64,000 nt of DNA from an uncultured Cytophagia bacterium (GTDB taxonomy: Bacteria; Zhuqueibacterota; Zhuqueibacteria; Residuimicrobiales; Residuimicrobiaceae): assembly GCA_964436305.1 (NCBI GenBank), contig CAYTCI010000004.1:11964-75963 (forward strand). The letters are read 5' to 3'. Position 1 is the first letter of the stretch. Each line of letters begins with the position of its first letter. Positions 1-64,000 of the stretch are shown piece after piece. The notes beneath the pieces were generated by a model. The model saw only the letters and a program-made list of their open reading frames with translations. It did no database searches and was not told where the DNA came from. A program made the position numbers and the translations under genes.

Positions 1-543
1 ATCGCCCGGCATAAAAGTCCATTCCATCGTTGTGCTGTACAGCTGCCAGGATGCGCCGGTCAGGCTGGAATCCTGTCCGATCTTGACGTAGCGGGTGCCG
101 GCCGGTGCGATGAAACCCAGAGTGATCGCAAAGGAATTGGTATAGAGCGCGCCGCTGTTGATGGTCATCGAGTAGAGCCCGGGGGTAGCCGAAACCGCCG
201 TGGAGAGGCCACCGCGCAGCCCGGCGGTGTTGCAGGCAGCCACCTGATAGATATAACTCTGGCCGTTGAGCAGGCCGGTATCCAGATAGCCGGTCGTGAC
301 CGATGAGTCGAGGACAACCGGTTTATCACGCAGGCTGTCGCTGCGGAAGATGAAATAACGGCTGATCTCACCGGGCGGCGGAGTCCAGGTGAGGCGGACC
401 GAGCGGTCCAGCACGCGCGCCGTCAAATGGGCCGGGGCAGCGGGATAACTGGAGCGTGCGACCCGGACCGGATCGGAGATTTGTTCACATGCTGCAGCCA
501 GCAGGAGCAGCATCGAGGCCGCCAGAAAGTACCTGAGGTTCAT
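1..543 (-). CDS. Lipoprotein with a fibronectin type III-like domain, partial (3' end runs off the window)
   Basis: Minus-strand ATG at 543-541 follows a GGAGG RBS (rc of 549-553). The N-terminus reads MNLRYFLAASMLLLLAACEQ, with lipobox LAAC. An FN3-like stretch reads RLTWTPPPGEISRYFIFRS...GQSYIYQVAACNTAG. The frame stays open to position 1. It is absent from the ORF track because no stop falls inside the window. Confidence 0.5.
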   Translation of the reverse strand, partial: MNLRYFLAASMLLLLAAACEQISDPVRVARSSYPAAPAHLTARVLDRSVRLTWTPPPGEISRYFIFRSDSLRDKPVVLDSSVTTGYLDTGLLNGQSYIYQVAACNTAGLRGGLSTAVSATPGLYSMTINSGALYTNSFAITLGFIAPAGTRYVKIGQDSSLTGASWQLYSTTMEWTFMPGD

Positions 544-554
544 GGTCCAGCCTC

Positions 555-1343
555 CTAAAAGGGAAGAGTATATGAGATTGTGAAGCCGCTGCCGTCGGAG
601 GCCGGCCCGCTCGTTCCCGGATCGGCGAGAAACTCGATCTGGCGCAGTTTTTTCGGAAAGACAAAGAGCGCGTCGAGAAAATTGAAGGCGTGCAGCCCTG
701 CAAGAGAAAAAAGGGCCGCGCGACGCCAGGTCTCCGCTTGCTGGTAGCGGTCATGGGCCCTGCGGACCGCCAGCCAGGCCTCGGGCTCCAGTGCCAGCTG
801 CCGGCTGGCCGACCGATAGTCCGCCACCCGGGCATTGTACTCGTCCTGCCGTTGCGTGAATTGATTGTGGGCATAGGCCAGCGAGAGCATCGCGCCCCCC
901 TCCAGGACCTGGAGGATGCGGGATTTGGTCTTTTGCTCGGTGTAATCCTGACCCCAACCGGGAAAAACCAGGGAACGGGCCACCGCCATCTTGCGCGTTT
1001 TGGGAGTGAGCATGAAAGTGATCGTTTCGATCTTGCGCGCGCCAAAATCGATGTCGCGCGAGACGGTCTCATAACCGCGTTTCTCGGCGTAGAGCCGGTA
1101 GCGCCCGCTGAGCTGATAGGGGAAGGAACAGGGGGTTTTGCCGATGATCTCGCCTTCAATGGTCACTGTGGCGCCGCTGGGACGGGATTCGATCATGAAA
1201 CCCTTGGCCGCATCCTGGTTTCCCTGCGCCCGGAGCGTGCTGCCCGGAGAGCAAAGCAGAATCAGCAAGAGGAGCGTGAGGTGTTGGCCGTGCTGCCAGC
1301 ATCGGCTGGCCAGTAAGGGTAACTGTGTTTTTATCTGCTGCAT
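555..1343 (-). CDS. PEGA domain-containing secreted protein
   Basis: ORF 555..1448 (-). The start is chosen at the internal Met (MQQIKTQLPLLAS...), which opens a signal-peptide-like segment. A PEGA-like motif is present (ATVTIEGEIIGKTPCSFPYQLSGRYRLYAEKRGYETVSRDIDF). It lies 12 nt upstream of the FN3 lipoprotein gene and is probably co-transcribed with it. Confidence 0.55.
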   Translation of the reverse strand: MQQIKTQLPLLASRCWQHGQHLTLLLLILLCSPGSTLRAQGNQDAAKGFMIESRPSGATVTIEGEIIGKTPCSFPYQLSGRYRLYAEKRGYETVSRDIDFGARKIETITFMLTPKTRKMAVARSLVFPGWGQDYTEQKTKSRILQVLEGGAMLSLAYAHNQFTQRQDEYNARVADYRSASRQLALEPEAWLAVRRAHDRYQQAETWRRAALFSLAGLHAFNFLDALFVFPKKLRQIEFLADPGTSGPASDGSGFTISYTLPF

Positions 1344-1382
1344 GCAAGCCTCACAAATCACTAATTTTAGCCAAAAAAGAAC

Positions 1383-1411
1383 TTGACAAACCGACTGCCG
1401 TTTTGTATTTT
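1383..1411 (+). promoter_or_regulatory. Sigma-70-like promoter (TTGACA-N17-TATTTT)
   Basis: TTGACA sits at 1383-1388, followed by a 17-nt spacer and TATTTT at 1406-1411. It is located in a low-GC intergenic region. Confidence 0.3.
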
Positions 1412-1417
1412 GTGCAG

Positions 1418-1518
1418 ACAAAAAAAGCCCACGGCAGCTTGTGCGCAAGCACGAGCCGCAGTTGTGGCGACGCTGCCAGCATTAATGACTTGGCCGGTCT
1501 GCTGGCAGCTTTTTTTTT
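1418..1518 (+). ncRNA. Candidate small RNA (promoter-to-terminator unit of about 100 nt)
   Basis: The unit lies downstream of the 1383-1411 promoter. It has a small hairpin gcttg-tgcg-caagc (1436-1449). A terminator-like stem GCTGCCAGC (1472-1480) pairs with GCTGGCAGC (1501-1509) and is followed by a T9 run (1510-1518). There is no convincing ORF on this strand. Confidence 0.25.
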
Positions 1519-2234
1519 ATTGGGGATGATGACGCCGCAGTCCGAACGGACTCGTGCCTCTTTTCAAGAGTACGACGTCAAGCCTATCGAGCGATCCCCC
1601 ATCGCAAGGGCTGATTGGAAACCTGTTTTGAACTGGATTTGTTGATTATGGATACGCGCTGCTAAGGCTCTGAAGCTGCTGATCCTCACCGGGCTGTTGC
1701 GCGGGCTGTGCCCCCCAGATGCATTCGTTGGCTGGGATTTCTTTCACAAAGCGGGATTTTGGTACGATGAAGGTGTACGTTGTACAAGAAGCTGTGTTTC
1801 GCAGGCGGATTTGCCGAGACCGGATTGCCAAAGCTTCACCTTGAACACCTTGATGCCGCAAAATCCCCCACCACCCCACCACCCTCTCGGATAAAGAGAA
1901 CAGGGTCAATAGTTGGAGCAGATTTGCTGTCGAGCAAGATTCAGGCTTGAAGCGATTTACTACCCATCGTGGTCTGGATAGTCTTTCATTGGCGTTGCTG
2001 TACAAGAAATATACAGAGTGTGGACTTCAATGTCAACAGAAAAATGCAAAAAAGTAATTTTTTTAACGCCTATACGCCAATATTATGCAAAAACTAGTCA
2101 ATTTAAGCGTCGTGTGGGCTACAACCGGCGTGCAGGGACCCTGGCGGGCTCCCGGTCCCCGGTAAAATGGCCCCGGCAAACCCCACCCGCAGTGGTGATC
2201 TGCCCGCAGGCCCTCGGGCTTGACACCGGAAGAG

Positions 2235-2250
2235 TGGAACAAATCCGGCA
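2235..2250 (+). promoter_or_regulatory. Possible sigma-54 -24/-12 element (TGGAAC-N5-CGGCA)
   Basis: The GG and GC dinucleotides show the canonical 10-nt spacing, but both flanks are imperfect (TGGAAC versus TGGCAC, and cgGCa versus ttGCa). It lies about 50 nt upstream of the DUF937 start. The match is weak. Confidence 0.2.
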
Positions 2251-2300
2251 GATTCCTTGTTGAAAAGTACAAACCACCCCTTAATCAACAGGAGTATGTC

Positions 2301-2882
2301 ATGAATGCATTGATGCAAATGCTGATCCAGCAGCTGAGCGGTAATGCCGTCGGCAAAATCGCCAAACAACTGGGCCTCGACACCACAACCGCCTCCCGGG
2401 CCGTCGGTATGGCCATCCCGGTCCTTATGTCCGCCCTCACCCGCAATTCGGCGACCGAAGCGGGCGCCTCGTCGTTGCACAACGCCCTGGTCAAGGACCA
2501 TGACGGCTCTATCTTTGACAACCTTGGCGGCCTGATCAGCAATGTTGCCGGTGGTTCCGGCGCCGGCATCCTCAAGCACATCCTCGGTGCCGACCAGACG
2601 GTGGTCACCTCCCGCATCAGCCAGAGCGCCGGCATCGACACCGGCACCATGGGGCAAATCATGCAAATGGTCGCACCGATGGTCATGGGCGCCCTGGGCA
2701 AAACCACCCGCGATGAGGGTCTGGACAGCTCGGGCCTCTCCGCCTTGCTCACCGGCCAGCAGCAGGAGGCCGAAAGCGCCCAGCCTGATCTCTTCGGTTC
2801 GCTCAACCGGATGCTCGACTCGGATGGCGATGGCAGCTCAATGGACGAGATCGGCGGCATTCTCGGCAAACTCTTCAGTTGA
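2301..2882 (+). CDS. DUF937 family protein
   Basis: An RBS (caggag) sits 6 nt before ATG 2301. The sequence MNALMQMLIQQLSGNAVGKIAKQLGLD...DGSIFDNLGG...GAGILKHILG... follows the characteristic DUF937 pattern. The upstream part of the 2220 ORF lacks an RBS. Confidence 0.6.
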   Translation: MNALMQMLIQQLSGNAVGKIAKQLGLDTTTASRAVGMAIPVLMSALTRNSATEAGASSLHNALVKDHDGSIFDNLGGLISNVAGGSGAGILKHILGADQTVVTSRISQSAGIDTGTMGQIMQMVAPMVMGALGKTTRDEGLDSSGLSALLTGQQQEAESAQPDLFGSLNRMLDSDGDGSSMDEIGGILGKLFS

Positions 2883-2942
2883 TCGCAACCCGGCAGCCTG
2901 GAGCCCGCAGAAACGATCCGGGCTGCCACTCCTTTTGATACA

Positions 2943-2971
2943 AGCCTGCACCCTCCAGCGCAGGCTTTTTT
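2943..2971 (+). terminator. Rho-independent terminator after the DUF937 gene
   Basis: Stem agcctgc (2943-2949) pairs with gcaggct (2960-2966) around a 10-nt loop, followed by a T6 run. Confidence 0.6.
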
Positions 2972-2991
2972 GTGGATTCGGACCAACGCCC

Positions 2992-4851
2992 ATGACCAAC
3001 TCCAACCCACGGCGGCGATTGCTCAATCCCGGCGAAATCGAGCTGCTCGCCCCGGCGCGCGATCCCGAGGCCGGCCGGGCCGCCATCGATTTCGGCGCTG
3101 ACGCCCTCTATATCGGCGCCCCCCGCTTCGGCGCCCGCGAACAGGCCGGCAACAGCCTGGAGGAACTCGCCACCCTGATCGAGTTCGCCCACCGCTTCTG
3201 GTGCCGGGTCTATATTACCCTCAATACGCTGATCCACGACCATGAACTGGACGAGGCCGTCGCTCTGACGCATCAGCTGCATGATCTGGGGGCGGACGGC
3301 CTGATCATCCAGGACACCGGCTTGCTCGAGTCGGATCTGCCCCCCCTGCCGCTGATCGCCAGCACCCAGATGCACAACCACACCCCCGCGCGGGTGGCCT
3401 TTCTCGAGGCGGCCGGTTTTCAGCGTGCGATCCTCGCGCGCGAGCTCGATCTGGAGCAGATTCGCGCCATCCGTCAGGAGAGCGGCATCGAGCTGGAGTG
3501 CTTCATCCATGGAGCGCTGTGCGTTTCTTACAGCGGCCAGTGTTATCTCAGCCTCGCCCGCGGCGGCCGCAGCGGCAACCGCGGCCAGTGCGCCCAACCC
3601 TGCCGGCTCCCCTACCGCCTCGTCGACAGCGCCGGCCGGACCCTGGCCGGGCGGCAGCACCTCCTCAGCCTGCGCGATCTCAATCTCTCGGCGGCGCTCG
3701 GCGATCTGATCGACGCCGGCATCACCTCCTTCAAGATCGAAGGCCGGCTCAAGGAGGCCTCCTATGTCAAGAATCTCGTCCGCTGGTATCGGCATCAGCT
3801 CGACGAGCTGCTGCCGGAGCGTGCTCTGCGACCCGCTGCCTCCGGCCGCAGCAGCGCCGGTTTTGTCCCCGACCCGGCGAAGAGCTTCAACCGCGGCTTC
3901 ACCACCTATTTTCTCCACGGGGCCGACCGGACGCTGACGGCGCGGGCGACGCCCAAATTTACCGGGGAGCCGCTCGGCACCGTTGCCCGCTGCCACGGGG
4001 GTCAACTTGAACTCGCGCCCGGTGCGCCGGCCCTGCACAACGGCGACGGCCTCACCTGGCTGGATCCGGCGGGCGAACTGCAGGGCGTGCGCGTTAACCG
4101 GGTCGAGGGGCGGCGTGCCTTCCTTGACCGGCCCCTCTCCTTGCCCGCGGGCACGCCTGTCGCGCGGAATTACGATCACGCCTTCCTCGCCGTCCTGAAA
4201 AAAGAAACGGGCGGCCGCACGGTGGCGGTCGCCCTCCATTTCAGAATGACACCGGCAGGATTTTGCCTGCAGGGGGTGGACGAGGACGGTGTGACCGCCG
4301 AGGTCTCCCTGACGGTGGCCCATCAAACGGCCCGCGCTCCGGCGCAGGCGGAAGAACAGGTTCGCCATCAGCTGAGCCGCTGCGGCGGCACCGCCTTTCG
4401 CTGCACCGGCGTGCAAATCGAATGGGCGGAGCCCTGTTTCCTCCCCCTCTCCGAGCTCAACCGGCTGCGGCGCGATCTGCTGGGGGCCCTCCTCGCCGCT
4501 CGCCTGCGTACCCATCCCCTGCTCCGTGTCCCGCTGCAGCCGAACGCCGTCCCTTTCCCGGAGAATCGCCTGGGATTCGAGGGCAACGTCCTCAACCGTC
4601 GTGCCCGTGCCTTCTACGCGCGCCACGGGGTGCAAGAGATCGAACCCGCCGCGGAGTCGGGCCTCGATATGCGCGGCCGGCGCGTGATGACGACCCGCTA
4701 CTGCATCCGCCGCGAACTCGGCCTGTGCGGCAAAGCCCTGCAAGCCGCCGGCTATGCCGAGCCGCTCTTCCTCCTCGATGACCAGGGCGAAGCCCTGCGC
4801 CTCCACTTCCGCTGTGAGCCCTGCGAGATGGAGCTCTACCTCCCCGACTGA
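2992..4851 (+). CDS. Peptidase U32 family protein (long form with C-terminal extension; RlhA/YhbU-like)
   Basis: ATG 2992 is in frame with ORF 2542..4851; the upstream part overlaps the DUF937 gene and its terminator. Conserved U32 blocks are present (IELLAPARDPEAGRAAIDFGADALYIG, GALCVSYSGQCYLS, GRSGNRGQCAQPCR). Confidence 0.8.
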   Translation: MTNSNPRRRLLNPGEIELLAPARDPEAGRAAIDFGADALYIGAPRFGAREQAGNSLEELATLIEFAHRFWCRVYITLNTLIHDHELDEAVALTHQLHDLGADGLIIQDTGLLESDLPPLPLIASTQMHNHTPARVAFLEAAGFQRAILARELDLEQIRAIRQESGIELECFIHGALCVSYSGQCYLSLARGGRSGNRGQCAQPCRLPYRLVDSAGRTLAGRQHLLSLRDLNLSAALGDLIDAGITSFKIEGRLKEASYVKNLVRWYRHQLDELLPERALRPAASGRSSAGFVPDPAKSFNRGFTTYFLHGADRTLTARATPKFTGEPLGTVARCHGGQLELAPGAPALHNGDGLTWLDPAGELQGVRVNRVEGRRAFLDRPLSLPAGTPVARNYDHAFLAVLKKETGGRTVAVALHFRMTPAGFCLQGVDEDGVTAEVSLTVAHQTARAPAQAEEQVRHQLSRCGGTAFRCTGVQIEWAEPCFLPLSELNRLRRDLLGALLAARLRTHPLLRVPLQPNAVPFPENRLGFEGNVLNRRARAFYARHGVQEIEPAAESGLDMRGRRVMTTRYCIRRELGLCGKALQAAGYAEPLFLLDDQGEALRLHFRCEPCEMELYLPD

Positions 4852-4861
4852 ACGCCCCGCT

Positions 4862-6889
4862 CTAGGCGATCGCCACCCGGATCAGATAGAGAAGGCCCGC
4901 CAGCGAGAGCGCAATGGCGAGGGCGGCCGCAGTGTGCGCCGGCTCGCCTCCACGGCCGGCCCGCAGAGCCCGCCGCACCACCATGGGGCCGAGCAGCAGG
5001 GTATTGATTATCAGGGGAACCAGGAGAAACCATGAGGGCTCGAGCCAACGCCCGGGATCGGCGAGGGCGGCCACTCCGGCATGCCAACGCGCCGCGCTCC
5101 CGACCGCACCGCTGATCTTGCCGGCCTGGATCATCAGATCGAATCCCCGCATGAGAAAGAGCAGGGCATTTCCGCAGAGCATCAACCAGGCCCCCACCCG
5201 CGCCGCATACGCCCAGGCGACCGCCGCCGGCCAGCTCTCGCCCTCATCGAGCCGGCTGTGGAGCACCCCATACCCCGCATAGATGACGAAACCGATGTTG
5301 AGCCAGCTGGCGAAGCGCAGCCAGGAGGTCGGCGGCAGATAATAGATCAGATAGAGGCAGGAGAGAATGCCGAGGGCCGGAAAGATATGATCCCGGCAAA
5401 AATAGAAGAAGAGGGCGGCTGCGATCAGCAGGCCGGCCTTGGCCAGGGGCGGCAGCGGCACCCATAGGAGCACGGCCGCCAGGATCAGATAGAGGCCGAG
5501 GGCCCAGGGCCACCCTCCGGGCACGCGGAAGGGGCGCGGCCGGCCGGGATCGCGCCGCCGCAGGACGATGATTCCGGCGCTGACCAAAATGAAAGCGAAG
5601 AGCGTGCCGATATTGGTCAGATCGACCATTTCGTCGATGCTGGCAACGGCGGCGAAAGAGGCCACGAAGAGCCCGGTGATCAGGGTGGCGATATGCGGGG
5701 TGCGAAAACGCGGATGGACCCGGCGGAATACTGGCGGCAGCAGGCCGTCACGCGACATCGAGAAGAATATGCGCGGCTGGCCGAGCTGGAAGATGAAGAG
5801 CACCGCGGTGTGGGCGATGACCGAGCCGAAGGCGACGATCCCGACCGCCCAGCCGAGTGAGGGACTGGCATGCGCGAGCGCCAGGGTCAGGGGCTCGGCC
5901 TGCTCGGTGGCGAGGGTGGCCTTGAGCTCCGGATAGGAGATCAGACCGGTGAAAATGGCCGAGACGATCACGTAAAAAAGGGTGCAGATGATGAGCGAGG
6001 CGATAATGCCGATCGGGAGGTCGCGTTTGGGATTGCGCGTCTCCTCCGCAGCGGTCGAAACCGCGTCGAACCCGATGTAGGCGAAAAAGACGATCGCCGC
6101 CCCGGCGCTGATCCCCGACCAGCCGTTCGGGGCGAAGGGTGTCCAGTTCTCCGGCTTGATCCAGAAACCACCGACTACAATGAAAAAGGTCAGCACGACG
6201 ATCTTGATGCCGACCATCACGGCATTGAAGCGGGCGCTCTCCCGGATGCCCCAGATGAGCACCAGGGAGATCAGCGCGACGATCGTGACCGCCAGAAGAT
6301 TGCAGACAATCGGCAAGCCGAAGAGGTGCGGGGCATCACGGAAGACAGTCTGTACTCCGGCGCTATCGACGATGCGCGCGGCCGTGCGGTAATCCATCGA
6401 GATCCAGTCGGGGATGACGACGCCAAATCCGCGCATAAAGGTCTTGAAATAGTTCGCCCAGGAGATGGCCACAGCGATGTTGCCGACGGCATATTCGATG
6501 ATCAGGTCCCAGCCGATGACCCAGGCGATCAGCTCGCCAAGGGTTGCGTAGGAGTAGGTGTAGGCCGAACCGGCGATCGGCACCAGCGAGGCGAATTCGG
6601 CGTAACAGAGGGCGGTGAAGCCGCAGACCACCGCGGTGATGACAAAGGAGAGCATCAGCGCCGGGCCCGCGCCCGGCCTGAAGGCATCTCCGGCAGCGGC
6701 CGTACCGATGGTGGCGAAGATGCCGGCGCCGATGATGGCGCCGATGCCGAAGAGGGTCAGCTGTACCGGCCCCAGCACCCGTTTGAGGCTGTACTCACTG
6801 CGCTCGGAGTCGCGGAGGATGCGATCCAGCGATTTGATGCGGAAAAGCGCAGCCATGCCGCGGCCGCGTGTGGGTGAGGCTCCTTCCAT
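4862..6889 (-). CDS. APC-superfamily amino-acid permease (cationic amino acid transporter-like) with an extra C-terminal membrane extension
   Basis: The product is 675 aa. The N-terminal block ALFRIKSLDRILRDSE...LKRVLGPVQLTLFGIGAIIGAGIF is typical of APC transporters. A GGAGG RBS sits 8 nt before ATG 6889. The last 200 or so residues carry about four further hydrophobic helices beyond the core. Confidence 0.8.
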   Translation of the reverse strand: MEGASPTRGRGMAALFRIKSLDRILRDSERSEYSLKRVLGPVQLTLFGIGAIIGAGIFATIGTAAAGDAFRPGAGPALMLSFVITAVVCGFTALCYAEFASLVPIAGSAYTYSYATLGELIAWVIGWDLIIEYAVGNIAVAISWANYFKTFMRGFGVVIPDWISMDYRTAARIVDSAGVQTVFRDAPHLFGLPIVCNLLAVTIVALISLVLIWGIRESARFNAVMVGIKIVVLTFFIVVGGFWIKPENWTPFAPNGWSGISAGAAIVFFAYIGFDAVSTAAEETRNPKRDLPIGIIASLIICTLFYVIVSAIFTGLISYPELKATLATEQAEPLTLALAHASPSLGWAVGIVAFGSVIAHTAVLFIFQLGQPRIFFSMSRDGLLPPVFRRVHPRFRTPHIATLITGLFVASFAAVASIDEMVDLTNIGTLFAFILVSAGIIVLRRRDPGRPRPFRVPGGWPWALGLYLILAAVLLWVPLPPLAKAGLLIAAALFFYFCRDHIFPALGILSCLYLIYYLPPTSWLRFASWLNIGFVIYAGYGVLHSRLDEGESWPAAVAWAYAARVGAWLMLCGNALLFLMRGFDLMIQAGKISGAVGSAARWHAGVAALADPGRWLEPSWFLLVPLIINTLLLGPMVVRRALRAGRGGEPAHTAAALAIALSLAGLLYLIRVAIA

Positions 6890-7124
6890 CTGCCAGGCTC
6901 CTTCCTGCTGCCAGCCGGTCCGTTTTCGTCCTGAATATACGGCTATTTGGGCCGAAGTTGCAATCGAATTCTCAGCTCCCCACCCGGTCGGGATGGGCTA
7001 TTGAACCAGAACGGAGGGCAGCCTGGCAAATAAAACCATTTGGTTTTAGGATACATTTATTTAAATTATAAAGCTAATGAGCAAATCACTCGCATAAGGA
7101 TCTGGCAAAGGGAAAAGGAGTTCC

Positions 7125-8309
7125 ATGAAGATTTTTGTGCTCAATTGTGGCAGCTCTTCGCTCAAATTTCAGCTCATCGAGGCCGATACGGAAAAGCTTC
7201 TGGCCAAGGGCGTGGTGGAGCGGATCGGCGCCAGCGATGCCATCTTGACCTACAAGCCGGTGGGCAAAGAGGCGGTTTCGCAGACGCGTGAAATCCCCAA
7301 CCACGAAACCGCCCTGAGTCTGGTGCTTGACCTGCTTTCGAGCGCTCAGCATGGCGTGATTGCGAGCATGGGCGAAATCAAGGGGGTTGGCCACCGTCTG
7401 GTGCACGGCGGCGAGGAGTTTGTCAGTTCGGTATTGATCGATGGCAAGGTGAAGGAGGGGGTGCACCGCTGCATCCAGTTTGCGCCGCTGCATAATCCCC
7501 ATAATCTAAAGGGCGTGGAAGTCTGCGAGCAGCTGATGCCGGGGGTGCCACAGGTGGGCGTCTTCGATACCGCCTTCCATCACACCCTGCCGGCCAAGGC
7601 CTTTATGTATGCCCTGCCGATGTCGTTCTACCGCAAGCACCGCATCCGCCGCTATGGTTTCCACGGCACCTCGCATGCCTATGTCGCCCGCAAGGCAGCC
7701 GAGTTCACCGGCCGGCCGCTCGAGAACCTGAAGATCATCACCTGTCATCTCGGCAACGGCGCCAGTGTCACCGCTGTCGATGGCGGCCGCTCGGTCGAGA
7801 CCAGCATGGGCTTCACCCCGCTCGAAGGGCTGGTCATGGGGACGCGCTCCGGGGATGTCGATCCGGCCCTGATTCCCTATATTGCCAAGATCGAGGATCT
7901 CTCGATGGCCCAGGTCGATTCCCTGCTCAACAAAAAAAGCGGCATGCTCGGGCTGACCGAAAAGACCAATGATTTTCGCGAAATCGAGGAGGCGGCCGAG
8001 CATGGTGATGCCGCCTGCATCCAGGCCCTGGAGATCTTTTGCCACCGCCTGCGCAAGTACATCGGTGCCTATATGGCCGTGCTCGGCGGTCTGGATGTGC
8101 TGGTCTTCACCGCCGGCATCGGGGAGCACTCTCCGCTGGTGCGCGAATGGACCTGCGCCAATCTGGCCGCACTCGGGATCGAGATTGACCCGGCGCGCAA
8201 CGCCAAAAATGAATTTGATATCGGCTCGGGCGCCGTCAGGGTCCTGGTGGTGCCAACCAACGAGGAACTCGCCATCGCCCGCGAAACCCAGCGCATTCTG
8301 GCCCATTGA
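7125..8309 (+). CDS. ackA: Acetate kinase
   Basis: The N-terminus is MKIFVLNCGSSSLKFQLIE. The product is 394 aa. An RBS (aaaaggag) lies upstream. Confidence 0.95.
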   Translation: MKIFVLNCGSSSLKFQLIEADTEKLLAKGVVERIGASDAILTYKPVGKEAVSQTREIPNHETALSLVLDLLSSAQHGVIASMGEIKGVGHRLVHGGEEFVSSVLIDGKVKEGVHRCIQFAPLHNPHNLKGVEVCEQLMPGVPQVGVFDTAFHHTLPAKAFMYALPMSFYRKHRIRRYGFHGTSHAYVARKAAEFTGRPLENLKIITCHLGNGASVTAVDGGRSVETSMGFTPLEGLVMGTRSGDVDPALIPYIAKIEDLSMAQVDSLLNKKSGMLGLTEKTNDFREIEEAAEHGDAACIQALEIFCHRLRKYIGAYMAVLGGLDVLVFTAGIGEHSPLVREWTCANLAALGIEIDPARNAKNEFDIGSGAVRVLVVPTNEELAIARETQRILAH

Positions 8310-8333
8310 GCAGCCCTGATCGATGGAAAGCAT

Positions 8334-8375
8334 AAAAAAAGCCTTTTACCGGCACCGGTAAAAGGCTTTTTTTTT
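8334..8375. terminator. Bidirectional intrinsic terminator between ackA and tRNA-Gly
   Basis: An A7 run (8334-8340) precedes a perfect 12-bp stem, gccttttaccgg/ccggtaaaaggc (8341-8366), which is followed by a T9 run (8367-8375). Confidence 0.7.
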
Positions 8376-8376
8376 G

Positions 8377-8448
8377 AGCGGGAGACGGGGATCGAACCCG
8401 CGACATCAAGCTTGGGAAGCTTGCGTTCTACCACTGAACTACTCCCGC
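8377..8448 (-). tRNA. tRNA-Gly (anticodon CCC)
   Basis: The rc reads GCGGGAG-TA-GTTCAGTGGTAGAAC-G-CAAGC-TTCCCAA-GCTTG-ATGTC-GCGGG-TTCGATC-CCCGT-CTCCCGC-T. This gives a cloverleaf with a 7-bp acceptor stem, a TTCGATC T-loop and anticodon CCC. CCA is not encoded. Confidence 0.85.
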
Positions 8449-8507
8449 AGCGTGAACTCTATTTTAGCAAATATTCTGACGAAATGCAAGGCCTTTCTGC
8501 ACGGCCG

Positions 8508-8610
8508 GCCGGGTTGGCGCGAGAGGGGCGCAGAGGCTGCCGGGTTGGCGCGAGAGGGGGGCTTTGCGGCTCTACGCGAGCCAGTGGCAGCCGGGTCGGC
8601 ACAAGAGGGG
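8508..8610. repeat. Three direct copies of a 21-nt GC-rich motif (gccgggttggcgcgagagggg)
   Basis: Two copies are identical (8508-8528 and 8539-8559, 31-nt period). A third copy at 8590-8610 (gccgggtcggcacaagagggg) has 3 mismatches. All lie in the 270-nt gap between tRNA-Gly and a small ORF. Confidence 0.5.
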
Positions 8611-8721
8611 TACGGAGGCAAAGGAATCTCTTGAATATGGCCCAAAAAACTGCTATGTTATTTCCAGCACACACACGACCGGGCCAAGGCGCCCGGCAGC
8701 ACACTTAACCAGGAGGATGCC

Positions 8722-8892
8722 ATGGCTGAAGAGATGGTATCGGCCGGAAAACTGGCCAAGGAATGGGGCGTAAGCGAAGCCGCCGTCAAAAAGGCGATCA
8801 AGGAACTCGGTGTCGAGCCCGACGCCAAAAAGGGTGTTTGCGCCCTCTACAGCGCAACCACAGCCGCCAAAATCAAAAAAGCGCTCAAGTAA
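8722..8892 (+). CDS. Small hypothetical protein (56 aa), Lys/Ala-rich
   Basis: An AGGAGG RBS sits 5 nt before ATG 8722. The product is MAEEMVSAGKLAKEWGVSEAAVKKAIKELGVEPDAKKGVCALYSATTAAKIKKALK. The stop codon is 11 nt before the RBS/ATG of the downstream kinase. It is below the length cut-off of the ORF track. Confidence 0.45.
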   Translation: MAEEMVSAGKLAKEWGVSEAAVKKAIKELGVEPDAKKGVCALYSATTAAKIKKALK

Positions 8893-8903
8893 AGGAGGTC
8901 TGC

Positions 8904-10481
8904 ATGCTTTTTGCCGGTCTCGACAGCTCGACCCAGGGCTGCAAACTGATCGTCCTCGATCTCGACAAGCGGGAGGTCGTGCACCTCGATGCGATCAACT
9001 ATGACAGCGATCTCGACTATGGCACGCGCAACGGGGTCATTCAGGGGCTCGAACCGGGCGCTTCGGAATCCGATCCCGCCATGTGGATCGAGGCCATCGA
9101 GCGCCTCTTCGCCCGCATGGCCAAGGCCGGCGTCCCGGTCGCTCAGATCCGCGCCCTTTCGGTCTCGGGTCAGCAGCACGGCCTGGTCACCCTGGATGCC
9201 GCCGGCGGGCTGTCGCGGCCTCGCAGCAAGCTGTGGAACGATTTCAGCACCGAAGAGGAGTGCCGCCTGCTCACCGCCGCGGTCGGCGGCGCCGCGGCAA
9301 TGATCGCCGAGGTCGGCAACAGCCAGCGCACCGGCTACACCGCCGCCAAGATTTATCACCTGGTGCGCCACGAGCCCGAGCTCTGGCGCAAGACCGCCAC
9401 CTGCTTTCTGGTGCACAACTATGTCAACTGGTGGCTGACCGGGGGTGAAGAGGGCGGCATCCGCGTCATGGAGCCCGGCGATCTCTCCGGGATGGCCCTC
9501 TGGCACCCCGGCACCGGCCGCTGGTCGGAAAAGGTGCTCAAGGCGATCGCACCGGATCTGGCGGATAAACTGCCGCCGGTCCGGCCTTCGGATCAGAGCA
9601 TCGGCACGATCGGCCGCAAGCTGGCGGAGCGCTTCGGCTTTGACCCCCACTGCCGCATTGACGCCGGCTGCGGAGACAACATGTACGGCGCCATCGGCAC
9701 CGGCAACGTCACCCCCGGCCTCGTGACCATCAGCCTCGGCACCAGCGGCACGGCCTACACCGTGCTCGATACCCCCTTCATCGATGCCAGCGGTGAGATC
9801 GCCGCCTTCCGCGACAGCACCGGGCGGCATTTCCCGCTGCTGTGCGTCTCCAACCTCGCCAACGGCTACAATGCCCTGATCGCTGAGCACGGCCTGACCC
9901 ATGCCGCCTTCAACCAGCTGATGGAGCGCACCCCGGCGGGCAACGAAGGCCGGATGCTCCTGCCGTGGTATATGGGCGAACGGACACCCGATGTGCCCCT
10001 GGCCGCGCCGGTCTATTTCGGCTTTGGACTGAACGATTTCACCGTAGAGAAGCTCGGCCGCGCCGTCCTCGAGGGGCATATCCTCAACCTCTACGACGGT
10101 TATCGCAAGATGCCGGTGCAGGCGCGGGAGATCCGGCTGACGGGTGGGCTCTCGCAGTCCCCGGCCTGGTGCCAGGCGATCGCGGATATCTTCGAGACCG
10201 AGGTTGTGCCGGTGGAGGGCGAGGGCGCTGCGATGGGCGCTGCCCTGCACGCCGCCTGGGTCTATGAGAAGGAGAACGGCCGCGACATCGCCCTGCCCGA
10301 GCTGGTGGCCCCCTTCATCCAGCTGCGCGAGGCGATGCGTAAAAAGCCGCTGCCGGAACACATCACCCGCTACCAGCCGATGAAGCGGGCCTTCGCCGCT
10401 CTCAGCGCCCGGGTCCGCGGGGTCGCCGGCGCCGAGGATCCCTTTGCCTGGCGGCAGCAGCTCATCCAGGATCTCCCCTGA
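8904..10481 (+). CDS. FGGY-family carbohydrate kinase (xylulokinase-like; substrate not assignable)
   Basis: An AAAGGAGG RBS precedes ATG 8904. The N-terminal MLFAGLDSSTQGCKLIVLD and C-terminal ...REIRLTGGLSQSPAWCQAIADIFETEV blocks are typical of FGGY kinases. The part of ORF 8763 upstream of this ATG overlaps the small ORF. Confidence 0.8.
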   Translation: MLFAGLDSSTQGCKLIVLDLDKREVVHLDAINYDSDLDYGTRNGVIQGLEPGASESDPAMWIEAIERLFARMAKAGVPVAQIRALSVSGQQHGLVTLDAAGGLSRPRSKLWNDFSTEEECRLLTAAVGGAAAMIAEVGNSQRTGYTAAKIYHLVRHEPELWRKTATCFLVHNYVNWWLTGGEEGGIRVMEPGDLSGMALWHPGTGRWSEKVLKAIAPDLADKLPPVRPSDQSIGTIGRKLAERFGFDPHCRIDAGCGDNMYGAIGTGNVTPGLVTISLGTSGTAYTVLDTPFIDASGEIAAFRDSTGRHFPLLCVSNLANGYNALIAEHGLTHAAFNQLMERTPAGNEGRMLLPWYMGERTPDVPLAAPVYFGFGLNDFTVEKLGRAVLEGHILNLYDGYRKMPVQAREIRLTGGLSQSPAWCQAIADIFETEVVPVEGEGAAMGAALHAAWVYEKENGRDIALPELVAPFIQLREAMRKKPLPEHITRYQPMKRAFAALSARVRGVAGAEDPFAWRQQLIQDLP

Positions 10482-10494
10482 AAGCGAGGCAGCC

Positions 10495-11208
10495 ATGCGC
10501 AAATTGATCTACTGGCTGGCGGCGATCGCCCTGGTCTTCGGCCTGATGCTGGGGCTGCGCGCCTGGCTGCTCAGCCGGATCACCTACCAGCCCGATTGGT
10601 TCCAGCAGCAACAGGCGGCGGGTGAGGCATGGAAAAGCCCAGCGGCGACGCAGCATCCCGCCGCCGGCAGCGCTCATCAGGCGGGCGGCAGGGCGGTACT
10701 TGGGGAAAAACCGGCCGCCGCTGCAGTCCGGCTGACTCCGCTGCAGCGAACACTGCAGCAGCAGGGCGAGGCGCGGATCACCGCTGATGACTTTGTTCCA
10801 ACCCTGTTGAACGAGATGGCGGGCCAGGACCAGTTCGATCCCTATGCGGTTGTACGCGGTGCCAAAACCACCATTCATCCGGGCCGGATGGTCGTCGAGA
10901 TGATGGTCAATCTGGAGGCGATCCCGCGCGATGAGCTGACGCCGGAGGGGGCGCGGGTATTCGATCAGCTGCGTGACCTGCTGCCGGATAAAACCCTGCA
11001 GCAGGTCTACATCAAGGGCGACCTCGAACCGGTGGCCTCCGGGGACCGTGTCATCCTCGGCGGCTCCTCGCGGATTCAGATTGGCCGTTTCACCTTTGAT
11101 CTGACCGATCTCAAGAACCGTTTTCACCTCGATCCCGCCATCGCGATGAGCCATTTTGCCTTCAGCCGTTTCGAGCTGCGCGAGGGCTATCTGCTGCTGC
11201 GGCAATAG
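10495..11208 (+). CDS. Hypothetical membrane-anchored protein
   Basis: A single N-terminal TM (MRKLIYWLAAIALVFGLMLGLRAWLL) is followed by a soluble domain. No recognisable family. Confidence 0.45.
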   Translation: MRKLIYWLAAIALVFGLMLGLRAWLLSRITYQPDWFQQQQAAGEAWKSPAATQHPAAGSAHQAGGRAVLGEKPAAAAVRLTPLQRTLQQQGEARITADDFVPTLLNEMAGQDQFDPYAVVRGAKTTIHPGRMVVEMMVNLEAIPRDELTPEGARVFDQLRDLLPDKTLQQVYIKGDLEPVASGDRVILGGSSRIQIGRFTFDLTDLKNRFHLDPAIAMSHFAFSRFELREGYLLLRQ

Positions 11209-11239
11209 GCCGCGGCGGCGAACCCGGGAGCAGGTATCA

Positions 11240-12046
11240 ATGCATGCTGTACCGCCATCCCATGCCCGGACCATCGAAGAGGCCGATGATCCCCGTATTG
11301 CGGTCTTTCGGGCCATTCGGGACCGCGAGCTGATCCGTGAACAGGGGCTCTTCATCGTCGAGGGCGAAAATCCGGTCCTGCGGCTGCTGGCAAGCCCCTT
11401 CGAGACCCGCGCCGTACTGGTCAGCGAACAACGGCTGGAGCGGATCGCACCGCAGGTCCCCCCATCCGTGCCCCTCTTCGTTGCGCCGGCTTCACTGCTG
11501 GAGCAGGTGCCCGGCTTCCTCTTCAATCGGGGTGTCCTCGCCTGCGGTCTCCGCCGCCCGCTGCCCGGTTTGCCGGCCCTGCTGGCGGGGCTGCAGCCCC
11601 CGGCCACGCTGGTGGTCTGCTGCGGCATCGGTGACGCCGAGAATCTCGGGCAGATCCTGCGCACTGCCAGCGCTCTCGGAGCGGCAGGGCTGTTAATCGG
11701 GGAAGGCACGATCGATCCCTTTTACCGGCGGGTCATCCGGGTTTCAATGGGCAGCCTTTTCACCCTGCCCCTGGCCATGAGCACCGATCTGGCAGCGGAC
11801 CTCACGCTGCTCAAGGCGCGGGGCTTTTCGCTCTTCGCCACCCACCTGGACCCGGACAGTACGCCGCTGCCGGCAGTGAAGCCGGCTCTCCTGAACGCCC
11901 TGCTGCTCGGCAGCGAGAGCAAGGGCCTGCCCGCGGTCCTGGTGCAGCGCTGCCAAGTGCGCGTCACCATTCCCATGCAGCACGGGGTCGATTCCCTCAA
12001 CGTCGCCGCCGCCGCGGCGATCTTTCTCCACCATTTCCGGGTCTGA
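11240..12046 (+). CDS. TrmH/SpoU-family RNA 2'-O-methyltransferase
   Basis: C-terminal SpoU motifs are present (LVVCCGIGDAENLGQILRTASALGAAGLLIGE, LLLGSESKGLP, VTIPMQHGVDSLNVAAAAAIFLHH). ATG 11240 (MHAVPP) is taken as the start. Confidence 0.8.
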   Translation: MHAVPPSHARTIEEADDPRIAVFRAIRDRELIREQGLFIVEGENPVLRLLASPFETRAVLVSEQRLERIAPQVPPSVPLFVAPASLLEQVPGFLFNRGVLACGLRRPLPGLPALLAGLQPPATLVVCCGIGDAENLGQILRTASALGAAGLLIGEGTIDPFYRRVIRVSMGSLFTLPLAMSTDLAADLTLLKARGFSLFATHLDPDSTPLPAVKPALLNALLLGSESKGLPAVLVQRCQVRVTIPMQHGVDSLNVAAAAAIFLHHFRV

Positions 12047-12156
12047 CAACGGCGGCATGGCTGCCGGATACGGCGCTGCTGCTCCTGTGCCAGCCAAAAC
12101 TCTTGGTTTTAAGCTGAAAAATCCCTACCTTTCATTTTGCCAAAACAGGAGAATCC

Positions 12157-12642
<486 letters not shown>

Positions 12643-12654
12643 GTCCGCAGCGGC

Positions 12655-13944
12655 GTGGAAAAGGTCGGCAAAGTCTCTTTCTATACCCTCGGCTGCCGCT
12701 TGAACCAGGCGGAGACCGCAGCCCTGCAGAACCGCTTTACGGCGGCGGGATACGAGGTCGTCGATTTCGCCGAACCCGCCGACGTGGTGGTGATCAACAC
12801 CTGCACAGTGACCGGGCATGGCGACAGTGATGCCCGGCGGCTGGTGCACCGGGTCCACCGCGACCAGGGCCAGGCGCGGATCGCCCTCATCGGCTGCCAA
12901 TCCCAGCTGCAGGGCGAAGCCCTTTGCCGCTTGCCGGGCGTGAGCTGGGTGGCCGGGAATGCAGTCAAAATGGAACTGCCGGAGATCATCCGCAGCCATC
13001 CTGAGGGTGGTCCCCTGCTGGTCGCCCCGAAGATCGGCCGCGGCGCCTTTACCATGCCCGCGCCGGCGATCGACGCCAATCGCACCCGCGCCCATCTTAA
13101 AATCCAGGACGGCTGCAACTTTTTTTGCTCTTTTTGCGAGATCCCCTATGCGCGCGGCCGCAGCCGCAGCCGTGAGTTCAGCGATGTGCTGCGCGAGGCG
13201 GAGCTGCTCGTCAGCGCCGGCCATCGTGAGATCATCCTGACCGGGGTCAACATCGGCACCTGGCAGGAGGGCGAGAGAGGGCTGATCGAGCTCATCGGCG
13301 CCCTCGAGACCCTCAGCGGCCTCGAACGGATTCGCATCTCCTCGATCGAGATGACCACCATTCCCGAAGACCTCCTGGCAATGATGCGCCGTGGCCGCCT
13401 CTGCCGCTTCCTCCATGTTCCGGCCCAGAGCGGCAGCGATGCCATCCTCAAGGCCATGCACCGCCGCCATACGGCAGAGCAGTTCGCCGCCCTGATCCGG
13501 CATGCCGCGTCCGAGATCCCGGAGATCGGCCTGGGCACCGACGTGCTGGTCGGCTTTCCCGGCGAGAGCGACCTGCTCTTCGAAGAGACGCACGCCCTGC
13601 TCGAGTCGCTGCCACTGGCCTATTTTCACGTCTTCAGCTATTCGGAGCGCAGCCATGCCCGCAGCCGGCTCCTGCCCGGCAAGATCGACGACGCCACCAA
13701 GGCCCGGCGCAGCAAGATCTTGCGCCAGTTGAGCCTGCGCAAACGCCAGGAGTATTTCCGCCGTTTCCTCGGCAGCGAACAGCTGGTCCTCTTCGAGGAA
13801 GAAAAAGGGGGAGTCTGGAGCGGCGTGACCGATACCTACCTCCGGGTGCGGGCGCGCAGCAGCGAGCCGCTGCGCCGGCAGCTTCGCCGGGTCCGGCTGG
13901 AGAGGGCCGAAGAACTCTCGGTCCTGGGAACTCTGGTCGATTAA
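12655..13944 (+). CDS. mtaB: MtaB-like tRNA methylthiotransferase (radical SAM)
   Basis: The N-terminal block KVSFYTLGCRLNQAETAAL (MTTase N-domain) resembles YqeV/MtaB. A radical-SAM CxxxCxxC motif (CNFFCSFCEIPYARG) is present. The start codon is GTG. Confidence 0.75.
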   Translation: MEKVGKVSFYTLGCRLNQAETAALQNRFTAAGYEVVDFAEPADVVVINTCTVTGHGDSDARRLVHRVHRDQGQARIALIGCQSQLQGEALCRLPGVSWVAGNAVKMELPEIIRSHPEGGPLLVAPKIGRGAFTMPAPAIDANRTRAHLKIQDGCNFFCSFCEIPYARGRSRSREFSDVLREAELLVSAGHREIILTGVNIGTWQEGERGLIELIGALETLSGLERIRISSIEMTTIPEDLLAMMRRGRLCRFLHVPAQSGSDAILKAMHRRHTAEQFAALIRHAASEIPEIGLGTDVLVGFPGESDLLFEETHALLESLPLAYFHVFSYSERSHARSRLLPGKIDDATKARRSKILRQLSLRKRQEYFRRFLGSEQLVLFEEEKGGVWSGVTDTYLRVRARSSEPLRRQLRRVRLERAEELSVLGTLVD

Positions 13945-13976
13945 CCCGCGTATCTTACAGGGAGAGTCAAGCCCGT

Positions 13977-15278
13977 TTGAAAGTCTATATCGAAACCTAC
14001 GGCTGTCAGATGAACGAATATGACAGCGAGATCATTCGTGCCTTGCTCGATTCAGCCGAGTACGAGGCGACCGACGACCCCGCGGCGGCCGATGTGGTGC
14101 TGATCAACACCTGCGCCGTACGCGAGCATGCCGAACTGCGAGTGATCAACCGCATCCACGAGATCCGGCGGCTGCGCAGCAAGGGCTCGCAGCGGCTGGG
14201 CGTGGTCGGCTGCATGGCGCAGGGGCTCAGGGAGCGTTTGCTGGCGAATCCCCGGCTGCCGATCGACTTTATCGCCGGGCCGGACAACTACCGTCTCCTC
14301 CCCGAGCTGATTGCAGCGCCGGCGCAGAAAAAGAGCCGCTTCGCCCTCGAGCTCTCGGATTACGAGACCTATGCCGATATCTATCCCCGCCGGGCAGGCG
14401 GCGTCAACGCCTGGCTGGCGGTGATGCGCGGCTGCAACAACTTTTGCTCCTTTTGTGTCGTCCCCTATCGCCGCGGCCGCGAGCGCAGCCGCTCCCCGCA
14501 AAACGTCGTCGCGGAGGTACGCCGCCTCGCCGCCGAGGGCTTCCGCCAGGTGACCCTGCTCGGGCAGAACGTCAACTCGTACCGCCACGGCGACAGCGAT
14601 TTCGCCGCACTCCTGCAGGCGGTAAGCCGGGTGGAGGGTATCGAAAGGGTGCGCTTCACTTCCCCCCATCCCAAGGATTTCCCGATGCGACTGGTGGAGG
14701 TGATGGCGGCGGAGCCCCGGATCTGCAACCATATCCATTTGCCGCTGCAGGCCGGCAGCGATCGCATTCTCAAACTGATGCGCCGTACCTACACCCGGCG
14801 CCATTTTCTCGAGCTGGTGGAACAGATCCGCACCCGCATCCCCGGCATCGCCTTGACCACGGATATCATCGTCGGATTTCCGGGCGAGAGTGATGAGGAA
14901 TTTGCGGAAACCGAGGCGCTGATGCGCGAGATCGAATTCGATGCGGCCTTCATTTTCCAGTATTCAGAGCGGCCCGGGACCCTGGCGGCGCGGAAATACC
15001 CCGATACGCTCCCCGAAGAGGAGAAGAGCCGCCGTTCGGTCCTGCTCAACGCCGTGCAGAACGAGATCTCGCTGCGGAAGAACCTCAGCCGCATCGGCCA
15101 GACCGAGCAGGTCCTGGTGGAACAGAGCGGCACCAAAAAATCGGCTGCGGAGAGCCAGGGTCACAGCGATGGCAACCGGCTGGTGATCCTCCAGGAGGGT
15201 TCTTACATGGTGGGCGAAATGGTGGCCGTGCGGATTCATGATGCCACAGCCCATGTCCTCAAGGGCCGGCGGCTCTGA
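13977..15278 (+). CDS. miaB: tRNA-i6A37 methylthiotransferase
   Basis: The MiaB N-terminal signature KVYIETYGCQMNEYDSEII is present, as are CNNFCSFCVVPYRRG and a C-terminal TRAM-like region. The start is TTG, with a gggagag RBS. Confidence 0.85.
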   Translation: MKVYIETYGCQMNEYDSEIIRALLDSAEYEATDDPAAADVVLINTCAVREHAELRVINRIHEIRRLRSKGSQRLGVVGCMAQGLRERLLANPRLPIDFIAGPDNYRLLPELIAAPAQKKSRFALELSDYETYADIYPRRAGGVNAWLAVMRGCNNFCSFCVVPYRRGRERSRSPQNVVAEVRRLAAEGFRQVTLLGQNVNSYRHGDSDFAALLQAVSRVEGIERVRFTSPHPKDFPMRLVEVMAAEPRICNHIHLPLQAGSDRILKLMRRTYTRRHFLELVEQIRTRIPGIALTTDIIVGFPGESDEEFAETEALMREIEFDAAFIFQYSERPGTLAARKYPDTLPEEEKSRRSVLLNAVQNEISLRKNLSRIGQTEQVLVEQSGTKKSAAESQGHSDGNRLVILQEGSYMVGEMVAVRIHDATAHVLKGRRL

Positions 15279-15374
15279 CAGACTCATCCTTCCGCAAAGA
15301 GCAAAAGTGGCGGTACATTTAGCAGGGGGTGCTCCGGGCGGGAGTCGCCCGTACCACCAGGAAGCGCATACGAG

Positions 15375-16628
15375 TTGAAAGAAGGAACCCCATTGAAGCG
15401 GAAACCACTGATCCTTTTTCTCGGCCTGGGGCTGGCCGGTTTCAGCCTCCCTGGCCGCTGCGCCATACCCGATGAGGCGGCCCTGCAGCTGCATCGGGAA
15501 CTGCTGACCATCGACACCCACTGCGACACCCCGCTGCATATGCTTGACAGCACCTGGGACATCGGTGCCCTGCACGCTGCGGGCTCCCGTGACCGCGGCA
15601 AGATCGACCTCCCCCGCATGGAAAAGGGCAATCTCGACGCCCTCTTCTTCGCCGCATTTGTCTCGCAGCGCTCCCTGACCCCCGAAAATTATCGCCAGGC
15701 GCGCGCCGCCGCGGAAAACCTCATCGCCCTGACCGAGGCAATGGTGCGCAAGTACCCGGATCGCATCCGTCTCGCCACCAGTCCTGCCGAGATCCAGCGT
15801 AATACGGCCTCGGGGCTGCTCAGCGCCTGCATCGGTATCGAAAACGGCTTCGCCCTCGGCCATGATCTCGCCAGCCTGCCGGCCTATCAGGCGCGCGGAG
15901 TGCGTTACGTCACCCTCTGCCATACCAAAGACAACGATCTCTGCGACTCATCGACCGATCCCTCGCCGGACCATTGGCACGGCCTCAGCCCCTTCGGCCG
16001 TGAGGTCATCGCCGAAATGAACCGTCTCGGCATCCTCGTAGACCTCTCGCACGCTTCGGATGAGGCATTTTATCAGGCCCTTGCCTGCTCCAAAACCCCG
16101 ATCTTCGCCAGTCACTCCTGTGTCCGCGCTCTTTGCGACCATCCCCGCAATCTCAGCGACGCCATGCTCAAAGCCCTGGCGGCAAAGAGCGGCGTCATGC
16201 AGATGTGCATCCTCAGTGAATACGTCAAGGCCATTCCCGCCAACGCCCGGCGTGAGGCAGCGCAGGACTCCCTCGACCGGGTCTATGGTGCCTGGGATGC
16301 CATCACCACCCCTGCCCTCCGTCAGGCCAAACGCGAAGCCTGGAACCTGGTCGATGAACGCTATCCGCGCACCCTGGCCACCGTCGCGGATGTCTGCGAT
16401 CATATTGATCATGTGGTCAAGCTGGTGGGCATCGACCATATCGGTATCGGCACCGATTTCGACGGCGGCGGTGGCGTCCGCGACTGCAACGACGTCTCAC
16501 AGCTTAGCGCCATCACGGTCGAGCTGGTGCGCCGCGGCTATAACCGCGAGGAGCTGGCGAAACTATGGGGCGGCAATTTTACGCGCATCTTCCAGCAGGC
16601 ACTCGACGCAGCGGAATCCGCTCGATGA
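15375..16628 (+). CDS. Membrane dipeptidase (peptidase family M19), secreted
   Basis: M19 motifs are present (DTHCDTPLHM, VDLSHASDEAFYQALACSKTPIFASHSC, GIGTDFDGGG). The signal peptide is MKRKPLILFLGLGLAGFSL. An alternative TTG start at 15393 has a better RBS. Confidence 0.8.
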   Translation: MKEGTPLKRKPLILFLGLGLAGFSLPGRCAIPDEAALQLHRELLTIDTHCDTPLHMLDSTWDIGALHAAGSRDRGKIDLPRMEKGNLDALFFAAFVSQRSLTPENYRQARAAAENLIALTEAMVRKYPDRIRLATSPAEIQRNTASGLLSACIGIENGFALGHDLASLPAYQARGVRYVTLCHTKDNDLCDSSTDPSPDHWHGLSPFGREVIAEMNRLGILVDLSHASDEAFYQALACSKTPIFASHSCVRALCDHPRNLSDAMLKALAAKSGVMQMCILSEYVKAIPANARREAAQDSLDRVYGAWDAITTPALRQAKREAWNLVDERYPRTLATVADVCDHIDHVVKLVGIDHIGIGTDFDGGGGVRDCNDVSQLSAITVELVRRGYNREELAKLWGGNFTRIFQQALDAAESAR

Positions 16629-17947
16629 AAAAAATCGACTACAGCCAACTGGCCATCGCCTTTACTGAAAAGGAACTGTGCACCCGCTGCGGCACCTGCG
16701 TCAGCGCCTGCCCGACCGGAGCGATCAGCCTCGATGACGATGCCTATCCGCGGCTCCATCCCGATCTCTGCACCGAGTGCGGCCTGTGTGCGCGGGTCTG
16801 CCCGGGCGGCCGGGTTAATTTTCTCGACCTGACCGAGATCACCTTTGGTCACCGCCGGGAGCCTGAGCGCTTCGACGGCCATCTCCTCTCCACCTATGTC
16901 GGCTATGCCGCCGATCCGGCCCTCCGCCGCCATGGCGCCGGCGGCGGCGTCATCACTGCCCTGATGTGGGATCTGCTGAAACGCGGCGAGGTGGAAGGCT
17001 GCATCGTCACCCGTATCCGGCCCGATCGCCCCTGGCGCGGCGAGGTTTTCATTGCGCGCACCTACGCCGAACTGCGCAGCAGCCAGCAATCCAAGTATAT
17101 CATCATCCCCACCAACGCCATCCTGCAGCAGGTTCGGGATCTGCCGGGGCGCTACGCCTTTGCCGGGCTACCCTGCCAGATCCATGGTCTGCGGCTGCTC
17201 GGCGCCGAGGAACCGGCACTGCGTGACAAGATCCCGGTGATGATCGGCCTCTTTTGCGCCTCCTCGCTGGAGCCCTTCGTCGCCCGCGAGATGCTCGAGT
17301 GCCGCGGCATCGATCCCCAGCAGGTCAAGCACTTTGAGTTTCGCGGCGGGGCCTGGCCCGGCCAGATCCGCGCGACCCTCAGGGATGGCCGCATCAAGAG
17401 GCTGCATTATTCCAATTTCAAGGACGGGGCGATCAATTACCTCACCCAGCTTTACAGCCCCCGCCGTTGTCAAACCTGCATCGACGGCGTCTCCGAGTTT
17501 GCCGACATCGCCGTCAGCGACGCCTGGACGCGCGACGGGTCCGGCCAGTATCTCTTCGAGTCGCACTCCCGGCTGCTGGCGCGTACCCCGCGTGGCGAAG
17601 CGGTGATGAAGGCTGCCATCGCCTCCGGCGCACTGGTCGCCAGCGACGTCACTGCCAATCGCTCCTATCAGACCCACAAGCTGCACACCCAGCGCAAAGG
17701 AATGAACTCGCCCCTGCGTACCGCCCGGCTGCGGCGCGAGGGCCGCGTGGCCCCGCTCTACGACCGGCCGGCCCCGGCCGCCTCGCGCGCCGAGCGCCTC
17801 AGCGAGCGCCTCGAATCGGCGATCATGGCCATGGGGCGAATCCGCGCGATCCGCCTGCCCCTGTTCAAGTTCCTGACCTCGCGCTACGGCATCGTCTTTG
17901 TCAAACTGAGACAATGGAGAAAAAGCCGCAAATACCGGCGCAAATGA
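16625..17947 (+). CDS. FrhB-family protein (coenzyme F420 hydrogenase/dehydrogenase beta subunit-like) with N-terminal 2x[4Fe-4S] ferredoxin domain
   Basis: Two ferredoxin motifs (CTRCGTCVSACP and CTECGLCARVCP) are followed by FrhB N- and C-domain-like sequence (GAGGGVITALMWDLL...GLPCQIHGL...GLFCASS). The start ATG overlaps the dipeptidase stop (ATGA). Confidence 0.7.
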   Translation: MKKIDYSQLAIAFTEKELCTRCGTCVSACPTGAISLDDDAYPRLHPDLCTECGLCARVCPGGRVNFLDLTEITFGHRREPERFDGHLLSTYVGYAADPALRRHGAGGGVITALMWDLLKRGEVEGCIVTRIRPDRPWRGEVFIARTYAELRSSQQSKYIIIPTNAILQQVRDLPGRYAFAGLPCQIHGLRLLGAEEPALRDKIPVMIGLFCASSLEPFVAREMLECRGIDPQQVKHFEFRGGAWPGQIRATLRDGRIKRLHYSNFKDGAINYLTQLYSPRRCQTCIDGVSEFADIAVSDAWTRDGSGQYLFESHSRLLARTPRGEAVMKAAIASGALVASDVTANRSYQTHKLHTQRKGMNSPLRTARLRREGRVAPLYDRPAPAASRAERLSERLESAIMAMGRIRAIRLPLFKFLTSRYGIVFVKLRQWRKSRKYRRK

Positions 17948-17973
17948 CTACCCGCATCCAGGGCTATCCTGTT

Positions 17974-19830
17974 ATGAAGCACGCTGCGAGCCTGAAAGGC
18001 ACCTGCCGACTCCTGTTCCTCGCGACCTGCGCGCTGCTCGCCCTCTCCGCTGTACCGCTCGCGGGCCAGAGCACCACAGGCGAGGGCCTGCCGCTCACCC
18101 GACTCCGTTTTGCCGGCAACCAGCATTTCTCGGAGGGCGAACTGCGCGAGCAGCTCTTCCTCATTGCGCACACCGGGCTGGCACGGCTCGCCTTCTGGCG
18201 CAAACTTCCGGTCTACCACGAATCGATGATGCAGCGCGATCTGCGCGGCCTGCTGCGCTTCTATCAGCGCGAGGGATTCATCCAGGTGCACATCCTCCCC
18301 CGGGTCGAGGTAGTCGACGCCAATGCGGTGCACCTCACCTACCGCATCGCGGAGGGCACACGGGTTGCCGTCGAGGAGGTGCAGGTGCAACTGAGTGACT
18401 CGAGCGCGGCCGTCCTCGACATCTGGAAAAAAGCCAAAATCCGCTTGATCCCCCGCGGCAAGTCGGGCTACCGCGATGAGGCGGTGCAGGCGGACCTGAA
18501 GAACCTCACCGCTGTGTACGCCAATCAGGGCTACGCCTATGCCGAGGCGCGGGTCTCGCCCCGCCTCGGCGAGCAGGAGCGCTCGGTACGGCTCTTTTAT
18601 ACCCTCGATCCCGGCCCGCCCTGCCGCTTCGGCCCGATCTCAATCCAGGGCGACACCATCGTCTCGCCACACACCGTGATGCGGCAGCTCGCCCTCCGCC
18701 CCGGCAAACCCTACAGCCAGAAGAACCTGGAAAAGAGCCAGCGGCAGATCTACCAGCTCGGCATCTTTCAGTATGTCACGGTCAAGGCGGCGCTCGACTC
18801 GCAGCAAACGCCCCTTTTGCCCGTCAATATCCAGGTCAAGGCGGCCAAACCGTGGACGATCAAGGCCGGCATCGGGTATGGCTTTGAAGACCAGCTGCGC
18901 CTGGTCACCGATATCCGCAAGCTCAACTTCCTTCACGGCGCCCGGCGGCTCAACATCAATCTCAAGCACAGCCACCTCGAGCCCTACGCTCTCGATCTCA
19001 TCCTCACCCAGTCGGGCTTCCCGGCGCCCCAGACCAGCCTGGTGCTCAATCCCTTCTTCCTGCGCCAGGCCGAACCCGGCTTTACCGTCGACCGTACCGG
19101 CATCAATATCGCCCACCAGCAACGTTTCGCCACCTATACCGACGGTTCGCTGCGTTATACCCTGGAGCAGGATTATCTCAAGGTGAGCAGTCTGACGCGT
19201 AACCAGGCGCTGGACAGCAGCCGGATGGCGCTCTATCACAAATCCTATATTGCCCTTTCGCTGGCGCGGGACAACTCCCTGCCGCTCTTTTATCCCGAGC
19301 ATGGCCTCTACACAGCAGCGACCATCACCTGGGCCGGTGTAGGTTTTCGCAGCGATCTCCATTTTCTCAAGATCCTCGGCGAGGTGCGTCATTATACACG
19401 GGTCGGGCGGACCGCGGTGCTGGCGACGCGGATGAAGGCCGGCTCACTGCGTGCACTCGGCACCGACCGCTTCACCCCCATCGAGGAACGCTTTTATGCC
19501 GGCGGCTCCAATTCCGTGCGTGGTTGGGGCTACAGCGAACTCGGTCCCAAGAACAGCGCCGGTCACCCGGTCGGCGGCAACAGTCTGCTCGAGCTGGGCG
19601 CCGAACTCCGCCGTGATATCAGCAGCCTCTTGTCGAGCGTCCTTTTCCTCGACAGCGGCAATGTCTGGTCGCGGCTGCACGGCCATCGCCTTGATCAACT
19701 GCGCACTGCTGCCGGCTTCGGCCTGCGTTATCGCACCCCAATCGGGCCGATCCGTCTTGATTTCGGCTGGCCAGTCGGCCGGGGCCGCAACCGGGTCCAG
19801 ATGCATCTCAGCGTCGGACAGGCCTTTTAG
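17974..19830 (+). CDS. tamA: Omp85-family outer-membrane protein, TamA/BamA-like (POTRA plus beta-barrel)
   Basis: The signal peptide is MKHAASLKGTCRLLFLATCALLALSAVPLAGQ. A POTRA-like region is followed by barrel motifs (RFYAGGSNSVRGWGYSELGP, FLDSGNVW, GFGLRYRTPIGPIRLDFGW) and a C-terminal Phe. The exact start (17944 or 17974) is uncertain. It lies immediately upstream of tamB. Confidence 0.8.
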   Translation: MKHAASLKGTCRLLFLATCALLALSAVPLAGQSTTGEGLPLTRLRFAGNQHFSEGELREQLFLIAHTGLARLAFWRKLPVYHESMMQRDLRGLLRFYQREGFIQVHILPRVEVVDANAVHLTYRIAEGTRVAVEEVQVQLSDSSAAVLDIWKKAKIRLIPRGKSGYRDEAVQADLKNLTAVYANQGYAYAEARVSPRLGEQERSVRLFYTLDPGPPCRFGPISIQGDTIVSPHTVMRQLALRPGKPYSQKNLEKSQRQIYQLGIFQYVTVKAALDSQQTPLLPVNIQVKAAKPWTIKAGIGYGFEDQLRLVTDIRKLNFLHGARRLNINLKHSHLEPYALDLILTQSGFPAPQTSLVLNPFFLRQAEPGFTVDRTGINIAHQQRFATYTDGSLRYTLEQDYLKVSSLTRNQALDSSRMALYHKSYIALSLARDNSLPLFYPEHGLYTAATITWAGVGFRSDLHFLKILGEVRHYTRVGRTAVLATRMKAGSLRALGTDRFTPIEERFYAGGSNSVRGWGYSELGPKNSAGHPVGGNSLLELGAELRRDISSLLSSVLFLDSGNVWSRLHGHRLDQLRTAAGFGLRYRTPIGPIRLDFGWPVGRGRNRVQMHLSVGQAF

Positions 19831-19839
19831 GAGGATCGC

Positions 19840-22800
19840 GTGCGTCTCTTCTTTAAAATCGTCGCCGGACTCCTCCTGCTGCTCTTCGTGGCCGCCGCCG
19901 GCATCCTGACCATCCTCTATCGGCGCGGCGATCTCCATCGCCAGGTCCAGTCGGCGCTGAGCCAGATTTTAGCCGAAACTCTCAATGCCCGGATCGAGAT
20001 CGGCCGCTGCGACGGCTCCCTCCTGCATACCCTGGAGATCGAATCGGTCCGCCTCTTCCAGGAGGCCGACACTCTGGCGCAGATCGATACCCTGCGTTGT
20101 CACTGGCAGCCCATCAGTTTGATCTGGGGCGAAATCACCCTCGACCGGATCGAGGTCAGCGGTCTGCGCCTCTCCCTGCACCAGTTCGCCGACCGGAGCT
20201 GGAATTACCAGCGTTATTTCAAGACGTCGTCCGACAGCAGCCGTTCGCCCTGGATCCTCCGGCTCCGGAGCCTGCAGCTGCGCGCTGCCGAGGTCTCGCT
20301 GTGCTCCGCCGCTGGCGGCTTTCCGCCGCTACAGATCGACATTCCCTCTCTTGCCGGCGCGGGGCGGCTCAGCAGCCGGGGCTGGCAGGTCGAACTGGCG
20401 GACGCCCGTCTCGCGTTCACTCCCCCTGGTCTCACCATTCCGGCCCTCGAAGCACGGGCCCGGGGCGGTGAGCGTTTTCTCGAGCTGGAGAGTCTCCGGC
20501 TGGCCACGCCGGACTCGCGGCTGCGCGGCCGGCTCAGGGCGCACCTCGGCCATGCTCCCCTTTTCGCCGCGGACCTGCGCCTTGATTCCCTCGCCGCAAC
20601 CGACCTCAGCCCCCTCACCGGCTGGAGGCCACCCTTTGCCCGGGCCCGGATCGAATTGACAGCCTCCGGCCGGCCCGACTCGATCAGCCTCGACCTGCGC
20701 GCCGGCGCACAACAAGGCCAGCTGCACCTGCAAGGCTGGGTCAAACCCGCCGGGATGGCGGCGGGCCGCCTCGAACTGACCGCGCTGGAGACCGATTCGC
20801 TGCTGGATCTGCCCGGCCGCCTGGACGCAGATCTCACCTTCTCCGGCGCCGGTTTTTCCACCGCCCATGGCCGCTGGCAAGCCAGCGGCGCGCTCTCCCA
20901 CAGTCTGCTCAGCCGCCATGGCCTCGGCATGGTTCCCCTGTCGGCCACGCTGGCGGAGAGCCTGGTAACCCTCCAGCTGGAGAGCGCCGGTGCTGCCGGT
21001 AGCCTGCAGGCCGCCGCCGCCCTCGATCTTGGCGCCCGGCCGCACTACGATCTCACCCTGGCAGCCGAGGGGCTCGATCTGGCCCCCCTTACCGCTGCGC
21101 CCGCCCTGGCCAGCCGCCTCCGTCTCCATCTCCACCTCGCCGGTCAGGGCTTCGATCCCGCAGCCGCACCGGCGCAGCTGCAGCTCGCCGCCGGCTCCTC
21201 CACCCTGGCCGGCTTCGCGCTCGACACGCTTTATGCGGCCGGAGGGGCCACGCTCGGCGGTGTACGCCTGGATACCCTCCGGATCGCCGCTCCGGGTTTG
21301 CATGGCCAGGGCAGCGGCCGCTGGGACTGGAACGGCCCGCTCGATCTGACCTGTGCGCTGCAACTCAAAAACCATCGCAGCCTGGCCCCGCTGCTGGGTG
21401 CTGACTCCCTCCGCCTCAATGGCCTGCTGCAGGGGCGGCTCGCCGGGCCGCCCGATTCCCTCACCTTTGAAGCCACCGCCCGCCTGCAGGACAGCCGCTT
21501 CAATACCCTGCGCTTTAGTGAGATCCACGCCGCTCTCGCAGGCACACGCGCCTCCCGCTTGAAAGCATCGCTCGGACTGACCGCCGGCGCCATCGCCGCG
21601 GGTAGCGCCCTGCACGCTGATTCGCTTGCGCTCCACGCCGACTATGACGGGCGGCAGCTTGCCGCCCAGAGCCGCCTGGTCTTCAATGACAGCCTGCGCG
21701 CTGCCGTGGCGCTCAGAGCCGACGATCAGGATTCGCTCTGGCAGGTCAGCCTGCAGCGGCTGGAGCTGCAGCAGCGCGACCAGCTCTGGCATCTGGAGGG
21801 GCCGCTCCCGCGGCTGACCCTGCAGCCGGCCGGGTTCAGGCTCGCTGATTTCGCCCTGGTGCAGGGGCGCCAGCGCCTCGAGATGAACGGCAGCCTGGGT
21901 CTGGCCGACAGCCTCGCCTTTCGCGTCGACCTGGAGAACCTCGATCTCGCCGCCCTGGCGCCGTGGTTCCCGCCTATCCCCGGCATGACCGGCGCCATGA
22001 CCTGGCGCGCCGACCTCACCGGCCTCGCCGCCAGGCCCTGCATCGTCTCCTCACTGCAGGTCGACGATATCCAGCTGGCCGGCCTGCCCGCCACCAGCCT
22101 GCAGGTCAGCGGCCGGCTGGAGGAGGCCCGGCTGACCTGGGAAGGCTCGCTGAACCAGGGTCCTGAAAACAGCGCCCACTTTGGCGGCACGCTGCCCCTG
22201 CGCCTTCGCTGGCCCCTGCCGCACCCCCTGATCGAGGACGACGATCCGGTCGACCTCTCGCTGCGGACCCGCGACCTCAAGGCCGGCATTCTCGCCGCCT
22301 TCATCCCCGGTCTCGACATCAGCGGCACCCTCAGCGGTGACCTGACCATCGGCAAGAACTGGGGCGATCCCCAGCCGGGCGGCTACCTCGAGTGGCGCAA
22401 CGGCACCTTCCTCGCCCCGTTCCTCGGCAAACCCTACAAACCCGTCACCGCCCGCCTCGAACTGGCGCCGCCACTCCTGTTGCTCCAGAACCTGCGCGCC
22501 ACCGGCGGCGAGGGTCAACTCAACGGTGAGGGCTCCTGGCGTTTCACCCTCGACCGCGGCCATCTCTCCTTCCAGGAGATGCAGCTGCGCCTCAAGGCGG
22601 ATCATTTTACCGCCGCGGAGAGCCCTGAACTCACCCTCGTCCTCGACGGCACCCTGACGCTGACCGACCAGCTGACACGCCCCAAGCTCAACGGCGCTCT
22701 GCGCGTCGAACGCGCCCGTATCGATCTGGCCGCTTTCACCGAGACCCCCTCCACCCTCTTCCAGGCCGACCTGCCGCTGCTGCTGGTGGCGCGCGGCGAT

Positions 22801-23628
22801 ACCAGCCGGCAGAGCTATGACCGCAAGGCCCTCCTGCCCGCCTGGCTGCCGGTGGTCGAGCGCAGCCGCGGCTCCATCAAGCTCGAGATCCCCCGCAACA
22901 CCTGGCTGCGCACCCCGGAAATGAACTTCGAGATCTCTGGCGATCTCGATCTCGCCAAGGAAGGCGAGGATTTCGGCCTCTTCGGCGCCATCCAGATCGT
23001 CCGCGGCAATTATGACCTCTTCAGCCGCCGTTTCGACATCGAGGAGGGCACCCTCACCTTCGCCGGCGGTGACAACCTGCCGGAGATGTCTCTCAAGGCG
23101 GAGCATGTTTTCCGCAGCCAGGACAAGATCAAACATACTCTTGGCTTCACCGCCACCGGCGAGCTGCGCAAGCCCACCTTCGCCTTTACTCTCGACGAGG
23201 CGACCATCACCGAGTCCGATGCCGTTTCGTACCTCGCCTTCGGCCGCAGCTTCGGTGATCTGACCCACGGCGAAAAGAATGATCTGGTGCAGAATCAGCT
23301 GCAGATGAGCGGCGATGCCTTCAAACAGCTGCTGGCCGGGCAGATCGCCGGAGAGGTGACCCGTTCGCTCCAGCAAAAGCTGGATCTTGACGTCATTGAG
23401 TTCCGCGGCGACCAGAACTGGCGGCAATCGACGGTGGTGGTGGGCAAATACCTCACCAACGACCTCTATCTGAGCTACGAGCGCCCGATCAACCTGGGGC
23501 GGACCAATGAAGTGGCGCCCGAACAGGTGACCCTGGAATACGAGATCCTGCGCTCGCTCTTTCTGCAGGCCATCCGCGGTGATGAAAAAAATACCGGATT
23601 TGATCTGATCTACAAGTGGGAGAAATAG
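19840..23628 (+). CDS. tamB: Translocation and assembly module protein TamB (DUF490 C-terminus)
   Basis: The start is GTG, with an AGGAGG RBS. The product is 1262 aa, with an N-terminal TM anchor (LLLLLFVAAAGILTILY). A C-terminal DUF490-like segment is present (RGNYDLFSRRFDIEEGTLTFAGG...LYLSYERPI...LEYEI). Confidence 0.8.
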   Translation: MRLFFKIVAGLLLLLFVAAAGILTILYRRGDLHRQVQSALSQILAETLNARIEIGRCDGSLLHTLEIESVRLFQEADTLAQIDTLRCHWQPISLIWGEITLDRIEVSGLRLSLHQFADRSWNYQRYFKTSSDSSRSPWILRLRSLQLRAAEVSLCSAAGGFPPLQIDIPSLAGAGRLSSRGWQVELADARLAFTPPGLTIPALEARARGGERFLELESLRLATPDSRLRGRLRAHLGHAPLFAADLRLDSLAATDLSPLTGWRPPFARARIELTASGRPDSISLDLRAGAQQGQLHLQGWVKPAGMAAGRLELTALETDSLLDLPGRLDADLTFSGAGFSTAHGRWQASGALSHSLLSRHGLGMVPLSATLAESLVTLQLESAGAAGSLQAAAALDLGARPHYDLTLAAEGLDLAPLTAAPALASRLRLHLHLAGQGFDPAAAPAQLQLAAGSSTLAGFALDTLYAAGGATLGGVRLDTLRIAAPGLHGQGSGRWDWNGPLDLTCALQLKNHRSLAPLLGADSLRLNGLLQGRLAGPPDSLTFEATARLQDSRFNTLRFSEIHAALAGTRASRLKASLGLTAGAIAAGSALHADSLALHADYDGRQLAAQSRLVFNDSLRAAVALRADDQDSLWQVSLQRLELQQRDQLWHLEGPLPRLTLQPAGFRLADFALVQGRQRLEMNGSLGLADSLAFRVDLENLDLAALAPWFPPIPGMTGAMTWRADLTGLAARPCIVSSLQVDDIQLAGLPATSLQVSGRLEEARLTWEGSLNQGPENSAHFGGTLPLRLRWPLPHPLIEDDDPVDLSLRTRDLKAGILAAFIPGLDISGTLSGDLTIGKNWGDPQPGGYLEWRNGTFLAPFLGKPYKPVTARLELAPPLLLLQNLRATGGEGQLNGEGSWRFTLDRGHLSFQEMQLRLKADHFTAAESPELTLVLDGTLTLTDQLTRPKLNGALRVERARIDLAAFTETPSTLFQADLPLLLVARGDTSRQSYDRKALLPAWLPVVERSRGSIKLEIPRNTWLRTPEMNFEISGDLDLAKEGEDFGLFGAIQIVRGNYDLFSRRFDIEEGTLTFAGGDNLPEMSLKAEHVFRSQDKIKHTLGFTATGELRKPTFAFTLDEATITESDAVSYLAFGRSFGDLTHGEKNDLVQNQLQMSGDAFKQLLAGQIAGEVTRSLQQKLDLDVIEFRGDQNWRQSTVVVGKYLTNDLYLSYERPINLGRTNEVAPEQVTLEYEILRSLFLQAIRGDEKNTGFDLIYKWEK

Positions 23629-23685
23629 CAGCCCGCTCCGCAAGCGCACGGCCTGCGGCGGCGGGCTCATTAGAATCGAGGCGAG

Positions 23686-24513
23686 TTACCGGGAAGAGGG
23701 GAGGAAGAGGGCCATCTGCAGTTTGACCGGGATGGCACGATAGATCGCCTTGGCATCCTCACGTGAAACCGCCAGCTGAATCCACAATTTGTGCTCGGGC
23801 ACTTTTTTGGCCTTGAGGTTTTTCAGGGTCGCCCGTGCCTCCGCAAAGATCCGCTCCATATCAAAAGCGAATTTCTTCTTGAACTCTCCGGTGTTACTGG
23901 GGGGCTGTTCCTGCTCGATGCGCACCGTCAGGTTGCGGTTGAACTGCAGCGTGAAATGGACGTCGTTGTTCTCGATCGGGATCTCCTGGCCCGCCATCGC
24001 CTCGGCCTCGACGGTATCCTTGGGCGCATCCATGATCCGGATAGGCGATTTGGGAATGGTCGCTGTCTGGCTCAACAGCTGGAAGGGCGGGAAAAGCCAG
24101 GTGTGCAGCGAGTCGCGGCGGGCGACATGGGGAATGGCCTGACTCATCGAGTAGGAGCTGATTCGACACCGGCGCACCGGCACCCCCTTGATCAGCAGAT
24201 CGACCAGGCTGTCACGCAGGTCGATGGTGATCATGATCGAATCCTTCTTGGAGAGCTCGAGGAGGAGGTCGGCGTAGGTGTCCTCCAGACGCAGGGAGTC
24301 CATGGCATCGGCCATGGCGCGCGTGGGGGCGGCACCGCCGGAATAGGGCGTGCTGGCTGCGCCATTGCGGCCGTGGAAGGAAGTGGCGTCGGTCACCTTC
24401 ATCACCGGCAGGATAACCAGCGGCAGGGCGACCATCAGCACCGGCGCCAGCAAAAAGAAGAGAAAGACCAGTTGGGCTGGCAGACGATTTTTAAAAAAAG
24501 GCAGAAGGTTCAA
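23686..24513 (-). CDS. Hypothetical protein with N-terminal TM anchor
   Basis: This is in the ORF 23686..24645 frame. The upstream 130 nt would overlap the neighbouring L,D-transpeptidase gene. A TTG at 24513 opens a hydrophobic anchor (NLLPFFKNRLPAQLVFLFFLLAPVLMVALPLVILPV). The start is uncertain. Confidence 0.4.
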   Translation of the reverse strand: MNLLPFFKNRLPAQLVFLFFLLAPVLMVALPLVILPVMKVTDATSFHGRNGAASTPYSGGAAPTRAMADAMDSLRLEDTYADLLLELSKKDSIMITIDLRDSLVDLLIKGVPVRRCRISSYSMSQAIPHVARRDSLHTWLFPPFQLLSQTATIPKSPIRIMDAPKDTVEAEAMAGQEIPIENNDVHFTLQFNRNLTVRIEQEQPPSNTGEFKKKFAFDMERIFAEARATLKNLKAKKVPEHKLWIQLAVSREDAKAIYRAIPVKLQMALFLPSSR

Positions 24514-24562
24514 GTGAGCACTCTCGCTAAAATGGATCGGTAAGCTGCTGGGCAAGCCGGTT

Positions 24563-25333
24563 CTAGTAAATGAAGACCTTGGAGCCGGTATCCATGTTTT
24601 TTGCGACGACCTCCAGATCCTCATCCCCCAAGCGCACGCAGCCATGGGTGACCGGCATGCCCAGGAACCGTTTGTAGAGGGTGCCGTGGATCAGATAGCC
24701 CTGGCCCAGTGCGAGCGCATATTCGCCCAGAACCCCCGATTCATAACGCAAGGGGGAGTCGCGCGGCGGGATCGGCCGCCCCTCCTCGACAAACGCCCAG
24801 TCCGGCATATACCAGACCGGCCGGCGCATCTTGTTGAGCACGCGGAACTGCCCGCGCGGGGTGCGGAAGATCCACTGTTTGTTACGGCTGGCGCGCAAAA
24901 GGACATAACTTCCCGTCGAGCAGACTCCTTTATGCAACAGCTCCCGGTTTTGCATCAGAAAGATCTGGTTGCCCGAGGTATCGATGATCAGCCAGGGGTC
25001 CCGGGGGATGAAGGCATCGATCTTTTTTTGTTTGGCCTGAACCGCGCGGGAGAGCGCCAGCAGTTCCCGCTGGTAGAGCTCGGGATCGGCGGCGCTGTCG
25101 ATCCGCACCGCATTTTCCCTGGGCGCCAGACGAAAGAGGAGATCGCGGAGATTGGGGGCATAAAGAAAGACGAAAAAGGCGGCGATCAGGCCGAAAAAGA
25201 GGCCGAAAAAGAGGGCGAGACCGATCTTCTTTTCGGTTTTAATGGGATCGTAGTCGTCGAAATCGGGCTGCGGTCCGGATTGGGCCCCGGATCGGGGCTG
25301 GGGACGAAAGTCCCGGCGAACGGCGCGTTTCAT
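24563..25333 (-). CDS. L,D-transpeptidase (YkuD) family protein
   Basis: The catalytic-domain motif YLIHGTLYKRFLGMPVTHGCVRL is present, with an N-terminal TM segment. Confidence 0.75.
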   Translation of the reverse strand: MKRAVRRDFRPQPRSGAQSGPQPDFDDYDPIKTEKKIGLALFFGLFFGLIAAFFVFLYAPNLRDLLFRLAPRENAVRIDSAADPELYQRELLALSRAVQAKQKKIDAFIPRDPWLIIDTSGNQIFLMQNRELLHKGVCSTGSYVLLRASRNKQWIFRTPRGQFRVLNKMRRPVWYMPDWAFVEEGRPIPPRDSPLRYESGVLGEYALALGQGYLIHGTLYKRFLGMPVTHGCVRLGDEDLEVVAKNMDTGSKVFIY

Positions 25334-25414
25334 GGGATTCTACATCACCTGAACGAATGAACGGATATGGGCTGCAAGCGAGCCCTGTCTGGAGCGTCTG
25401 AGCTGGCTCCGGAA

Positions 25415-26611
25415 TTACCTGGCGGCACTCTGACCCTTGCCGTCGGGGGCCTGGGCGTTGTCCAGACCGGTGGTGCTGATGCTGCGCAGGGAGCCGACGA
25501 TGGTGATCGGCGTGCCCTCCTCGACCATATTGTAGAGGCTGTCCATGTCGCGATTGCGCAAGGCCACACAGCCGGCGGTCCAGTTGGCCCCCTTGCCGCC
25601 GTCGCCATGGACCTCGATCAGGCCGCCGATGCCGGCGCTGCGGGCGATCTCGCCGCGGGCCTTGGCGGCATTGAATTGGGCAATATCCTCGGCGTTGGGG
25701 TAATCGATTTCAAGCGCCTTGTAATAAGCGGTGCGATGCCCCGATTTCTTGCGTTTTACGCGATAAAGGCCTTCCGGCGTGGCCCCGTCACCGCGCTGGC
25801 GTTTGTGGCCGAGCCAGTTGGGGCCCAACTCGACGGGATATTCGGCGGTCTTGGTGCCCTTGCGATAGACCTGGCAGCGGTGGGCCAGCTTGTCGACCAG
25901 GATGACCACGCTGCTGTTTTCGATCGACCAGCGCAGGGTCTGCTGCACCCATCTGCGCCATTTGGGCACATTGACAAAGTAGCCATTGAGGATCTGGGTG
26001 ACCTCATCGCCGGCGCTACCGATATTCTTGGCAGCCACCTGATAGCGGGCGACCGCGCGGCGATAGTCCCCGCGTTTGAAGGCGGCTTCGCTCTCCATGA
26101 TCGCCAGTTCGCTGAAGGTGATGGTCTGGCGCACATGCGAGTCCATCGGCATGTCGAGAAACTGGGCGCGAATGTCGGCGACCCGTTTACGGGTCAGGTT
26201 GATGCCGGTCGCTGCAACCCAGCGCAGCGAATCGCGCAGGGTCGTGGCACGCATCGTCGCGATTTCGGCCATGTCGTTGGCCTTTTGCGTCATGGCAGTG
26301 GCGCGGCTGAAATCGCGGCGAAGCATCCAGCGCTGGTTCTCCGCAGCCCAAAGCAGACGGGCCTGTTCAAGATAGCTTTCGGCCATGCGCAGCTGGTCAG
26401 GGGCATAGACCGCTGCCTGCAGTTGACGGGCCTGGCTGACCGCCCGGCTGGCGTCGTCAAAACGCGCCACCGGTGGCTTGTTCGATAGTTCGATGATCAA
26501 GCTGACCGCGCCCAGAATGAGCGCCAGAACAAGGTTGATGATCAGGAACCAGTTTCTTTTGGGGGAAGTGGACTCGGCTGGTCTGGCGTATCGGCTGTAA
26601 TCAAACGGCAT
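25415..26611 (-). CDS. L,D-transpeptidase family protein with N-terminal TM and helical (DUF4398-like) region
   Basis: It carries the YkuD motif (GLIEVHGDGGKGANWTAGCVALRNRDMDSL), an N-terminal TM and an APDQLRMAESYLEQARLL helical region. Confidence 0.75.
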   Translation of the reverse strand: MPFDYSRYARPAESTSPKRNWFLIINLVLALILGAVSLIIELSNKPPVARFDDASRAVSQARQLQAAVYAPDQLRMAESYLEQARLLWAAENQRWMLRRDFSRATAMTQKANDMAEIATMRATTLRDSLRWVAATGINLTRKRVADIRAQFLDMPMDSHVRQTITFSELAIMESEAAFKRGDYRRAVARYQVAAKNIGSAGDEVTQILNGYFVNVPKWRRWVQQTLRWSIENSSVVILVDKLAHRCQVYRKGTKTAEYPVELGPNWLGHKRQRGDGATPEGLYRVKRKKSGHRTAYYKALEIDYPNAEDIAQFNAAKARGEIARSAGIGGLIEVHGDGGKGANWTAGCVALRNRDMDSLYNMVEEGTPITIVGSLRSISTTGLDNAQAPDGKGQSAAR

Positions 26612-26768
26612 GCTTCACTCAACTCTATGCAACGGATGGCTTGTGCTGGACGACAGTGGCGGCGGCGCCCGCCAGGCACCGGCTGCTGTTAAAAAGAAAA
26701 CCTCAGCCCGCGAAGCGCTGCTTGCACGGACTGAGGTTTGAAATCAACACTCAGTGAAGAGCGAAGAC

Positions 26769-27371
26769 TTACTTGCCGAGCTTCTTGTCGATGGCGGCCT
26801 GAAGCTCTTCGGCCAGGCTGCCAAGTTTCTGCAGGTTGGCCTGGGCTTTGTCGCGCGCAGTCAGGAAATCGCCGTTGGTCATGGCGGTGTTGACTTCGGC
26901 AACGGAGGCTTCGACAGCAGCCAGATCGCTGTTGATGGCTTCGAGGGCAGCACGGCCTTCTTTACCGCGCGGGGCCTTCTTCATCAGCTTCTTGACATTC
27001 TCGACGGCCGGGGTGATCTGGGCCAGAATGCCTTCGGCTTCCTTCTTCACTTCTTCCTTCTTCACGGCGGCCTGGGCCACAGCATCATTGGCGCCGGTGG
27101 TCACTTTGGCAATGAGATCCTTCGCGCGCTTGAACGAGCGGAAGAGGGCGAACTTGGAGTTCTGCTTCTCGATCTCAGCCGTGGCAGCGGTCAGGGAATC
27201 CTTGGCCGCGTTGAAAAGCTCGGGGACGTAGCGATCGGCTTCAGCAGCCTTGGCAGCATCCAGAGCGGCTTTGGCGGCATCCAGTTCCTGCTGCGGAACC
27301 TTGGCGCAACCCAGCATCAGGGCCATCGCGAACACGACGACGAGCACAGTCACTAACGCTTTCACCTTCAT
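26769..27371 (-). CDS. DUF4398-like Ala/Lys-rich lipoprotein
   Basis: A GGAGG RBS sits 8 nt before ATG 27371. The signal peptide with lipobox is MKVKALVTVLVVVFAMALMLGC. A coiled-coil-like AAKAALDAAKAAEADRYVPELFNAAKDSL segment follows. Confidence 0.6.
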   Translation of the reverse strand: MKVKALVTVLVVVFAMALMLGCAKVPQQELDAAKAALDAAKAAEADRYVPELFNAAKDSLTAATAEIEKQNSKFALFRSFKRAKDLIAKVTTGANDAVAQAAVKKEEVKKEAEGILAQITPAVENVKKLMKKAPRGKEGRAALEAINSDLAAVEASVAEVNTAMTNGDFLTARDKAQANLQKLGSLAEELQAAIDKKLGK

Positions 27372-27788
27372 TCTAACAACCTCCTTAAATGGGTGTGTAA
27401 AATGGTGCACAGAAACCTTCCCTCTTTTAAACTTCTAACAATTTATGATATAATTTGCAAAAAAACAAGAGAAAATATCTTGCAGATGCTTTTTCTTGCC
27501 CGCCTGATCCCTCTCTCGCTGGAGATCAGGCCAGGCTCTTTGCAAACACCCAGGAAAGGTATGCACTCGCACCGCAGGCTTATACAAATCTGATGCCAAA
27601 CTTTTTTAACCCTTCGTTTTGTTGTTTATATTAATCTTACAGAAAGCACCACCGCGGCCTTGACGCTGCGCTTTTTCAGAATGAAAAAAAAGCAAATTTC
27701 GGAGGATTTTTCTTTCTCAATTTGATAATTGAGGAAAAATGTCGTAAATTTTATCTCTTAAAATGATAAACCCGGAGGAGCCCCCCTC

Positions 27789-29349
27789 GATGAACCAATT
27801 TGCCGCCCTGATCCGCAAACACCAGCCGGAACTGGTCGAGCGCGCCATGGAAGCCCTGCTGATCTCCCCCTGGAGCAGCAGCCACCTCCTCGAAATCGAG
27901 GCCACCCGCCAGCTCTTCGCCGGCCTCCTCAACCATCTCGTCCTCGACATCCGCCTGAGCAAATCCCGCCAGCCCGGCCATCACCTCACCGACTATGCTC
28001 TGCAGCTGTATCAGAAAAGCCCCCACCTCCGCCAGGACCTCCACAGCCAGCTGCTCATCCTCGGGATCACGCGGCTGGTCGTCAACCACTTTCTCATCCT
28101 CAACAACGAAGCGCAACACGACCCGCAGTTCCCCGTGCGCTTCGAGACCCTGCAGCGCCTCTATGATCACACCCTGATCAACCTCAGCCACTTCTGGGGC
28201 GAAGCCTATCAGCAGCTCCACCAGCGCGACCAGACCCTGATCCGTGAGCTCAAGATCGTCAAGGACGGTCTGCAGCGCCAGCTCAACCTGACCTATCAGC
28301 TGCTGCAGCAGTCGCCCCTCGGGGTCATCGCCGTCGACAGCGAGTTGCTCGTCCAGCACTGGAATCCCATGGCCGCCAAGCTCACCGGCTACGAGCCACC
28401 GGACATCCTCGACCGTAACGTGATGACCCTCTTCACCGCAACCAGCCAGCAGATGCTGGCCAAAAAATTCGCTTCGCCTCGAGGTTACCACGCCAACCTC
28501 GAGGTTTACATCCAGCGCAAACAGGGCGCCATCTTCCCCGCCCTGCTTTCGCTCGGCCGGATCGCCGAAGGGCAGCAGCCGCGCTTTCGCTACGTCCTCA
28601 ACTTTCAGGATATCAGCGAGCGGGCGGCCTTCCAGTCGAGTGTGCAGCGCCTCAATCAGCTGAGCGCCCTCTCCCGCCTGAGCAGTGCCATCATGCATGA
28701 CATCCGCAATCCGCTCAACTCGATCGGCCTCAATACCGAACTCATCGAGCAGGCCCTCCAGTCCAGGCGCGAGGGGAGCGAGGCACGGATCGCCGACCTG
28801 ATCGAGGCAACCAAGCGGCAGCTGCTCCAGCTGCGCAGCAACCTCGATCAGTATCTGACCTACACCCATCTCTCCCATCTCAAGGTGGAGCCCTTCGACC
28901 TCGCGCGGGAGCTGGCGCTGCTGGTCCAGGAGAAGCGCCTGGAGGCCGCCTTCCAGTCGGCCTCACTGCACTATCGCAGCACCGAGACGGCCTCTCCGGT
29001 GATGGGGGACTGGATTCAGCTGCAGCGGGTCTTTATCAACCTGATCACCAACGCCATGGAGGCGACGGGCAGCGGCGGGATCATCCAGGTCCGGCTGATT
29101 CGCCGCGGCGGGCGCCTCTCAATCAGCGTCGCCGACAACGGCCCGGGTATCGAACCCGAGATCGAGCGCAGCCTCTTCACCCCCTTCTTCACCACCAAGA
29201 AGAGCGGCGCCGGCCTGGGTTTGTTCATCTGCCGTGAAATCGTTCTGGCCCATCACGGGCGCATCAAGGTTACCTCAACCCGCGGCAAAGGGACCCGTTT
29301 TACGGTCAGCCTGCCGCTCTACATCCATCCGGAGAAGGAGACGGCATGA
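27789..29349 (+). CDS. PAS-domain sensor histidine kinase (NtrB/AtoS-type)
   Basis: A GGAGGAG RBS precedes ATG 27789. The H-box is SAIMHDIRNPLNS. The HATPase_c domain reads ITNAMEATGSGGIIQVRLIRRGGRLSISVADNGPGI...GAGLGLFICREIV. Confidence 0.8.
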
Positions 29350-30704
29350 TCCCTGTCAAAATCCTGCTGGTCGATGACGAGGCCGACACCCTCCAGGCGC
29401 TCCAGCTGGGGCTGGAGGATGAGGCCTATACCATTCTCACCGCCGCCTCGCGCAACGAGGGTCTGCAGCGGATCAAGTCGGAGGAGCTGGATATTGTTAT
29501 CACCGATCTCAAGCTCAAGGACGGCTCGGGGCTGGATTTGCTGGAGTATCTCCAGGAGCAGCAGCCGCAGCTCCCGGTCATCATCATGACCGCCTACGGC
29601 TCGATCGAATCGACCAAGGTCGCGCTGCGCAGCGGTGCCTATGATTATCTGGCCAAGCCCTTCAGCCTCGCCGATCTCAAGCGGATCCTGGCCAAGCTGG
29701 TGGAGGTCATCACCCTGCGCAAGGAGAATGAGCGCCTGAAGCTGCTGCTCGGGCGCAGCGACGACACCCCGGTGATCATCAGCGGCAGCCCGGCTCTGAG
29801 GGCGATTCTCGAGCTGGTCGATCAGGTGGCCCCTTCCCGCAGCACCGTCCTGCTGACCGGCGAGACCGGCACAGGCAAGGAGGTGATCGCTGCGGCAATC
29901 CACCGCCAGAGTCCGCGCGCCGACAAGCCGCTGGTCAAGATCAACTGCGGCGCCATCCCGGAGAATCTGCTGGAGGCGGAACTCTTCGGCTATGAGCGCG
30001 GCGCCTTTACGGGGGCGGTGAAGCAAAAACCCGGCAAGGTGGAGCTGGCCAACCAGGGCTCGCTCTTTCTCGACGAGATCGGCGATCTGGCGCCGGCGAT
30101 GCAGGTCAAGCTGCTGCGCTTCCTCCAGAGCGGCGAATACGAACGGCTCGGGGGCACAAGCGCACTCAAGGCCGATGTCCGGATCATCGCCGCCACCAAC
30201 CGCAACCTCGAGGAGCAGGTCGCCAGGGAGCTCTTCCGCGAAGACCTTTATTACCGCCTCAATGTCATCACCATCACCCTGCCGCCGTTGCGGGACCGGG
30301 CTTCGGATATCAAGCCCCTGGCCTATTATTTCATGCAGAAATACAACGAGATCAACAGCAAGGCGATCGAAAAGATCGATGAGCAGGTGCTGGCGCAGAT
30401 GATGACCTATCCTTGGCGCGGCAATGTGCGCGAGCTGGAGAATATGATGGAGCGGGCGGTGGTGCTGGCCAAGGGCAATGAGCTCAAGATGAGCCATTTC
30501 CCCTCCCTGATCGCCGGGATGGCGGGGCTGGAGGTCTCGCTGGGGCCGCTGGCGGGCAGTTCGCTGGCCGAGATCGAGAAACGGGCCATCGAGCAGACCC
30601 TGCGCTATTGCAATTATGACAAACAGAAGAGCGCCATGCTCCTGCAGATCGGCCTGGCCACGCTGTACCGCAAGATCAAGGAGTACCAGATCGAGGAACT
30701 CTAG
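29346..30704 (+). CDS. Sigma-54-dependent Fis-family response regulator (NtrC-type)
   Basis: It has a receiver domain (KILLVDDE), an AAA+ Walker A motif (GETGTGKE), a GAFTGA motif (ERGAFTGAV) and a C-terminal Fis HTH. The ATG overlaps the kinase stop (ATGA). Confidence 0.9.
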   Translation: MIPVKILLVDDEADTLQALQLGLEDEAYTILTAASRNEGLQRIKSEELDIVITDLKLKDGSGLDLLEYLQEQQPQLPVIIMTAYGSIESTKVALRSGAYDYLAKPFSLADLKRILAKLVEVITLRKENERLKLLLGRSDDTPVIISGSPALRAILELVDQVAPSRSTVLLTGETGTGKEVIAAAIHRQSPRADKPLVKINCGAIPENLLEAELFGYERGAFTGAVKQKPGKVELANQGSLFLDEIGDLAPAMQVKLLRFLQSGEYERLGGTSALKADVRIIAATNRNLEEQVARELFREDLYYRLNVITITLPPLRDRASDIKPLAYYFMQKYNEINSKAIEKIDEQVLAQMMTYPWRGNVRELENMMERAVVLAKGNELKMSHFPSLIAGMAGLEVSLGPLAGSSLAEIEKRAIEQTLRYCNYDKQKSAMLLQIGLATLYRKIKEYQIEEL

Positions 30705-30730
30705 GGGATTATCATTTTAAGAAGCGGGTT

Positions 30731-30793
30731 TGCCGCGCCCCGGCGCAGATTCTCATAATGAGAATCATTTGCTGAAAAAGGGCGCGGCTTTTT
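30731..30793 (+). terminator. Terminator after the response-regulator gene, with an embedded 19-nt perfect palindrome
   Basis: The outer stem gccgcgccc (30731-30739) pairs with gggcgcggc (30779-30787) and is followed by a T6 run. The loop contains the perfect palindrome GATTCTCATAATGAGAATC (30747-30765). Confidence 0.5.
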
Positions 30794-30989
30794 TCATTCC
30801 GAAAAAAAGAGCCGGTTGCGGCAATCCATGACGCTTTATCTGGTACTCTAACTCTTTTATTATCATAGTCGTTATTCTGCCAGTTTTTTGGCATTGTTCT
30901 TGTTTAGTGCTTTTCTGCCAGATAGACGCTGGTGGAGGGCCCGCAGCGAGGGCTCCCGGCCTTTGAACTCCCGTTCAAGAGTAGAGACT

Positions 30990-31481
30990 ATGATCACCGT
31001 CCGCCCCATGGTGTCGCAAGATCGCGAAGTGCTGTACGAGGTACTGCAGAAGACCAGTGTCTTCAGCGTGCAAGCGATTAATCTCGCCATGGAGCTGGTC
31101 GATGCCTACCTGTTCAATGCCGGCCAGGAGGAGTACCGGGTCGCGGTCGGCGAAAATGAACAGGGTCAGGCGGTGGTCTTTTCCTGCTACGGGCCGGTTG
31201 CCGGCACCGAAGGCACCTGGCGACTCCATTTTCTGGTCGTCACCCCGGCGCATCAGCACCATGGGATCGGCACCGAGATGCTGGCCTGGCTTGAACTCCG
31301 CATGCAGCAAGCCGGTGCACGCCTGGTGGTCATCGAGATCACCTCGGAGGCGAGCCATGCCGCCTTCACCCGCTTTTTCGCCGAGCAGGGATACAAGCAG
31401 GCCGGCCGCATCCGCAACTATTTCCGCAGCGGCGAAGACATGCTCTTCTATATCAAGCATCTTCAGCCTGCCGCCCTCTGA
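30990..31481 (+). CDS. GNAT-family N-acetyltransferase
   Basis: A GNAT motif is present (LHFLVVTPAHQHHGIGTEMLAWLE). The start is ATG 30990 (MITVRP). Confidence 0.75.
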   Translation: MITVRPMVSQDREVLYEVLQKTSVFSVQAINLAMELVDAYLFNAGQEEYRVAVGENEQGQAVVFSCYGPVAGTEGTWRLHFLVVTPAHQHHGIGTEMLAWLELRMQQAGARLVVIEITSEASHAAFTRFFAEQGYKQAGRIRNYFRSGEDMLFYIKHLQPAAL

Positions 31482-31569
31482 CCGCTGCGCCCCGCTGCTT
31501 CCTCCCTCGCGGCCTTACCCCGCCTTTTTGCCGCTTGACTTTTATCCGGGATTTTTTTAAGTTAATTTA

Positions 31570-32733
31570 TTGTTTTCCAAGCATCGGCATCTACCCGCCC
31601 GAGCGGTTCGCATCATCTCATTTATTGCCAACGAGGAACGAGTGGCTACTCTTTTTGGTCGTTCTTATTCGCGCCAGGACCTGCTGCGCCATGTCGGCGA
31701 CATCGCCCAGATCGCCTCGGTCCGTCCTGTGGAACTGGTGAACGGCGCCGAGCGCGGGATCCGCGCCCTGGAATTCAGGACCGGTTCAGGGCTTGGTTTC
31801 ACGGTGCTGCAGGACCGGGCGATGGATATTTATGACGCCACCTTCAACGGCATGCCCCTGCATTGGCAGGCTCCGGCCGGACCGGTCGCGCCCGCTTTCT
31901 TCGATCCGCACGATATCGGCTGGCTCTATGCGATGGGCGGCGGCCTGCTCGCCACCTGCGGCCTCACCCATGCCGGCCCTCCGGAGGTCGATGAGGAGAT
32001 CGAAGAGGAACTCGGCATGAACGGTCGCATCGGCAACCTGCCAGCCCGGAATGTCGGCTTTGGTGCCGAATGGGACGGCGACGAATATCTGCTCTGGGCC
32101 ACCGGCGAGGTTCGCGAATCCAGCCTCTACGGTCCGAATCTGCTCCTCCGCCGCAGCCTGCACAGCCGGATCGGCCAATCCCGGATCTGGATCAAGGATG
32201 TGGTGGTGAATGAGGGCTTCGAGCCCGCGCCGCTGATGTTCCTCTACCACTGCAACGCCGGTTTTCCGCTGGTGGCCGCCGGCAGTGAGCTGCGCGCGGT
32301 CATCGACAACGTCGAGCCTCGCGATGAGCTCTCCGCAGCCGGCACGGAAAACTTTGACCAGTGTGAGGCGCCCACCGCCCAGGCTGCCGAACAGCTCTTC
32401 TACCTCGACCATAATGCGGACGCCCGCGGAGCGGTCAATCTCGCCCTGATCAATCCCGCCTTCAACGGCGGCCAGGGCATCGGACTCTACCTCAGCTACC
32501 CCAAGGCCGAGCTTCCCTACTACACCCACTGGAAAATGTCCGGCGAAGGCACCTATGTCATCGGCATGCAGCCCGGCAACTGCCTGCCGGAAGGACGCAG
32601 CAACGCCCGGCAAAGCGGCCGTCTCAAGTTTCTCGAGCCGGGCGCCAGCGCCACCTTCCATCTCGAAATCGGCGTGCTCGCCACGCCCCAGGATCGTGCC
32701 GAATTCGAGGCGCGGCTGCAGTCCGCCGAATAG
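31570..32733 (+). CDS. DUF4432-like protein (aldose-1-epimerase-like fold predicted)
   Basis: The product is 387 aa and weakly resembles the DUF4432 family. The start is uncertain: TTG 31570, or GTG 31642, which has a gaggaacga RBS. Confidence 0.5.
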   Translation: MFSKHRHLPARAVRIISFIANEERVATLFGRSYSRQDLLRHVGDIAQIASVRPVELVNGAERGIRALEFRTGSGLGFTVLQDRAMDIYDATFNGMPLHWQAPAGPVAPAFFDPHDIGWLYAMGGGLLATCGLTHAGPPEVDEEIEEELGMNGRIGNLPARNVGFGAEWDGDEYLLWATGEVRESSLYGPNLLLRRSLHSRIGQSRIWIKDVVVNEGFEPAPLMFLYHCNAGFPLVAAGSELRAVIDNVEPRDELSAAGTENFDQCEAPTAQAAEQLFYLDHNADARGAVNLALINPAFNGGQGIGLYLSYPKAELPYYTHWKMSGEGTYVIGMQPGNCLPEGRSNARQSGRLKFLEPGASATFHLEIGVLATPQDRAEFEARLQSAE

Positions 32734-32905
32734 AACCGGCTGCCCCCGCCTCTCCGCTCCCTTGCATGCCGAAAAATTCAGCGAAACGGAGCGTTTATCC
32801 CTCCGACCGCGTGAAGTATGCAACATTTTCTGATTTACGGTGTTAAATCCTGAGAAGCATCGTATCCAGACACCTCGTTGTTTCATCCTTGATCCAGGAG
32901 TCTTT

Positions 32906-35900
32906 ATGAAACGTATCCTGCCAGCCCTTTGCCTGGGGCTGATCTTTCTGAGCAGCGTTGCCAGCGCGCAATATTTCGGCAAAAACAAGGTGCAATACAC
33001 CAACTTTAACTGGCAGTATGTACAGTCCGAGCACTTTAACGTCTACTTCACCGAGGGCGGCGACAAGATCGCCACCTTTGTCCTGGAAACCGCCGAAGAC
33101 GCTTACCGGCAGCTCCAGCACTCCTTCCGCTATCAGCTGACGGACCGTATCAAGATCATCCTTCACAACAGTCACAACGATTTTGAGCAAACCAATGTCG
33201 ATCTCTCCGAGCCGGAGGAATCGGTCGGCGGATTCACCGAATTCTTCAAGAACCGGGTGGTCATCCCCTACGACGGTGAATGGGAGGCCTTCCGCCATGT
33301 CATCCATCACGAACTGACCCATGCGGTCATGCTGCAGATGCTCTATGGCTCGGGCGCCCAGTCGATCATCACCGGCATCACCCAGATGCAGGTGCCGCTC
33401 TGGTTCATCGAGGGACTGGCCGAATACGAAAGCCGCGGCTGGGATATTGAGAGCGACATGTTCATGCGCGACGCGACCGTCAACGGCTATGTACCCGAAA
33501 TCCCCTATCTCAATGCGTTTCTCGCCTACAAGGGCGGGCAGTCGGTCTGGAATTACATGGTCGAGCGCTACGGCCAGGAAAAGGTCGGCGAAATCCTCGG
33601 CAAGGTGAAGGTCAACAAGAACTTCGACCGCGGTATGCAGCAGGCCATCGGCCTCAAGATGGAGGACCTGACCAAGCGCTGGCACCGCTATCTCAAGCGC
33701 AAATATTGGCCCGATGTCGAGAACCGCAGCGAGCCCGAGGAGATCGCCACCCGCTTGACCGACCACCGCAAGGATGGCAGCTTTGTCAACACGAGTCCGG
33801 CCCTGAGCAACCACGGCGACAAGCTCGTCTACAAATCGGACAAGAGCGACTATTTTGACCTCTATCTGATGAGCGCCATCGATGGCCGGGTGCTGAAACG
33901 CCTGGTCAAGGGCCAACGCGCCGGCAACCTCGAGGAGCTGCAATGGCTCAAGGGACCCGGCATGAGCTGGAGCCCCGATGACAAAAAGATCGTCTTCACC
34001 GCCGGCGCCGGGGGCCGCGACGCCATCCATATCGTCAATGTGAAAAAGGGCAAGATCGAAAAAAGCATCAAGCTCGATCTCGATGGCGTCTTCAATCCCA
34101 GCTGGAGCCCCAATGGCGACGAGATCGCCTTCACCGGCCTGAAGAACGGCCAGAGCGATATCTATCTCTACAATCTGCAAAGCCGGGCCCTGCGCAATCT
34201 CACCCGGGACCCCTTCAGCGATATCGAACCGAGCTGGGCGCCGGATGGCAAGACCCTGCTCTTCTCCAGTGACCGTGGCGACCGCGCCGCCGCTACCCTG
34301 CCGGCCACTTTCAACCCCCGCGACCTCGAGATGAAGAACTATGACATCTACGAGATCACCGTCGCCGACGGCGCCGTCCGGCGCATCGTCGAGAGCGCCT
34401 TCAGCGAACGCGTGCCGGTCTTCGCTCCCGATGGCAAGACCATCGCCTTCTCCAGCGACCGCCAGGGGGTGAGCAACATCTGGCTGAAAAATCTCGAGAG
34501 CGGCGAAGAATGGCCCGTCACCAACGTCCTCACCGGCGCCTTCCAGCCCTCCTGGGGCGGCAGCGCCGACCGGCTGGTCTTCACCTCCTTCTATTTCGCC
34601 GGTTATGACCTCTACCTGCTCAAGAATCCCCTGGATATCAAGCCCGGCAGCATCACCGTGCCGGAGACCAAGTTCGTCGAGCAGAAGCGCAAGGGCATAC
34701 GCGAAACCTTCGATGAGGAGGAATCCCTGGCGATGAAACCGGGGCTCTCCCCCATGCAGACCGAGGAGACCCGGCAGTACCGCGACTTTGTCTTCGACAA
34801 CAAGTTCGCCGAGGGGGATCTGGTCTCCCAGGTCAACAAGCGCAAGATCTTTCTCGACTCAACCGACTACAAGATGCCCACCGGCCAGTACAAGATCAAC
34901 AAGTACAAGGTCGAGCTGACGCCCGACCTCATCTACGGCGGCGTGGGCTACAGCCAGTTCTACGGCACCCAGGGGATGACCACGATCATGCTCTCGGACG
35001 TTCTGGGCAACCATCGCCTCGATATCGGCCTGGGCCTCTATGGTGATTTCCGCAACGCCGATTACGCCCTCACCTACTATTACCTGCCGCACCAACTCGA
35101 CATCGGCGCCGGCCTCTATCACAACGCCTATTATTACTACTCCGATTATACCGGCTATGTCCGTGACCGCAACTACGGCCTGAGCCTGTTGCTGAGCAAT
35201 CCCTTCAACCGTTACGAGCGGCTCAGCTACGGTGTGACCGCCATGGGCATCAACCGGACCTACATGGAGATTCCCGACGATATCACCGACCAGCTGATCA
35301 AGCTCGGTTATCTCTCGCCGCGTGACCGCTTTTTCCTGATGAACAATCTGACCTATACGCGCGACACCAGTGTCTGGGGCTACACCGGGCCGACCAACGG
35401 CACTGGCATGTCGTTCGGCGTCACCTACAGCCCGGGCCTGGGCAAGAACGGCATCGATTTCGCGACGGTCCGGCTGGATTATCGCCGTTACACGCGGCTG
35501 ATGCGCAATTACACCTTTGCCACGCGTCTGGCCACCGGATTCAGCGAGGGGCGCAACAAGCAAAAATTCTTCCTCGGCGGCCTGCCCAATTGGCTCAACT
35601 ATGGCTTTTTCAACGGCATTCGCGTCGAGCACATCGAGGATATCTATTTCGCCTCCTTCGAAATGCCGATGCGCGGCGCGGACTATTACACCCTCGAGGG
35701 CAACCGTTTCGCCCTGGCCAACCTCGAATTCCGCTTCCCGCTGATCCATCAGGCGATCATCGGCTTCCCTCTGCCCATTGCCCTCGGCAACATCGGCGGC
35801 GCCCTCTTCACCGATATGGGCATGGCCTGGGACAAGGGGGAATCGATCAAGCCGTTTGTCAAGGCGCCCAATGGTCTTTTCAAGACCAAGGATATGTTCG

Positions 35901-36031
35901 CCAGCATCGGCTTCGGGGTTCGCATGAATATCGGCTTTGCCCTGCTGCGTTACGATCTGGCCTGGCCGACCAATTTCTACAACACCTCGAAATCGCCGCA
36001 GGCCCTTTGGTCGCTCGGCGCCGATTTTTAG
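32906..36031 (+). CDS. Omp85-type beta-barrel protein with N-terminal HExxH metallopeptidase-like domain and TolB/PD40 beta-propeller (paralog 1)
   Basis: An AGGAG RBS precedes ATG 32906. The signal peptide is MKRILPALCLGLIFLSSVASA. The N-terminal domain carries HHELTHAV...WFIEGLAEYES (HExxH plus downstream Glu). Multiple PD40 repeats follow (SWSPDDKKIVFTA, PSWSPNGDEIAFTG, PSWAPDGKTLLFSSDRGD, FAPDGKTIAFSSDRQG). The C-terminus has Omp85 barrel motifs (FFLGG...MRGADYYT, EFRFPL, GALFTDMGMAW, GFGVRMNIGFALLRYDLAWP) and ends ...GADF. Confidence 0.75.
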   Translation: MKRILPALCLGLIFLSSVASAQYFGKNKVQYTNFNWQYVQSEHFNVYFTEGGDKIATFVLETAEDAYRQLQHSFRYQLTDRIKIILHNSHNDFEQTNVDLSEPEESVGGFTEFFKNRVVIPYDGEWEAFRHVIHHELTHAVMLQMLYGSGAQSIITGITQMQVPLWFIEGLAEYESRGWDIESDMFMRDATVNGYVPEIPYLNAFLAYKGGQSVWNYMVERYGQEKVGEILGKVKVNKNFDRGMQQAIGLKMEDLTKRWHRYLKRKYWPDVENRSEPEEIATRLTDHRKDGSFVNTSPALSNHGDKLVYKSDKSDYFDLYLMSAIDGRVLKRLVKGQRAGNLEELQWLKGPGMSWSPDDKKIVFTAGAGGRDAIHIVNVKKGKIEKSIKLDLDGVFNPSWSPNGDEIAFTGLKNGQSDIYLYNLQSRALRNLTRDPFSDIEPSWAPDGKTLLFSSDRGDRAAATLPATFNPRDLEMKNYDIYEITVADGAVRRIVESAFSERVPVFAPDGKTIAFSSDRQGVSNIWLKNLESGEEWPVTNVLTGAFQPSWGGSADRLVFTSFYFAGYDLYLLKNPLDIKPGSITVPETKFVEQKRKGIRETFDEEESLAMKPGLSPMQTEETRQYRDFVFDNKFAEGDLVSQVNKRKIFLDSTDYKMPTGQYKINKYKVELTPDLIYGGVGYSQFYGTQGMTTIMLSDVLGNHRLDIGLGLYGDFRNADYALTYYYLPHQLDIGAGLYHNAYYYYSDYTGYVRDRNYGLSLLLSNPFNRYERLSYGVTAMGINRTYMEIPDDITDQLIKLGYLSPRDRFFLMNNLTYTRDTSVWGYTGPTNGTGMSFGVTYSPGLGKNGIDFATVRLDYRRYTRLMRNYTFATRLATGFSEGRNKQKFFLGGLPNWLNYGFFNGIRVEHIEDIYFASFEMPMRGADYYTLEGNRFALANLEFRFPLIHQAIIGFPLPIALGNIGGALFTDMGMAWDKGESIKPFVKAPNGLFKTKDMFASIGFGVRMNIGFALLRYDLAWPTNFYNTSKSPQALWSLGADF

Positions 36032-36033
36032 GA

Positions 36034-37886
36034 TGGAGCCGAGCGTGCCACTGGAACCCTTTCGTGACCGGCTCGACAAGGCCATCCTGGTGTGTGATGG
36101 CGCCATGGGGACCATGCTCTACCGGCGGGGCATCTCGATCAGCCGCTGTTTCGAGGAGCTGAATCTCACCACGCCCGAGCTGGTACTCGATCTGCATCGG
36201 GCCTATGCGGCGGCGCGGGCGGATCTGCTCGAAACCAACACCTACGGCGCCAACCGGCTCAAGCTCAAGGCCTACGGTCTCGAGGAGCAGACGGCGGCCA
36301 TCAATCGTCGCGGCGTGGAGCTGGCGCGTCAGGCTGCCGGCGATGGGCTCTATGTGGCGGGCTCGATCGGGCCGAGCGGGGTCAAGGGGCCCCGGCTCGG
36401 CACCCGCAGCAGCACGGAACTGCAGGCGCTCTTTGCCGAACAGGCGGAGGCGCTGACCGGCGCCGGCGTCGACCTCTTCATCCTCGAGACCTTTCAGGAT
36501 CTCGAGGAGATCGTACTGGCGGTGCGGGCGGTGCGCGCGATCAGCGCCCTGCCGGTGATCGCACAGATGACCTATGATGAGGAGGGCAAGACCACCCTCG
36601 GCGTTGAGCCCGAGACCGTGGTCGAGCGTCTGCTCGCCGAGGGGGCCGATGTGATCGGTGCCAATTGTTCGGTGGGGCCGCAGGCGATGCTTGAGGTCAT
36701 CCGCCGCCTGGCGCGGGCGGGAGCGCCTTTCATCTCCGCGCAGCCGAATGCCGGCCTGCCGCGGCTCTTCGAGGGCCGGCTGCTTTACATGTCCACCCCC
36801 GAGTATCATGCTGAATTCGCCCGCCGGTTCATCACCGCCGGGGCCCATATCGTCGGCGGCTGCTGCGGGACGACCCCCGAGCACATCCGGGCCATCGCCG
36901 GAGCGGTGCGCGCCCTGCAGCCGCGCCGCGAGGCGGCCGCGGTGGCGGTCAGGGCGGAACGAGAGATCACCGTGCAGCCGGTGCCACGCCCCGAGAAATC
37001 AGCCCTGGCGGCGCGACTCGGCCGCAAGTTCGTCGTCTCCGTCGAGGTCCTCAGTCCGCGCGGCACCGATGTCAGCGCGGTGCTGGCCGGAGTGCGCAAG
37101 CTCTCCGGCTTCGGCATCGACGCGGTCAACATCCCGGACGGTCCGCGCGCCTCTTCACGGATGGCCCCGAGCGCCCTGGCGCAGCTGATCGAACGCTCCC
37201 TCCCGATCGAGACCATCCTGCATTACTGCTGCCGCGACCGCAATCTGCTCGGCATGCAATCCGACCTGCTGGGACACCATGCCCTCGGACTGCGCAATAT
37301 CCTCATCATCACCGGGGATCCGCCCAAGCTCGGCGACTATCCCACCGCGACCGCGGTCTTTGACGTCGATTCGATCGGGCTGACGCGGATGGTGCACGGC
37401 CTCAATCAGGGCTTCGATCTCGCCGGCAATCCGATCGGTGCGCCAACCGCCTGGCACATCGGTGTGGGGGCCAATTCCGGAGCGCTGGACCTCGATCTGG
37501 AGGTGGCCCGGCTCGAACAGAAAGCGGCCGCCGGCGCCGAATACATCCTCACCCAGCCGGTCTTCGATCCACAGCAGCTGGAAGCCTTTTTCCGGCGGAT
37601 CGAATCGCTCCGCCTCCCGGTCCTGGCCGGCGTCATGCCGCTGGTCAGCTACCGTACGGTTGAGTACCTCAACAACGAGGTCCCGGGCGTGGTCGTGCCC
37701 GAGGCAATCGCCCGCCGCTTCGCAGCGGCCAGCGACAGCACGGCAGCCAAAAAGACCGGCATCGAGATCGCCCAGACCGGCATCCGGGAACTGCGCCAGT
37801 TCAGCCAGGTCAAGGGGCTCTACCTGATGCCGCCCTTCACCAAAGACAAGTACGATATCGCCATTGAAATTTTACAGGTGCTATAA
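36034..37886 (+). CDS. Bifunctional homocysteine S-methyltransferase / 5,10-methylenetetrahydrofolate reductase (YitJ-type fusion)
   Basis: The N-terminal Hcy-binding domain (ILVCDGAMGTMLY...TNTYGAN...GCCGTTPEHI) is fused to a C-terminal MTHFR domain. The start is ATG 36034, or GTG 36046, which has a better RBS. Confidence 0.8.
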
Positions 37887-37898
37887 CAGGATCACGCC

Positions 37899-39158
37899 AT
37901 GAAACGAAACCCGATTTGCCTGCTGGCCCTGCTTCTTGCCACCCTGACCCCGGTTTTCGCCCAGAACCGGCCGGGGCCGCGCGGCCGGGATGCCATGGGG
38001 CCCGATATCTTTCAGATCCGCTTTTTCTGCTCGACCCGCCCGGAACAGCGCCCCATGGGCAGCGTCGATGCCTATATCCGCATCGCCAACGATGCCCTCT
38101 CCTTTCTCAAACAGGACTCGAGTTCCTGGCAAGCCCGCTATGATCTCGAGCTGATGATCTACGGCGGCAGCCGTGAGCTGGCCGCCTACAAGATCCTGCG
38201 CGACACGGTCACGGTCAGCCGCTTCGAGCTTACCAATTCGCGCATCAATCCTCGCACCCATGCCATGCACTTTAATCTCAAGCCCGGCGACTATACCTGG
38301 CGGCTCAAACTCCTCAATGCCGAGCAGCTGCCGCTGATCGAGCGTGAGGATCGCCTCAAGGTCCCCGATTTTGGCCTGGACCAGCTGCAGATCAGCGATA
38401 TTTTGCTGGCCGACAGCCTGGATTGCTCGGCGGGGCTCTACGCCCTCAATTTGCGCGGTGTTTTCAGCCGCAACAGCGGCGCCGTCGGTGTCATTTATGA
38501 GCTCTACCCCCCCGCCGGCGCCGACTCGGTGCGGACGCAGCTCACCCTGAGCGACCTCTCCGGCCGCAAGATGATGGAACAGCGTGAGAGCCGGCCGGCC
38601 GAGCCGGTGCTCCACGGCTGCATCGACCTGGGCAAGGAGATCACCAAGCCGGGCGAGTATCTCCTGCAGATCCGCGCCAGTGCGGGTTCGCGTTCGCTGC
38701 AGACCTCGCAGCGTCTCTTCCTGCTCTGGGGGCATGCCGCCGGCCCTGGCCTCAGCAACGAGGCGGCCGTCGAACAGCTCGCCCTGATCGCCAAGGGCAG
38801 CACCATTCGGGAGATCCTGCGGGCGCAAGGGGAGGAACGCGAAAAGCTGGTCGATGCCTTTTGGGCGCAACGGGACCCGACGCCGGGCACACCGGAGAAC
38901 GAATTGAAGGACGAGTTCTACCTGCGCCTCGATTTTGCCAATCAGCAGTTCGGCGAGCCGGTGAGCGGCCGGCCGGGGTGGCGTACCGATCGCGGCCGGG
39001 TCTTCATCCAGAACGGCACTCCGGACCAGATCGAGAAGCAGGGCGGCGAGATGGGCATGGCCTCCGCGGAAATCTGGAGCTACAATCGCCTCAACCGCCG
39101 CTATCTCTTCGTCGATCGCATGAACAATGGCGAATTCCGCCTGCTAAAAACCGAGTGA
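37899..39158 (+). CDS. GWxTD domain-containing secreted protein
   Basis: The signal peptide is MKRNPICLLALLLATLTPVFA. The C-terminal region has the GWRTDRGRVFIQNGTPDQIEK block typical of the GWxTD family. Confidence 0.65.
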   Translation: MKRNPICLLALLLATLTPVFAQNRPGPRGRDAMGPDIFQIRFFCSTRPEQRPMGSVDAYIRIANDALSFLKQDSSSWQARYDLELMIYGGSRELAAYKILRDTVTVSRFELTNSRINPRTHAMHFNLKPGDYTWRLKLLNAEQLPLIEREDRLKVPDFGLDQLQISDILLADSLDCSAGLYALNLRGVFSRNSGAVGVIYELYPPAGADSVRTQLTLSDLSGRKMMEQRESRPAEPVLHGCIDLGKEITKPGEYLLQIRASAGSRSLQTSQRLFLLWGHAAGPGLSNEAAVEQLALIAKGSTIREILRAQGEEREKLVDAFWAQRDPTPGTPENELKDEFYLRLDFANQQFGEPVSGRPGWRTDRGRVFIQNGTPDQIEKQGGEMGMASAEIWSYNRLNRRYLFVDRMNNGEFRLLKTE

Positions 39159-39244
39159 ACGGCCATAATTCTCTTGATAAATTCGACCGCTTTTTTGTAT
39201 ATTGGGACGTGTTCATTCCGTAATCCTAAAGGAGCCCTGAGGCG

Positions 39245-39868
39245 ATGAAAGTGTGGCAGCGCAGTAAAAACCGGGAATTCGGCAAGACTCAGCTCATCTG
39301 GCGGCATCGCGCGGCCGGCCGGTTTGCCGGCAAGATCTTCAGTTGGCTCCTCAGCGGATTCGTCCTCGGTCTGCTCGGCGCTGTGTTCCTCAATGGCCTG
39401 GGGATGGAAGCCCACACAGCCCAGTACGCCGGTCGCGTCGTCTTCTTCGCCGTCTTCGTCGTGGGGTGCATCAGCGCCTGGTTCCGTAATCTCGTCTACG
39501 GCTTGCACTACCGCATCACCCCGCAGGCCCTGCTCTTTGTCCAGCCGCTCTGCGGGATCGAGGCCCTGCGCAGCGGCGGCGAGCAACTCCTCCGCGGCGA
39601 CCGCGTCGAATTCATCCCGTGGGAAGAGATCAAGTCTGCCGATGAGACGGAGGGAGCACTGACCCTGACCCTCAAGGACGGCTACCAGATCAGCGTCGGC
39701 GTGACGCCGGTCAACGCCCTGTGGACACCAACCGCCGATGGCGGCATGGAAAAGCGCATCCCCCTGGGGGGCGCGGGCAAACAGAATGGGCCGCTGGATA
39801 AAGAGGCCCTCAAACTGATCCTGCAAAAGATCCGCGAGATCAAGAAATCGGCCGCAGCCAGGGCCTGA
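39245..39868 (+). CDS. Hypothetical membrane protein
   Basis: An aaaggag RBS is present. Two predicted TM helices (FSWLLSGFVLGLLGAVFL and VVFFAVFVVGCISAWF) are followed by a soluble tail. Confidence 0.45.
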   Translation: MKVWQRSKNREFGKTQLIWRHRAAGRFAGKIFSWLLSGFVLGLLGAVFLNGLGMEAHTAQYAGRVVFFAVFVVGCISAWFRNLVYGLHYRITPQALLFVQPLCGIEALRSGGEQLLRGDRVEFIPWEEIKSADETEGALTLTLKDGYQISVGVTPVNALWTPTADGGMEKRIPLGGAGKQNGPLDKEALKLILQKIREIKKSAAARA

Positions 39869-39953
39869 TGGCCCTCTCCCTCTCGCCGCACCCGGTCGGC
39901 CGGTACGGCGATGAGGCTCGCAACCTGTTCCGGCAAACCGAAGGGAATCAGCC

Positions 39954-40751
39954 ATGCCCTCTCGCATAACCCCGCTCGATGTCTCGGCCTACGCGACGCC
40001 CGATGTCTACCGCATGGGCGAACAGATCTATGAAAATGGATGGGTGCGGCACCGGTTCCAGACCAATTACGGCCTTTCGGCGACGGTACGCAGCAAGGGG
40101 CATTACCGGGTCGAGATGATCATCGATGGCGAGCAGTTCTTCGGGCGCTGCACCTGTCCTGTCGGCAGCAGCCGCTGCGAGCACCAGGTGGCGCTGCTGC
40201 TGACCTGGCTCTACGAGTCGCCGACCTTCACCAGTTACCAGGAGCTGCGCCGGGCGATCCGGACCAAGGAGAAGAATGCCCTCGTCGACATCCTGGTCAA
40301 CCTGATCGAGGTCTTCCCCGACCTCAGTTCCTTTTTCATCCGGCCTGCCGGCCGTGACGAAGCCGCCGCTATCCAGGAAGAGGTGGCGACCATCTTCGAT
40401 TTTCCGCAAGCACAAAAGATCGATCCCCAACAGATCGTCGAGGCCTGCCAGGTGCTCTTCGTGCGCGCAAAATCCCTGCATAATGAGGGCAAGAACAGTC
40501 ATGCCCGTCTGATCTACTTTGAGATCCTCAACCGCTCGCTGGCGCTGATCGACCGTTTGCAGACCAGCAAGCCGTTCCGCGAGAATTTCATCGCCGAAAT
40601 CGCTGATGATTATGAAGACCTCACCACCAGCGATCCCGACTTTGCCGCCAGCCGGCCGGCCATCGCGGCCGAAGTGGAGCAGATCCTCGCCCACGAATCG
40701 GCCGAGACGGAAGGCGTCTTTCTCGAGCTGCTGAAGCAAAAGCTGGCGTAA
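39954..40751 (+). CDS. SWIM zinc-finger domain protein
   Basis: The SWIM motif is CTCPVGSSRCEHQVALLLTWL (CxCx7CxH). The rest of the 265-aa protein is alpha-helical and unclassified. Confidence 0.6.
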   Translation: MPSRITPLDVSAYATPDVYRMGEQIYENGWVRHRFQTNYGLSATVRSKGHYRVEMIIDGEQFFGRCTCPVGSSRCEHQVALLLTWLYESPTFTSYQELRRAIRTKEKNALVDILVNLIEVFPDLSSFFIRPAGRDEAAAIQEEVATIFDFPQAQKIDPQQIVEACQVLFVRAKSLHNEGKNSHARLIYFEILNRSLALIDRLQTSKPFRENFIAEIADDYEDLTTSDPDFAASRPAIAAEVEQILAHESAETEGVFLELLKQKLA

Positions 40752-40809
40752 ACTCCGCTTCTCCCCCCAACATTCTGGTTCCCTATCCCTTCCCCGACAG
40801 GAGGCTGTA

Positions 40810-41529
40810 ATGAAGTACCGGCTCCATATCATCCATTTTGCCTTGTTTTTCCTGGCACTCGTACAAGTGGCGCAGGCGGATATTTATCTCAAGGAATCCG
40901 AGCACGCGGATGCCATCGCCGTCATGGGGCAAACCCATCCGGCGCGGGATGTGACCAAGACGACCTGGATGACACTTGACAAGGTGCGCCGCGATGAACC
41001 CGGAACCTCGGTCATTCTGCGCCTGGACAAGGGTTTGCTCTATATCCTGCAGCATGCGCAGCAGACCTATATGGAGATTCCGCTCAATTTCGCCGCCGCC
41101 ACCGAGCAGCCCGCGGGAGACCTGGGGATCAAGCTGAAGGTGACGCCCACCGGTGAGAAGAAAAAGATCGGCAACTGGAACTGCAGCAAGTATATCCTCA
41201 AGCTCGAGATGGGAGGCATGGGTTTTGCCAGTACCAGCGAGATCTGGGCGACCGAAGAGATCAAGATCGATCCCGCCCTCTACGCCAAGTTCGCCGGCGC
41301 CATGATGGCCGCCAACCCCATGCTCGCCTCCGGCCTGCACGCCATGATCGAGGAGATGCAAAAGATCAAGGGCGTCCACGTCCTCGATCAGACCAGCATC
41401 CAGATGATGGGCCAGACGGTTACCACCTCCACCACCCTGATCGAATTCAGGCAGGGCAAGGCACCCGACGGGATTTTCGAGCTGCCGGCGGGCTACAAGA
41501 AGCAGTCGATGATGGGTGACATCAATTGA
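40810..41529 (+). CDS. Secreted hypothetical protein (DUF4412-like)
   Basis: The signal peptide is MKYRLHIIHFALFFLALVQVAQA. The family resemblance is weak. The stop overlaps the dapF start. Confidence 0.45.
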   Translation: MKYRLHIIHFALFFLALVQVAQADIYLKESEHADAIAVMGQTHPARDVTKTTWMTLDKVRRDEPGTSVILRLDKGLLYILQHAQQTYMEIPLNFAAATEQPAGDLGIKLKVTPTGEKKKIGNWNCSKYILKLEMGGMGFASTSEIWATEEIKIDPALYAKFAGAMMAANPMLASGLHAMIEEMQKIKGVHVLDQTSIQMMGQTVTTSTTLIEFRQGKAPDGIFELPAGYKKQSMMGDIN

Positions 41530-42329
41530 AGCTGCATTTCATCAAAATATCAGCGACCGGCAACGATTTCATCCTCATCGACAACCGTGCCGGGCAGTGG
41601 TCCGCCGAGCGGGATGCGGCGCTCTTCAGCCGTCTTTGCCGCCACCATGAGAGCATCGGCGCCGACGGCGTCATTCTGCTCGAGCCCTCCGCGCGCGCTG
41701 ATTTTCGGTACGTTCACATCAATGCGGACGGCAGCATCGCCGGGATGTGCGGCAACGGCAGCCGTGCCATCGCCTGGTTTGCCCGGCGCCTGGGTCTGGG
41801 CGATGCAGAGTTCTCCTTCGAAATCTGCGGCCGCCTTTACCAGGCCCGGGTGGAGGGTGGGCAGGTGACCACCCGCATGATCCCGCCGGGTACCATCGAC
41901 CTCGACCGCGACGCCGCCACAGAGCGGGGATGGCGGCCGGGCGGATTCATCGATACCGGCGTGCCGCATTATGTCATACTGGTCCCGGAGGTCCGCCAGG
42001 TGGAGATCGCCAGCGAGGGGCCCTTTTTCCGTTACCACCCCCTCTTTCCCGCGGGCGCCAACGCCGACTTTGTCGAGATCGTCGATGCCCATCATCTCCG
42101 GGTGCGCACCTGGGAACGCGGGGTCGAAGGCGAGACCCTGGCCTGCGGCACCGGCGCCATGGCCTCCACCCTGGTCTGCTACCGCCGCGGCCTGGTCGCG
42201 GCGCCAGTGCAGCTCGATTTTCCCGGCGGCCGTCTGACCATCGATTTCAATCCGGAGCTCTCCGCCATCACCCTCACCGGAGCGGTCGATCCGGTCTATG
42301 AGGGCGATCTCTTCGCAGAACATGCCTGA
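41526..42329 (+). CDS. dapF: Diaminopimelate epimerase
   Basis: KISATGNDFILID, GMCGNGSRAIAWF and ACGTGAMAS (both catalytic Cys contexts) are present. The TTG start overlaps the upstream stop. Confidence 0.85.
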   Translation: MKLHFIKISATGNDFILIDNRAGQWSAERDAALFSRLCRHHESIGADGVILLEPSARADFRYVHINADGSIAGMCGNGSRAIAWFARRLGLGDAEFSFEICGRLYQARVEGGQVTTRMIPPGTIDLDRDAATERGWRPGGFIDTGVPHYVILVPEVRQVEIASEGPFFRYHPLFPAGANADFVEIVDAHHLRVRTWERGVEGETLACGTGAMASTLVCYRRGLVAAPVQLDFPGGRLTIDFNPELSAITLTGAVDPVYEGDLFAEHA

Positions 42330-42356
42330 CGGCTTGCGCCCGCCATTCTCTCCTGC

Positions 42357-42395
42357 AAAAAAAAGCCCGGTTCTGATCAGAACCGGGCTTTTTTT
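42357..42395. terminator. Bidirectional intrinsic terminator (dapF side and ABC-transporter side)
   Basis: An A8 run precedes the perfect 24-nt palindrome gcccggttctgatcagaaccgggc (42365-42388), which is followed by a T7 run. Confidence 0.7.
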
Positions 42396-42413
42396 ATTGC
42401 CGTATGAGGGTAT

Positions 42414-43829
42414 TCAATCGTGCCGCAGTGCCTCAACCGGATTGACCCGGGCTGCACGCGCCGCCGGATAGAGACCCGCCAGCAGGCTCACCAGAATCGA
42501 AAAGAGGATGGCGCCGATGATGAGCCAGGGCGACAGATAAAAGAAGTCAATGTCGCCGCCGGGGCCGCCCTGGCGCACCATCCAGAGGTTGGCGATCCAG
42601 TTGGCCAGGCGCGAGACCAGCCAGCCGAGTACCACCCCAAGGAGGCCGCCGGCCAGGCCGATAGTCCCCGCCTCGACGAAAAAGATGGTGCGAATCTGGC
42701 GCTCGCTCGCCCCCACCGCCTTCATCACGCCGATCTCGCGGGTGCGCTCGAGGATCGACATCACCATGGTATTGATGATCCCCAGGGCGGCGACGATCAG
42801 GGCAATGGTACCGATGGCGCCGAGGGCAGTGTCGACCATGATGAATCCCCGTTTGATCTCCTCAAGCTGGTCCGCCAGTGCAAATACCGAAAAATTAAGC
42901 TCTTTCAGGCGTTTGCGAACCGATTCCAGATCCTTGATATCCCGCAGGCGGACATAAAGTGCATCGTAGCCACCGGAGGTGCGGCCGCTGCGGCTGAGCA
43001 TGTTCCACATGCTGGTGAAGGCGAAACGCGGCAGGTGCTTGCCGGTCTCGAGCGGCACGACAACGCCGCCCTGGATCTGCTCGTTGCTGAAGGCGTGCGG
43101 TTTGGGCCGGATGCCCTTGAGCCGCAGGCGGGTGATCTGTTCGCGGAAGGGCGGTTGCATACCCGGCATCATCCCGCCGCGCATCACCTGGCCGAGGTCG
43201 AGCACGGAGGTCACCACCTCCACCTCGGCGCCGATGAGCGAATCCGCGGGCAGCTGCCGCCAGGTGCGCACCGAGTCGGAGAGGCTCGCCTCCCCTTCCC
43301 CTTTCAGGACGATCTTGAGGCCGGCGAGGGTGGAATAGGCCAGCACCGCCTCGCGCGCGCTGTCGCTGCTGAAAAAGCCGCCCCAGCCCATCCGGTCGTA
43401 CGGGCGGTAGCGTCCCATAACCACGGGCACCGAGCGCAGGGTGGTGCTGGTTTCGCGGCCGGCAAGGCGTATGCGGACGGGGAAGGAGATCTCGGGGAAG
43501 ACCACGGCCACCCCGGGCAGGGCGGCGATCAGGGCGACGGCGGTATCATTGAGCGCTCGCGTCCGCTGCTGCAGGCCGCTTACAGCGGCATCCATATTAC
43601 CGGACATCGCTTGTCCGATATCGACCTTCATCGGCAGGACGCGGATCGAGGTGAAGAGATCGTTGGCGGTGAAGGCCTCGGTGACGTTGCGCTGCATGCC
43701 GGCGCCGAAGGAGACCATGGCGACCAGCGCGCCGATGCCGATGATCACGCCGAGGGTGGTCAGCACCGTGCGCAGTCTGGTGCGCCAGAGGGTATCCAGA
43801 CTGAAGCGGATGAGGTCGCTGCTCTTCAT
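42414..43829 (-). CDS. ABC transporter permease, FtsX/LolE-MacB family
   Basis: N- and C-terminal TM bundles (FtsX-like) flank a large periplasmic loop. It overlaps the upstream ATPase gene by 4 nt. Confidence 0.8.
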   Translation of the reverse strand: MKSSDLIRFSLDTLWRTRLRTVLTTLGVIIGIGALVAMVSFGAGMQRNVTEAFTANDLFTSIRVLPMKVDIGQAMSGNMDAAVSGLQQRTRALNDTAVALIAALPGVAVVFPEISFPVRIRLAGRETSTTLRSVPVVMGRYRPYDRMGWGGFFSSDSAREAVLAYSTLAGLKIVLKGEGEASLSDSVRTWRQLPADSLIGAEVEVVTSVLDLGQVMRGGMMPGMQPPFREQITRLRLKGIRPKPHAFSNEQIQGGVVVPLETGKHLPRFAFTSMWNMLSRSGRTSGGYDALYVRLRDIKDLESVRKRLKELNFSVFALADQLEEIKRGFIMVDTALGAIGTIALIVAALGIINTMVMSILERTREIGVMKAVGASERQIRTIFFVEAGTIGLAGGLLGVVLGWLVSRLANWIANLWMVRQGGPGGDIDFFYLSPWLIIGAILFSILVSLLAGLYPAARAARVNPVEALRHD

Positions 43830-44518
43830 GCCGGCCCCCGCAGGGCTTCCGGCGCGACGAATTCGCCGTCGAGCATGTGGAGCTGGCGGTGGGCGAGCCG
43901 GGCCGCCGCTTTTTCATCGTGGGTGACCATGAGGAGGGTAAGACCGCCGTCGCGATTGAGCTGCTGCAGGAGGTCGAGGATCTCGCCGGCGGTGCGGCTG
44001 TCGAGGTTGCCGGTCGGCTCATCGGCGAGAAGAATGGCGGGCTCGTTGGCGAGGGCACGGGCAATGGCGACGCGCTGCGCCTCGCCACCGGAGAGCTCGG
44101 CCGGCTTGTGGCTCCGCCGCGGGGTCAATCCGACCAGATCGAGCAGGGCCGCAGCCCGGCGATGGCGCTCCTCCCGCCCGCGGCCGGCGAAGATCATCGG
44201 CAGGACGACATTCTCGAGCGCGGTGCGGGAGGGGATGAGATTGAAGGACTGGAAGATCATCCCCACCGTATTCCGCCGGTGCAGCGCCAGCTGTTCGCGG
44301 TCAAGGGCGGCCAGGTCGCGGCCCTGTACCAGCAGCTGTCCGGCACTGGGGCTGTCGAGGCCGCCGATGAGGTTGAGCAGGGTCGATTTGCCCGAGCCGG
44401 AGCGGCCGACCAGGGTGACGAACTCGCCGGCAGCAATGGTGAAGGAGAGGCCGCGCAGGGCCGCGACCTCCGCCTTGCCCTTCTGGTAGTGCTTGTGCAG
44501 CCCGATCGCTTCGACCAC
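43826..44518 (-). CDS. ABC transporter ATP-binding protein, LolD/MacB-type
   Basis: Walker A (GRSGSGKST), signature (LSGGEAQRVAIARAL) and Walker B (ILLADEPTGNLD) motifs are present. A GTG start at 44518 is chosen; the alternative ATG at 44587 would overlap fumarate hydratase beta by 50 nt. Confidence 0.75.
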   Translation of the reverse strand: MVEAIGLHKHYQKGKAEVAALRGLSFTIAAGEFVTLVGRSGSGKSTLLNLIGGLDSPSAGQLLVQGRDLAALDREQLALHRRNTVGMIFQSFNLIPSRTALENVVLPMIFAGRGREERHRRAAALLDLVGLTPRRSHKPAELSGGEAQRVAIARALANEPAILLADEPTGNLDSRTAGEILDLLQQLNRDGGLTLLMVTHDEKAAARLAHRQLHMLDGEFVAPEALRGPA

Positions 44519-44537
44519 GGTTGCACCGTGCAGGCCG

Positions 44538-45101
44538 CTATTTGATCCCGTATTTGGCAATGCCTTCCTGATAGATATTGCCGCCATGGCAGTCCTGGGC
44601 GACGATGGCCGGAAAATCGACGACCGTCAGCTTGGCGATCGCCTCGGCGCCAAGTTCGGGCCAGGCGACCGTCTCGTTGGCCTTGATGGACTTGGCGATC
44701 AGCGCCGCCGCGCCGCCGACCGCCACCATGTAGACGCCGCAGTGGGTCTGCAGGGCCTCGGCGACCTTGGCGTTCATCTCGCCCTTGCCGATCATCCCCT
44801 TGGAGCCGATGGCGAGGAGGCGCGGGGCGTAGGCATTCATCCGGCCGCTGGTGGTGGGGCCGGCCGAACCAATCGGTTTACCCGGCCGTGCAGGCGAGGG
44901 ACCGACATAATAGACCAGATGGCCGGTGAGATCGACGGGCAGGGGCTGGCCCGCATCCAGCAGATCGACCAGCCGCTTGTGCGCGGCATCGCGCGCGGTA
45001 TAGATGATCCCGGTGATGAGCACACTGTCGCCGGCGTGAAGCGTCTTGACCACCGCATCGGTCAGGGGCGTCGAGATTCTCTTGATATCCGCCATAACCA
45101 C
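44538..45101 (-). CDS. Class I fumarate hydratase beta subunit (Fe-S hydro-lyase, tartrate/fumarate family, C-terminal domain)
   Basis: The product is 187 aa and carries VLITGIIYTARDAAHKRL...GPTTSGRMN...KGMIGKGEMN, typical of FumB/TtdB-type beta subunits. Confidence 0.85.
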   Translation of the reverse strand: MVMADIKRISTPLTDAVVKTLHAGDSVLITGIIYTARDAAHKRLVDLLDAGQPLPVDLTGHLVYYVGPSPARPGKPIGSAGPTTSGRMNAYAPRLLAIGSKGMIGKGEMNAKVAEALQTHCGVYMVAVGGAAALIAKSIKANETVAWPELGAEAIAKLTVVDFPAIVAQDCHGGNIYQEGIAKYGIK

Positions 45102-45116
45102 ACTCCTTGGTTGGGA

Positions 45117-45959
45117 TCAGATCACGATCGATTTGTGCCGCGCAGCGTGGCACTGAATATTGACGGAAGCCGGCAGCGAAGCGATATGGCAGGGGAAGAC
45201 CTCGACGTGGACATCGAGAGCGGTGACCCGGCCGCCGAGCCCCTGCGGGCCGATACCGAGCTTGTTGATGCGTTCGAGCAGCTCCAGCTCCATGGCCGCA
45301 TAAAAGGGATCGGGATGGCGATCGCCGACCGGGCGCAGCAGGGATCTCTTCGCCAGCCAGGCCACCTTTTCGAAAGTGCCACCGATGCCGACGCCGACGA
45401 CGATCGGCGGACAGGGGTTGCTGCCGGCGCGGCGCACCTTGTCGACGACAAAATTCTTGACGCCCTCGGCGCCGTCGGAGGGGGTGAGCATGGCCACCTC
45501 ACTCATGTTCTCCGAGCCGCCGCCCTTGGGGGCGATGGTGATCTTTAATTCCTTGCCGGGTCTGGTCTCGATCCAGATGATCGGCGGGGTGTTGTCCTTG
45601 GTGTTGACACGCTGCAGGGGATCGGAAACGATCGATTTTCGCAGGAAACCATCGCCGTAGCCCTTGCGCACCCCTTCGGTGATGGCCTCCTCGAGGGTTT
45701 TGCCACCGACGATCACCTCCTGGCCCAGTTCGACAAAAAAGACAGCAAAGCCGGTATCCTGGCACATCGGGAATTCGCCCTCCTGGGCGATGCCGGCATT
45801 TTCGATGATCTGTTCGAGGATAGCACGGCCGGTGGGAGACTCCTCCCGGGCCAGTCCCTCCTTGAGGGCGATAAGCACATCCTCGCCGAGATGGTAATTG
45901 GCATCCACGCACAACCTGGCGACCGCTTCACTGATGACTGGGGCTGCTATTTCTCGCAT
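45117..45959 (-). CDS. Class I fumarate hydratase alpha subunit (Fe-S hydro-lyase N-terminal domain)
   Basis: The start is the internal ATG 45959 (MREIAAPV), which has a GGGAGCAGG RBS. It carries CQDTGFAVFFVELGQ and CPPIVVGVGIGGTFEK, the Fe-S ligand region of FumA/TtdA-type alpha subunits. Confidence 0.85.
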   Translation of the reverse strand: MREIAAPVISEAVARLCVDANYHLGEDVLIALKEGLAREESPTGRAILEQIIENAGIAQEGEFPMCQDTGFAVFFVELGQEVIVGGKTLEEAITEGVRKGYGDGFLRKSIVSDPLQRVNTKDNTPPIIWIETRPGKELKITIAPKGGGSENMSEVAMLTPSDGAEGVKNFVVDKVRRAGSNPCPPIVVGVGIGGTFEKVAWLAKRSLLRPVGDRHPDPFYAAMELELLERINKLGIGPQGLGGRVTALDVHVEVFPCHIASLPASVNIQCHAARHKSIVI

Positions 45960-46066
45960 AACCTGCTCCCTTGGGATGGGCCCGTCCGGCCTGCAGCGGG
46001 CCGCCCGCTTATTTAGTTCGCTCAAGTACAGGCCCGCCGGCGCGGGCCAGAACTGGATTGCGATTC

Positions 46067-46095
46067 AATCTAGCAAAGCCGCCGGACAATGTCAA
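46067..46095 (-). promoter_or_regulatory. Sigma-70-like promoter for the fumarate hydratase genes (TTGACA-N17-TAGATT)
   Basis: On the minus strand, TTGACA (rc of 46090-46095) is followed by a 17-nt spacer and TAGATT (rc of 46067-46072). It is about 100 nt upstream of the alpha-subunit start. Confidence 0.4.
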
Positions 46096-46123
46096 GTGAT
46101 TCTGCGGACTTTTTCAGCTCCCG

Positions 46124-47905
46124 CTAGCGCAGCCGCTCCTCCAGGCCCTCGAGTTCTCTCAGGAGCTGACGCGGCAGACGCGAACCGAAGGTGGTGAAGA
46201 ATTCGCGGATGGCGGCCGCCTCCTTGTGCCAGCCTTCCCGGTCGATCCGGAAAAGCTCCGCCACTTCCGCTTCCGGCATCCCCAGTCCCGTCACATCCAG
46301 CGCGCCCGGCGCGGGCACGTAGCCGATGGGGGTGGCCAGGGCGTTTTCGGCGCCGTCACAGCGCTCAAAGATCCACTTGAGCACCCGGCAGTTCTCGCCA
46401 TAGCCGGGCCAGAGATACCTGCCCGCCTGATTTTTACGGAACCAGTTGACGTAAAAGATTCGCGGCAGTCGGGGGGATTCCTGGCGGTTGCCGACACAGA
46501 GCCAGTGGGCGAAATAATCGGCCATGTTATAGCCGCAGAAGGGAAGCATGGCGAAGGGATCGCGGCGGATCACCCCGACCGTACCGTCAGCGGCGGCGGT
46601 ACGCTCCGAGGAGACCACGGCGCCGAGAAAGACGCCGTGCTGCCAGTTAAAGGCCTCATGCACCAGCGGGATCAGCGAGGGCCGCCGCCCGCCGAAGAGA
46701 ATGGCCGAGATGGGCACCCCCGCCGGATCCTCCCAGGCCGGGTCAATCACCGGACATTGCGCAGCGGGCGCCGTGAAACGGGCATTGGGATGCGCCGCCA
46801 GCTTGCCGCAATCAGGACTCCAGGGCTGATTGAGCCAGCTGGTGAGACGCTCCGGCTTTTCCGGGGTCATGCCCTCCCACCAGATATCACCCTCAGGCGT
46901 CAGGGCGACATTGGTAAAAATGGTATTCTCGCGCATGCTGAGCATGGCATTGCGATTGGAGGCCATCGAGGTGCCCGGAGCAACTCCGAAAAAGCCGAAT
47001 TCAGGGTTGATCGCATGCAAACGGCCATCCTGGCCGAATTTCATCCAGGCGATGTCATCGCCGACGGTCTCCACCTTCCAGCCCGGCAGGGTCGGAATCA
47101 GCATGGCAAGGTTGGTCTTGCCGCACGCGCTCGGGAAGGCGCCGGCAATGTACTTTTTTTCGCCCGCGGGATTGGTCAGGCCGAGGATGAGCATGTGCTC
47201 TGCCAGCCAGCCGCCCTCGCGTGCCATCACCGAGGCGATGCGCAGGGCAAAGCATTTTTTGCCAAGCAGGGCGTTGCCGCCATAGCCGCTGCCATAAGAC
47301 CAGATCATCTTTTCTTCGGGAAAGTGGACGATATAGCGGTTTTCGGGGTTGCAAGGCCAGGGGACATCGGTCTCGCCCGGCTGGAGGGGTTTGCCCACCG
47401 AATGCAGGCAGGGGATAAATGGATTATCTCCAAGGGCTTGTAAAACCTCTTTGCCGATGCGTGTCATGATGCGCATATTGGCGACGACATAGGGGGAGTC
47501 GGTCAATTCGACACCGATCTGGGCGATGCGCGATCCCAGCGGCCCCATGCTGAAGGGAATGACGTAGAGGGTGCGTCCGCGCATGCTGCCGCGGAAAAGG
47601 GGGAGGAGCAGCGCTTTCATCTCATCCGGATCCCGCCAGTTGTTGGTGATCCCGGCATCCTCCGGATAGCGTGAACAAATGAAGGTGGCCTTTTCCACCC
47701 GGGCGACATCGCAAGGATCGGATTCGCAGAGGAAAGATTGGGGCCGTAGTTGGGGATTAAGGCGGCGAAATGTGCCCTTCTGTATTAAAATTGAACAGAT
47801 CTGCTCATATTCCGCCTGGGAACCATCACACCAGTGCACCTGATCCGGTTCGCAAAGGTCGACCATCTCCTGAACCCAGTGTTTCAAGCGCATATTCGAG
47901 GTCAT
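46124..47905 (-). CDS. pckG: Phosphoenolpyruvate carboxykinase (GTP)
   Basis: The product is 593 aa and carries characteristic GTP-PEPCK blocks ([46 protein letters not shown]). A GGAG RBS lies upstream. Confidence 0.95.
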
Positions 47906-48296
47906 ATCCGCTCCGTTATGAATGAGTTGACGTATCAGCTCGATAACTTAGTCAGTTTTTCCCTCAGAGTCAAGCCAAAAGGGCGAGAAGGCCAGGCCCT
48001 CTGTATCACAGGGATACAAACCGTGAATCGGCCGCCGGCGGGCGCCGTATTGCCGCAAGGCCGCCGGTGCTGGTTCTGACTTTATTCCCTGTTTCTACTC
48101 AGGTTGAGTTGTGGAAAATTTCCCTGCTCCGGTTGTGATGGGGCGCACGATTTGTGCGGGGAAATTGGCCTGAAATGACTCACCCGCCTGCGCGCGACGG
48201 CAGGGATTGCCTCATTTTAATCCACTTCGCCCCGCTATGCCAAAAGCTGCAACATAGTGGGCCTGGTTACAAAAAGGTAATCTGGGCAGATTAGGA

Positions 48297-48325
48297 TTGA
48301 CTATTTTTAATATTATCCTTATATT
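48297..48325 (+). promoter_or_regulatory. Sigma-70-like promoter (TTGACT-N17-TATATT)
   Basis: TTGACT is at 48297-48302 and TATATT at 48320-48325. It lies in an AT-rich stretch upstream of the SLT gene. Confidence 0.3.
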
Positions 48326-48367
48326 ATATGCTGCTTTGCACCACGGGCCGGCAAAAGAAACCACGGC

Positions 48368-48383
48368 TGGCACAGTGTTTGCT
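48368..48383 (+). promoter_or_regulatory. Sigma-54 promoter (TGGCAC-N5-TTGCT)
   Basis: The sequence TGGCACagtgtTTGCT matches the -24/-12 consensus TGGCAC-N5-TTGCW exactly. It is about 175 nt upstream of the SLT-domain gene. An 8-bp hairpin (48408-48430) lies in the predicted leader. Confidence 0.55.
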
Positions 48384-48557
48384 ATGGTATTGACTGCAGG
48401 GGGTGGCGGCCAGGGAATAGAACCCTGGCCCCTTCTGTTAAATCTCCTCGATGCGCAGGCTGTCGTCACCATTTTACACCGCGGTGCTAAAAATGGACAC
48501 CAGAGTACGACACTCTGCGCATCAGAGGATCAATCGTGAACAAACCGTGTGGAAAAA

Positions 48558-49379
48558 ATGAAAGAACCACTCAAAAAGATTGTCGCCAAGGAGAAAGAGC
48601 AGCTTAAGCAGAAAGTGGCGAAGCTCAACGAAACCGTGAAGGCCTCTAAAGATCGGAATCAACGATTATTGGAGGGCAAGATGCATCTCGGTAAAAAAGA
48701 GCTCAAAACAATCGCCGGATTGGTATTTCTGACCAGCTTCATCTTCATCGAGGGCATAAGCCTGCTATCCAGTGATTTTTTAGGCTCAGCGCAGACCGGC
48801 AAGGACGATCAGCTCACCTCGCTCTTGCGGGAACAGCAGACCATGATGGCCATTGACGTACAGCGCCGGACCAGTGTGAACAAAATCACGGGCATCATCT
48901 CACGCTACAATCGAACTATGTCCGACACAGATAAACTGCGGATCGCCAACGAGATTTACGAGATGACCAAAAAGTATCCGAATCTCAACGAAGACTTTAT
49001 CTGTGCCACCATCACCCACGAAACCGGTAAAACCTGGAATCCCCAGGTCAAATCCCCGATGGGCGCCATGGGCCTGATGCAGATCATGCCCGCCACCGGC
49101 GCCTTCCTGGCAGCCCAGGAAGGGATCGACTGGACCACGGCGGATCAGGTGCTCAACGACCCGGTCAACAACATCCGGCTCGGCTGCCGCTACATGAGCG
49201 AACTGGTAGGAACCTACAAACAAGACGGCGCCCTCGCGGCCTATAATGGCGGCCCCAAGCGCGCAGCCCTGTGGCTGGCCTCCAATCGCAACGACAGCAC
49301 GCTCTTCAAGGAGACCCGGACCTACGTACCGGCGGTCAACCGGCTCTACGACCAGTTTCGCAAGGAAGGCGTGATGTAA
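48558..49379 (+). CDS. Lytic transglycosylase (SLT domain) protein
   Basis: The SLT catalytic region is ICATITHETGKTWNPQVKSPMGAMGLMQIMPATG...AYNGGP. An N-terminal coiled-coil or TM segment is present. Confidence 0.75.
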   Translation: MKEPLKKIVAKEKEQLKQKVAKLNETVKASKDRNQRLLEGKMHLGKKELKTIAGLVFLTSFIFIEGISLLSSDFLGSAQTGKDDQLTSLLREQQTMMAIDVQRRTSVNKITGIISRYNRTMSDTDKLRIANEIYEMTKKYPNLNEDFICATITHETGKTWNPQVKSPMGAMGLMQIMPATGAFLAAQEGIDWTTADQVLNDPVNNIRLGCRYMSELVGTYKQDGALAAYNGGPKRAALWLASNRNDSTLFKETRTYVPAVNRLYDQFRKEGVM

Positions 49380-49412
49380 GAGTCATCACCCGACACAGGT
49401 TTGCCAACGCCA

Positions 49413-49442
49413 GGCGGCGTCTCGAAGACGCCGCCTTTTTTT
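49413..49442 (+). terminator. Rho-independent terminator after the SLT gene
   Basis: Stem ggcggcgtc pairs with gacgccgcc around loop tcgaa, followed by a T7 run. Confidence 0.7.
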
Positions 49443-49578
49443 ATCCCGCCGCTTTTACCTTGATAATAGCCGGTAATATCCGTATTTTTCATCAGCACCC
49501 CGGAGGTCCCTCTCCGCTGCCTGCACCTGCAGCCAGCCTCTCCTGAGTTCTTTCCATCCAGCAACAAAGGAGGATTCC

Positions 49579-51726
49579 TTGGGAAAAGCAGTTCGCTCCG
49601 CGACCCTGCTCCTGCTCTGCGCCACCCTCGCCCGGGCGGTGAACTGGTACGCCGTCGGCCTCAATGACCAGCAGAACTGGAGCTCCTTCACTATCCAGGC
49701 GATCGATATCTATCACGGCGCCTACCTCCACCATTCCGAATTCACCCCTTCCATGGAAATCCAGATGAGCCGGGACTGGTATGGCAACCGGCCCAATGAT
49801 GAGCCCTTCGTCTTTTATTGCGAGTTCTCCCTATCCGCAGATGCCGTCATCATCGGCGCCAAGGTGCGCCTGGACAACACCTGGCATACGGCGCAACCGC
49901 AGGATGTCTGGACCGCCGAAAACCAGTTTCAGACTGCACCGGCCGGCCAACCCCGCTGCCTGCTGCGGCAATATGTCCAGCGCGATTACTCCGGCGCGCG
50001 CAGCAAACGCTATCTGATGCAGGTTTCCCCGATCCAGTTCGGCTCTCCGTTCAGCATCGCAATCACCTTCCTGGCCCCCAACACCCTCGAGCTGGACAGC
50101 GAGCGTGCCTCCATTTTCAACACCGATTTCCTGACATACCGGGAGCGGGTCCCGATCCGCTACTCTTTCCTGGACGTTCATGCTCCGGAAAATGCACCGG
50201 TTTTCGAGAATGCCGGCGGCACTATCCCCTTCGCAAAGAACGCCGAGGGGTGGTGGCGCGCTGACCTCACCTACCTCTATTGGATTGATCCTTATATGAG
50301 TTGGCCGGCGCGCAAGAACATCAAACCGGAACTCTTTTATTACCAGGATAACGTCGAGGGCTACTACCTCCTTTCCGCCTTCCCGCCGGTCGAGCCGCAA
50401 GAGCGCAAGCCGAAAAAGGTTCTGATCCTTGCGGACCTGGGCAGTCAAACCATGGGCTACACCCGGGAGTTTCTGCTCGACCAATTCCACGATATCACCG
50501 ACCGGAGCTTGAGCTGGAATGACTCCCTGAACATCCTCCTCATGGACCAGCTCGAGCCCAAACTTCTGCGCAGCCGCTTCTTGCCGGCCGACTATGCCAA
50601 CCAGACGGCGCTCTTCAACGAGATGCGCAGCTATCCAATCCCCCAGCTCAGCGCTACCACGCAGCTGCTCCGCCGGGCGGTGGCTTTTTTCAATCAGGCT
50701 GCAACCGATGGGGAGATCTGGCTGATCACGACGGCTGAAAAGGACGCCGTCCCGGTGCAAAAGGCCAATGACATCATCGAACTGACGGTCCGTCAGCTCC
50801 GCCAGCAGGTCGTCATCAAGATCGTCGCATGCGGCCAGCCCAGCGATTACCTTTATGTCGGCGGCCAGTATTATGCAGGCAATGATTACCTGTTTGAGAA
50901 TCTGACGCGACTGACGCACGGCGGCACCCTGCGCCCGGGCCATGCAGAGGCCTACCATCTGCCGCTGGCCCTGGCCGAGCTGCTCGCCCCGGCGCTCGAT
51001 CTGATGGAGGCCGATCCGGTCCCGGCAAACGGCTACAACCGGAACAAGTATTATTTCTTCTCCAGCCGGACCCGCTATCCCCTGCTCTATCCCTACATCG
51101 AATTAGGACGGGCGGAGGGAGGGCCGCCTTTCATCACCGATTTTTACGGCAATATCGAGGGCGACTGGTTCCACAAGAGAATGGACCTCGCCGCCATGCC
51201 GGCCATCAAGCAGCTGCCCCGCCTCAAGCAGCTCTGGCATGCCCATCATATCGAGGAATTGCTGCAGCAGCCCCAGGCCTGGAACCTGATCGACGAGATC
51301 GGCCGTGTCAGCAAGGAGAACAGCCTGGTCAATGCCTATTGCGCCCTGGTCATCCCGGCGGCCAATGGCTATGCCGCCTTCCAGCGCCTCGAAGAGCATG
51401 AAACTGCGATAACCTCCTCCTCAGCGCCGCGGCAGCCCGAACATTTTGAGGTCAGGGCCTATCCCAATCCTTTCAACACCCAGACCCGGGTCATCGCCCG
51501 GTTTCAGCCGGCCGAGCACAGCGGATTCGTGTCCGTCCGCATCTATTCGCTGCTCGGTGCACAGGTCCGGCAATGGCAGCAGCCCGTGAGCGCCGGAGCA
51601 AGCCGTATTGAACTCGTCTGGGACGGTGCCAATGACCGGCAGGAACCGGTCAGCAGTGGCCTCTACTGGATCCAGGTCCAGCGCGGCACCGAGCAGTATG
51701 TCCTCAAACTCACCTGTCTGAAATAG
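49579..51726 (+). CDS. Secreted VIT/vWA-like protein with T9SS-type C-terminal sorting domain (paralog A)
   Basis: The start is TTG, with an AAGGAGG RBS. A signal peptide is present. The central block KVLILADLGSQTMGY... is vWA-like. The C-terminal 85 or so residues (FEVRAYPNPFNTQTRV...VRIYSLLGAQVRQW...SGLYWIQVQRGTEQYVLKLTCLK) match the T9SS/Por C-terminal sorting domain pattern. Confidence 0.65.
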   Translation: MGKAVRSATLLLLCATLARAVNWYAVGLNDQQNWSSFTIQAIDIYHGAYLHHSEFTPSMEIQMSRDWYGNRPNDEPFVFYCEFSLSADAVIIGAKVRLDNTWHTAQPQDVWTAENQFQTAPAGQPRCLLRQYVQRDYSGARSKRYLMQVSPIQFGSPFSIAITFLAPNTLELDSERASIFNTDFLTYRERVPIRYSFLDVHAPENAPVFENAGGTIPFAKNAEGWWRADLTYLYWIDPYMSWPARKNIKPELFYYQDNVEGYYLLSAFPPVEPQERKPKKVLILADLGSQTMGYTREFLLDQFHDITDRSLSWNDSLNILLMDQLEPKLLRSRFLPADYANQTALFNEMRSYPIPQLSATTQLLRRAVAFFNQAATDGEIWLITTAEKDAVPVQKANDIIELTVRQLRQQVVIKIVACGQPSDYLYVGGQYYAGNDYLFENLTRLTHGGTLRPGHAEAYHLPLALAELLAPALDLMEADPVPANGYNRNKYYFFSSRTRYPLLYPYIELGRAEGGPPFITDFYGNIEGDWFHKRMDLAAMPAIKQLPRLKQLWHAHHIEELLQQPQAWNLIDEIGRVSKENSLVNAYCALVIPAANGYAAFQRLEEHETAITSSSAPRQPEHFEVRAYPNPFNTQTRVIARFQPAEHSGFVSVRIYSLLGAQVRQWQQPVSAGASRIELVWDGANDRQEPVSSGLYWIQVQRGTEQYVLKLTCLK

Positions 51727-51739
51727 GGAGGCGAAAACC

Positions 51740-53884
51740 ATGAAACGGCAGTTCGTTCTCCTCCTCAGCTTGCTGCTGGTCACAATAGCCTCCGCCACCC
51801 GTATCAGCATTTATGAAGCGGGCTATCCGCAGAATCGCGACGACAATGTCCGTGTGGAAGAGGTGACCGATGTGGTCCGGACCCGCGGTATCTATATCGA
51901 ACACCAACTCCATCTCTCTTTCGCTTACGATTTCAACTCCTGGTTCTTCACCAATTATAATGAGCTCGAGCTGGAATGGACTTTCCAGATGCCGGAAGAG
52001 GTTACCCTGTTCAATCTATATTACTGGAAAGAGGATTCGGTTTGCCGCGCCATCCTGCTGGACAAATGGACGGCACAGAAGATGTTCGACGAGAAGAGCA
52101 GCCCCACACGCGAACCGGCCTTGCTGACGCGGGGCATCGCCGATCAGAACGGCCAGGTCCAGTATGCCTTGCGTCTCTTTCCAATCAAGCGATTCACCAG
52201 ATGCCGGATCATGATCCAGTACCTCGTGCCAGCCCGGCCCTCCAGCGGCCGGCTGCGCACCTGGCTGCCCCTGCCGCAGGTGACGACCGAAACCGGCGGC
52301 GCCAAAATCCTGCGCCTGCTCTACCTCCGCGGGGATAATCCTGATTCCGCCGCGATCGTCGGCCTGCCCGGGATCACTTTCACCTACTACCCCAGGGACA
52401 AGGCCTGGGAAGCGGAGTTGCCAATCGCCTCCCTGGATTATGCGGAGCTGATCCTGCCCTCTCCCATCCGGGGGGAGTATTACCTCTCCCTCTATCGCAA
52501 GGGGGATGAAGCCTTTTACAATCTGGCGGTCTATCCGCCGGCGATCTCTTCGGTCCACCAGCCGCGCAAGATCCTGATCCTGGTGGACTTTAATCCCGGT
52601 AACAGCAACGGGCTGAGTGCTGATTTGCTGCTCTCCTCGCTGAAAGAAACCATGGAGCGCACCTTGACCCCTGCCGACTCTGCTTCGGTCATCGTGACGT
52701 TTACCGAACCCGCTTATGGCAGCCGGAGCTGGCAGGGATGCTCGCAGCAGAACATCGACCGCCTTTTCGGGGATTTTTGGGGCAAACGTTTTTACAATGT
52801 CAATCTGTCGCAGGAGTTGCTGGCTGCAGCCGAATGGTTCATGGGGACCAATGGGCAGGGGGAGATCCTCTGGATCACCAATCGTGCCGATTTTCCCACA
52901 GCCACCGCATTGGCCGCCCAATATGCCCGGGAGATCGCCGGGCACTTTCCCGCCGGCACCCCTGTCCACGTGCTTGACCTGGAGAATACCTTCAGGCTGG
53001 TTTACTTTCCGGATTTCGGCTATGGAAACGGGAGCTATACCTTCCTTTCCGAGCTGACCCGAATCACCGGCGGCAATCTCTTTTTCTATCGCTTCCATCC
53101 CTTAAAAACCGCTTTGGCGGCGCTCTTTTTCGACAAGGTGATGCACTACAAAGAGGTGGAGGTGCAGACGCGCATGCAGAACGGGTATACCTATGACCGG
53201 CAGAACCATGCGCGCTTCGAAGGCTATTATCCGCTCGATTTTCCGGTAATCCAGACCGGGCAATTGCAGGGTACTTTCCCGATGACCGTGACCCTTATCG
53301 GCAGTACCCTCGATACCGTCGTGAGAAAGGAGATCGTCATTCCCGAATCGGCGGTTGATGCCGGCACTGAACATCTGGCAACCGCCCATTATGGCCATCA
53401 GATCGAAAAGATGGGCCGGCGGTATCAGAACAACGCACTGATCGAAAACCTGATCGCCCTCAGCACGTCTGCTGGCATCCTCTCCCCCTATACCGCTTTC
53501 ATCATCCCGGATGATCCAACCAGTTGCTATGTCCCGGACTTTATCGATGACACCCGTAAAGGCAGTTCAGGGGCAGAGTTGCATCCCGCCATGCAGGACA
53601 CGCTGGTGGTTTTTTCGGCGTCTCCCAATCCTTTCAATCCGCAAACGACCTTCACCATCACGCTGCCGGTGGTTCCAGCGGAGCGCGAACTGGTCGTGAA
53701 TCTCTATAACTTGCGTGGTCAGCAGGTCCGGCAGCTGTGTTTACCGGCGCTCCAGCCTGGCCGTTATCAGATCAGCTGGGATGGGCGTTCCGACGCAGGA
53801 GTCTCCCTTGCAAGTGGCAAATACTTCGCACTCTTGCAGGTGTCGCGGCAGCGCAAGGTCCTGCCACTGACCTTGCTAAAATAG
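51740..53884 (+). CDS. Secreted VIT/vWA-like protein with T9SS-type C-terminal sorting domain (paralog B)
   Basis: The signal peptide is MKRQFVLLLSLLLVTIASA. The N-terminal region (EWTFQMPEEVTLFNLYYWKEDSVCRAILLDKWTAQKMFDEK...ALLTRG...IMIQYL) resembles a VIT domain. A KILILVDFNPGNSNG vWA-like block follows. The C-terminal domain (SPNPFNPQTTFTI...VNLYNLRGQQVRQL...SGKYFALLQVSRQRKVLPLTLLK) is the same sorting-domain type as in paralog A. Confidence 0.65.
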   Translation: MKRQFVLLLSLLLVTIASATRISIYEAGYPQNRDDNVRVEEVTDVVRTRGIYIEHQLHLSFAYDFNSWFFTNYNELELEWTFQMPEEVTLFNLYYWKEDSVCRAILLDKWTAQKMFDEKSSPTREPALLTRGIADQNGQVQYALRLFPIKRFTRCRIMIQYLVPARPSSGRLRTWLPLPQVTTETGGAKILRLLYLRGDNPDSAAIVGLPGITFTYYPRDKAWEAELPIASLDYAELILPSPIRGEYYLSLYRKGDEAFYNLAVYPPAISSVHQPRKILILVDFNPGNSNGLSADLLLSSLKETMERTLTPADSASVIVTFTEPAYGSRSWQGCSQQNIDRLFGDFWGKRFYNVNLSQELLAAAEWFMGTNGQGEILWITNRADFPTATALAAQYAREIAGHFPAGTPVHVLDLENTFRLVYFPDFGYGNGSYTFLSELTRITGGNLFFYRFHPLKTALAALFFDKVMHYKEVEVQTRMQNGYTYDRQNHARFEGYYPLDFPVIQTGQLQGTFPMTVTLIGSTLDTVVRKEIVIPESAVDAGTEHLATAHYGHQIEKMGRRYQNNALIENLIALSTSAGILSPYTAFIIPDDPTSCYVPDFIDDTRKGSSGAELHPAMQDTLVVFSASPNPFNPQTTFTITLPVVPAERELVVNLYNLRGQQVRQLCLPALQPGRYQISWDGRSDAGVSLASGKYFALLQVSRQRKVLPLTLLK

Positions 53885-54061
53885 TCCATTTCTCGCATAG
53901 TGAACCCCGGAGCGGTTACGCAGCTGGAGTCGTTGCCCCGGGCTCCGGACCATCGCTCACTGCCATCCCGGGATTTCACGCCCACCGGATGAAAGCCAGA
54001 AAAACCAGTTGTAAATCTCGCGATTTTTTAATAAACTCTGCTTCATTTTCCAGGAGCATCC

Positions 54062-55585
54062 ATGCAGCCCATCCTCCTCGATGGAGAATCGCTCACCCTC
54101 GCCGATCTTTACGCGATCGCCGGCGGCCGCTCCGTCGCGATCGCACCCGGAGCCATGACCCAGATGGCCGCTTCCCGCGCCTGCATCGAGGCGATCATCC
54201 GCGACGGCCGGGTGGTCTACGGCGTCAATACCGGCTTTGGCAAGCTGGCCACCATCCATATCGCCGACGATGCCCTCGAAACCCTGCAGCGCAACCTGGT
54301 GCTCAGCCATGCCTGCGGCATCGGCGAGCCGATCCCTGCCCCCCTGGTCCGCGCCCTCATCGCCCTCAAGATCAACGCCCTCTGCAAGGGATTTTCCGGC
54401 ACCCGGCCGGAGGTGGCGCTCTTTCTTCAGGAGATGCTCAACCGCTCCATCCTCCCGGTCATCCCGTGCAAGGGCTCGGTCGGTGCTTCCGGCGACCTGG
54501 CGCCGCTGGCGCATATGACGCTGGTGATGCTCGGCCTTGGTGAAGCCTGGTATGCCGGCGAGCGCATACCCGGGGCGGAGGCGCTGGCGCGCGCCGGTCT
54601 GGAACCGGTCACGCTCAAGGCCAAGGAGGGGCTGGCCGTGCTCAACGGCACGCAGGTGCTCACCGCCTATGGGGCCTTCGCCTTGCAGCGTGCCTTGCAA
54701 CTGGCGCGGCTGGCTGACATCGCGGCCGCTCTCAGCGTCGAGAGCCTGCTCAACACCCGGGTCGCCTTCGACCCGCGCATCCAGCGGGCCCGCGGCCATC
54801 AGGCCCAGATCCGGGTGGCCGATAATCTCATCCGTTTGCTGGCCGGGAGTGCGATCGTCGAATCGCACCACGACTGCGGCAAGGTCCAGGATCCCTACTC
54901 CTCCCGCTGCACCCCGCAGGTGCATGGCGCCGTCCGCCAGGCCCTGGCCTACGCCGAGGGCGTCATCAGCACGGAACTCAATGCCTCCACCGACAATCCC
55001 CTGATCTTCGCCGCCGAACAGGAGGTCCTCTCGGGCGGCAACTTTCACGGCCAGCCGGTCTCGCTGGCCTGTGATACCCTGGCAATCGCCATCGCCCAGC
55101 TGGCCAATATCTCCGAGCGCCGGCTCGAGAACCTGATGGACCCGGTCCAGAGCGGTTTGCCCCCCTTCCTGGCGGCGGAGAGCGGCACCAACTCCGGCTT
55201 CATGATCGCCCAGGTGACCGCCGCCGCCCTGGTATCGGAAAACAAGGTGCTGACCCACCCGGCCTCGGTCGATTCGATACCCACCTCAGCCAATCAGGAG
55301 GACTTTGTCAGCATGGGGGCCTGGGCCAGCCGCAAGGCGCTGGAGGTCGTGGAGAACAGCGAGACGGTCCTCGGCATCGAACTGCTGGCCGGTTGCCAGG
55401 CAATGGATACCCGCCAGGGGCTCGAACCCGGCCAGGGTACCGGGATTGCCTGGCGCCACATTCGCCGCCGGATTCCCTCGATGCCGCGGGACCGGCTGCT
55501 GCACGAGGATATGGTCACGATCACCCGCATGGTGCGGGAAAACAGCATCGTGCAGGCGGTCGAGGCGGCCATCGGTGCGTTGTGA
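54062..55585 (+). CDS. hutH: Histidine ammonia-lyase
   Basis: The MIO-forming ASG motif lies within GSVGASGDLAPLAHM. Overall HAL/PAL family blocks are present. An RBS (ccaggag) lies upstream. Confidence 0.9.
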   Translation: MQPILLDGESLTLADLYAIAGGRSVAIAPGAMTQMAASRACIEAIIRDGRVVYGVNTGFGKLATIHIADDALETLQRNLVLSHACGIGEPIPAPLVRALIALKINALCKGFSGTRPEVALFLQEMLNRSILPVIPCKGSVGASGDLAPLAHMTLVMLGLGEAWYAGERIPGAEALARAGLEPVTLKAKEGLAVLNGTQVLTAYGAFALQRALQLARLADIAAALSVESLLNTRVAFDPRIQRARGHQAQIRVADNLIRLLAGSAIVESHHDCGKVQDPYSSRCTPQVHGAVRQALAYAEGVISTELNASTDNPLIFAAEQEVLSGGNFHGQPVSLACDTLAIAIAQLANISERRLENLMDPVQSGLPPFLAAESGTNSGFMIAQVTAAALVSENKVLTHPASVDSIPTSANQEDFVSMGAWASRKALEVVENSETVLGIELLAGCQAMDTRQGLEPGQGTGIAWRHIRRRIPSMPRDRLLHEDMVTITRMVRENSIVQAVEAAIGAL

Positions 55586-55651
55586 GGTAAACGGTTGAAA
55601 ATCAAGGAATGAACCGGGGTCTGCTGACCCCTTGTCGAATAGCCATAATGA

Positions 55652-57136
<1,485 letters not shown>

Positions 57137-57152
57137 GTCCGGCCGCAAGGAC

Positions 57153-57184
57153 AAAAAAAAGCCTCGACACCCTGGTGTCGAGGC
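57153..57184 (-). terminator. Rho-independent terminator of rpsT (it also closes guaB on the other strand)
   Basis: The 11-bp stem gcctcgacacc/ggtgtcgaggc (57161-57183) is preceded by an A8 run on the plus strand, which reads as a T8 tail on the minus strand. Confidence 0.7.
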
Positions 57185-57246
57185 TACAGTTCTTGCCGAT
57201 CTTGCGCCGGACGGTGTTGGGCCGCCCGCAGCGATGCAGAGAATCC

Positions 57247-57501
57247 CTAAGCGAGCTTGTTGACGATCGCGGCCAGCTTGGACTTTTGATTGGCGGCTTT
57301 GTTCTTATGAATGATCCCCTTCTTGGCCAGCTTGTCCAGCAGGGAGGCGGTATGGCGGAAGAGCTTCTCACCCTCCTCCTTGCTGCTGATGGCGCGCACC
57401 TTTTTCACATAGGTACGCAGGGTATTCTTGTAGGCCTTGTTGCGCTCGGTGTCGCGCGTATTGGTCTGGATTCTCTTGACAGCGGATTTGTGGTTCGCCA
57501 T
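57247..57501 (-). CDS. rpsT: 30S ribosomal protein S20
   Basis: The start is the internal ATG 57501, which has a gagagga RBS. The product is MANHKSAVKRIQTNTRDTERNKAYKNTLRTYVKK..., 84 aa. Confidence 0.9.
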   Translation of the reverse strand: MANHKSAVKRIQTNTRDTERNKAYKNTLRTYVKKVRAISSKEEGEKLFRHTASLLDKLAKKGIIHKNKAANQKSKLAAIVNKLA

Positions 57502-57613
57502 GGTTCCTCTCTTTTTTTTATAGCCTGTAAGTATAAGGATTTTTATCCTAAAATGCAACAGATTTTTGCACAATTCAACCCACCGACCACCATACCCTTG
57601 AGAAAGGCCATCT

Positions 57614-58735
57614 ATGGAGACTGCCATCCGGATTGAACCGGTCACCACGGCTGCGGGGCGCAAAGACTTTATCAAATTTCCCTGGCGTGTTTATCACAAT
57701 GATCCCCTCTGGGTGCCCCAGCTCATCAGCGACGAAATCAAGATCCTCGATCCGGCCAAGGGCACCTTTTTCCAGTTCGGCGAAGCGGCACTCTTCATGG
57801 CCTACCGCGGTGAGGAGCCGGTGGGGCGCATCTCTGCCCAGGTCAATCATCAATACGAACGCTATCACGACAACCACACCGGATTCTTCGGCTTTTTCGA
57901 GAGCATCGATGACCAGGCCGTGGCCGACGCCCTCTTCGGCGCTGCGACCGCCTGGCTGCGCAGCAAGGGCAAGAGCCGGGTCATGGGTCCGATGAGTTTC
58001 TCAATGTATGACATCAGCGGCGTCCTCATCGAGGGCAACGACACCATGCCCTGCATCCTCACCGCCTACAATCCGCCCTATTACGAACCCCTCTTCGACG
58101 CCGCCGGCATGAAAAAGGCGATGGACTGGTACGCCTTCCTCGTAAGCCAGGACTCTGTATTGCGGCCGGGACTTCAGCGCATCGCCAGCCGGGTGATGCA
58201 GCAGGAGGGGCTGGAAATCGTCCCCCTCGATATGAAGATCTTTGATCAGCGGGTGCATGAGGTGGCGCGCATCTTCTCCGACGCCTGGATGGAAAACTGG
58301 GGCCATGTCCCCTTCACGGACGGCCAGGTGCAGGATCTGGTTCACGAACTCAAAATGGTGATCGTCCCGGAGGTCACCCTCTTCGCCCTCTATCACGGCG
58401 AATGCATTGGTTTTTCTCTCAGTGTCAAGGATGTCAATCCGGCCCTGCAAAAAGCCAACGGTCGTCTCTTCCCCTTTGGCTTGCTCAAGCTCCTCTGGCA
58501 TGTCCGCAGGACCAGCCGGTTGCGCACCATGGCGATGGGCGTGCTCAAGGAGCACCGCCACCGCGGCATCGATATTGCCTTTTATCTTAAAACGATCGAG
58601 GAGGGGCGCCGCCTGGGCTTCTACGACAGCGAATGCTCGATCATCCTCGAGATCAACAAACGTATGATCAGCGCGCTCGAGGATCTTTCGGCCCGGCGCT
58701 ACAAGACCTTCCGCTTTTACGAAAAAGAGATCTGA
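57614..58735 (+). CDS. Putative GNAT-fold N-acyltransferase (Acetyltransf_6/FemAB-like), function unknown
   Basis: The product is 373 aa, has no signal peptide and has a C-terminal block (MGVLKEHRHRGIDIAFYLKTIEEGRRLGFYDSECSIILEINKRM) resembling GNAT acyl-CoA binding cores. The family assignment is tentative. Confidence 0.45.
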   Translation: METAIRIEPVTTAAGRKDFIKFPWRVYHNDPLWVPQLISDEIKILDPAKGTFFQFGEAALFMAYRGEEPVGRISAQVNHQYERYHDNHTGFFGFFESIDDQAVADALFGAATAWLRSKGKSRVMGPMSFSMYDISGVLIEGNDTMPCILTAYNPPYYEPLFDAAGMKKAMDWYAFLVSQDSVLRPGLQRIASRVMQQEGLEIVPLDMKIFDQRVHEVARIFSDAWMENWGHVPFTDGQVQDLVHELKMVIVPEVTLFALYHGECIGFSLSVKDVNPALQKANGRLFPFGLLKLLWHVRRTSRLRTMAMGVLKEHRHRGIDIAFYLKTIEEGRRLGFYDSECSIILEINKRMISALEDLSARRYKTFRFYEKEI

Positions 58736-58786
58736 GTTGGCGCTCCCGCCCGGGCGGGAGCAGCCTGTAACCAACGGCAGCCACGC

Positions 58787-61708
58787 ATGAATGCAACCAA
58801 CCTGACGCATACGCTCCGGCGCGCCGCCCTCCTGCTGGCGGCGCTCGCCGGACTGGCAGCCGCCCCCGCGGAGGCGCAGTACTATTTCGGCCGCAACAAG
58901 GTCAACTACCACCACTTTGAGTGGCGCGTTCTCCAGACCGAGCATTTCGAGATCTATTACTATCCGGAAATGCGCGAACTCACCGAAATCGGCGCCGCCT
59001 GGGCCGAGGAGAGCTACCATTTCCTTGAGAACCGGTTCCATCTCAGCCTGCGCGAACGCATCCCCCTGATCTTTTACGCCACCCACGCCCATTTCCAGGA
59101 GACCAACACCCTGCCCTACCTCATTCCGGAGGGTATCGGCGGTTTTTTTGAGTACATCAAGGGGCGGGTCGTGGTGCCTGCCAACGGCTCCATCCCCGAA
59201 TTCAAAAAAGTGATCCGCCACGAACTGGTGCATGTCTTCACCCATGCCAAAGTGAACCGGGTGCTCAAGGAGCACAAGCAATTGAACAATCCGGGACTGC
59301 CGCTGTGGTTCAGCGAGGGGCTGGCCGAATACTGGTCGAGCGGCTGGGACAGCGAGGCCGAGATGTTCCTCCGCGACGCGGTCATCAATAACTACCTCTA
59401 CCCCGTCTCGGCCATCTACCAGATCAACGGCACCTTTTTGATGTACAAGGAGGGCCAGAGTCTCCTCCGTTTCATCGATACCCATTGGGGGGAGGACAAG
59501 ATCCTGCAGTTGATCGATAATGTCTGGATGGCCCCCTATTTTTCCGAGGTGATGACCCTGACCCTGGGCATCGATCTGCATGAATTCGATGAACGCTGGA
59601 TCTATGCCCTCAAGAAGGAGAGCTATCCCCTGCTGCAGGACAACGATGCGGCCTCGCGGGTGAGCCTGCAGGTCACCCGCCAGGGGATCAACATCAAGCC
59701 CGCCTTCTGGCAAGCGGATACAGCCCGGGTGGTTTTTATCTCCAACCGCAGCGGCTATGCCAACATCTATCAGGCGCCCCTGGCGGGCAGCCCGCGCGAA
59801 CCCAAACTGGAGGTTCTGGTTGCGGGCGAACGCAGCGAGGCCTTTGAATCCTTTCACCTGCTCAACAGCGCCATCGACGTCAACCGCAGCGGCGAGCTCG
59901 CCTTCATCTCCAAGGCCGGCGAAAGGGACCGGCTCTACATCATGGAGCTGTCCGCAAAAAAGATCACCGGCCGGCATGCGTTCGAGCCGCTGGTCTCGCT
60001 CTACTCCCCCCGCTGGTCGCCCGACGGCAGCCGCATGGTCTTTTCCGGTCTGGCCTTCAGCGGCCGCCGGGATCTCTATCTCTTCGAGCGCGCGACCGGG
60101 CAGCTGACGCCGCTGACCGACGATGCCTGCGACGACAAGGACCCGGTCTTCTCACCCGATGGCCGCCGGATCGTCTTCAGCTCGGACCGCGGCGGCACCG
60201 GCGAACGCGGGGTCTACAACCTCTTTCTCTGTGATCTCGATGCGGGCGGCATCACGCCGCTGACCGGCGGCCACGGCCATGATCAAATGCCCGCCTGGTC
60301 GCCCGACGGCAGCCATATCGCCTTTATCTCCGACCGCAGCGGCACGCAGAATATCTGGGTGGTGCCGGCGCCGGTCCGGGCCCTCTCCCCCGCCCAGCGT
60401 CTCGGACTGGAGCCGGTGGCTGAGGCCCGCCAGCCCCTTCCCGCGGCGCCGCGCCAGCTGACCCATTTTATCACCGGGGCCTACGATCCGCAGTGGACCC
60501 CCCGCGGGGATCTGCTCTTCACGATCTTTGAAAAATTCTCCTTCAACATCGGTCTGATCAAGGGGATGGCCGACAGCCTGCACCAGCCCGTGCCGCCCGT
60601 GGCCGCCAACCTGGCCGCTGACTCCCTGTCGACCGACCGCTGGGACTACCCGCGCCTCAGCGGCGCCGGCGAGAGCCGCGACCTCCGCTACAAGCCCAAG
60701 TACAGTCTCGACATCGCCCAGTCGCAGATCACCCAGGATCCCATTTTTGGCACCTCCGGCGGCATGCAGCTCGCCGTCTCGGACCTGCTCGGCAATTACC
60801 AGTACTTCTTCCTCCTCTACAACACCGCCCGGGTCCAGAGCGAACTGCTCTCCAGCTTTAACGTCGCGGTCTCACGGGTCGACCTCTCCCATCGCACCAA
60901 CGTCGCTGCCGGCCTCTTTCACTTCGCCGGCCAGTATTACAACCGCTATGACTACTGGTTCTGGGAACGGCGCTATGGCGGTTACACCGCCCTCAGCTAT
61001 CCCCTCTCGAAATTCAACCGCGTCGAGGCCAGTCTCAATGTGCGCTGGTCGGATAAAAAGTGGTTTCTCAACGACTACCGCCGCAAGGCCCTGCTGGTCT
61101 CCAATTTCGTCTCCTACGTTCAGGACAACTCGCTCTGGGGCCCGACCGGCCCGCTGGACGGCAGCCGGATGAATTTCACCCTGGGAACGACCGTCGATGT
61201 CGCGCACGCCAATGTCCGCTTCCTCACGGCCATCGTCGATTACCGGCGCTATTTTCGCATCTCCACCCAGAGCACCCATGCCCTCCGCTGCTGGGCCCAG
61301 ATCAACAACGGCAAGGAATCCACCCCCTTCTATATGGGCGGCAGCTGGGATCTGCGCGGTTACCGGCTCTGGAGCCTCTGGGGCACCAAACTCGCCATGG
61401 TCAGCAACGAGCTGCGCTTTCCTTTCATCGACCGCTTCGTGCTCAAGTTCCCGATCGGCGGGGTGGCCATCAGCAGCATCCGTGGGGCGCTCTTCTGCGA
61501 CCTCGGCAACGCCTGGGACCAGCGTCTGCCAGACCTGCTTGGCAGCACCGGCTGTGGCATCCGTTTTCAGCTTGGAGGGATGCTGGTGTTGCGTTTCGAT
61601 ACCGGCCGCAAATTCATCCTCACGGATCCGGGGCGGTTTTATCAGCGGAACAACTGGCAGTTCGAGCGCAACTGGTTCACGCAATTCTTTTTCGGCTGGG
61701 ATTTCTGA
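58787..61708 (+). CDS. Omp85-type beta-barrel protein with N-terminal HExxH metallopeptidase-like domain and TolB/PD40 beta-propeller (paralog 2)
   Basis: The signal peptide is LLLAALAGLAAAPAEA. The peptidase-like domain carries RHELVHVFTHA...WFSEGLAEYWS. PD40 repeats follow (PRWSPDGSRMVFSG, PVFSPDGRRIVFSSDRGG, PAWSPDGSHIAFISDRSG). The C-terminal Omp85 barrel motifs are FYMGGSWDLRGYRLWSLWG, ELRFPF, FCDLGNAW and GCGIRFQLGGMLVLRFDTG, and the protein ends FFFGWDF. The N-terminus (QYYFGRNKVNY) parallels paralog 1 (QYFGKNKVQY). Confidence 0.75.
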   Translation: MNATNLTHTLRRAALLLAALAGLAAAPAEAQYYFGRNKVNYHHFEWRVLQTEHFEIYYYPEMRELTEIGAAWAEESYHFLENRFHLSLRERIPLIFYATHAHFQETNTLPYLIPEGIGGFFEYIKGRVVVPANGSIPEFKKVIRHELVHVFTHAKVNRVLKEHKQLNNPGLPLWFSEGLAEYWSSGWDSEAEMFLRDAVINNYLYPVSAIYQINGTFLMYKEGQSLLRFIDTHWGEDKILQLIDNVWMAPYFSEVMTLTLGIDLHEFDERWIYALKKESYPLLQDNDAASRVSLQVTRQGINIKPAFWQADTARVVFISNRSGYANIYQAPLAGSPREPKLEVLVAGERSEAFESFHLLNSAIDVNRSGELAFISKAGERDRLYIMELSAKKITGRHAFEPLVSLYSPRWSPDGSRMVFSGLAFSGRRDLYLFERATGQLTPLTDDACDDKDPVFSPDGRRIVFSSDRGGTGERGVYNLFLCDLDAGGITPLTGGHGHDQMPAWSPDGSHIAFISDRSGTQNIWVVPAPVRALSPAQRLGLEPVAEARQPLPAAPRQLTHFITGAYDPQWTPRGDLLFTIFEKFSFNIGLIKGMADSLHQPVPPVAANLAADSLSTDRWDYPRLSGAGESRDLRYKPKYSLDIAQSQITQDPIFGTSGGMQLAVSDLLGNYQYFFLLYNTARVQSELLSSFNVAVSRVDLSHRTNVAAGLFHFAGQYYNRYDYWFWERRYGGYTALSYPLSKFNRVEASLNVRWSDKKWFLNDYRRKALLVSNFVSYVQDNSLWGPTGPLDGSRMNFTLGTTVDVAHANVRFLTAIVDYRRYFRISTQSTHALRCWAQINNGKESTPFYMGGSWDLRGYRLWSLWGTKLAMVSNELRFPFIDRFVLKFPIGGVAISSIRGALFCDLGNAWDQRLPDLLGSTGCGIRFQLGGMLVLRFDTGRKFILTDPGRFYQRNNWQFERNWFTQFFFGWDF

Positions 61709-62877
61709 TGCAGAAGCGGGGAAAAACATTCGGCGGTGAAGGGTTGCCCGGGCACCGCGGCGGGCGGGCAGCGCTCTGGCTGCTCCTCGCCCTGCTGGCG
61801 ACCGGCTGTCACCACTTCAACTACAAGAGGGCGGCGGACCCCCTCCTCCCCCTTTGGCCGCAGCTCGGCGGCGGAGCGAATCGCAATGCGGCCGTCGCCT
61901 TGGAACCGCAGCTGCCGCTCGAGGCGGTCTGGCAGAAGCAGACGACCGGCGTCATCCAGCCCTCGCTGGTCGGCCTGGGGAACTGGCTCCTCTTCACCAC
62001 CGGCGAAGGCCAGGTAGGGGGCTTTGACCTGCGTACGGGCAAGGGCCTCGGCAAAACCATCGGGCGCAATACCACCGCCCTTACCTGCGCCGCGGGCGAC
62101 AGCGGCCTGGTGCTGATCCGGCGGCTTCGCAAAAATAACGTTCTCTTCTACCACCTCGGCCGCGGGCGGGTGCGTTGGCGTAAAAGCACCGAGCCCATCC
62201 TCGGCGAACCCCTCATCGTCGGCGAGCGGCTCTACCTGGCCACCCTGCGCGGCCGGCTGCTCTGCCTGGCACTGCGGGACGGGACGCTGCTCGCCGAGGC
62301 CCGCCTGCCGCACGACTGCATCGCCGCGCCGGCGATGGCGGACAGCGTCCTGACCATCGGCGACGACCGCGGCCTCCTCCACGCCTTCGATCCACAATTG
62401 CACCCGCTTTGGCGATACGAATGCGGCGGTGCCTTGCGCGCCCCGGCCATCGCCCACGCCGGCTGCTTCTACATCGGTTCCACCAGCGGCCGCTTCTCCG
62501 CCATCGACATCCGCAGTGGTGCCGAGCGCTGGCACTATCTCAGCCCCGGCAAGATCCTCCATGCCGCGGCGGCCACCGACTCCATCGTGGCCGTGGCCGC
62601 CGCTGATGCGCAGCTTTGCGCTCTCGATGCCCGCGATGGCCGGCTGCTCTGGCGGGCCCCGCTCGGCGCCGTTCCGGCCGCTGCCCCCCTGATTTGCGGC
62701 CGCCTCCTCTTTCTTGGTACGGGCGCGGGCAAACTGGGCGCCTTCGCCCTCGACAACGGCCGCGAACTCTGGTCCTTCACCGCCAAAGCCCCGATCGCTA
62801 CGCCACCGATCCTCATCGGCCGGCTTTTATGCTTCGCCACCACCAATGGCCTCCTCTACAGCTTCACCTGGCACTGA
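61708..62877 (+). CDS. BamB-like PQQ-repeat beta-propeller lipoprotein
   Basis: The ATG overlaps the stop of the preceding gene (TGATG). The lipobox is LLLALLATGC. Repeated PQQ-like blades are present (LLCLALRDGTLLAEA, RFSAIDIRSGAERWHY, LCALDARDGRLLWRA, LGAFALDNGRELWSF). The upstream part of ORF 61060 lies inside the preceding gene. Confidence 0.7.
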   Translation: MQKRGKTFGGEGLPGHRGGRAALWLLLALLATGCHHFNYKRAADPLLPLWPQLGGGANRNAAVALEPQLPLEAVWQKQTTGVIQPSLVGLGNWLLFTTGEGQVGGFDLRTGKGLGKTIGRNTTALTCAAGDSGLVLIRRLRKNNVLFYHLGRGRVRWRKSTEPILGEPLIVGERLYLATLRGRLLCLALRDGTLLAEARLPHDCIAAPAMADSVLTIGDDRGLLHAFDPQLHPLWRYECGGALRAPAIAHAGCFYIGSTSGRFSAIDIRSGAERWHYLSPGKILHAAAATDSIVAVAAADAQLCALDARDGRLLWRAPLGAVPAAAPLICGRLLFLGTGAGKLGAFALDNGRELWSFTAKAPIATPPILIGRLLCFATTNGLLYSFTWH

Positions 62878-62893
62878 ATCGGTTCCACCTCCT

Positions 62894-63508
62894 TCACATC
62901 AGCAGGCTCCGCAGCTCCGCCAGTCCCGCCTCGAGATGCTGCCGCACGGCGGCCAACGGGAGAGGATGGCCGAGCTGCCGGAGCGAGGTGACGAACTCTG
63001 CATGCCCGCGCAGCCGGCGATAGTCGGGCTCCCGCGAGGGGTGGGTGAGATAGTGGGCCATTCGCCGGAGATCGGGATCGACCAGCAGCGAGCCCTGGTA
63101 GAAGAAAAGGTTGCGGGATTTGAACATCGAACAGCCGAGGATCTTTTGGCCGTTGACGGCGATGTCGCTGATCCCGGCCGGCTCCGCCCCGAGGTCCGCC
63201 AGCTCCTGCTGCAACCGGGCGATCAGCCAGGCGTTGATCACCTGAAAAAAATGGTAAGGCGAGTCGCTGCGGGCGCTGATGAAGGCGCAGGTGAGACAGA
63301 GGATCCCGGGCATGAGCAGCACCGCGCCCCCGCCGCCGCGGCGCCGGATCACGGCCACGCCATCGCGGCGGCAGGCGTCGAGATGCACCTCCTGGTCGGC
63401 GTGCTGGCCATGCCCGATCACCACCGCGATTCCGCGGGGCTCCCACAATTCGGCGAGGAAGGGGATTTCCGGTCCCACCCGGGTATAAAGCTGGTCATGA
63501 ATATCCAT
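62894..63508 (-). CDS. Lipoate-protein ligase / octanoyltransferase family protein (BPL_LPL catalytic domain, LipM/LplA-like)
   Basis: The motif VAVIRRRGGGGAVLLMPG matches the RRxxGGGAV lipoyl/octanoyl-AMP binding motif. The start is the ATG at 63508; the GTG at 63520 has no spacer after the RBS. Confidence 0.6.
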   Translation of the reverse strand: MDIHDQLYTRVGPEIPFLAELWEPRGIAVVIGHGQHADQEVHLDACRRDGVAVIRRRGGGGAVLLMPGILCLTCAFISARSDSPYHFFQVINAWLIARLQQELADLGAEPAGISDIAVNGQKILGCSMFKSRNLFFYQGSLLVDPDLRRMAHYLTHPSREPDYRRLRGHAEFVTSLRQLGHPLPLAAVRQHLEAGLAELRSLLM

Positions 63509-63664
63509 CGGCCTGTCCACTCCTCTTCTTCGGGACCCCTCTGCTGCGACAAAAATCGGCCCGGCAGGGGAGGATTTAGCTGGAAATTTGTGTTATTTAT
63601 CCTATATTAGAGGGGTGTTGCCGAAGCAACGCGCACCCTGACAGGATGGAGAGCCTGCTGTATC

Positions 63665-64000
63665 ATGAGTGACGAGATCAACCACAGGAAATACGACCAC
63701 ATTCGCATCGTGCGCAGCGATGGTGGCAGCGACCGAGGGAAAAGCTATTTCGATGCCGTCGCCCTGGTGCATCGTGCGCTCCCCGAGATTGATATGAAGG
63801 CGATCGATCCCGCGGTCGAGTTTCTCGGCAAATCCCTCTCCTTCCCCCTGATGATCGCCCCGATGACCGGTGGGGACCACGATCTGGTGCGCACCATCAA
63901 CAGGAACCTCGCCCGTGCGGCTGAGGCTACCCGGGTGGCCATGGCGGTCGGGTCACAGCGGGTGATGATCACCCATGCCGCCGCGCGCGAGAGTTTCGCC
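63665..64000 (+). CDS. fni: Isopentenyl-diphosphate delta-isomerase type 2 (FMN-dependent), 5' partial
   Basis: The N-terminus (MSDEINHRKYDHIRIV...FDAVALVHRALPEIDMKAIDPAVEFLGKSLSFPLMIAPMTGG...GSQR) follows the IDI-2 N-terminal pattern. It runs off the window end. Confidence 0.7.
   Translation, partial: MSDEINHRKYDHIRIVRSDGGSDRGKSYFDAVALVHRALPEIDMKAIDPAVEFLGKSLSFPLMIAPMTGGDHDLVRTINRNLARAAEATRVAMAVGSQRVMITHAAARESFA

Follow-up and report, generated by a model that had tools for sequence, protein, structure and literature searches.

A tandem pair of ITIH-like proteins with VIT-like N-termini, cryptic vWA folds and predicted T9SS type A sorting domains

Two adjacent genes in the window, by which we mean the whole stretch of 64,000 nucleotides that was analysed, probably encode co-transcribed, secreted ITIH-like paralogs that carry a T9SS type A C-terminal sorting domain (CTD), would be exported by that system and would serve as metal-independent binding or scaffold modules at the cell surface. 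Gene A (49579..51726, 715 aa, TTG start) is the faster-diverging paralog and comprises a signal peptide, a VIT-like beta-sandwich, a vWA-like fold without MIDAS, a post-vWA region, a linker and the CTD, while gene B (51740..53884, 714 aa, ATG start) is the more conservative paralog and has the same architecture. These genes and all features described below lie on the forward strand. Both open reading frames are found where the sequence-only reading of this DNA had placed them; the gap between them, given there as 14 nt, measures 13 nt (51727-51739).

The signals surrounding the pair point to a single transcription unit. The upstream lytic-transglycosylase gene ends in a strong intrinsic terminator (49412..49436) with an 11-bp stem containing 8 G-C pairs and followed by T7, which delimits the A-B operon on its 5′ side. 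Upstream of A lies a promoter-like site, TTGATA-17-TATTTT (49460..49488), that agrees with the consensus at 9 of 12 positions; it is a consensus match only, and such sites are no more numerous in the region than expected from shuffling. Direct reading of the sequence gives one Shine-Dalgarno sequence, AAGGAGGA (49567..49574), located 4 nt 5′ of the TTG start of A, and a second, GGAGG (51727..51731), within the 13-nt gap and 8 nt 5′ of the ATG of B. Taken together, these signals and the short gap predict that A and B form a co-transcribed two-gene operon. Inspection of the N-termini, together with the family consensus, likewise predicts a Sec-type signal peptide on each protein. In A, this peptide covers residues 1-20 (MGKAVRSATLLLLCATLARA; 49579..49638), with a basic N-terminal region, a hydrophobic core and an A-x-A motif preceding V21; it is kept in the A-family consensus and modelled as a helix, mostly at low confidence. 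In B, it covers residues 1-19 (MKRQFVLLLSLLLVTIASA; 51740..51796), is followed by T20 and also appears as a low-confidence N-terminal helix in the model.

At the opposite end of both proteins, the CTD is modelled as an Ig-like sandwich with seven strands at residues 624-713. The domain of A (residues 624-715; 51448..51723) scores 25.0 bits against TIGR04183 over residues 628-711 (cut-off 23), matches the PorU CTD with an E of 7e-8 and reaches 21.2 bits against Por_Secre_tail. The domain of B (residues 624-714; 53609..53881) matches FlgD_ig at 37.5 bits (cut-off 27) and the PorU CTD with an E of 3e-6, but fails both TIGR04183 (12.7 bits, cut-off 23) and Por_Secre_tail; a T9SS-type CTD had been claimed for both proteins, and the claim is supported, with A alone above the TIGR04183 cut-off and the two CTDs being homologous. 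The pattern on which that claim was founded (PNPFN, L-x-G-x-x-V-R, SG-x-Y and a terminal LK) is indeed present in both. Por_Secre_tail is matched by all ten members of the A family (E<=0.1), by 20/33 of the B family (E<=0.01) and by 57/69 members of the wider family (E<=0.001). The alignments of the A, B and wider families all show an invariant G660, the glycine of the beta3-beta4 turn, and the CTDs agree with the features described for T9SS type A domains, including the seven strands and this glycine (PMC11285876). A CTD profile built from the A and B families matched only these two open reading frames in a six-frame translation of the window.

It is unlikely that the terminal domain is merely a FlgD-like Ig domain in an organism without a T9SS, with A and B being periplasmic, outer-membrane-associated or otherwise released. 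FlgD_ig is the sole above-threshold match of B, and the B-family profile, which picks up the CTDs of PorU and PorZ in a PDB search, matches FlgD structures equally well. Moreover, a scan of window ORFs revealed none of the T9SS core genes (SprA/Sov, PorV, PorU, GldK/L/M/N), for which reason we only infer T9SS export and surface anchoring of A and B, and Caldithrix abyssi is reported in its genome paper to have no gliding machinery of the Bacteroidetes type (PMC5317091). Against this reading, the domain sits at the extreme C-terminus behind a disordered linker, which in B spans residues 601-623 (53540..53608) and falls below a pLDDT of 50 at residues 610-620; A passes TIGR04183, both proteins match the PorU CTD, and Por_Secre_tail prevails in the wider family as counted above. 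In addition, the A-B pair at locus L005 stands within a run of at least 11 consecutive CTD-bearing genes that are otherwise unrelated, and a tail common to such genes behaves as a sorting signal and not as a functional Ig module.

The CTD-bearing array at L005 also contains two canonical VIT-VWA-CTD genes (1590-3620 and 3632-5713), whose products are full-length homologs of the pair (hhalign E of 2e-33 for B and 7.7e-14 for A) and provide the reference for the remaining domains. The VIT domain of B (residues ~21-175; 51800..52264) matches PF08487 over residues 70-161 at 21.2 bits (E 3.3e-4), below the Pfam gathering cut-off of 26.5, yet 30/33 B orthologs (best E 1.9e-10) and 68/69 wider-family members are matched. 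Its FQMPEEV, ALLTRG and IQYL blocks, taken from the outset as VIT-type, align to FPLPDNAV, PALLEYLG and ITYV of a canonical VIT protein. The corresponding beta-sandwich of A (residues ~22-170; 49642..50088) is modelled with a pLDDT mostly of 80-90 and aligns by hhalign from residue 78 onward with the FPLP block of canonical VIT proteins; the Pfam VIT search gave no match for A, and only 1/10 members of its family is matched (E 0.079). The assignment of a VIT N-terminus is therefore supported in both A and B by profile comparison and predicted fold, while direct Pfam recognition falls short in B and fails in A.

The central domain is hidden from sequence models to a greater extent. No vWA match was obtained for A or B in Pfam or NCBIfam HMM searches, and among relatives VWA_3 is matched by 1/33 of the B family, 2/10 of the A family and 4/69 of the wider family. 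In B, however, residues ~275-468 (52562..53143) are modelled as a beta-alpha-beta core, with a pLDDT mostly of 80-95, that Foldseek and hhalign relate to vWA; in A, residues ~277-470 (50407..50988) show strand-helix alternation in the model, at a pLDDT of only ~40-70, and align to canonical vWA. The vWA-like core proposed earlier is thus retained as a fold, predicted from structural matches and profile comparison, which support a cryptic vWA domain, whereas its MIDAS is replaced in both proteins. Neither A nor B has an intact DxSxS ... T ... D motif, and each family keeps its own replacements. The MIDAS loop of A reads D286-L-G-S-Q-T and its beta4 position T-T-A-E387-K-D389; in B, the loop reads D283-F-N-P-G-N288-S289-N-G, with a 4-residue insertion at the former MIDAS, and the beta4 position T-N381-R.

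These substitutions bear on the reading, implied by the earlier description of a vWA adhesin, that A and B are classical metal-dependent vWA/MIDAS proteins bridged through a cation to an acidic ligand residue, which we regard as quite improbable. In its favour, A and B share their fold with ITIH1 and vWA adhesins, and the former MIDAS positions still carry conserved polar residues (D283, N288, S/T289 and N381 in B; D286, E387 and D389 in A). Nevertheless, neither family retains DxSxS or a conserved MIDAS Thr, and the beta4 Asp has become Asn in 31/33 members of the B family and Thr in 7/10 of the A family, in which only 2 have Asp. The D.S.S pattern occurs in only 8/147 wider-family representatives, while a canonical neighbour in the L005 array retains DVSSS and LTDG, which indicates that MIDAS loss is specific to this family. 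Since the metal site is replaced across this family, the equation of a vWA domain with a MIDAS adhesin is not to be assumed here.

Following the vWA-like core, the model of B shows a beta-sandwich with two long helices (residues ~469-600; 53144..53539), a region common to canonical VIT-vWA proteins, whose RLWAKAKID...LTPYTAF region aligns with it; residues 502-589 also match residues 478-566 of TIGR03788 weakly, at 10.7 bits against a cut-off of 551. Overall, the AlphaFold model of B has a pLDDT of 83.8 and a pTM of 0.72, and that of A a pLDDT of 61, with low confidence in the central and post-vWA parts. Foldseek places ITIH1 (6fpy) as the best PDB match of the B model (E 3.9e-22), ahead of vWA structures and PorU, and for the A model, too, the closest fold is that of ITIH1 (E 6e-15).

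The view that A and B are diverged full-length paralogs of low identity is borne out, since BLASTP aligns them at 24% identity over 628 aa (E 1e-25) and hhalign compares their families with a probability of 100 and an E of 3.6e-65 over 695 columns, a similarity far above chance at the sequence level. An A-type gene, recognized by subfamily HMMs, lies directly upstream of every examined B ortholog (the window, L005, L006, L007, L008, L012 and L013), and one further locus for which no DNA was available is consistent with the same order by gene size and Pfam matches. In L001-L004, which represent one population, three deletions break A and leave it frameshifted next to an intact B, so that A can in some cases be dispensed with. 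That B alone is functional and A is a duplicate decaying into a pseudogene is nonetheless very improbable: the faster evolution of A, the loss of its Pfam-detectable VIT and these frameshifts would fit, but A is intact and constant in length, shows ~150 invariant columns in a comparison of 10 homologs at 43-82% identity to it, has a strong Shine-Dalgarno sequence of its own and is kept 5′ of B even where the B orthologs share only 37-62% identity with that of the window. Instead, A may be a derived, faster-evolving copy of a B-like ancestor, and the fixed A-then-B pair offers a clean example of asymmetric divergence following tandem duplication. The wider family forms at least 635 clusters at 50% identity, its more distant relatives being single genes and not pairs, and some homologs are labelled Calditrichaeota.

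Under the preferred reading of A and B as exported surface proteins, the Sec system would deliver each into the periplasm, where it would fold; a T9SS-type translocon would then recognize the CTD, and a PorU-like sortase would cleave in the linker and attach the mature protein onto the cell surface. There, A and B may act as binding or scaffold modules independent of a metal site, a property proposed because the MIDAS is gone, and possibly jointly as an A-B heterocomplex; a role as adhesins is conjecture. A bolder version, to which we give little credence, holds that they form an obligate heterodimeric metal-free surface receptor, resembling the two-heavy-chain inter-alpha-inhibitor or an integrin beta-like module, and that the proteins may be deeply knotted, as 3_1 or 6_3 knots have been predicted for the ITIH-like class (bioRxiv 10.1101/2023.06.16.545156). 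If so, the T9SS-type translocon of a deep lineage would have to pass fully folded, knotted cargo of ~65 kDa. The pair is a sound yet fairly ordinary case of a large family of probable cell-surface binding proteins, and little here would greatly surprise a specialist. What the analysis offers is a structural description, ITIH-like VIT plus cryptic vWA, for a large family known in databases by its tail alone, under the labels ‘T9SS type A sorting domain’ and ‘FlgD Ig-like’ protein.

Among known systems, the marine proteobacterial sortase target protein (TIGR03788) is likewise a bacterial VIT-vWA ectoprotein with a C-terminal sorting signal. Its sorting system, which we take to be of the sortase/LPXTG type, is unlike the one predicted for A and B, and the match of B lies far under the cut-off. 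With T9SS type A cargo (TIGR04183 / PF18962; the CTDs of RgpB, PorU and PorZ), the pair shares the terminal seven-strand Ig-like domain of ~90 residues, the beta3-beta4 Gly, a C-terminal basic residue and the flexible linker ahead of the CTD. It differs in that its CTD is of the WDG...SGxYF variety, which also scores as FlgD_ig, in that B is under the TIGR04183 cut-off, and in that the host is not one of the named Bacteroidota; the secretion of A and B is a prediction. Canonical bacterial VIT-VWA-CTD proteins have the signal peptide, domain order and CTD in common with A and B; in contrast, Pfam finds VWA, VWA_2 and VWA_3 in them and none of these in A and B, one keeps DVSSS...LTDG where the MIDAS of A and B is altered, and A and B constitute a fixed pair. 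ITIH1 (PDB 6fpy; PMC7170535), the top structural match of both models over ~620-720 aligned columns, has the same order of VIT, vWA and hybrid-type beta region. By analogy, A and B may correspond to the two homologous chains of inter-alpha-inhibitor (HC1 and HC2 in mammals), and the secretion, C-terminal processing and glycan attachment of ITIH are parallels for A and B by analogy only. The sequence identity to ITIH1 is only 10-12%, a PDB sequence search with the B-family profile returned no ITIH chain at E<=10, and Pfam reported no match of A or B to the ITIH C-terminal domain, the T9SS CTD standing at the end instead. In ITIH1, the MIDAS is functional and drives dimerisation and C3 binding (PMC7170535), whereas A and B are without the motif. 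As judged from the models, the resemblance of A and B to ITIH is confined to fold and domain order.

Genes A (49579-51726, + strand, 715 aa, TTG start) and B (51740-53884, + strand, 714 aa, ATG start) lie exactly where the sequence-only reading had placed them, separated by 13 nt (51727-51739) rather than the 14 nt it gave. That reading had described the products as diverged paralogs, and full-length homology far beyond chance is established by BLASTP (24% identity across 628 residues, E 1e-25) and by comparing the profiles of their ortholog families (probability 100, E 3.6e-65, 695 columns). The upstream lytic-transglycosylase gene (48549-49379) is terminated by a strong hairpin (49412-49436, an 11-bp stem followed by T7), 3′ of which a promoter-like site, a consensus match only, precedes A (49460-49488). 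The motif AAGGAGGA precedes A (49567-49574) and GGAGG precedes B (51727-51731), and no clear terminator was seen in the sequence downstream of B; the arrangement is most simply read as an operon of two genes. By inspection, the N-termini of A (MGKAVRSATLLLLCATLARA followed by V) and B (MKRQFVLLLSLLLVTIASA followed by T) have the look of Sec signal peptides, and both are kept in the family consensus. Lipoprotein anchoring of A via Cys14 was rejected on inspection because its L-L-L-C context is not a lipobox. An intracellular vWA role of the MoxR/BatA type was likewise rejected, since both proteins carry signal peptides and no AAA+ gene was called at L001, a related locus whose flanking genes are the same as those of the window pair.

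The proposed architecture of A and B, comprising a signal peptide, VIT domain, vWA-like core, post-vWA region, linker and T9SS-type tail, is very probably correct. In single-protein scans, B reached 21.2 bits for VIT (cut-off 26.5), and Pfam and NCBIfam HMMs returned no vWA match in either protein. As judged from profile matches, family-level scans support the VIT domain and the tail: 33 B orthologs gave VIT in 30, Por_Secre_tail in 20, FlgD_ig in 31 and VWA_3 in one (E limit 0.01); 10 A orthologs gave VIT in one (E 0.079), Por_Secre_tail in all 10, FlgD_ig in eight and VWA_3 in two (E limit 0.1); and 69 wider-family representatives gave VIT in 68, Por_Secre_tail in 57, FlgD_ig in 52 and VWA_3 in four (E limit 0.001). 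An AlphaFold model of B derived from 33 sequences (pLDDT 83.8, pTM 0.72) comprises an N-terminal beta-sandwich, a core of alternating strands and helices (approximately residues 275-468), a second beta-sandwich accompanied by two long helices, a linker that is disordered (residues 610-620, pLDDT <50) and a seven-stranded terminal domain. Its top Foldseek match in the PDB is human inter-alpha-inhibitor heavy chain 1 (ITIH1, 6fpy; E 3.9e-22), followed by vWA-domain proteins (ArnB paralog VWA2, a Catenulispora vWA protein, Sec23/24, Mfa5, RrgA, CMG2 and CLCA1) and also PorU. The model of A, from 10 sequences, is weaker (pLDDT 61.4), and its best match is likewise ITIH1 (E 6e-15). ITIH-class VIT-vWA proteins are predicted to be knotted (bioRxiv 10.1101/2023.06.16.545156). 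Searched against PDB sequences, the B-family profile retrieved no ITIH or vWA chain, only FlgD and the tails of PorU (6za2) and PorZ (5m11). Using hhalign, the B family aligns over its full length with two canonical relatives, labelled VIT, VWA and CTD by Pfam, at the distant locus L005 (probability 99.9, E 2e-33), and the A family aligns with them from residue 78 onwards (probability 98.1, E 7.7e-14). In the B-family alignment, the blocks FQMPEEV, ALLTRG and IQYL of B, on which the VIT assignment had originally been based, fall opposite FPLPDNAV, PALLEYLG and ITYV in the canonical VIT domain. The fold matches and these alignments bear out the VIT-vWA reading; detection of the vWA by plain HMMs failed, the domain being visible only by fold and profile-profile evidence.

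The vWA metal-binding motif (MIDAS, DxSxS...T...D) has been lost in both families, as the alignments show. One canonical L005 gene retains DVSSS and LTDG intact. In the beta1 loop, the canonical D-V-S-S-S is replaced in the B family by D283-[YF]-[NS]-x-x-N288-[ST]289-x-G, with a four-residue insertion, and in the A family by D286-[LV]-G-x-x-[TS]. The beta4 aspartate, found in the canonical L-T-D-G, corresponds to Asn381 in 31/33 B-family sequences and to T-T-A-E387-x-D389 in the A family. The MIDAS threonine, present in the canonical protein, is not conserved in the B family, and at this position the alignment of the A family is offset by one residue. D.S.S occurs in the MIDAS region of only eight of the 147 wider-family representatives. 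The replacement residues are themselves conserved, and the former metal site may therefore have a different use. ITIH1 lacking the MIDAS still binds vitronectin, fibronectin and TGF-beta latency peptides, and ITIH1 lacking the whole vWA domain still binds vitronectin and fibronectin (PMC7170535), so loss of the motif in A and B does not exclude ligand binding.

[quoted passage not shown] For A this holds against the TIGR04183 model of the type A sorting domain (25.0 bits, cut-off 23), with Por_Secre_tail (21.2 bits) and FlgD_ig (19.7 bits) below their cut-offs of 27; B falls short of TIGR04183 (12.7 bits, cut-off 23) but passes FlgD_ig (37.5 bits, cut-off 27). Both tails also match the C-terminal domain of PorU, the T9SS sortase (A, E 7e-8; B, E 3e-6). 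Structurally, T9SS C-terminal domains are described as seven-strand Ig-like sandwiches in which beta4 starts with an essential glycine and which carry a C-terminal motif (PMC11285876). Both models place seven strands in residues 624-713, Gly660 in the beta3-beta4 turn is invariant in all alignments, and the last residues of both proteins are LK. Within the window, the tail profile matches A and B alone; in related loci it matches many unrelated neighbour genes, the distribution to be expected of a sorting signal. T9SS-type export of A and B is, on this analysis, fairly probable. The further claim that A and B are a marker of a T9SS in this genome is plausible but unproven: the window ORFs that were scanned yielded no T9SS core gene or other component, and the Caldithrix abyssi genome paper reports Bacteroidetes-type gliding machinery as absent (PMC5317091). 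Several FCB phyla outside the Bacteroidota are named in a recent review as possible carriers of a T9SS. Two ~380-aa proteins encoded next to Omp85-fusion genes were considered as PorV candidates and rejected, one being a DUF4432 protein and the other showing a weak GNAT match.

Elsewhere in the window, two paralogous proteins of ~1000 aa (32840-36031 and 58787-61708, both +) begin with an HExxH/Peptidase_MA_2-like N-terminus, continue with a TolB/PD40 beta-propeller and end in an Omp85/BamA-like barrel, an unusual protease-propeller-barrel fusion. An Omp85/POTRA protein (17467-19830, +), with just 14 relatives at E<=1e-30, is followed directly by TamB (19840-23628, +), and the two look like a TamA-TamB pair; the start of the 787-aa Omp85 ORF is probably called too early, since homologs have ~595-640 aa. 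The window also encodes a GWxTD domain-containing protein (37899-39158, +; TIGR04514, 97.7 bits), tandem MiaB-family radical-SAM methylthiotransferase paralogs with UPF0004 and Radical_SAM domains (12655-13944 and 13977-15278, both +), the second also carrying a TRAM domain, and a single ORF fusing homocysteine S-methyltransferase and methylenetetrahydrofolate reductase domains (35937-37886, +).

In a word-indexed search B had 40 relatives and A had 11, labelled 'bacterium', Calditrichaeota, KSB1, Latescibacteria and Bacteroidetes. The source lineage is sparsely sampled, its nearest public records being MAGs, mostly from digester-type metagenomes. An exhaustive B-profile search yielded at least 635 representatives at E <= 1e-30, and over 140 of these are full-length (~700-730 aa); apart from a few closer B orthologs, those sampled share only ~19-26% identity with B. 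A scan of genome contigs returned one locus only. With subfamily HMMs built without the tail, each B ortholog examined (in the window, L005, L006, L007, L008, L012 and L013) proved to have an A-type gene immediately 5′ of it, and one further locus lacking DNA is consistent with the pair by gene size and Pfam matches; the flanking genes vary from locus to locus. Of the more distant members, the four examined (L009, L010, L011 and L014) are B-like, and no A-type partner occurs at L009, L011 or L014, where flanks are readable. The likely history is that a B-like ancestor was duplicated in tandem, that A then diverged faster and lost its Pfam-detectable VIT, and that the order of the genes became fixed. 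In L001-L004, four independent assemblies of one population, three shared deletions of 4, 1 and 1 nt break the A ortholog (7846-9987) into four ORFs, and B is intact; in the sister genome L006, A is intact. The finding is real, and the structural interpretation made from sequence is supported. A and B are members of a large and unstudied family of T9SS-type cargo that is ITIH-like and has a cryptic vWA without a MIDAS, a result that helps annotation and brings no surprise.

From what is established for T9SS type A cargo (PMC8545088, PMC5562754), A and B would be exported by the Sec system and fold within the periplasm, where the translocon would recognise their C-terminal domains; a PorU-type sortase would then cut them in the linker, and the mature proteins would be joined to surface lipopolysaccharide. 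There they could bind ligands or act as a scaffold, independently of any metal site and perhaps as a complex of A with B. A binding or adhesin role is suggested tentatively, and an A-B heterocomplex is rather unlikely. The distant A-B ortholog pair of L005 lies on a 3.64-Mb contig in an array (1-22166) of at least 11 consecutive same-strand genes, all ending in the same T9SS-type tail: a vWA protein, the two canonical VIT-VWA proteins, an unknown, A, B, an FG-GAP protein, an fn3 protein and three Reg_prop propeller proteins. ITIH1 itself has a vWA domain with a functional MIDAS together with hybrid domains and resembles an integrin beta chain (PMC7170535). The combination of vWA and FG-GAP proteins in the L005 array is reminiscent of integrin parts.

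Follow-up and report, generated by a model that had tools for sequence, protein, structure and literature searches.

The two genes at positions 58787 to 62877 of the window (the whole stretch of 64,000 nucleotides analyzed here, from an uncultured Cytophagia bacterium) encode a protein in which a zinc peptidase, a β-propeller and an Omp85 barrel are fused, and a lipoprotein with the fold of BamB. We favor the reading, to which we give about an even chance of being correct, that this locus encodes two co-translated proteins dedicated to one outer-membrane module, an anchored protease complex facing the periplasm. Specifically, the barrel would chiefly anchor the fusion in the membrane and might also offer a docking site, the lipoprotein would sit at the inner leaflet of the outer membrane, the two propellers would bind or gate polypeptide substrates, and the zinc site would cleave the polypeptides so bound. 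Such a module would trim polypeptides in the periplasm or bound to the outer membrane, or control their quality, and would not act as an insertase of the BamA-BamB type. Translational coupling of the genes means that both products are synthesized together, and a complex of the two is most likely; it is the synteny of the genes that suggests physical contact. The features of the locus are these:

58742..58761 (+): perfect 20-nt palindrome GCTCCCGCCCGGGCGGGAGC, 8-bp GC stem and 4-nt loop, read from the sequence
58787..61708 (+): fusion gene (paralog 2), a 973-aa open reading frame with its translation
58787..58876 (+): Sec signal peptide, aa 1-30, with probable cleavage between ...AAPAEA and QYYF; basic n-region, hydrophobic core and AxA, with a helix at aa 3-23 in the model
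58877..58909 (+): mature N-terminal motif QYYFGRNKVNY, aa 31-41, from conservation in 84 sequences
58925..59662 (+): gluzincin (Peptidase_MA_2, M1-like) catalytic domain, aa 47-292, from PF13485 and the model
within the peptidase domain (+): GGFFE, aa 118-122; HELVH, nt 59219-59233; WFSEGLAEY, aa 174-182, nt 59306-59332
59690..60559 (+): six-bladed PD40/TolB-type β-propeller, aa 302-591
60560..60700 (+): linker of ~47 aa, aa 592-638, where POTRA domains would be; no PF07244 match, AF2 model
60701..61705 (+): 16-strand Omp85 barrel, aa 639-973, from PF01103, the AF2 model and Foldseek
61352..61363 (+): LRGY of barrel loop L6, aa 856-859
61493..61507 (+): FCDLG of barrel strand 13, aa 903-907
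61706..61710 (+): TGATG stop/start overlap, TGA 61706-61708 and ATG 61708-61710, read from the sequence
61708..62877 (+): partner lipoprotein, 389 aa, eight-bladed PQQ_2/BamB-fold propeller, from PQQ_2, the AF2 model and Foldseek

Domains and topology of the fusion protein

Pfam and the translation confirm the domain order that a sequence-only reading of this DNA had given: a peptidase with HELVH and EGLAEY, then PD40 blades, then a barrel with a C-terminal phenylalanine (...FFFGWDF). More fully, a signal peptide precedes an M1-like zinc peptidase, after which come a six-bladed TolB-type propeller and the barrel, which is of the Omp85 type with 16 strands. Peptidase_MA_2 (PF13485) matches aa 144-274 (40.5 bits, cut-off 32.4), PD40 matches three stretches between peptidase and barrel (87.7 bits), and Omp85 (PF01103) matches aa 707-943 (43.6 bits, cut-off 24). 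The AF2 model (pLDDT 84.7, pTM 0.81) places the peptidase at aa 47-292 and the propeller at 302-591, followed by a linker and 16 strands at 639-971; with this model Foldseek found BamA and TamA at E ~1e-10 and also TolB, whose structural alignment is confined to the propeller (247 of 397 residues). A POTRA domain is absent, with no PF07244 match in Pfam and none in the model, where the linker comprises a short helix (594-599), coil and one short strand, and nothing more. The probable signal-peptide cleavage site was placed by reading the translation. Full-length homology, more than 4000 database homologues and conserved synteny rule out a chance pattern.

The peptidase motifs, HELVH at aa 145-149 and EGLAEY at aa 177-182, lie in a domain modeled as a five-strand sheet with a helical subdomain. 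In an alignment of 84 sequences drawn from two paralog clades that are only ~30% identical to each other, the peptidase-motif residues H145, E146, H149, E177, G178 and E181 are invariant, a degree of sequence conservation that implies an active enzyme. A link to proteolysis is also suggested by the matches of the propeller to the Tricorn_N and Tricorn_2nd models, by the tricorn-interacting aminopeptidase F3 (1z5h), which tops the peptidase templates in the supplement of Heinz and Lithgow (PMC4104836), and by a Tricorn protease homologue encoded as the +3 gene in one lineage; among 80 genome loci, no Tricorn adjacency was found. The same alignment reveals that F34, G35 and N37 of the mature N-terminal motif are invariant in both clades, with K38 and Y41 conserved to 90% or more, in a region where the confidence of the model is low (pLDDT <50 at aa 24-32 and 34-37). 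The anchored-protease model leaves this strongly conserved motif unexplained.

Likewise, the barrel residues W854, R857, F903 and D905 are invariant across these 84 sequences and the C-terminal β-signal is conserved in both clades. The segment at aa 848-859 reads FYMGGSWDLRGY, and GNAW is found at aa 907-910. With LRGY of L6 and FxDxG of strand 13 both conserved and lying in the expected elements, this is, as judged from sequence and model, a genuine Omp85 barrel, and the conservation of these motifs suggests that it may do more than anchor. Indeed, conserved L6, strand-13 and β-signal elements would suit a barrel that is a working Omp85 insertase or translocase for special clients, in which the propeller and peptidase replace the POTRA domains and the lipoprotein is an accessory. 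An analogy of this kind ("BamA-BamB fusion-like") was proposed by Heinz and Lithgow (PMC4104836), and a distinct partner for each paralog, BamB-like or GWxTD, would fit different client classes. We nonetheless consider an insertase unlikely: every Omp85 insertase or translocase studied has one POTRA or more, according to PMC11116518, while this fusion has none; the invariant zinc site points, at the level of sequence, to selection on catalysis; and no candidate client gene is conserved beside the pair, the conserved +2 gene encoding a PEGA-domain membrane protein and not a β-barrel.

In the model, L6 connects strands 11 and 12, its position in BamA as well, so that by Omp85 topology strand 1 should start on the periplasmic side. 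Standard Omp85 topology puts the N-terminal part of the protein in the periplasm, and the peptidase and propeller would be oriented in this way here. In PlpD, the sole studied Omp85 protein that carries a fused enzyme, the enzyme domain remains periplasmic (PMC11116518). The opposite arrangement would be expected if the barrel, in the manner of type V secretion, moved the peptidase-propeller part to the surface as an extracellular protease for nutrient acquisition. The order of passenger then barrel is like that of autotransporters and of the original PlpD model, self-export was raised by Heinz and Lithgow for other Omp85-enzyme fusions, and these organisms degrade proteins and polymers and secrete many enzymes; genes nearby encode large T9SS-type and FlgD_ig-domain proteins. 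However, the PlpD enzyme domain has now been shown to be periplasmic, L6 retains the motifs that plug the lumen in Omp85 proteins, a 16-strand barrel with just a 47-aa linker is unlikely to pass a folded peptidase-propeller unit of ~590 aa, and the partner lipoprotein has no surface-export signal; we regard self-export as quite improbable.

The lipoprotein partner and its pairing with the fusion

The junction between the two genes reads ...GATTTCTGATGCAG, and the TGATG overlap noted in the earlier reading is plain in the sequence. The partner has the lipobox LLATGC with Cys34 at nt 61807-61809. The surface-export signal of Bacteroidota consists of acidic residues at positions +2 to +5 from the lipoprotein cysteine; such residues occur in just 3 of 60 partner lipoproteins, and the partners therefore lack this signal. 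The best family matches are PQQ_2, which Pfam describes as "Outer membrane protein assembly factor BamB" (3e-33, 115.9 bits, cut-off 27.6), and TIGR03300. The top Foldseek PDB matches of the AF2 model (pLDDT 84.6) are all BamB (E 2e-23, TM 0.73-0.82, 17% identity).

The earlier claim that this product is a PQQ lipoprotein resembling BamB thus stands where the fold is concerned, and the profile search named beforehand as a test of it does return PQQ/BamB propeller models. It does not extend to orthology. The scores lie far under the cut-offs of the curated BamB equivalog models (99.5 versus 285.2 bits; 73.6 versus 423), and at the positions where E. coli BamB touches POTRA3 of BamA (L192, L194, R195, D246 and D248) the partner family shows deletions or replacements, in an alignment at 19% identity. 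On these grounds, and because the fusion has no POTRA on which to dock, we rejected the partner as a BamB orthologue; "BamB-like" applies to its fold and lipoprotein status only.

The pairing itself is widely kept. A homologous lipoprotein gene is at +1 on the same strand in 68 of 71 related loci (67 found by phmmer and one by tblastn) that span KSB1, Calditrichota, Ignavibacteriota and Kryptonia, and at least four phylum-level lineages retain it. The 1-nt overlap is preserved in 34 of 67 orthologous pairs, with gaps of 0-20 nt in 19 others, and independent gene calls give the same order of fusion then lipoprotein. In most relatives a third gene, at +2, codes for a membrane protein with a PEGA domain; this locus lacks it. 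The conserved pairing strengthens the proposal, made from this one locus, of a dedicated two-component module. It could be argued that the adjacency means nothing and that an unrelated PQQ-type propeller happens to be downstream, given how common and diverse PQQ_2 propellers are and how low the sequence conservation of the partner is. With a same-strand +1 gene at that frequency in so many lineages, half of the pairs having the exact overlap, and with the other flanking genes varying between lineages, we would put very little weight on such a coincidence. It is worth considering that the partner is 21-29% identical to its relatives versus 45-60% for the fusion; evolution so much faster than that of the fusion is unusual for a tight obligate complex.

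A further view is that the lipoprotein is a functional BamB for a canonical multi-POTRA BamA, with the fusion a BAM-associated quality-control protease analogous to BepA; adjacency would then reflect co-regulation of BAM accessory factors and not a self-contained complex of two proteins. The family and structural matches of the partner to BamB agree with this, the genome has a POTRA-bearing BamA-like protein at 17467, and BepA shows that zinc peptidases associate with BAM (PMC8423444, PMC13478230). Against it are the BamB scores far under their cut-offs and the altered POTRA3-contact residues, the tie of the lipoprotein gene to paralog 2 and not to BamA, and a paper on a purified Flavobacterium BAM complex that makes no mention of BamB. 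We consider this role doubtful, to the same degree as an insertase, and retain the anchored protease module as the preferred reading.

On the other side of the fusion gene, the neighbor at 57614..58735, which had been called GNAT-like, does match GNAT, though marginally (E 2.2e-4, 21.9 bits, cut-off 20.7), and is kept only in the closest relatives. The hairpin without a T-tail reported between these two genes corresponds to the palindrome at 58742-58761. It is not followed by a T run in the sequence, a terminator scan did not report it, and its RNA fold (-24.8 kcal/mol; z = -1.48 versus shuffles) is unexceptional for its composition.

A diverged paralog and a third Omp85 barrel

Two further features of the window bear on the history of the fusion:

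32906..36031 (+): paralog 1, ~1040 aa from ATG 32906, from Pfam domains and BLASTP
37899..39158 (+): secreted GWxTD-domain protein downstream of paralog 1, from PF20094 and TIGR04514

The mechanical open reading frame of paralog 1 begins earlier, at GTG 32840 (32840..36031); its homologues are 1040 aa long and cover 98% of that frame. Pfam finds the three domains arranged identically in both large proteins, as had been proposed; a lack of shared order had been named as the other refuting outcome. BLASTP aligns them over their full length (27% identity, ~1060 columns, E 2e-110). In other phyla, paralog 2 has orthologues with 45-50% identity to it, closer than the paralog 1 of its own genome, and the duplication is therefore old, in agreement with the earlier description of distantly similar copies maintained since an ancient duplication. 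The GWxTD protein (PF20094 and TIGR04514 at 97.7 bits, cut-off 28) has a signal peptide visible in its translation, and its gene is downstream of paralog-1 orthologues in all five contigs sampled; it is a candidate counterpart, for paralog 1, of the BamB-like partner. Three Omp85 barrels in 45 kb, TamAB among them, had been counted. There are indeed three within 44 kb (17467, 32840 and 58787), but the supposed TamA, the 17467 product, is a BamA-like protein with POTRA domains that scores better as BamA than as TamA.

Relation to known systems

The architecture of the fusion is not new: it belongs to the "WD40-like Omp85" subfamily catalogued in 2014 by Heinz and Lithgow (Front Microbiol 5:370, PMC4104836), in which PD40 repeats precede PF01103 and whose listed members include Caldithrix abyssi H1XQ58, Rhodothermus marinus D0MEQ5 and D0MCT8, and Chloroherpeton B3QRX6. 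Their Table S3 gives TolB as the best propeller template and aminopeptidases (1z5h, 4kxd, 4fgm) as the best N-terminal templates. That work is a catalogue, in which function, topology and partner genes are not given, and its main text regards the group as a "BamA-BamB fusion", leaving the peptidase aside; a 2024 paper characterizes the group by "divergent WD40 and peptidase domains". In the literature searched there is no report of a coupled BamB-fold lipoprotein partner, a PEGA third gene, two anciently diverged paralog clades or a GWxTD neighbor, and the conserved partner gene appears unreported.

It is informative to compare the locus with other combinations of these domains. The "OMP-TolB-like" proteins (Mol Biol Evol 2025, msaf138, PMC12204202) join outer-membrane barrels to a periplasmic six-bladed TolB-like propeller with an adjacent Rossmann-like domain and have been proposed as the ancestor of TolB. 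Automatic annotation often labels them TolB or "Tol biopolymer transport system component", as it does many homologues of the fusion, but here the domain ahead of the propeller is a zinc peptidase and TolB aligns over the propeller only. As in BamA-BamB of E. coli, an Omp85 barrel bearing the L6 and strand-13 motifs is paired with an eight-bladed propeller lipoprotein; however, BamA has neither peptidase nor PD40 propeller, the fusion has no POTRA, and E. coli bamA and bamB are not adjacent, unlike the coupled pair here.

The nearest functional analogy to the proposed mechanism is BepA, a zinc metallopeptidase that acts on stalled outer-membrane proteins at the periplasmic side of an Omp85 barrel. 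No homology is implied, BepA being of the M48 type and the fusion peptidase an M1-like Peptidase_MA_2; BepA is soluble, docks on BAM and has a TPR domain, whereas here the peptidase is fused to the barrel and accompanied by a propeller. PlpD (PMC11116518) similarly joins an Omp85 barrel to a periplasmic N-terminal enzyme, a reuse of the scaffold beyond insertion, although it has a POTRA domain and a lipase, forms homodimers, and has no propeller and no known lipoprotein partner. Finally, the matches to Tricorn propeller models and an M1-like peptidase with an F3 template recall Tricorn and its M1 aminopeptidase factors F2 and F3; that system is cytosolic and archaeal, whereas here the corresponding domains are fused to an outer-membrane barrel.

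Architecture of the fusion protein

Paralog 2 is the 973-aa product of the window ORF 58787..61708 (+), whose translation contains all of the motifs quoted in the sequence-only reading. The order proposed there, peptidase to propeller to barrel, is recovered as three Pfam domains in that order. The structural elements listed below come from an AF2 prediction built from 84 homologues (pLDDT 84.7, pTM 0.81), a model rather than a solved structure.

Pfam domains of paralog 2
aa 144-274, + strand, Peptidase_MA_2 (40.5 bits; cut-off 32.4)
between the Peptidase_MA_2 and Omp85 domains, + strand, three PD40 repeats (above the gathering threshold)
aa 707-943, + strand, Omp85, PF01103 (43.6 bits; cut-off 24)

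Structural elements of paralog 2 in the AF2 model
aa 1-23, signal-peptide helix
aa 47-292, sheet and helical bundle, with HELVH in helix 136-162 and EGLAEY in helix 173-185
aa 302-591, six-bladed propeller
aa 592-638, linker of 47 aa without a POTRA fold
aa 639-971, 16 beta-strands (pLDDT mostly 80-95)

The N-terminal domain bears the features of a gluzincin, specifically HELVH at 145-149 followed by WFSEGLAEY at 174-182, the latter resembling the zinc-ligand motif WLNEGFAxY of the M1 aminopeptidases. In the catalytic sheet, one strand bears an invariant G118-G119-F120-x-E122 (GGFFE) 23 aa N-terminal of HExxH; it is placed similarly to the GxMEN exopeptidase motif of the M1 aminopeptidases, but in a different register. 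Ten residues (H145, E146, H149, E177, G178, E181, W854, R857, F903 and D905) are invariant in the 84 sequences, which span both paralog clades at ~30% identity, and hence selection acts on the zinc site as well as on the barrel core. A sequence search of solved structures found no relatives of the peptidase domain; the published Phyre templates for the N-terminal domain of the WD40-like Omp85 subfamily are 1z5h, 4kxd and 4fgm (Heinz & Lithgow 2014 supplement, PMC4104836). Paralog 2 has the hallmarks of that subfamily: a propeller of the PD40/WD40 type, structurally closest to TolB, that precedes the barrel, and an N-terminal aminopeptidase-like domain (Peptidase_MA_2, with HExxH and the invariant E177). 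It is not itself a TolB (TIGR02800), which would take a score above the cut-off together with the N-terminal alpha/beta domain of TolB.

The C-terminal region is predicted to form a 16-stranded barrel, which Foldseek matches to the barrels of BamA and TamA (E about 1e-10). Within it, LRGY (aa 856-859) lies in the long loop joining strands 11 and 12, and FCDLG (903-907) lies in strand 13; we take these to be the L6 (V/I)RG(F/Y) and strand-13 (F/G)xDxG signatures of Omp85 proteins such as BamA and FhaC. In addition to the invariant positions in these motifs, G907 is conserved in at least 90% of the 84 sequences. POTRA (PF07244) gave no Pfam match in paralog 2, and the model shows just the 47-aa linker between the propeller and strand 1. 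The absence of POTRA groups paralog 2 with the non-POTRA Omp85 subfamilies and sets aside type Vd secretion, in which a PlpD-like protein carries passenger, POTRA and barrel. It also bears on the idea that the barrel is still an insertase, served by a novel receptor: the conserved Omp85 signatures would suit such a role, the missing POTRA would not, and we consider it unlikely.

As in BamA, strands 11 and 12 flank L6; strand 1 should accordingly start on the periplasmic side, so that the peptidase and propeller would face the periplasm. A protease displayed on the cell surface would be consistent with an enzyme fused to an outer-membrane barrel but is at odds with this modelled topology, and is a very improbable arrangement. 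The mature N-terminus, QYYFGRNKV (window 58877-58909, aa 31-41), is near-invariant across the two paralog clades, although its pLDDT in the model stays below 50, and it may be a candidate strand for binding a partner. The N-terminus of TolB binds TolA; any tie between the two would be speculation by analogy.

Proteins of this kind are widespread. Whole-protein searches with the fusion returned thousands of homologues, and the peptidase domain alone as query matched 3467 representatives of clusters formed at 50% identity at E <= 1e-3, 1647 at <= 1e-10 and 558 at <= 1e-30. In each of the best 150 of these matches the domain stands at the N-terminus, and 100 of the 150 are at least 880 aa long, the shorter ones being taken to be metagenome fragments.

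The BamB-fold partner and conservation of the pair

The junction between paralog 2 and the gene that follows it reads GATTTCTGATGCAG, in which TGA 61706-61708 and ATG 61708-61710 have one A in common; the stop/start overlap reported earlier is thus borne out, at 1 nt, by the sequence. The downstream gene (window 61708..62877, + strand), which we refer to as the partner, encodes the predicted PQQ/BamB-like lipoprotein: 389 aa, a lipobox with Cys34 and a match to PQQ_2 (‘Outer membrane protein assembly factor BamB’) at 3e-33. Its AF2 model (pLDDT 84.6) has eight four-stranded blades, and in a Foldseek search of the PDB the top 14 matches and most of the top 50 are BamB (E down to 2e-23, TM 0.73-0.82, 17% identity). 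Like BamB, the partner is therefore an eight-bladed propeller lipoprotein.

The term “BamB-like” holds for fold and lipoprotein status but not for orthology. The partner scores 99.5 bits against TIGR03300, with a cut-off of 285.2, and 73.6 against NF008351, with a cut-off of 423. Furthermore, the residues through which E. coli BamB contacts BamA POTRA3 (L192, L194, R195, D246 and D248) are not conserved: when 67 partner sequences are aligned with E. coli BamB, a comparison that at 19% identity is indicative rather than decisive, the LSLRG loop carrying the first three falls in a gap in 41 of the 67, the window protein included, the D246 position is S/A/P and the D248 position is F/Y/L. The neighbouring barrel protein, in turn, offers no POTRA in its AF2 model for a contact of the BamB type. 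These differences weigh on the proposal that the partner serves a canonical BamA and that the fusion is a BepA-like BAM accessory; the BamB fold of the one and the peptidase domain of the other are compatible with it, and we regard it as doubtful.

The window also encodes a POTRA-bearing Omp85 protein of 787 aa (17467-19830, + strand), which had been called TamA. That name is not upheld: the protein scores 265 bits with the BamA model (cut-off 297) versus 153 with the TamA model (cut-off 625), and it looks like a BamA-like protein encoded beside TamB (19840-23628). Heinz and colleagues are said to have described, in 2015, a BamA-like gene next to TamB in several non-proteobacterial phyla.

In the Bacteroidota, acidic residues after the lipidated Cys mark lipoproteins for surface export. 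Such residues occur at +2 to +5 in just 3 of 60 partner orthologues, and by this rule the partner lipoproteins should stay on the periplasmic face. Many partner orthologues (L001-L080) share C-x-G-L-(K/R)-(I/V/M) directly after the lipidated Cys, in place of which the window partner has C-H-H-F-N-Y-K-R (61810-61830).

Conservation of the pair was examined by a synteny scan with one genome per species, which yielded 549 loci encoding relatives. The best 80 of the 549 were examined; they share 44-60% identity with paralog 2 and about 27-29% with paralog 1, which makes them orthologues of paralog 2. Represented among them are candidate division KSB1, Calditrichota, Ignavibacteriota, Candidatus Chrysopegis kryptomonas and MAGs labelled Bacteroidota. 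Where enough downstream DNA was present, a partner homologue is the next gene on the same strand in 67 of 71 loci (phmmer E < 1e-3), and tblastn found one at a further locus, L052, giving 68/71; L015, L045 and L073 have none. A 1-base start/stop overlap (TGATG or TAATG) is kept in 34 of the 67 pairs, with a spacing of 0-20 nt in 19 more, and the same fusion-partner order appears independently in public gene calls. The “dedicated two-component outer-membrane module” of the sequence-only reading hence stands as a conserved pair. The genes flanking it vary from lineage to lineage, and the partner has diverged to 21-29% identity where the fusion is 45-60% identical. That two such genes could be adjacent without meaning would fit the low partner identity, but with the order and the overlap so widely retained it is exceedingly unlikely. 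One genome, MAG283, has two distinct loci of the paralog 2 type (L053 and L060), each 46% identical to the window protein, reflecting either an extra duplication or a mixed bin.

Other neighbours and the paralog 1 locus

In 57 loci (L002-L080) the gene after the partner encodes a protein of ~250 aa with a signal peptide, PEGA domains and a hydrophobic C-terminal region (for example L007:12131-12967 and L090:9256-10068), and it often overlaps the partner gene. No such gene was found directly after the partner in the window (62878-63600) or in its nearest relatives (L001, L081 and L082), where a lipoate-protein ligase gene lies downstream on the opposite strand, convergent with the partner. A PEGA+DUF5683 protein encoded 58 kb from the pair (window 555..1448, - strand) weakly matches the profile of the third gene (1.8e-10); it could be a relocated third component or merely another PEGA protein. 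In one KSB1-like lineage, a Tricorn protease homologue (Tricorn_N, PDZ_Tricorn, Peptidase_S41; L090/L091:10126-12913) follows the fusion, the PQQ lipoprotein and the PEGA-like gene on the same strand; it occurs at none of the 80 genome loci and is not a regular operon member. A more distant genome (L088:265-8072) carries two tandem fusion-like genes, of 1011 and 1023 aa, separated by two small proteins with an LLPGxGxxYAG motif that neither the BamB-like nor the PEGA profile matches.

Upstream of the fusion, the GNAT-like gene does adjoin it, as had been noted, and encodes 373 aa, but its Pfam match to GNAT is just marginal, and no relatives of the protein were found in the PDB. Adjacency to the fusion is confined to the closest relatives (L001, L081 and L082); two Calditrichia loci have the gene at a distance of ~6 kb and the other loci lack it, so it is not part of the module. 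The intervening hairpin is, as described, without a T-tail (a 20-nt palindrome at 58742-58761), and the stability of its fold is not unusual (z = -1.48). Scanning around the operon for promoters and terminators gave nothing useful. Between 57.1 and 63.7 kb there is a single convincing terminator, a strong intrinsic one after the ribosomal protein S20 gene (57160-57185, - strand; an 11-bp stem, then T7). Sequence composition is even along the window.

Paralogs 1 and 2 can be aligned over their full length, with 27% identity (E 2e-110), and paralog 1 (32840..36031) has the identical three Pfam domains in the same order, in agreement with the proposal of a second, diverged copy with a shared domain order. 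Called mechanically, the paralog 1 ORF begins with GTG 32840; the signal peptide starts at ATG 32906, which is probably the true start because homologues are ~1040 aa long. No BamB-like neighbour of paralog 1 orthologues was found in the five contigs sampled (L083-L087). The gene associated with this clade encodes a GWxTD-domain protein, present downstream of paralog 1 in all five contigs and in the window:

37899-39158, + strand, secreted GWxTD-domain protein of ~420 aa with a signal peptide

It is directly adjacent in 3 of the 5 contigs; in the other 2 and in the window an inserted S-methyltransferase/MTHFR gene separates it from paralog 1, and the window copy of this gene starts 1 nt past the paralog 1 stop.

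A putative envelope protease and its relation to known systems

Taken with caveats, among them that the partner is not a BamB orthologue and the GNAT-like gene is not part of the module, these results confirm the original observation and support its interpretation. From the architecture, motif invariance, folds and synteny observed here, we favour, with even confidence, the reading that the module is a zinc peptidase complex anchored in the outer membrane and facing the periplasm. Contact between fusion and partner, their orientation, the peptidase activity and its substrate are what we infer from that evidence. In such a complex the barrel would act as the anchor; binding or gating of substrates would fall to the two propellers, one from the fusion and one from the partner, and their cleavage to the zinc site. 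It is tempting to go further and suggest, tentatively, that the fusion and the BamB-fold lipoprotein, joined in most lineages by the PEGA membrane protein, make up an unrecognised outer-membrane proteolytic machine, built on an Omp85 scaffold that has given up its insertase role and conserved across KSB1, Calditrichota, Ignavibacteriota and Kryptonia, with a second, anciently diverged paralogous machine that has a GWxTD partner. If true, the Omp85 fold would have been recruited twice to serve as the hub around which a multi-subunit envelope protease is built; in these phyla, which would lack BamB and BepA-type factors, such a protease might for instance see to the quality control of secreted or outer-membrane proteins.

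Omp85 proteins are central to outer-membrane biogenesis, and to our knowledge their study has been limited to the POTRA-bearing members BamA, TamA, TpsB and PlpD; we know of no function for the peptidase-propeller-Omp85 subfamily. An outer-membrane-anchored periplasmic protease is a concrete hypothesis for a part of the envelope of FCB-related phyla that is still poorly understood. The new leads are the translationally coupled BamB-fold lipoprotein that almost always follows one clade, the PEGA third gene in most lineages and the GWxTD protein after the other clade, and these associations define candidate complexes that can be tested.

It is informative to set these leads beside what has been published. 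The architecture itself is known but uncharacterised: ‘WD40-like Omp85’ is one of ten Omp85/TpsB subfamilies, compared to a BamA-BamB fusion, with members that include proteins of Caldithrix, Rhodothermus (two copies) and Chloroherpeton, and the supplement to that catalogue lists architectures of PF07676 repeats with PF01103, with TolB and aminopeptidase templates (Heinz & Lithgow 2014, PMC4104836). A 2024 paper credits the group with ‘divergent WD40 and peptidase domains’, and a paper on BAM of the Bacteroidota mentions neither BamB nor a propeller or peptidase. Within the searched literature the term WD40-Omp85 occurs in just two papers, there is no report pairing ‘BamB-like’ with Omp85 and no mention of GWxTD, and the partner genes of this subfamily appear to be unreported there. 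‘OMP-TolB-like’ proteins have been put forward as possible TolB ancestors (2025, msaf138, PMC12204202), and the locus bears on this proposal that TolB descends from barrel-propeller proteins. PlpD is the sole studied Omp85 with a fused enzyme, and its patatin-like domain was shown to be periplasmic, against an earlier secretion model (PMC11116518). PlpD and paralog 2 are thus alike in having an enzyme domain fused to an Omp85 barrel, and that of PlpD lies in the periplasm.
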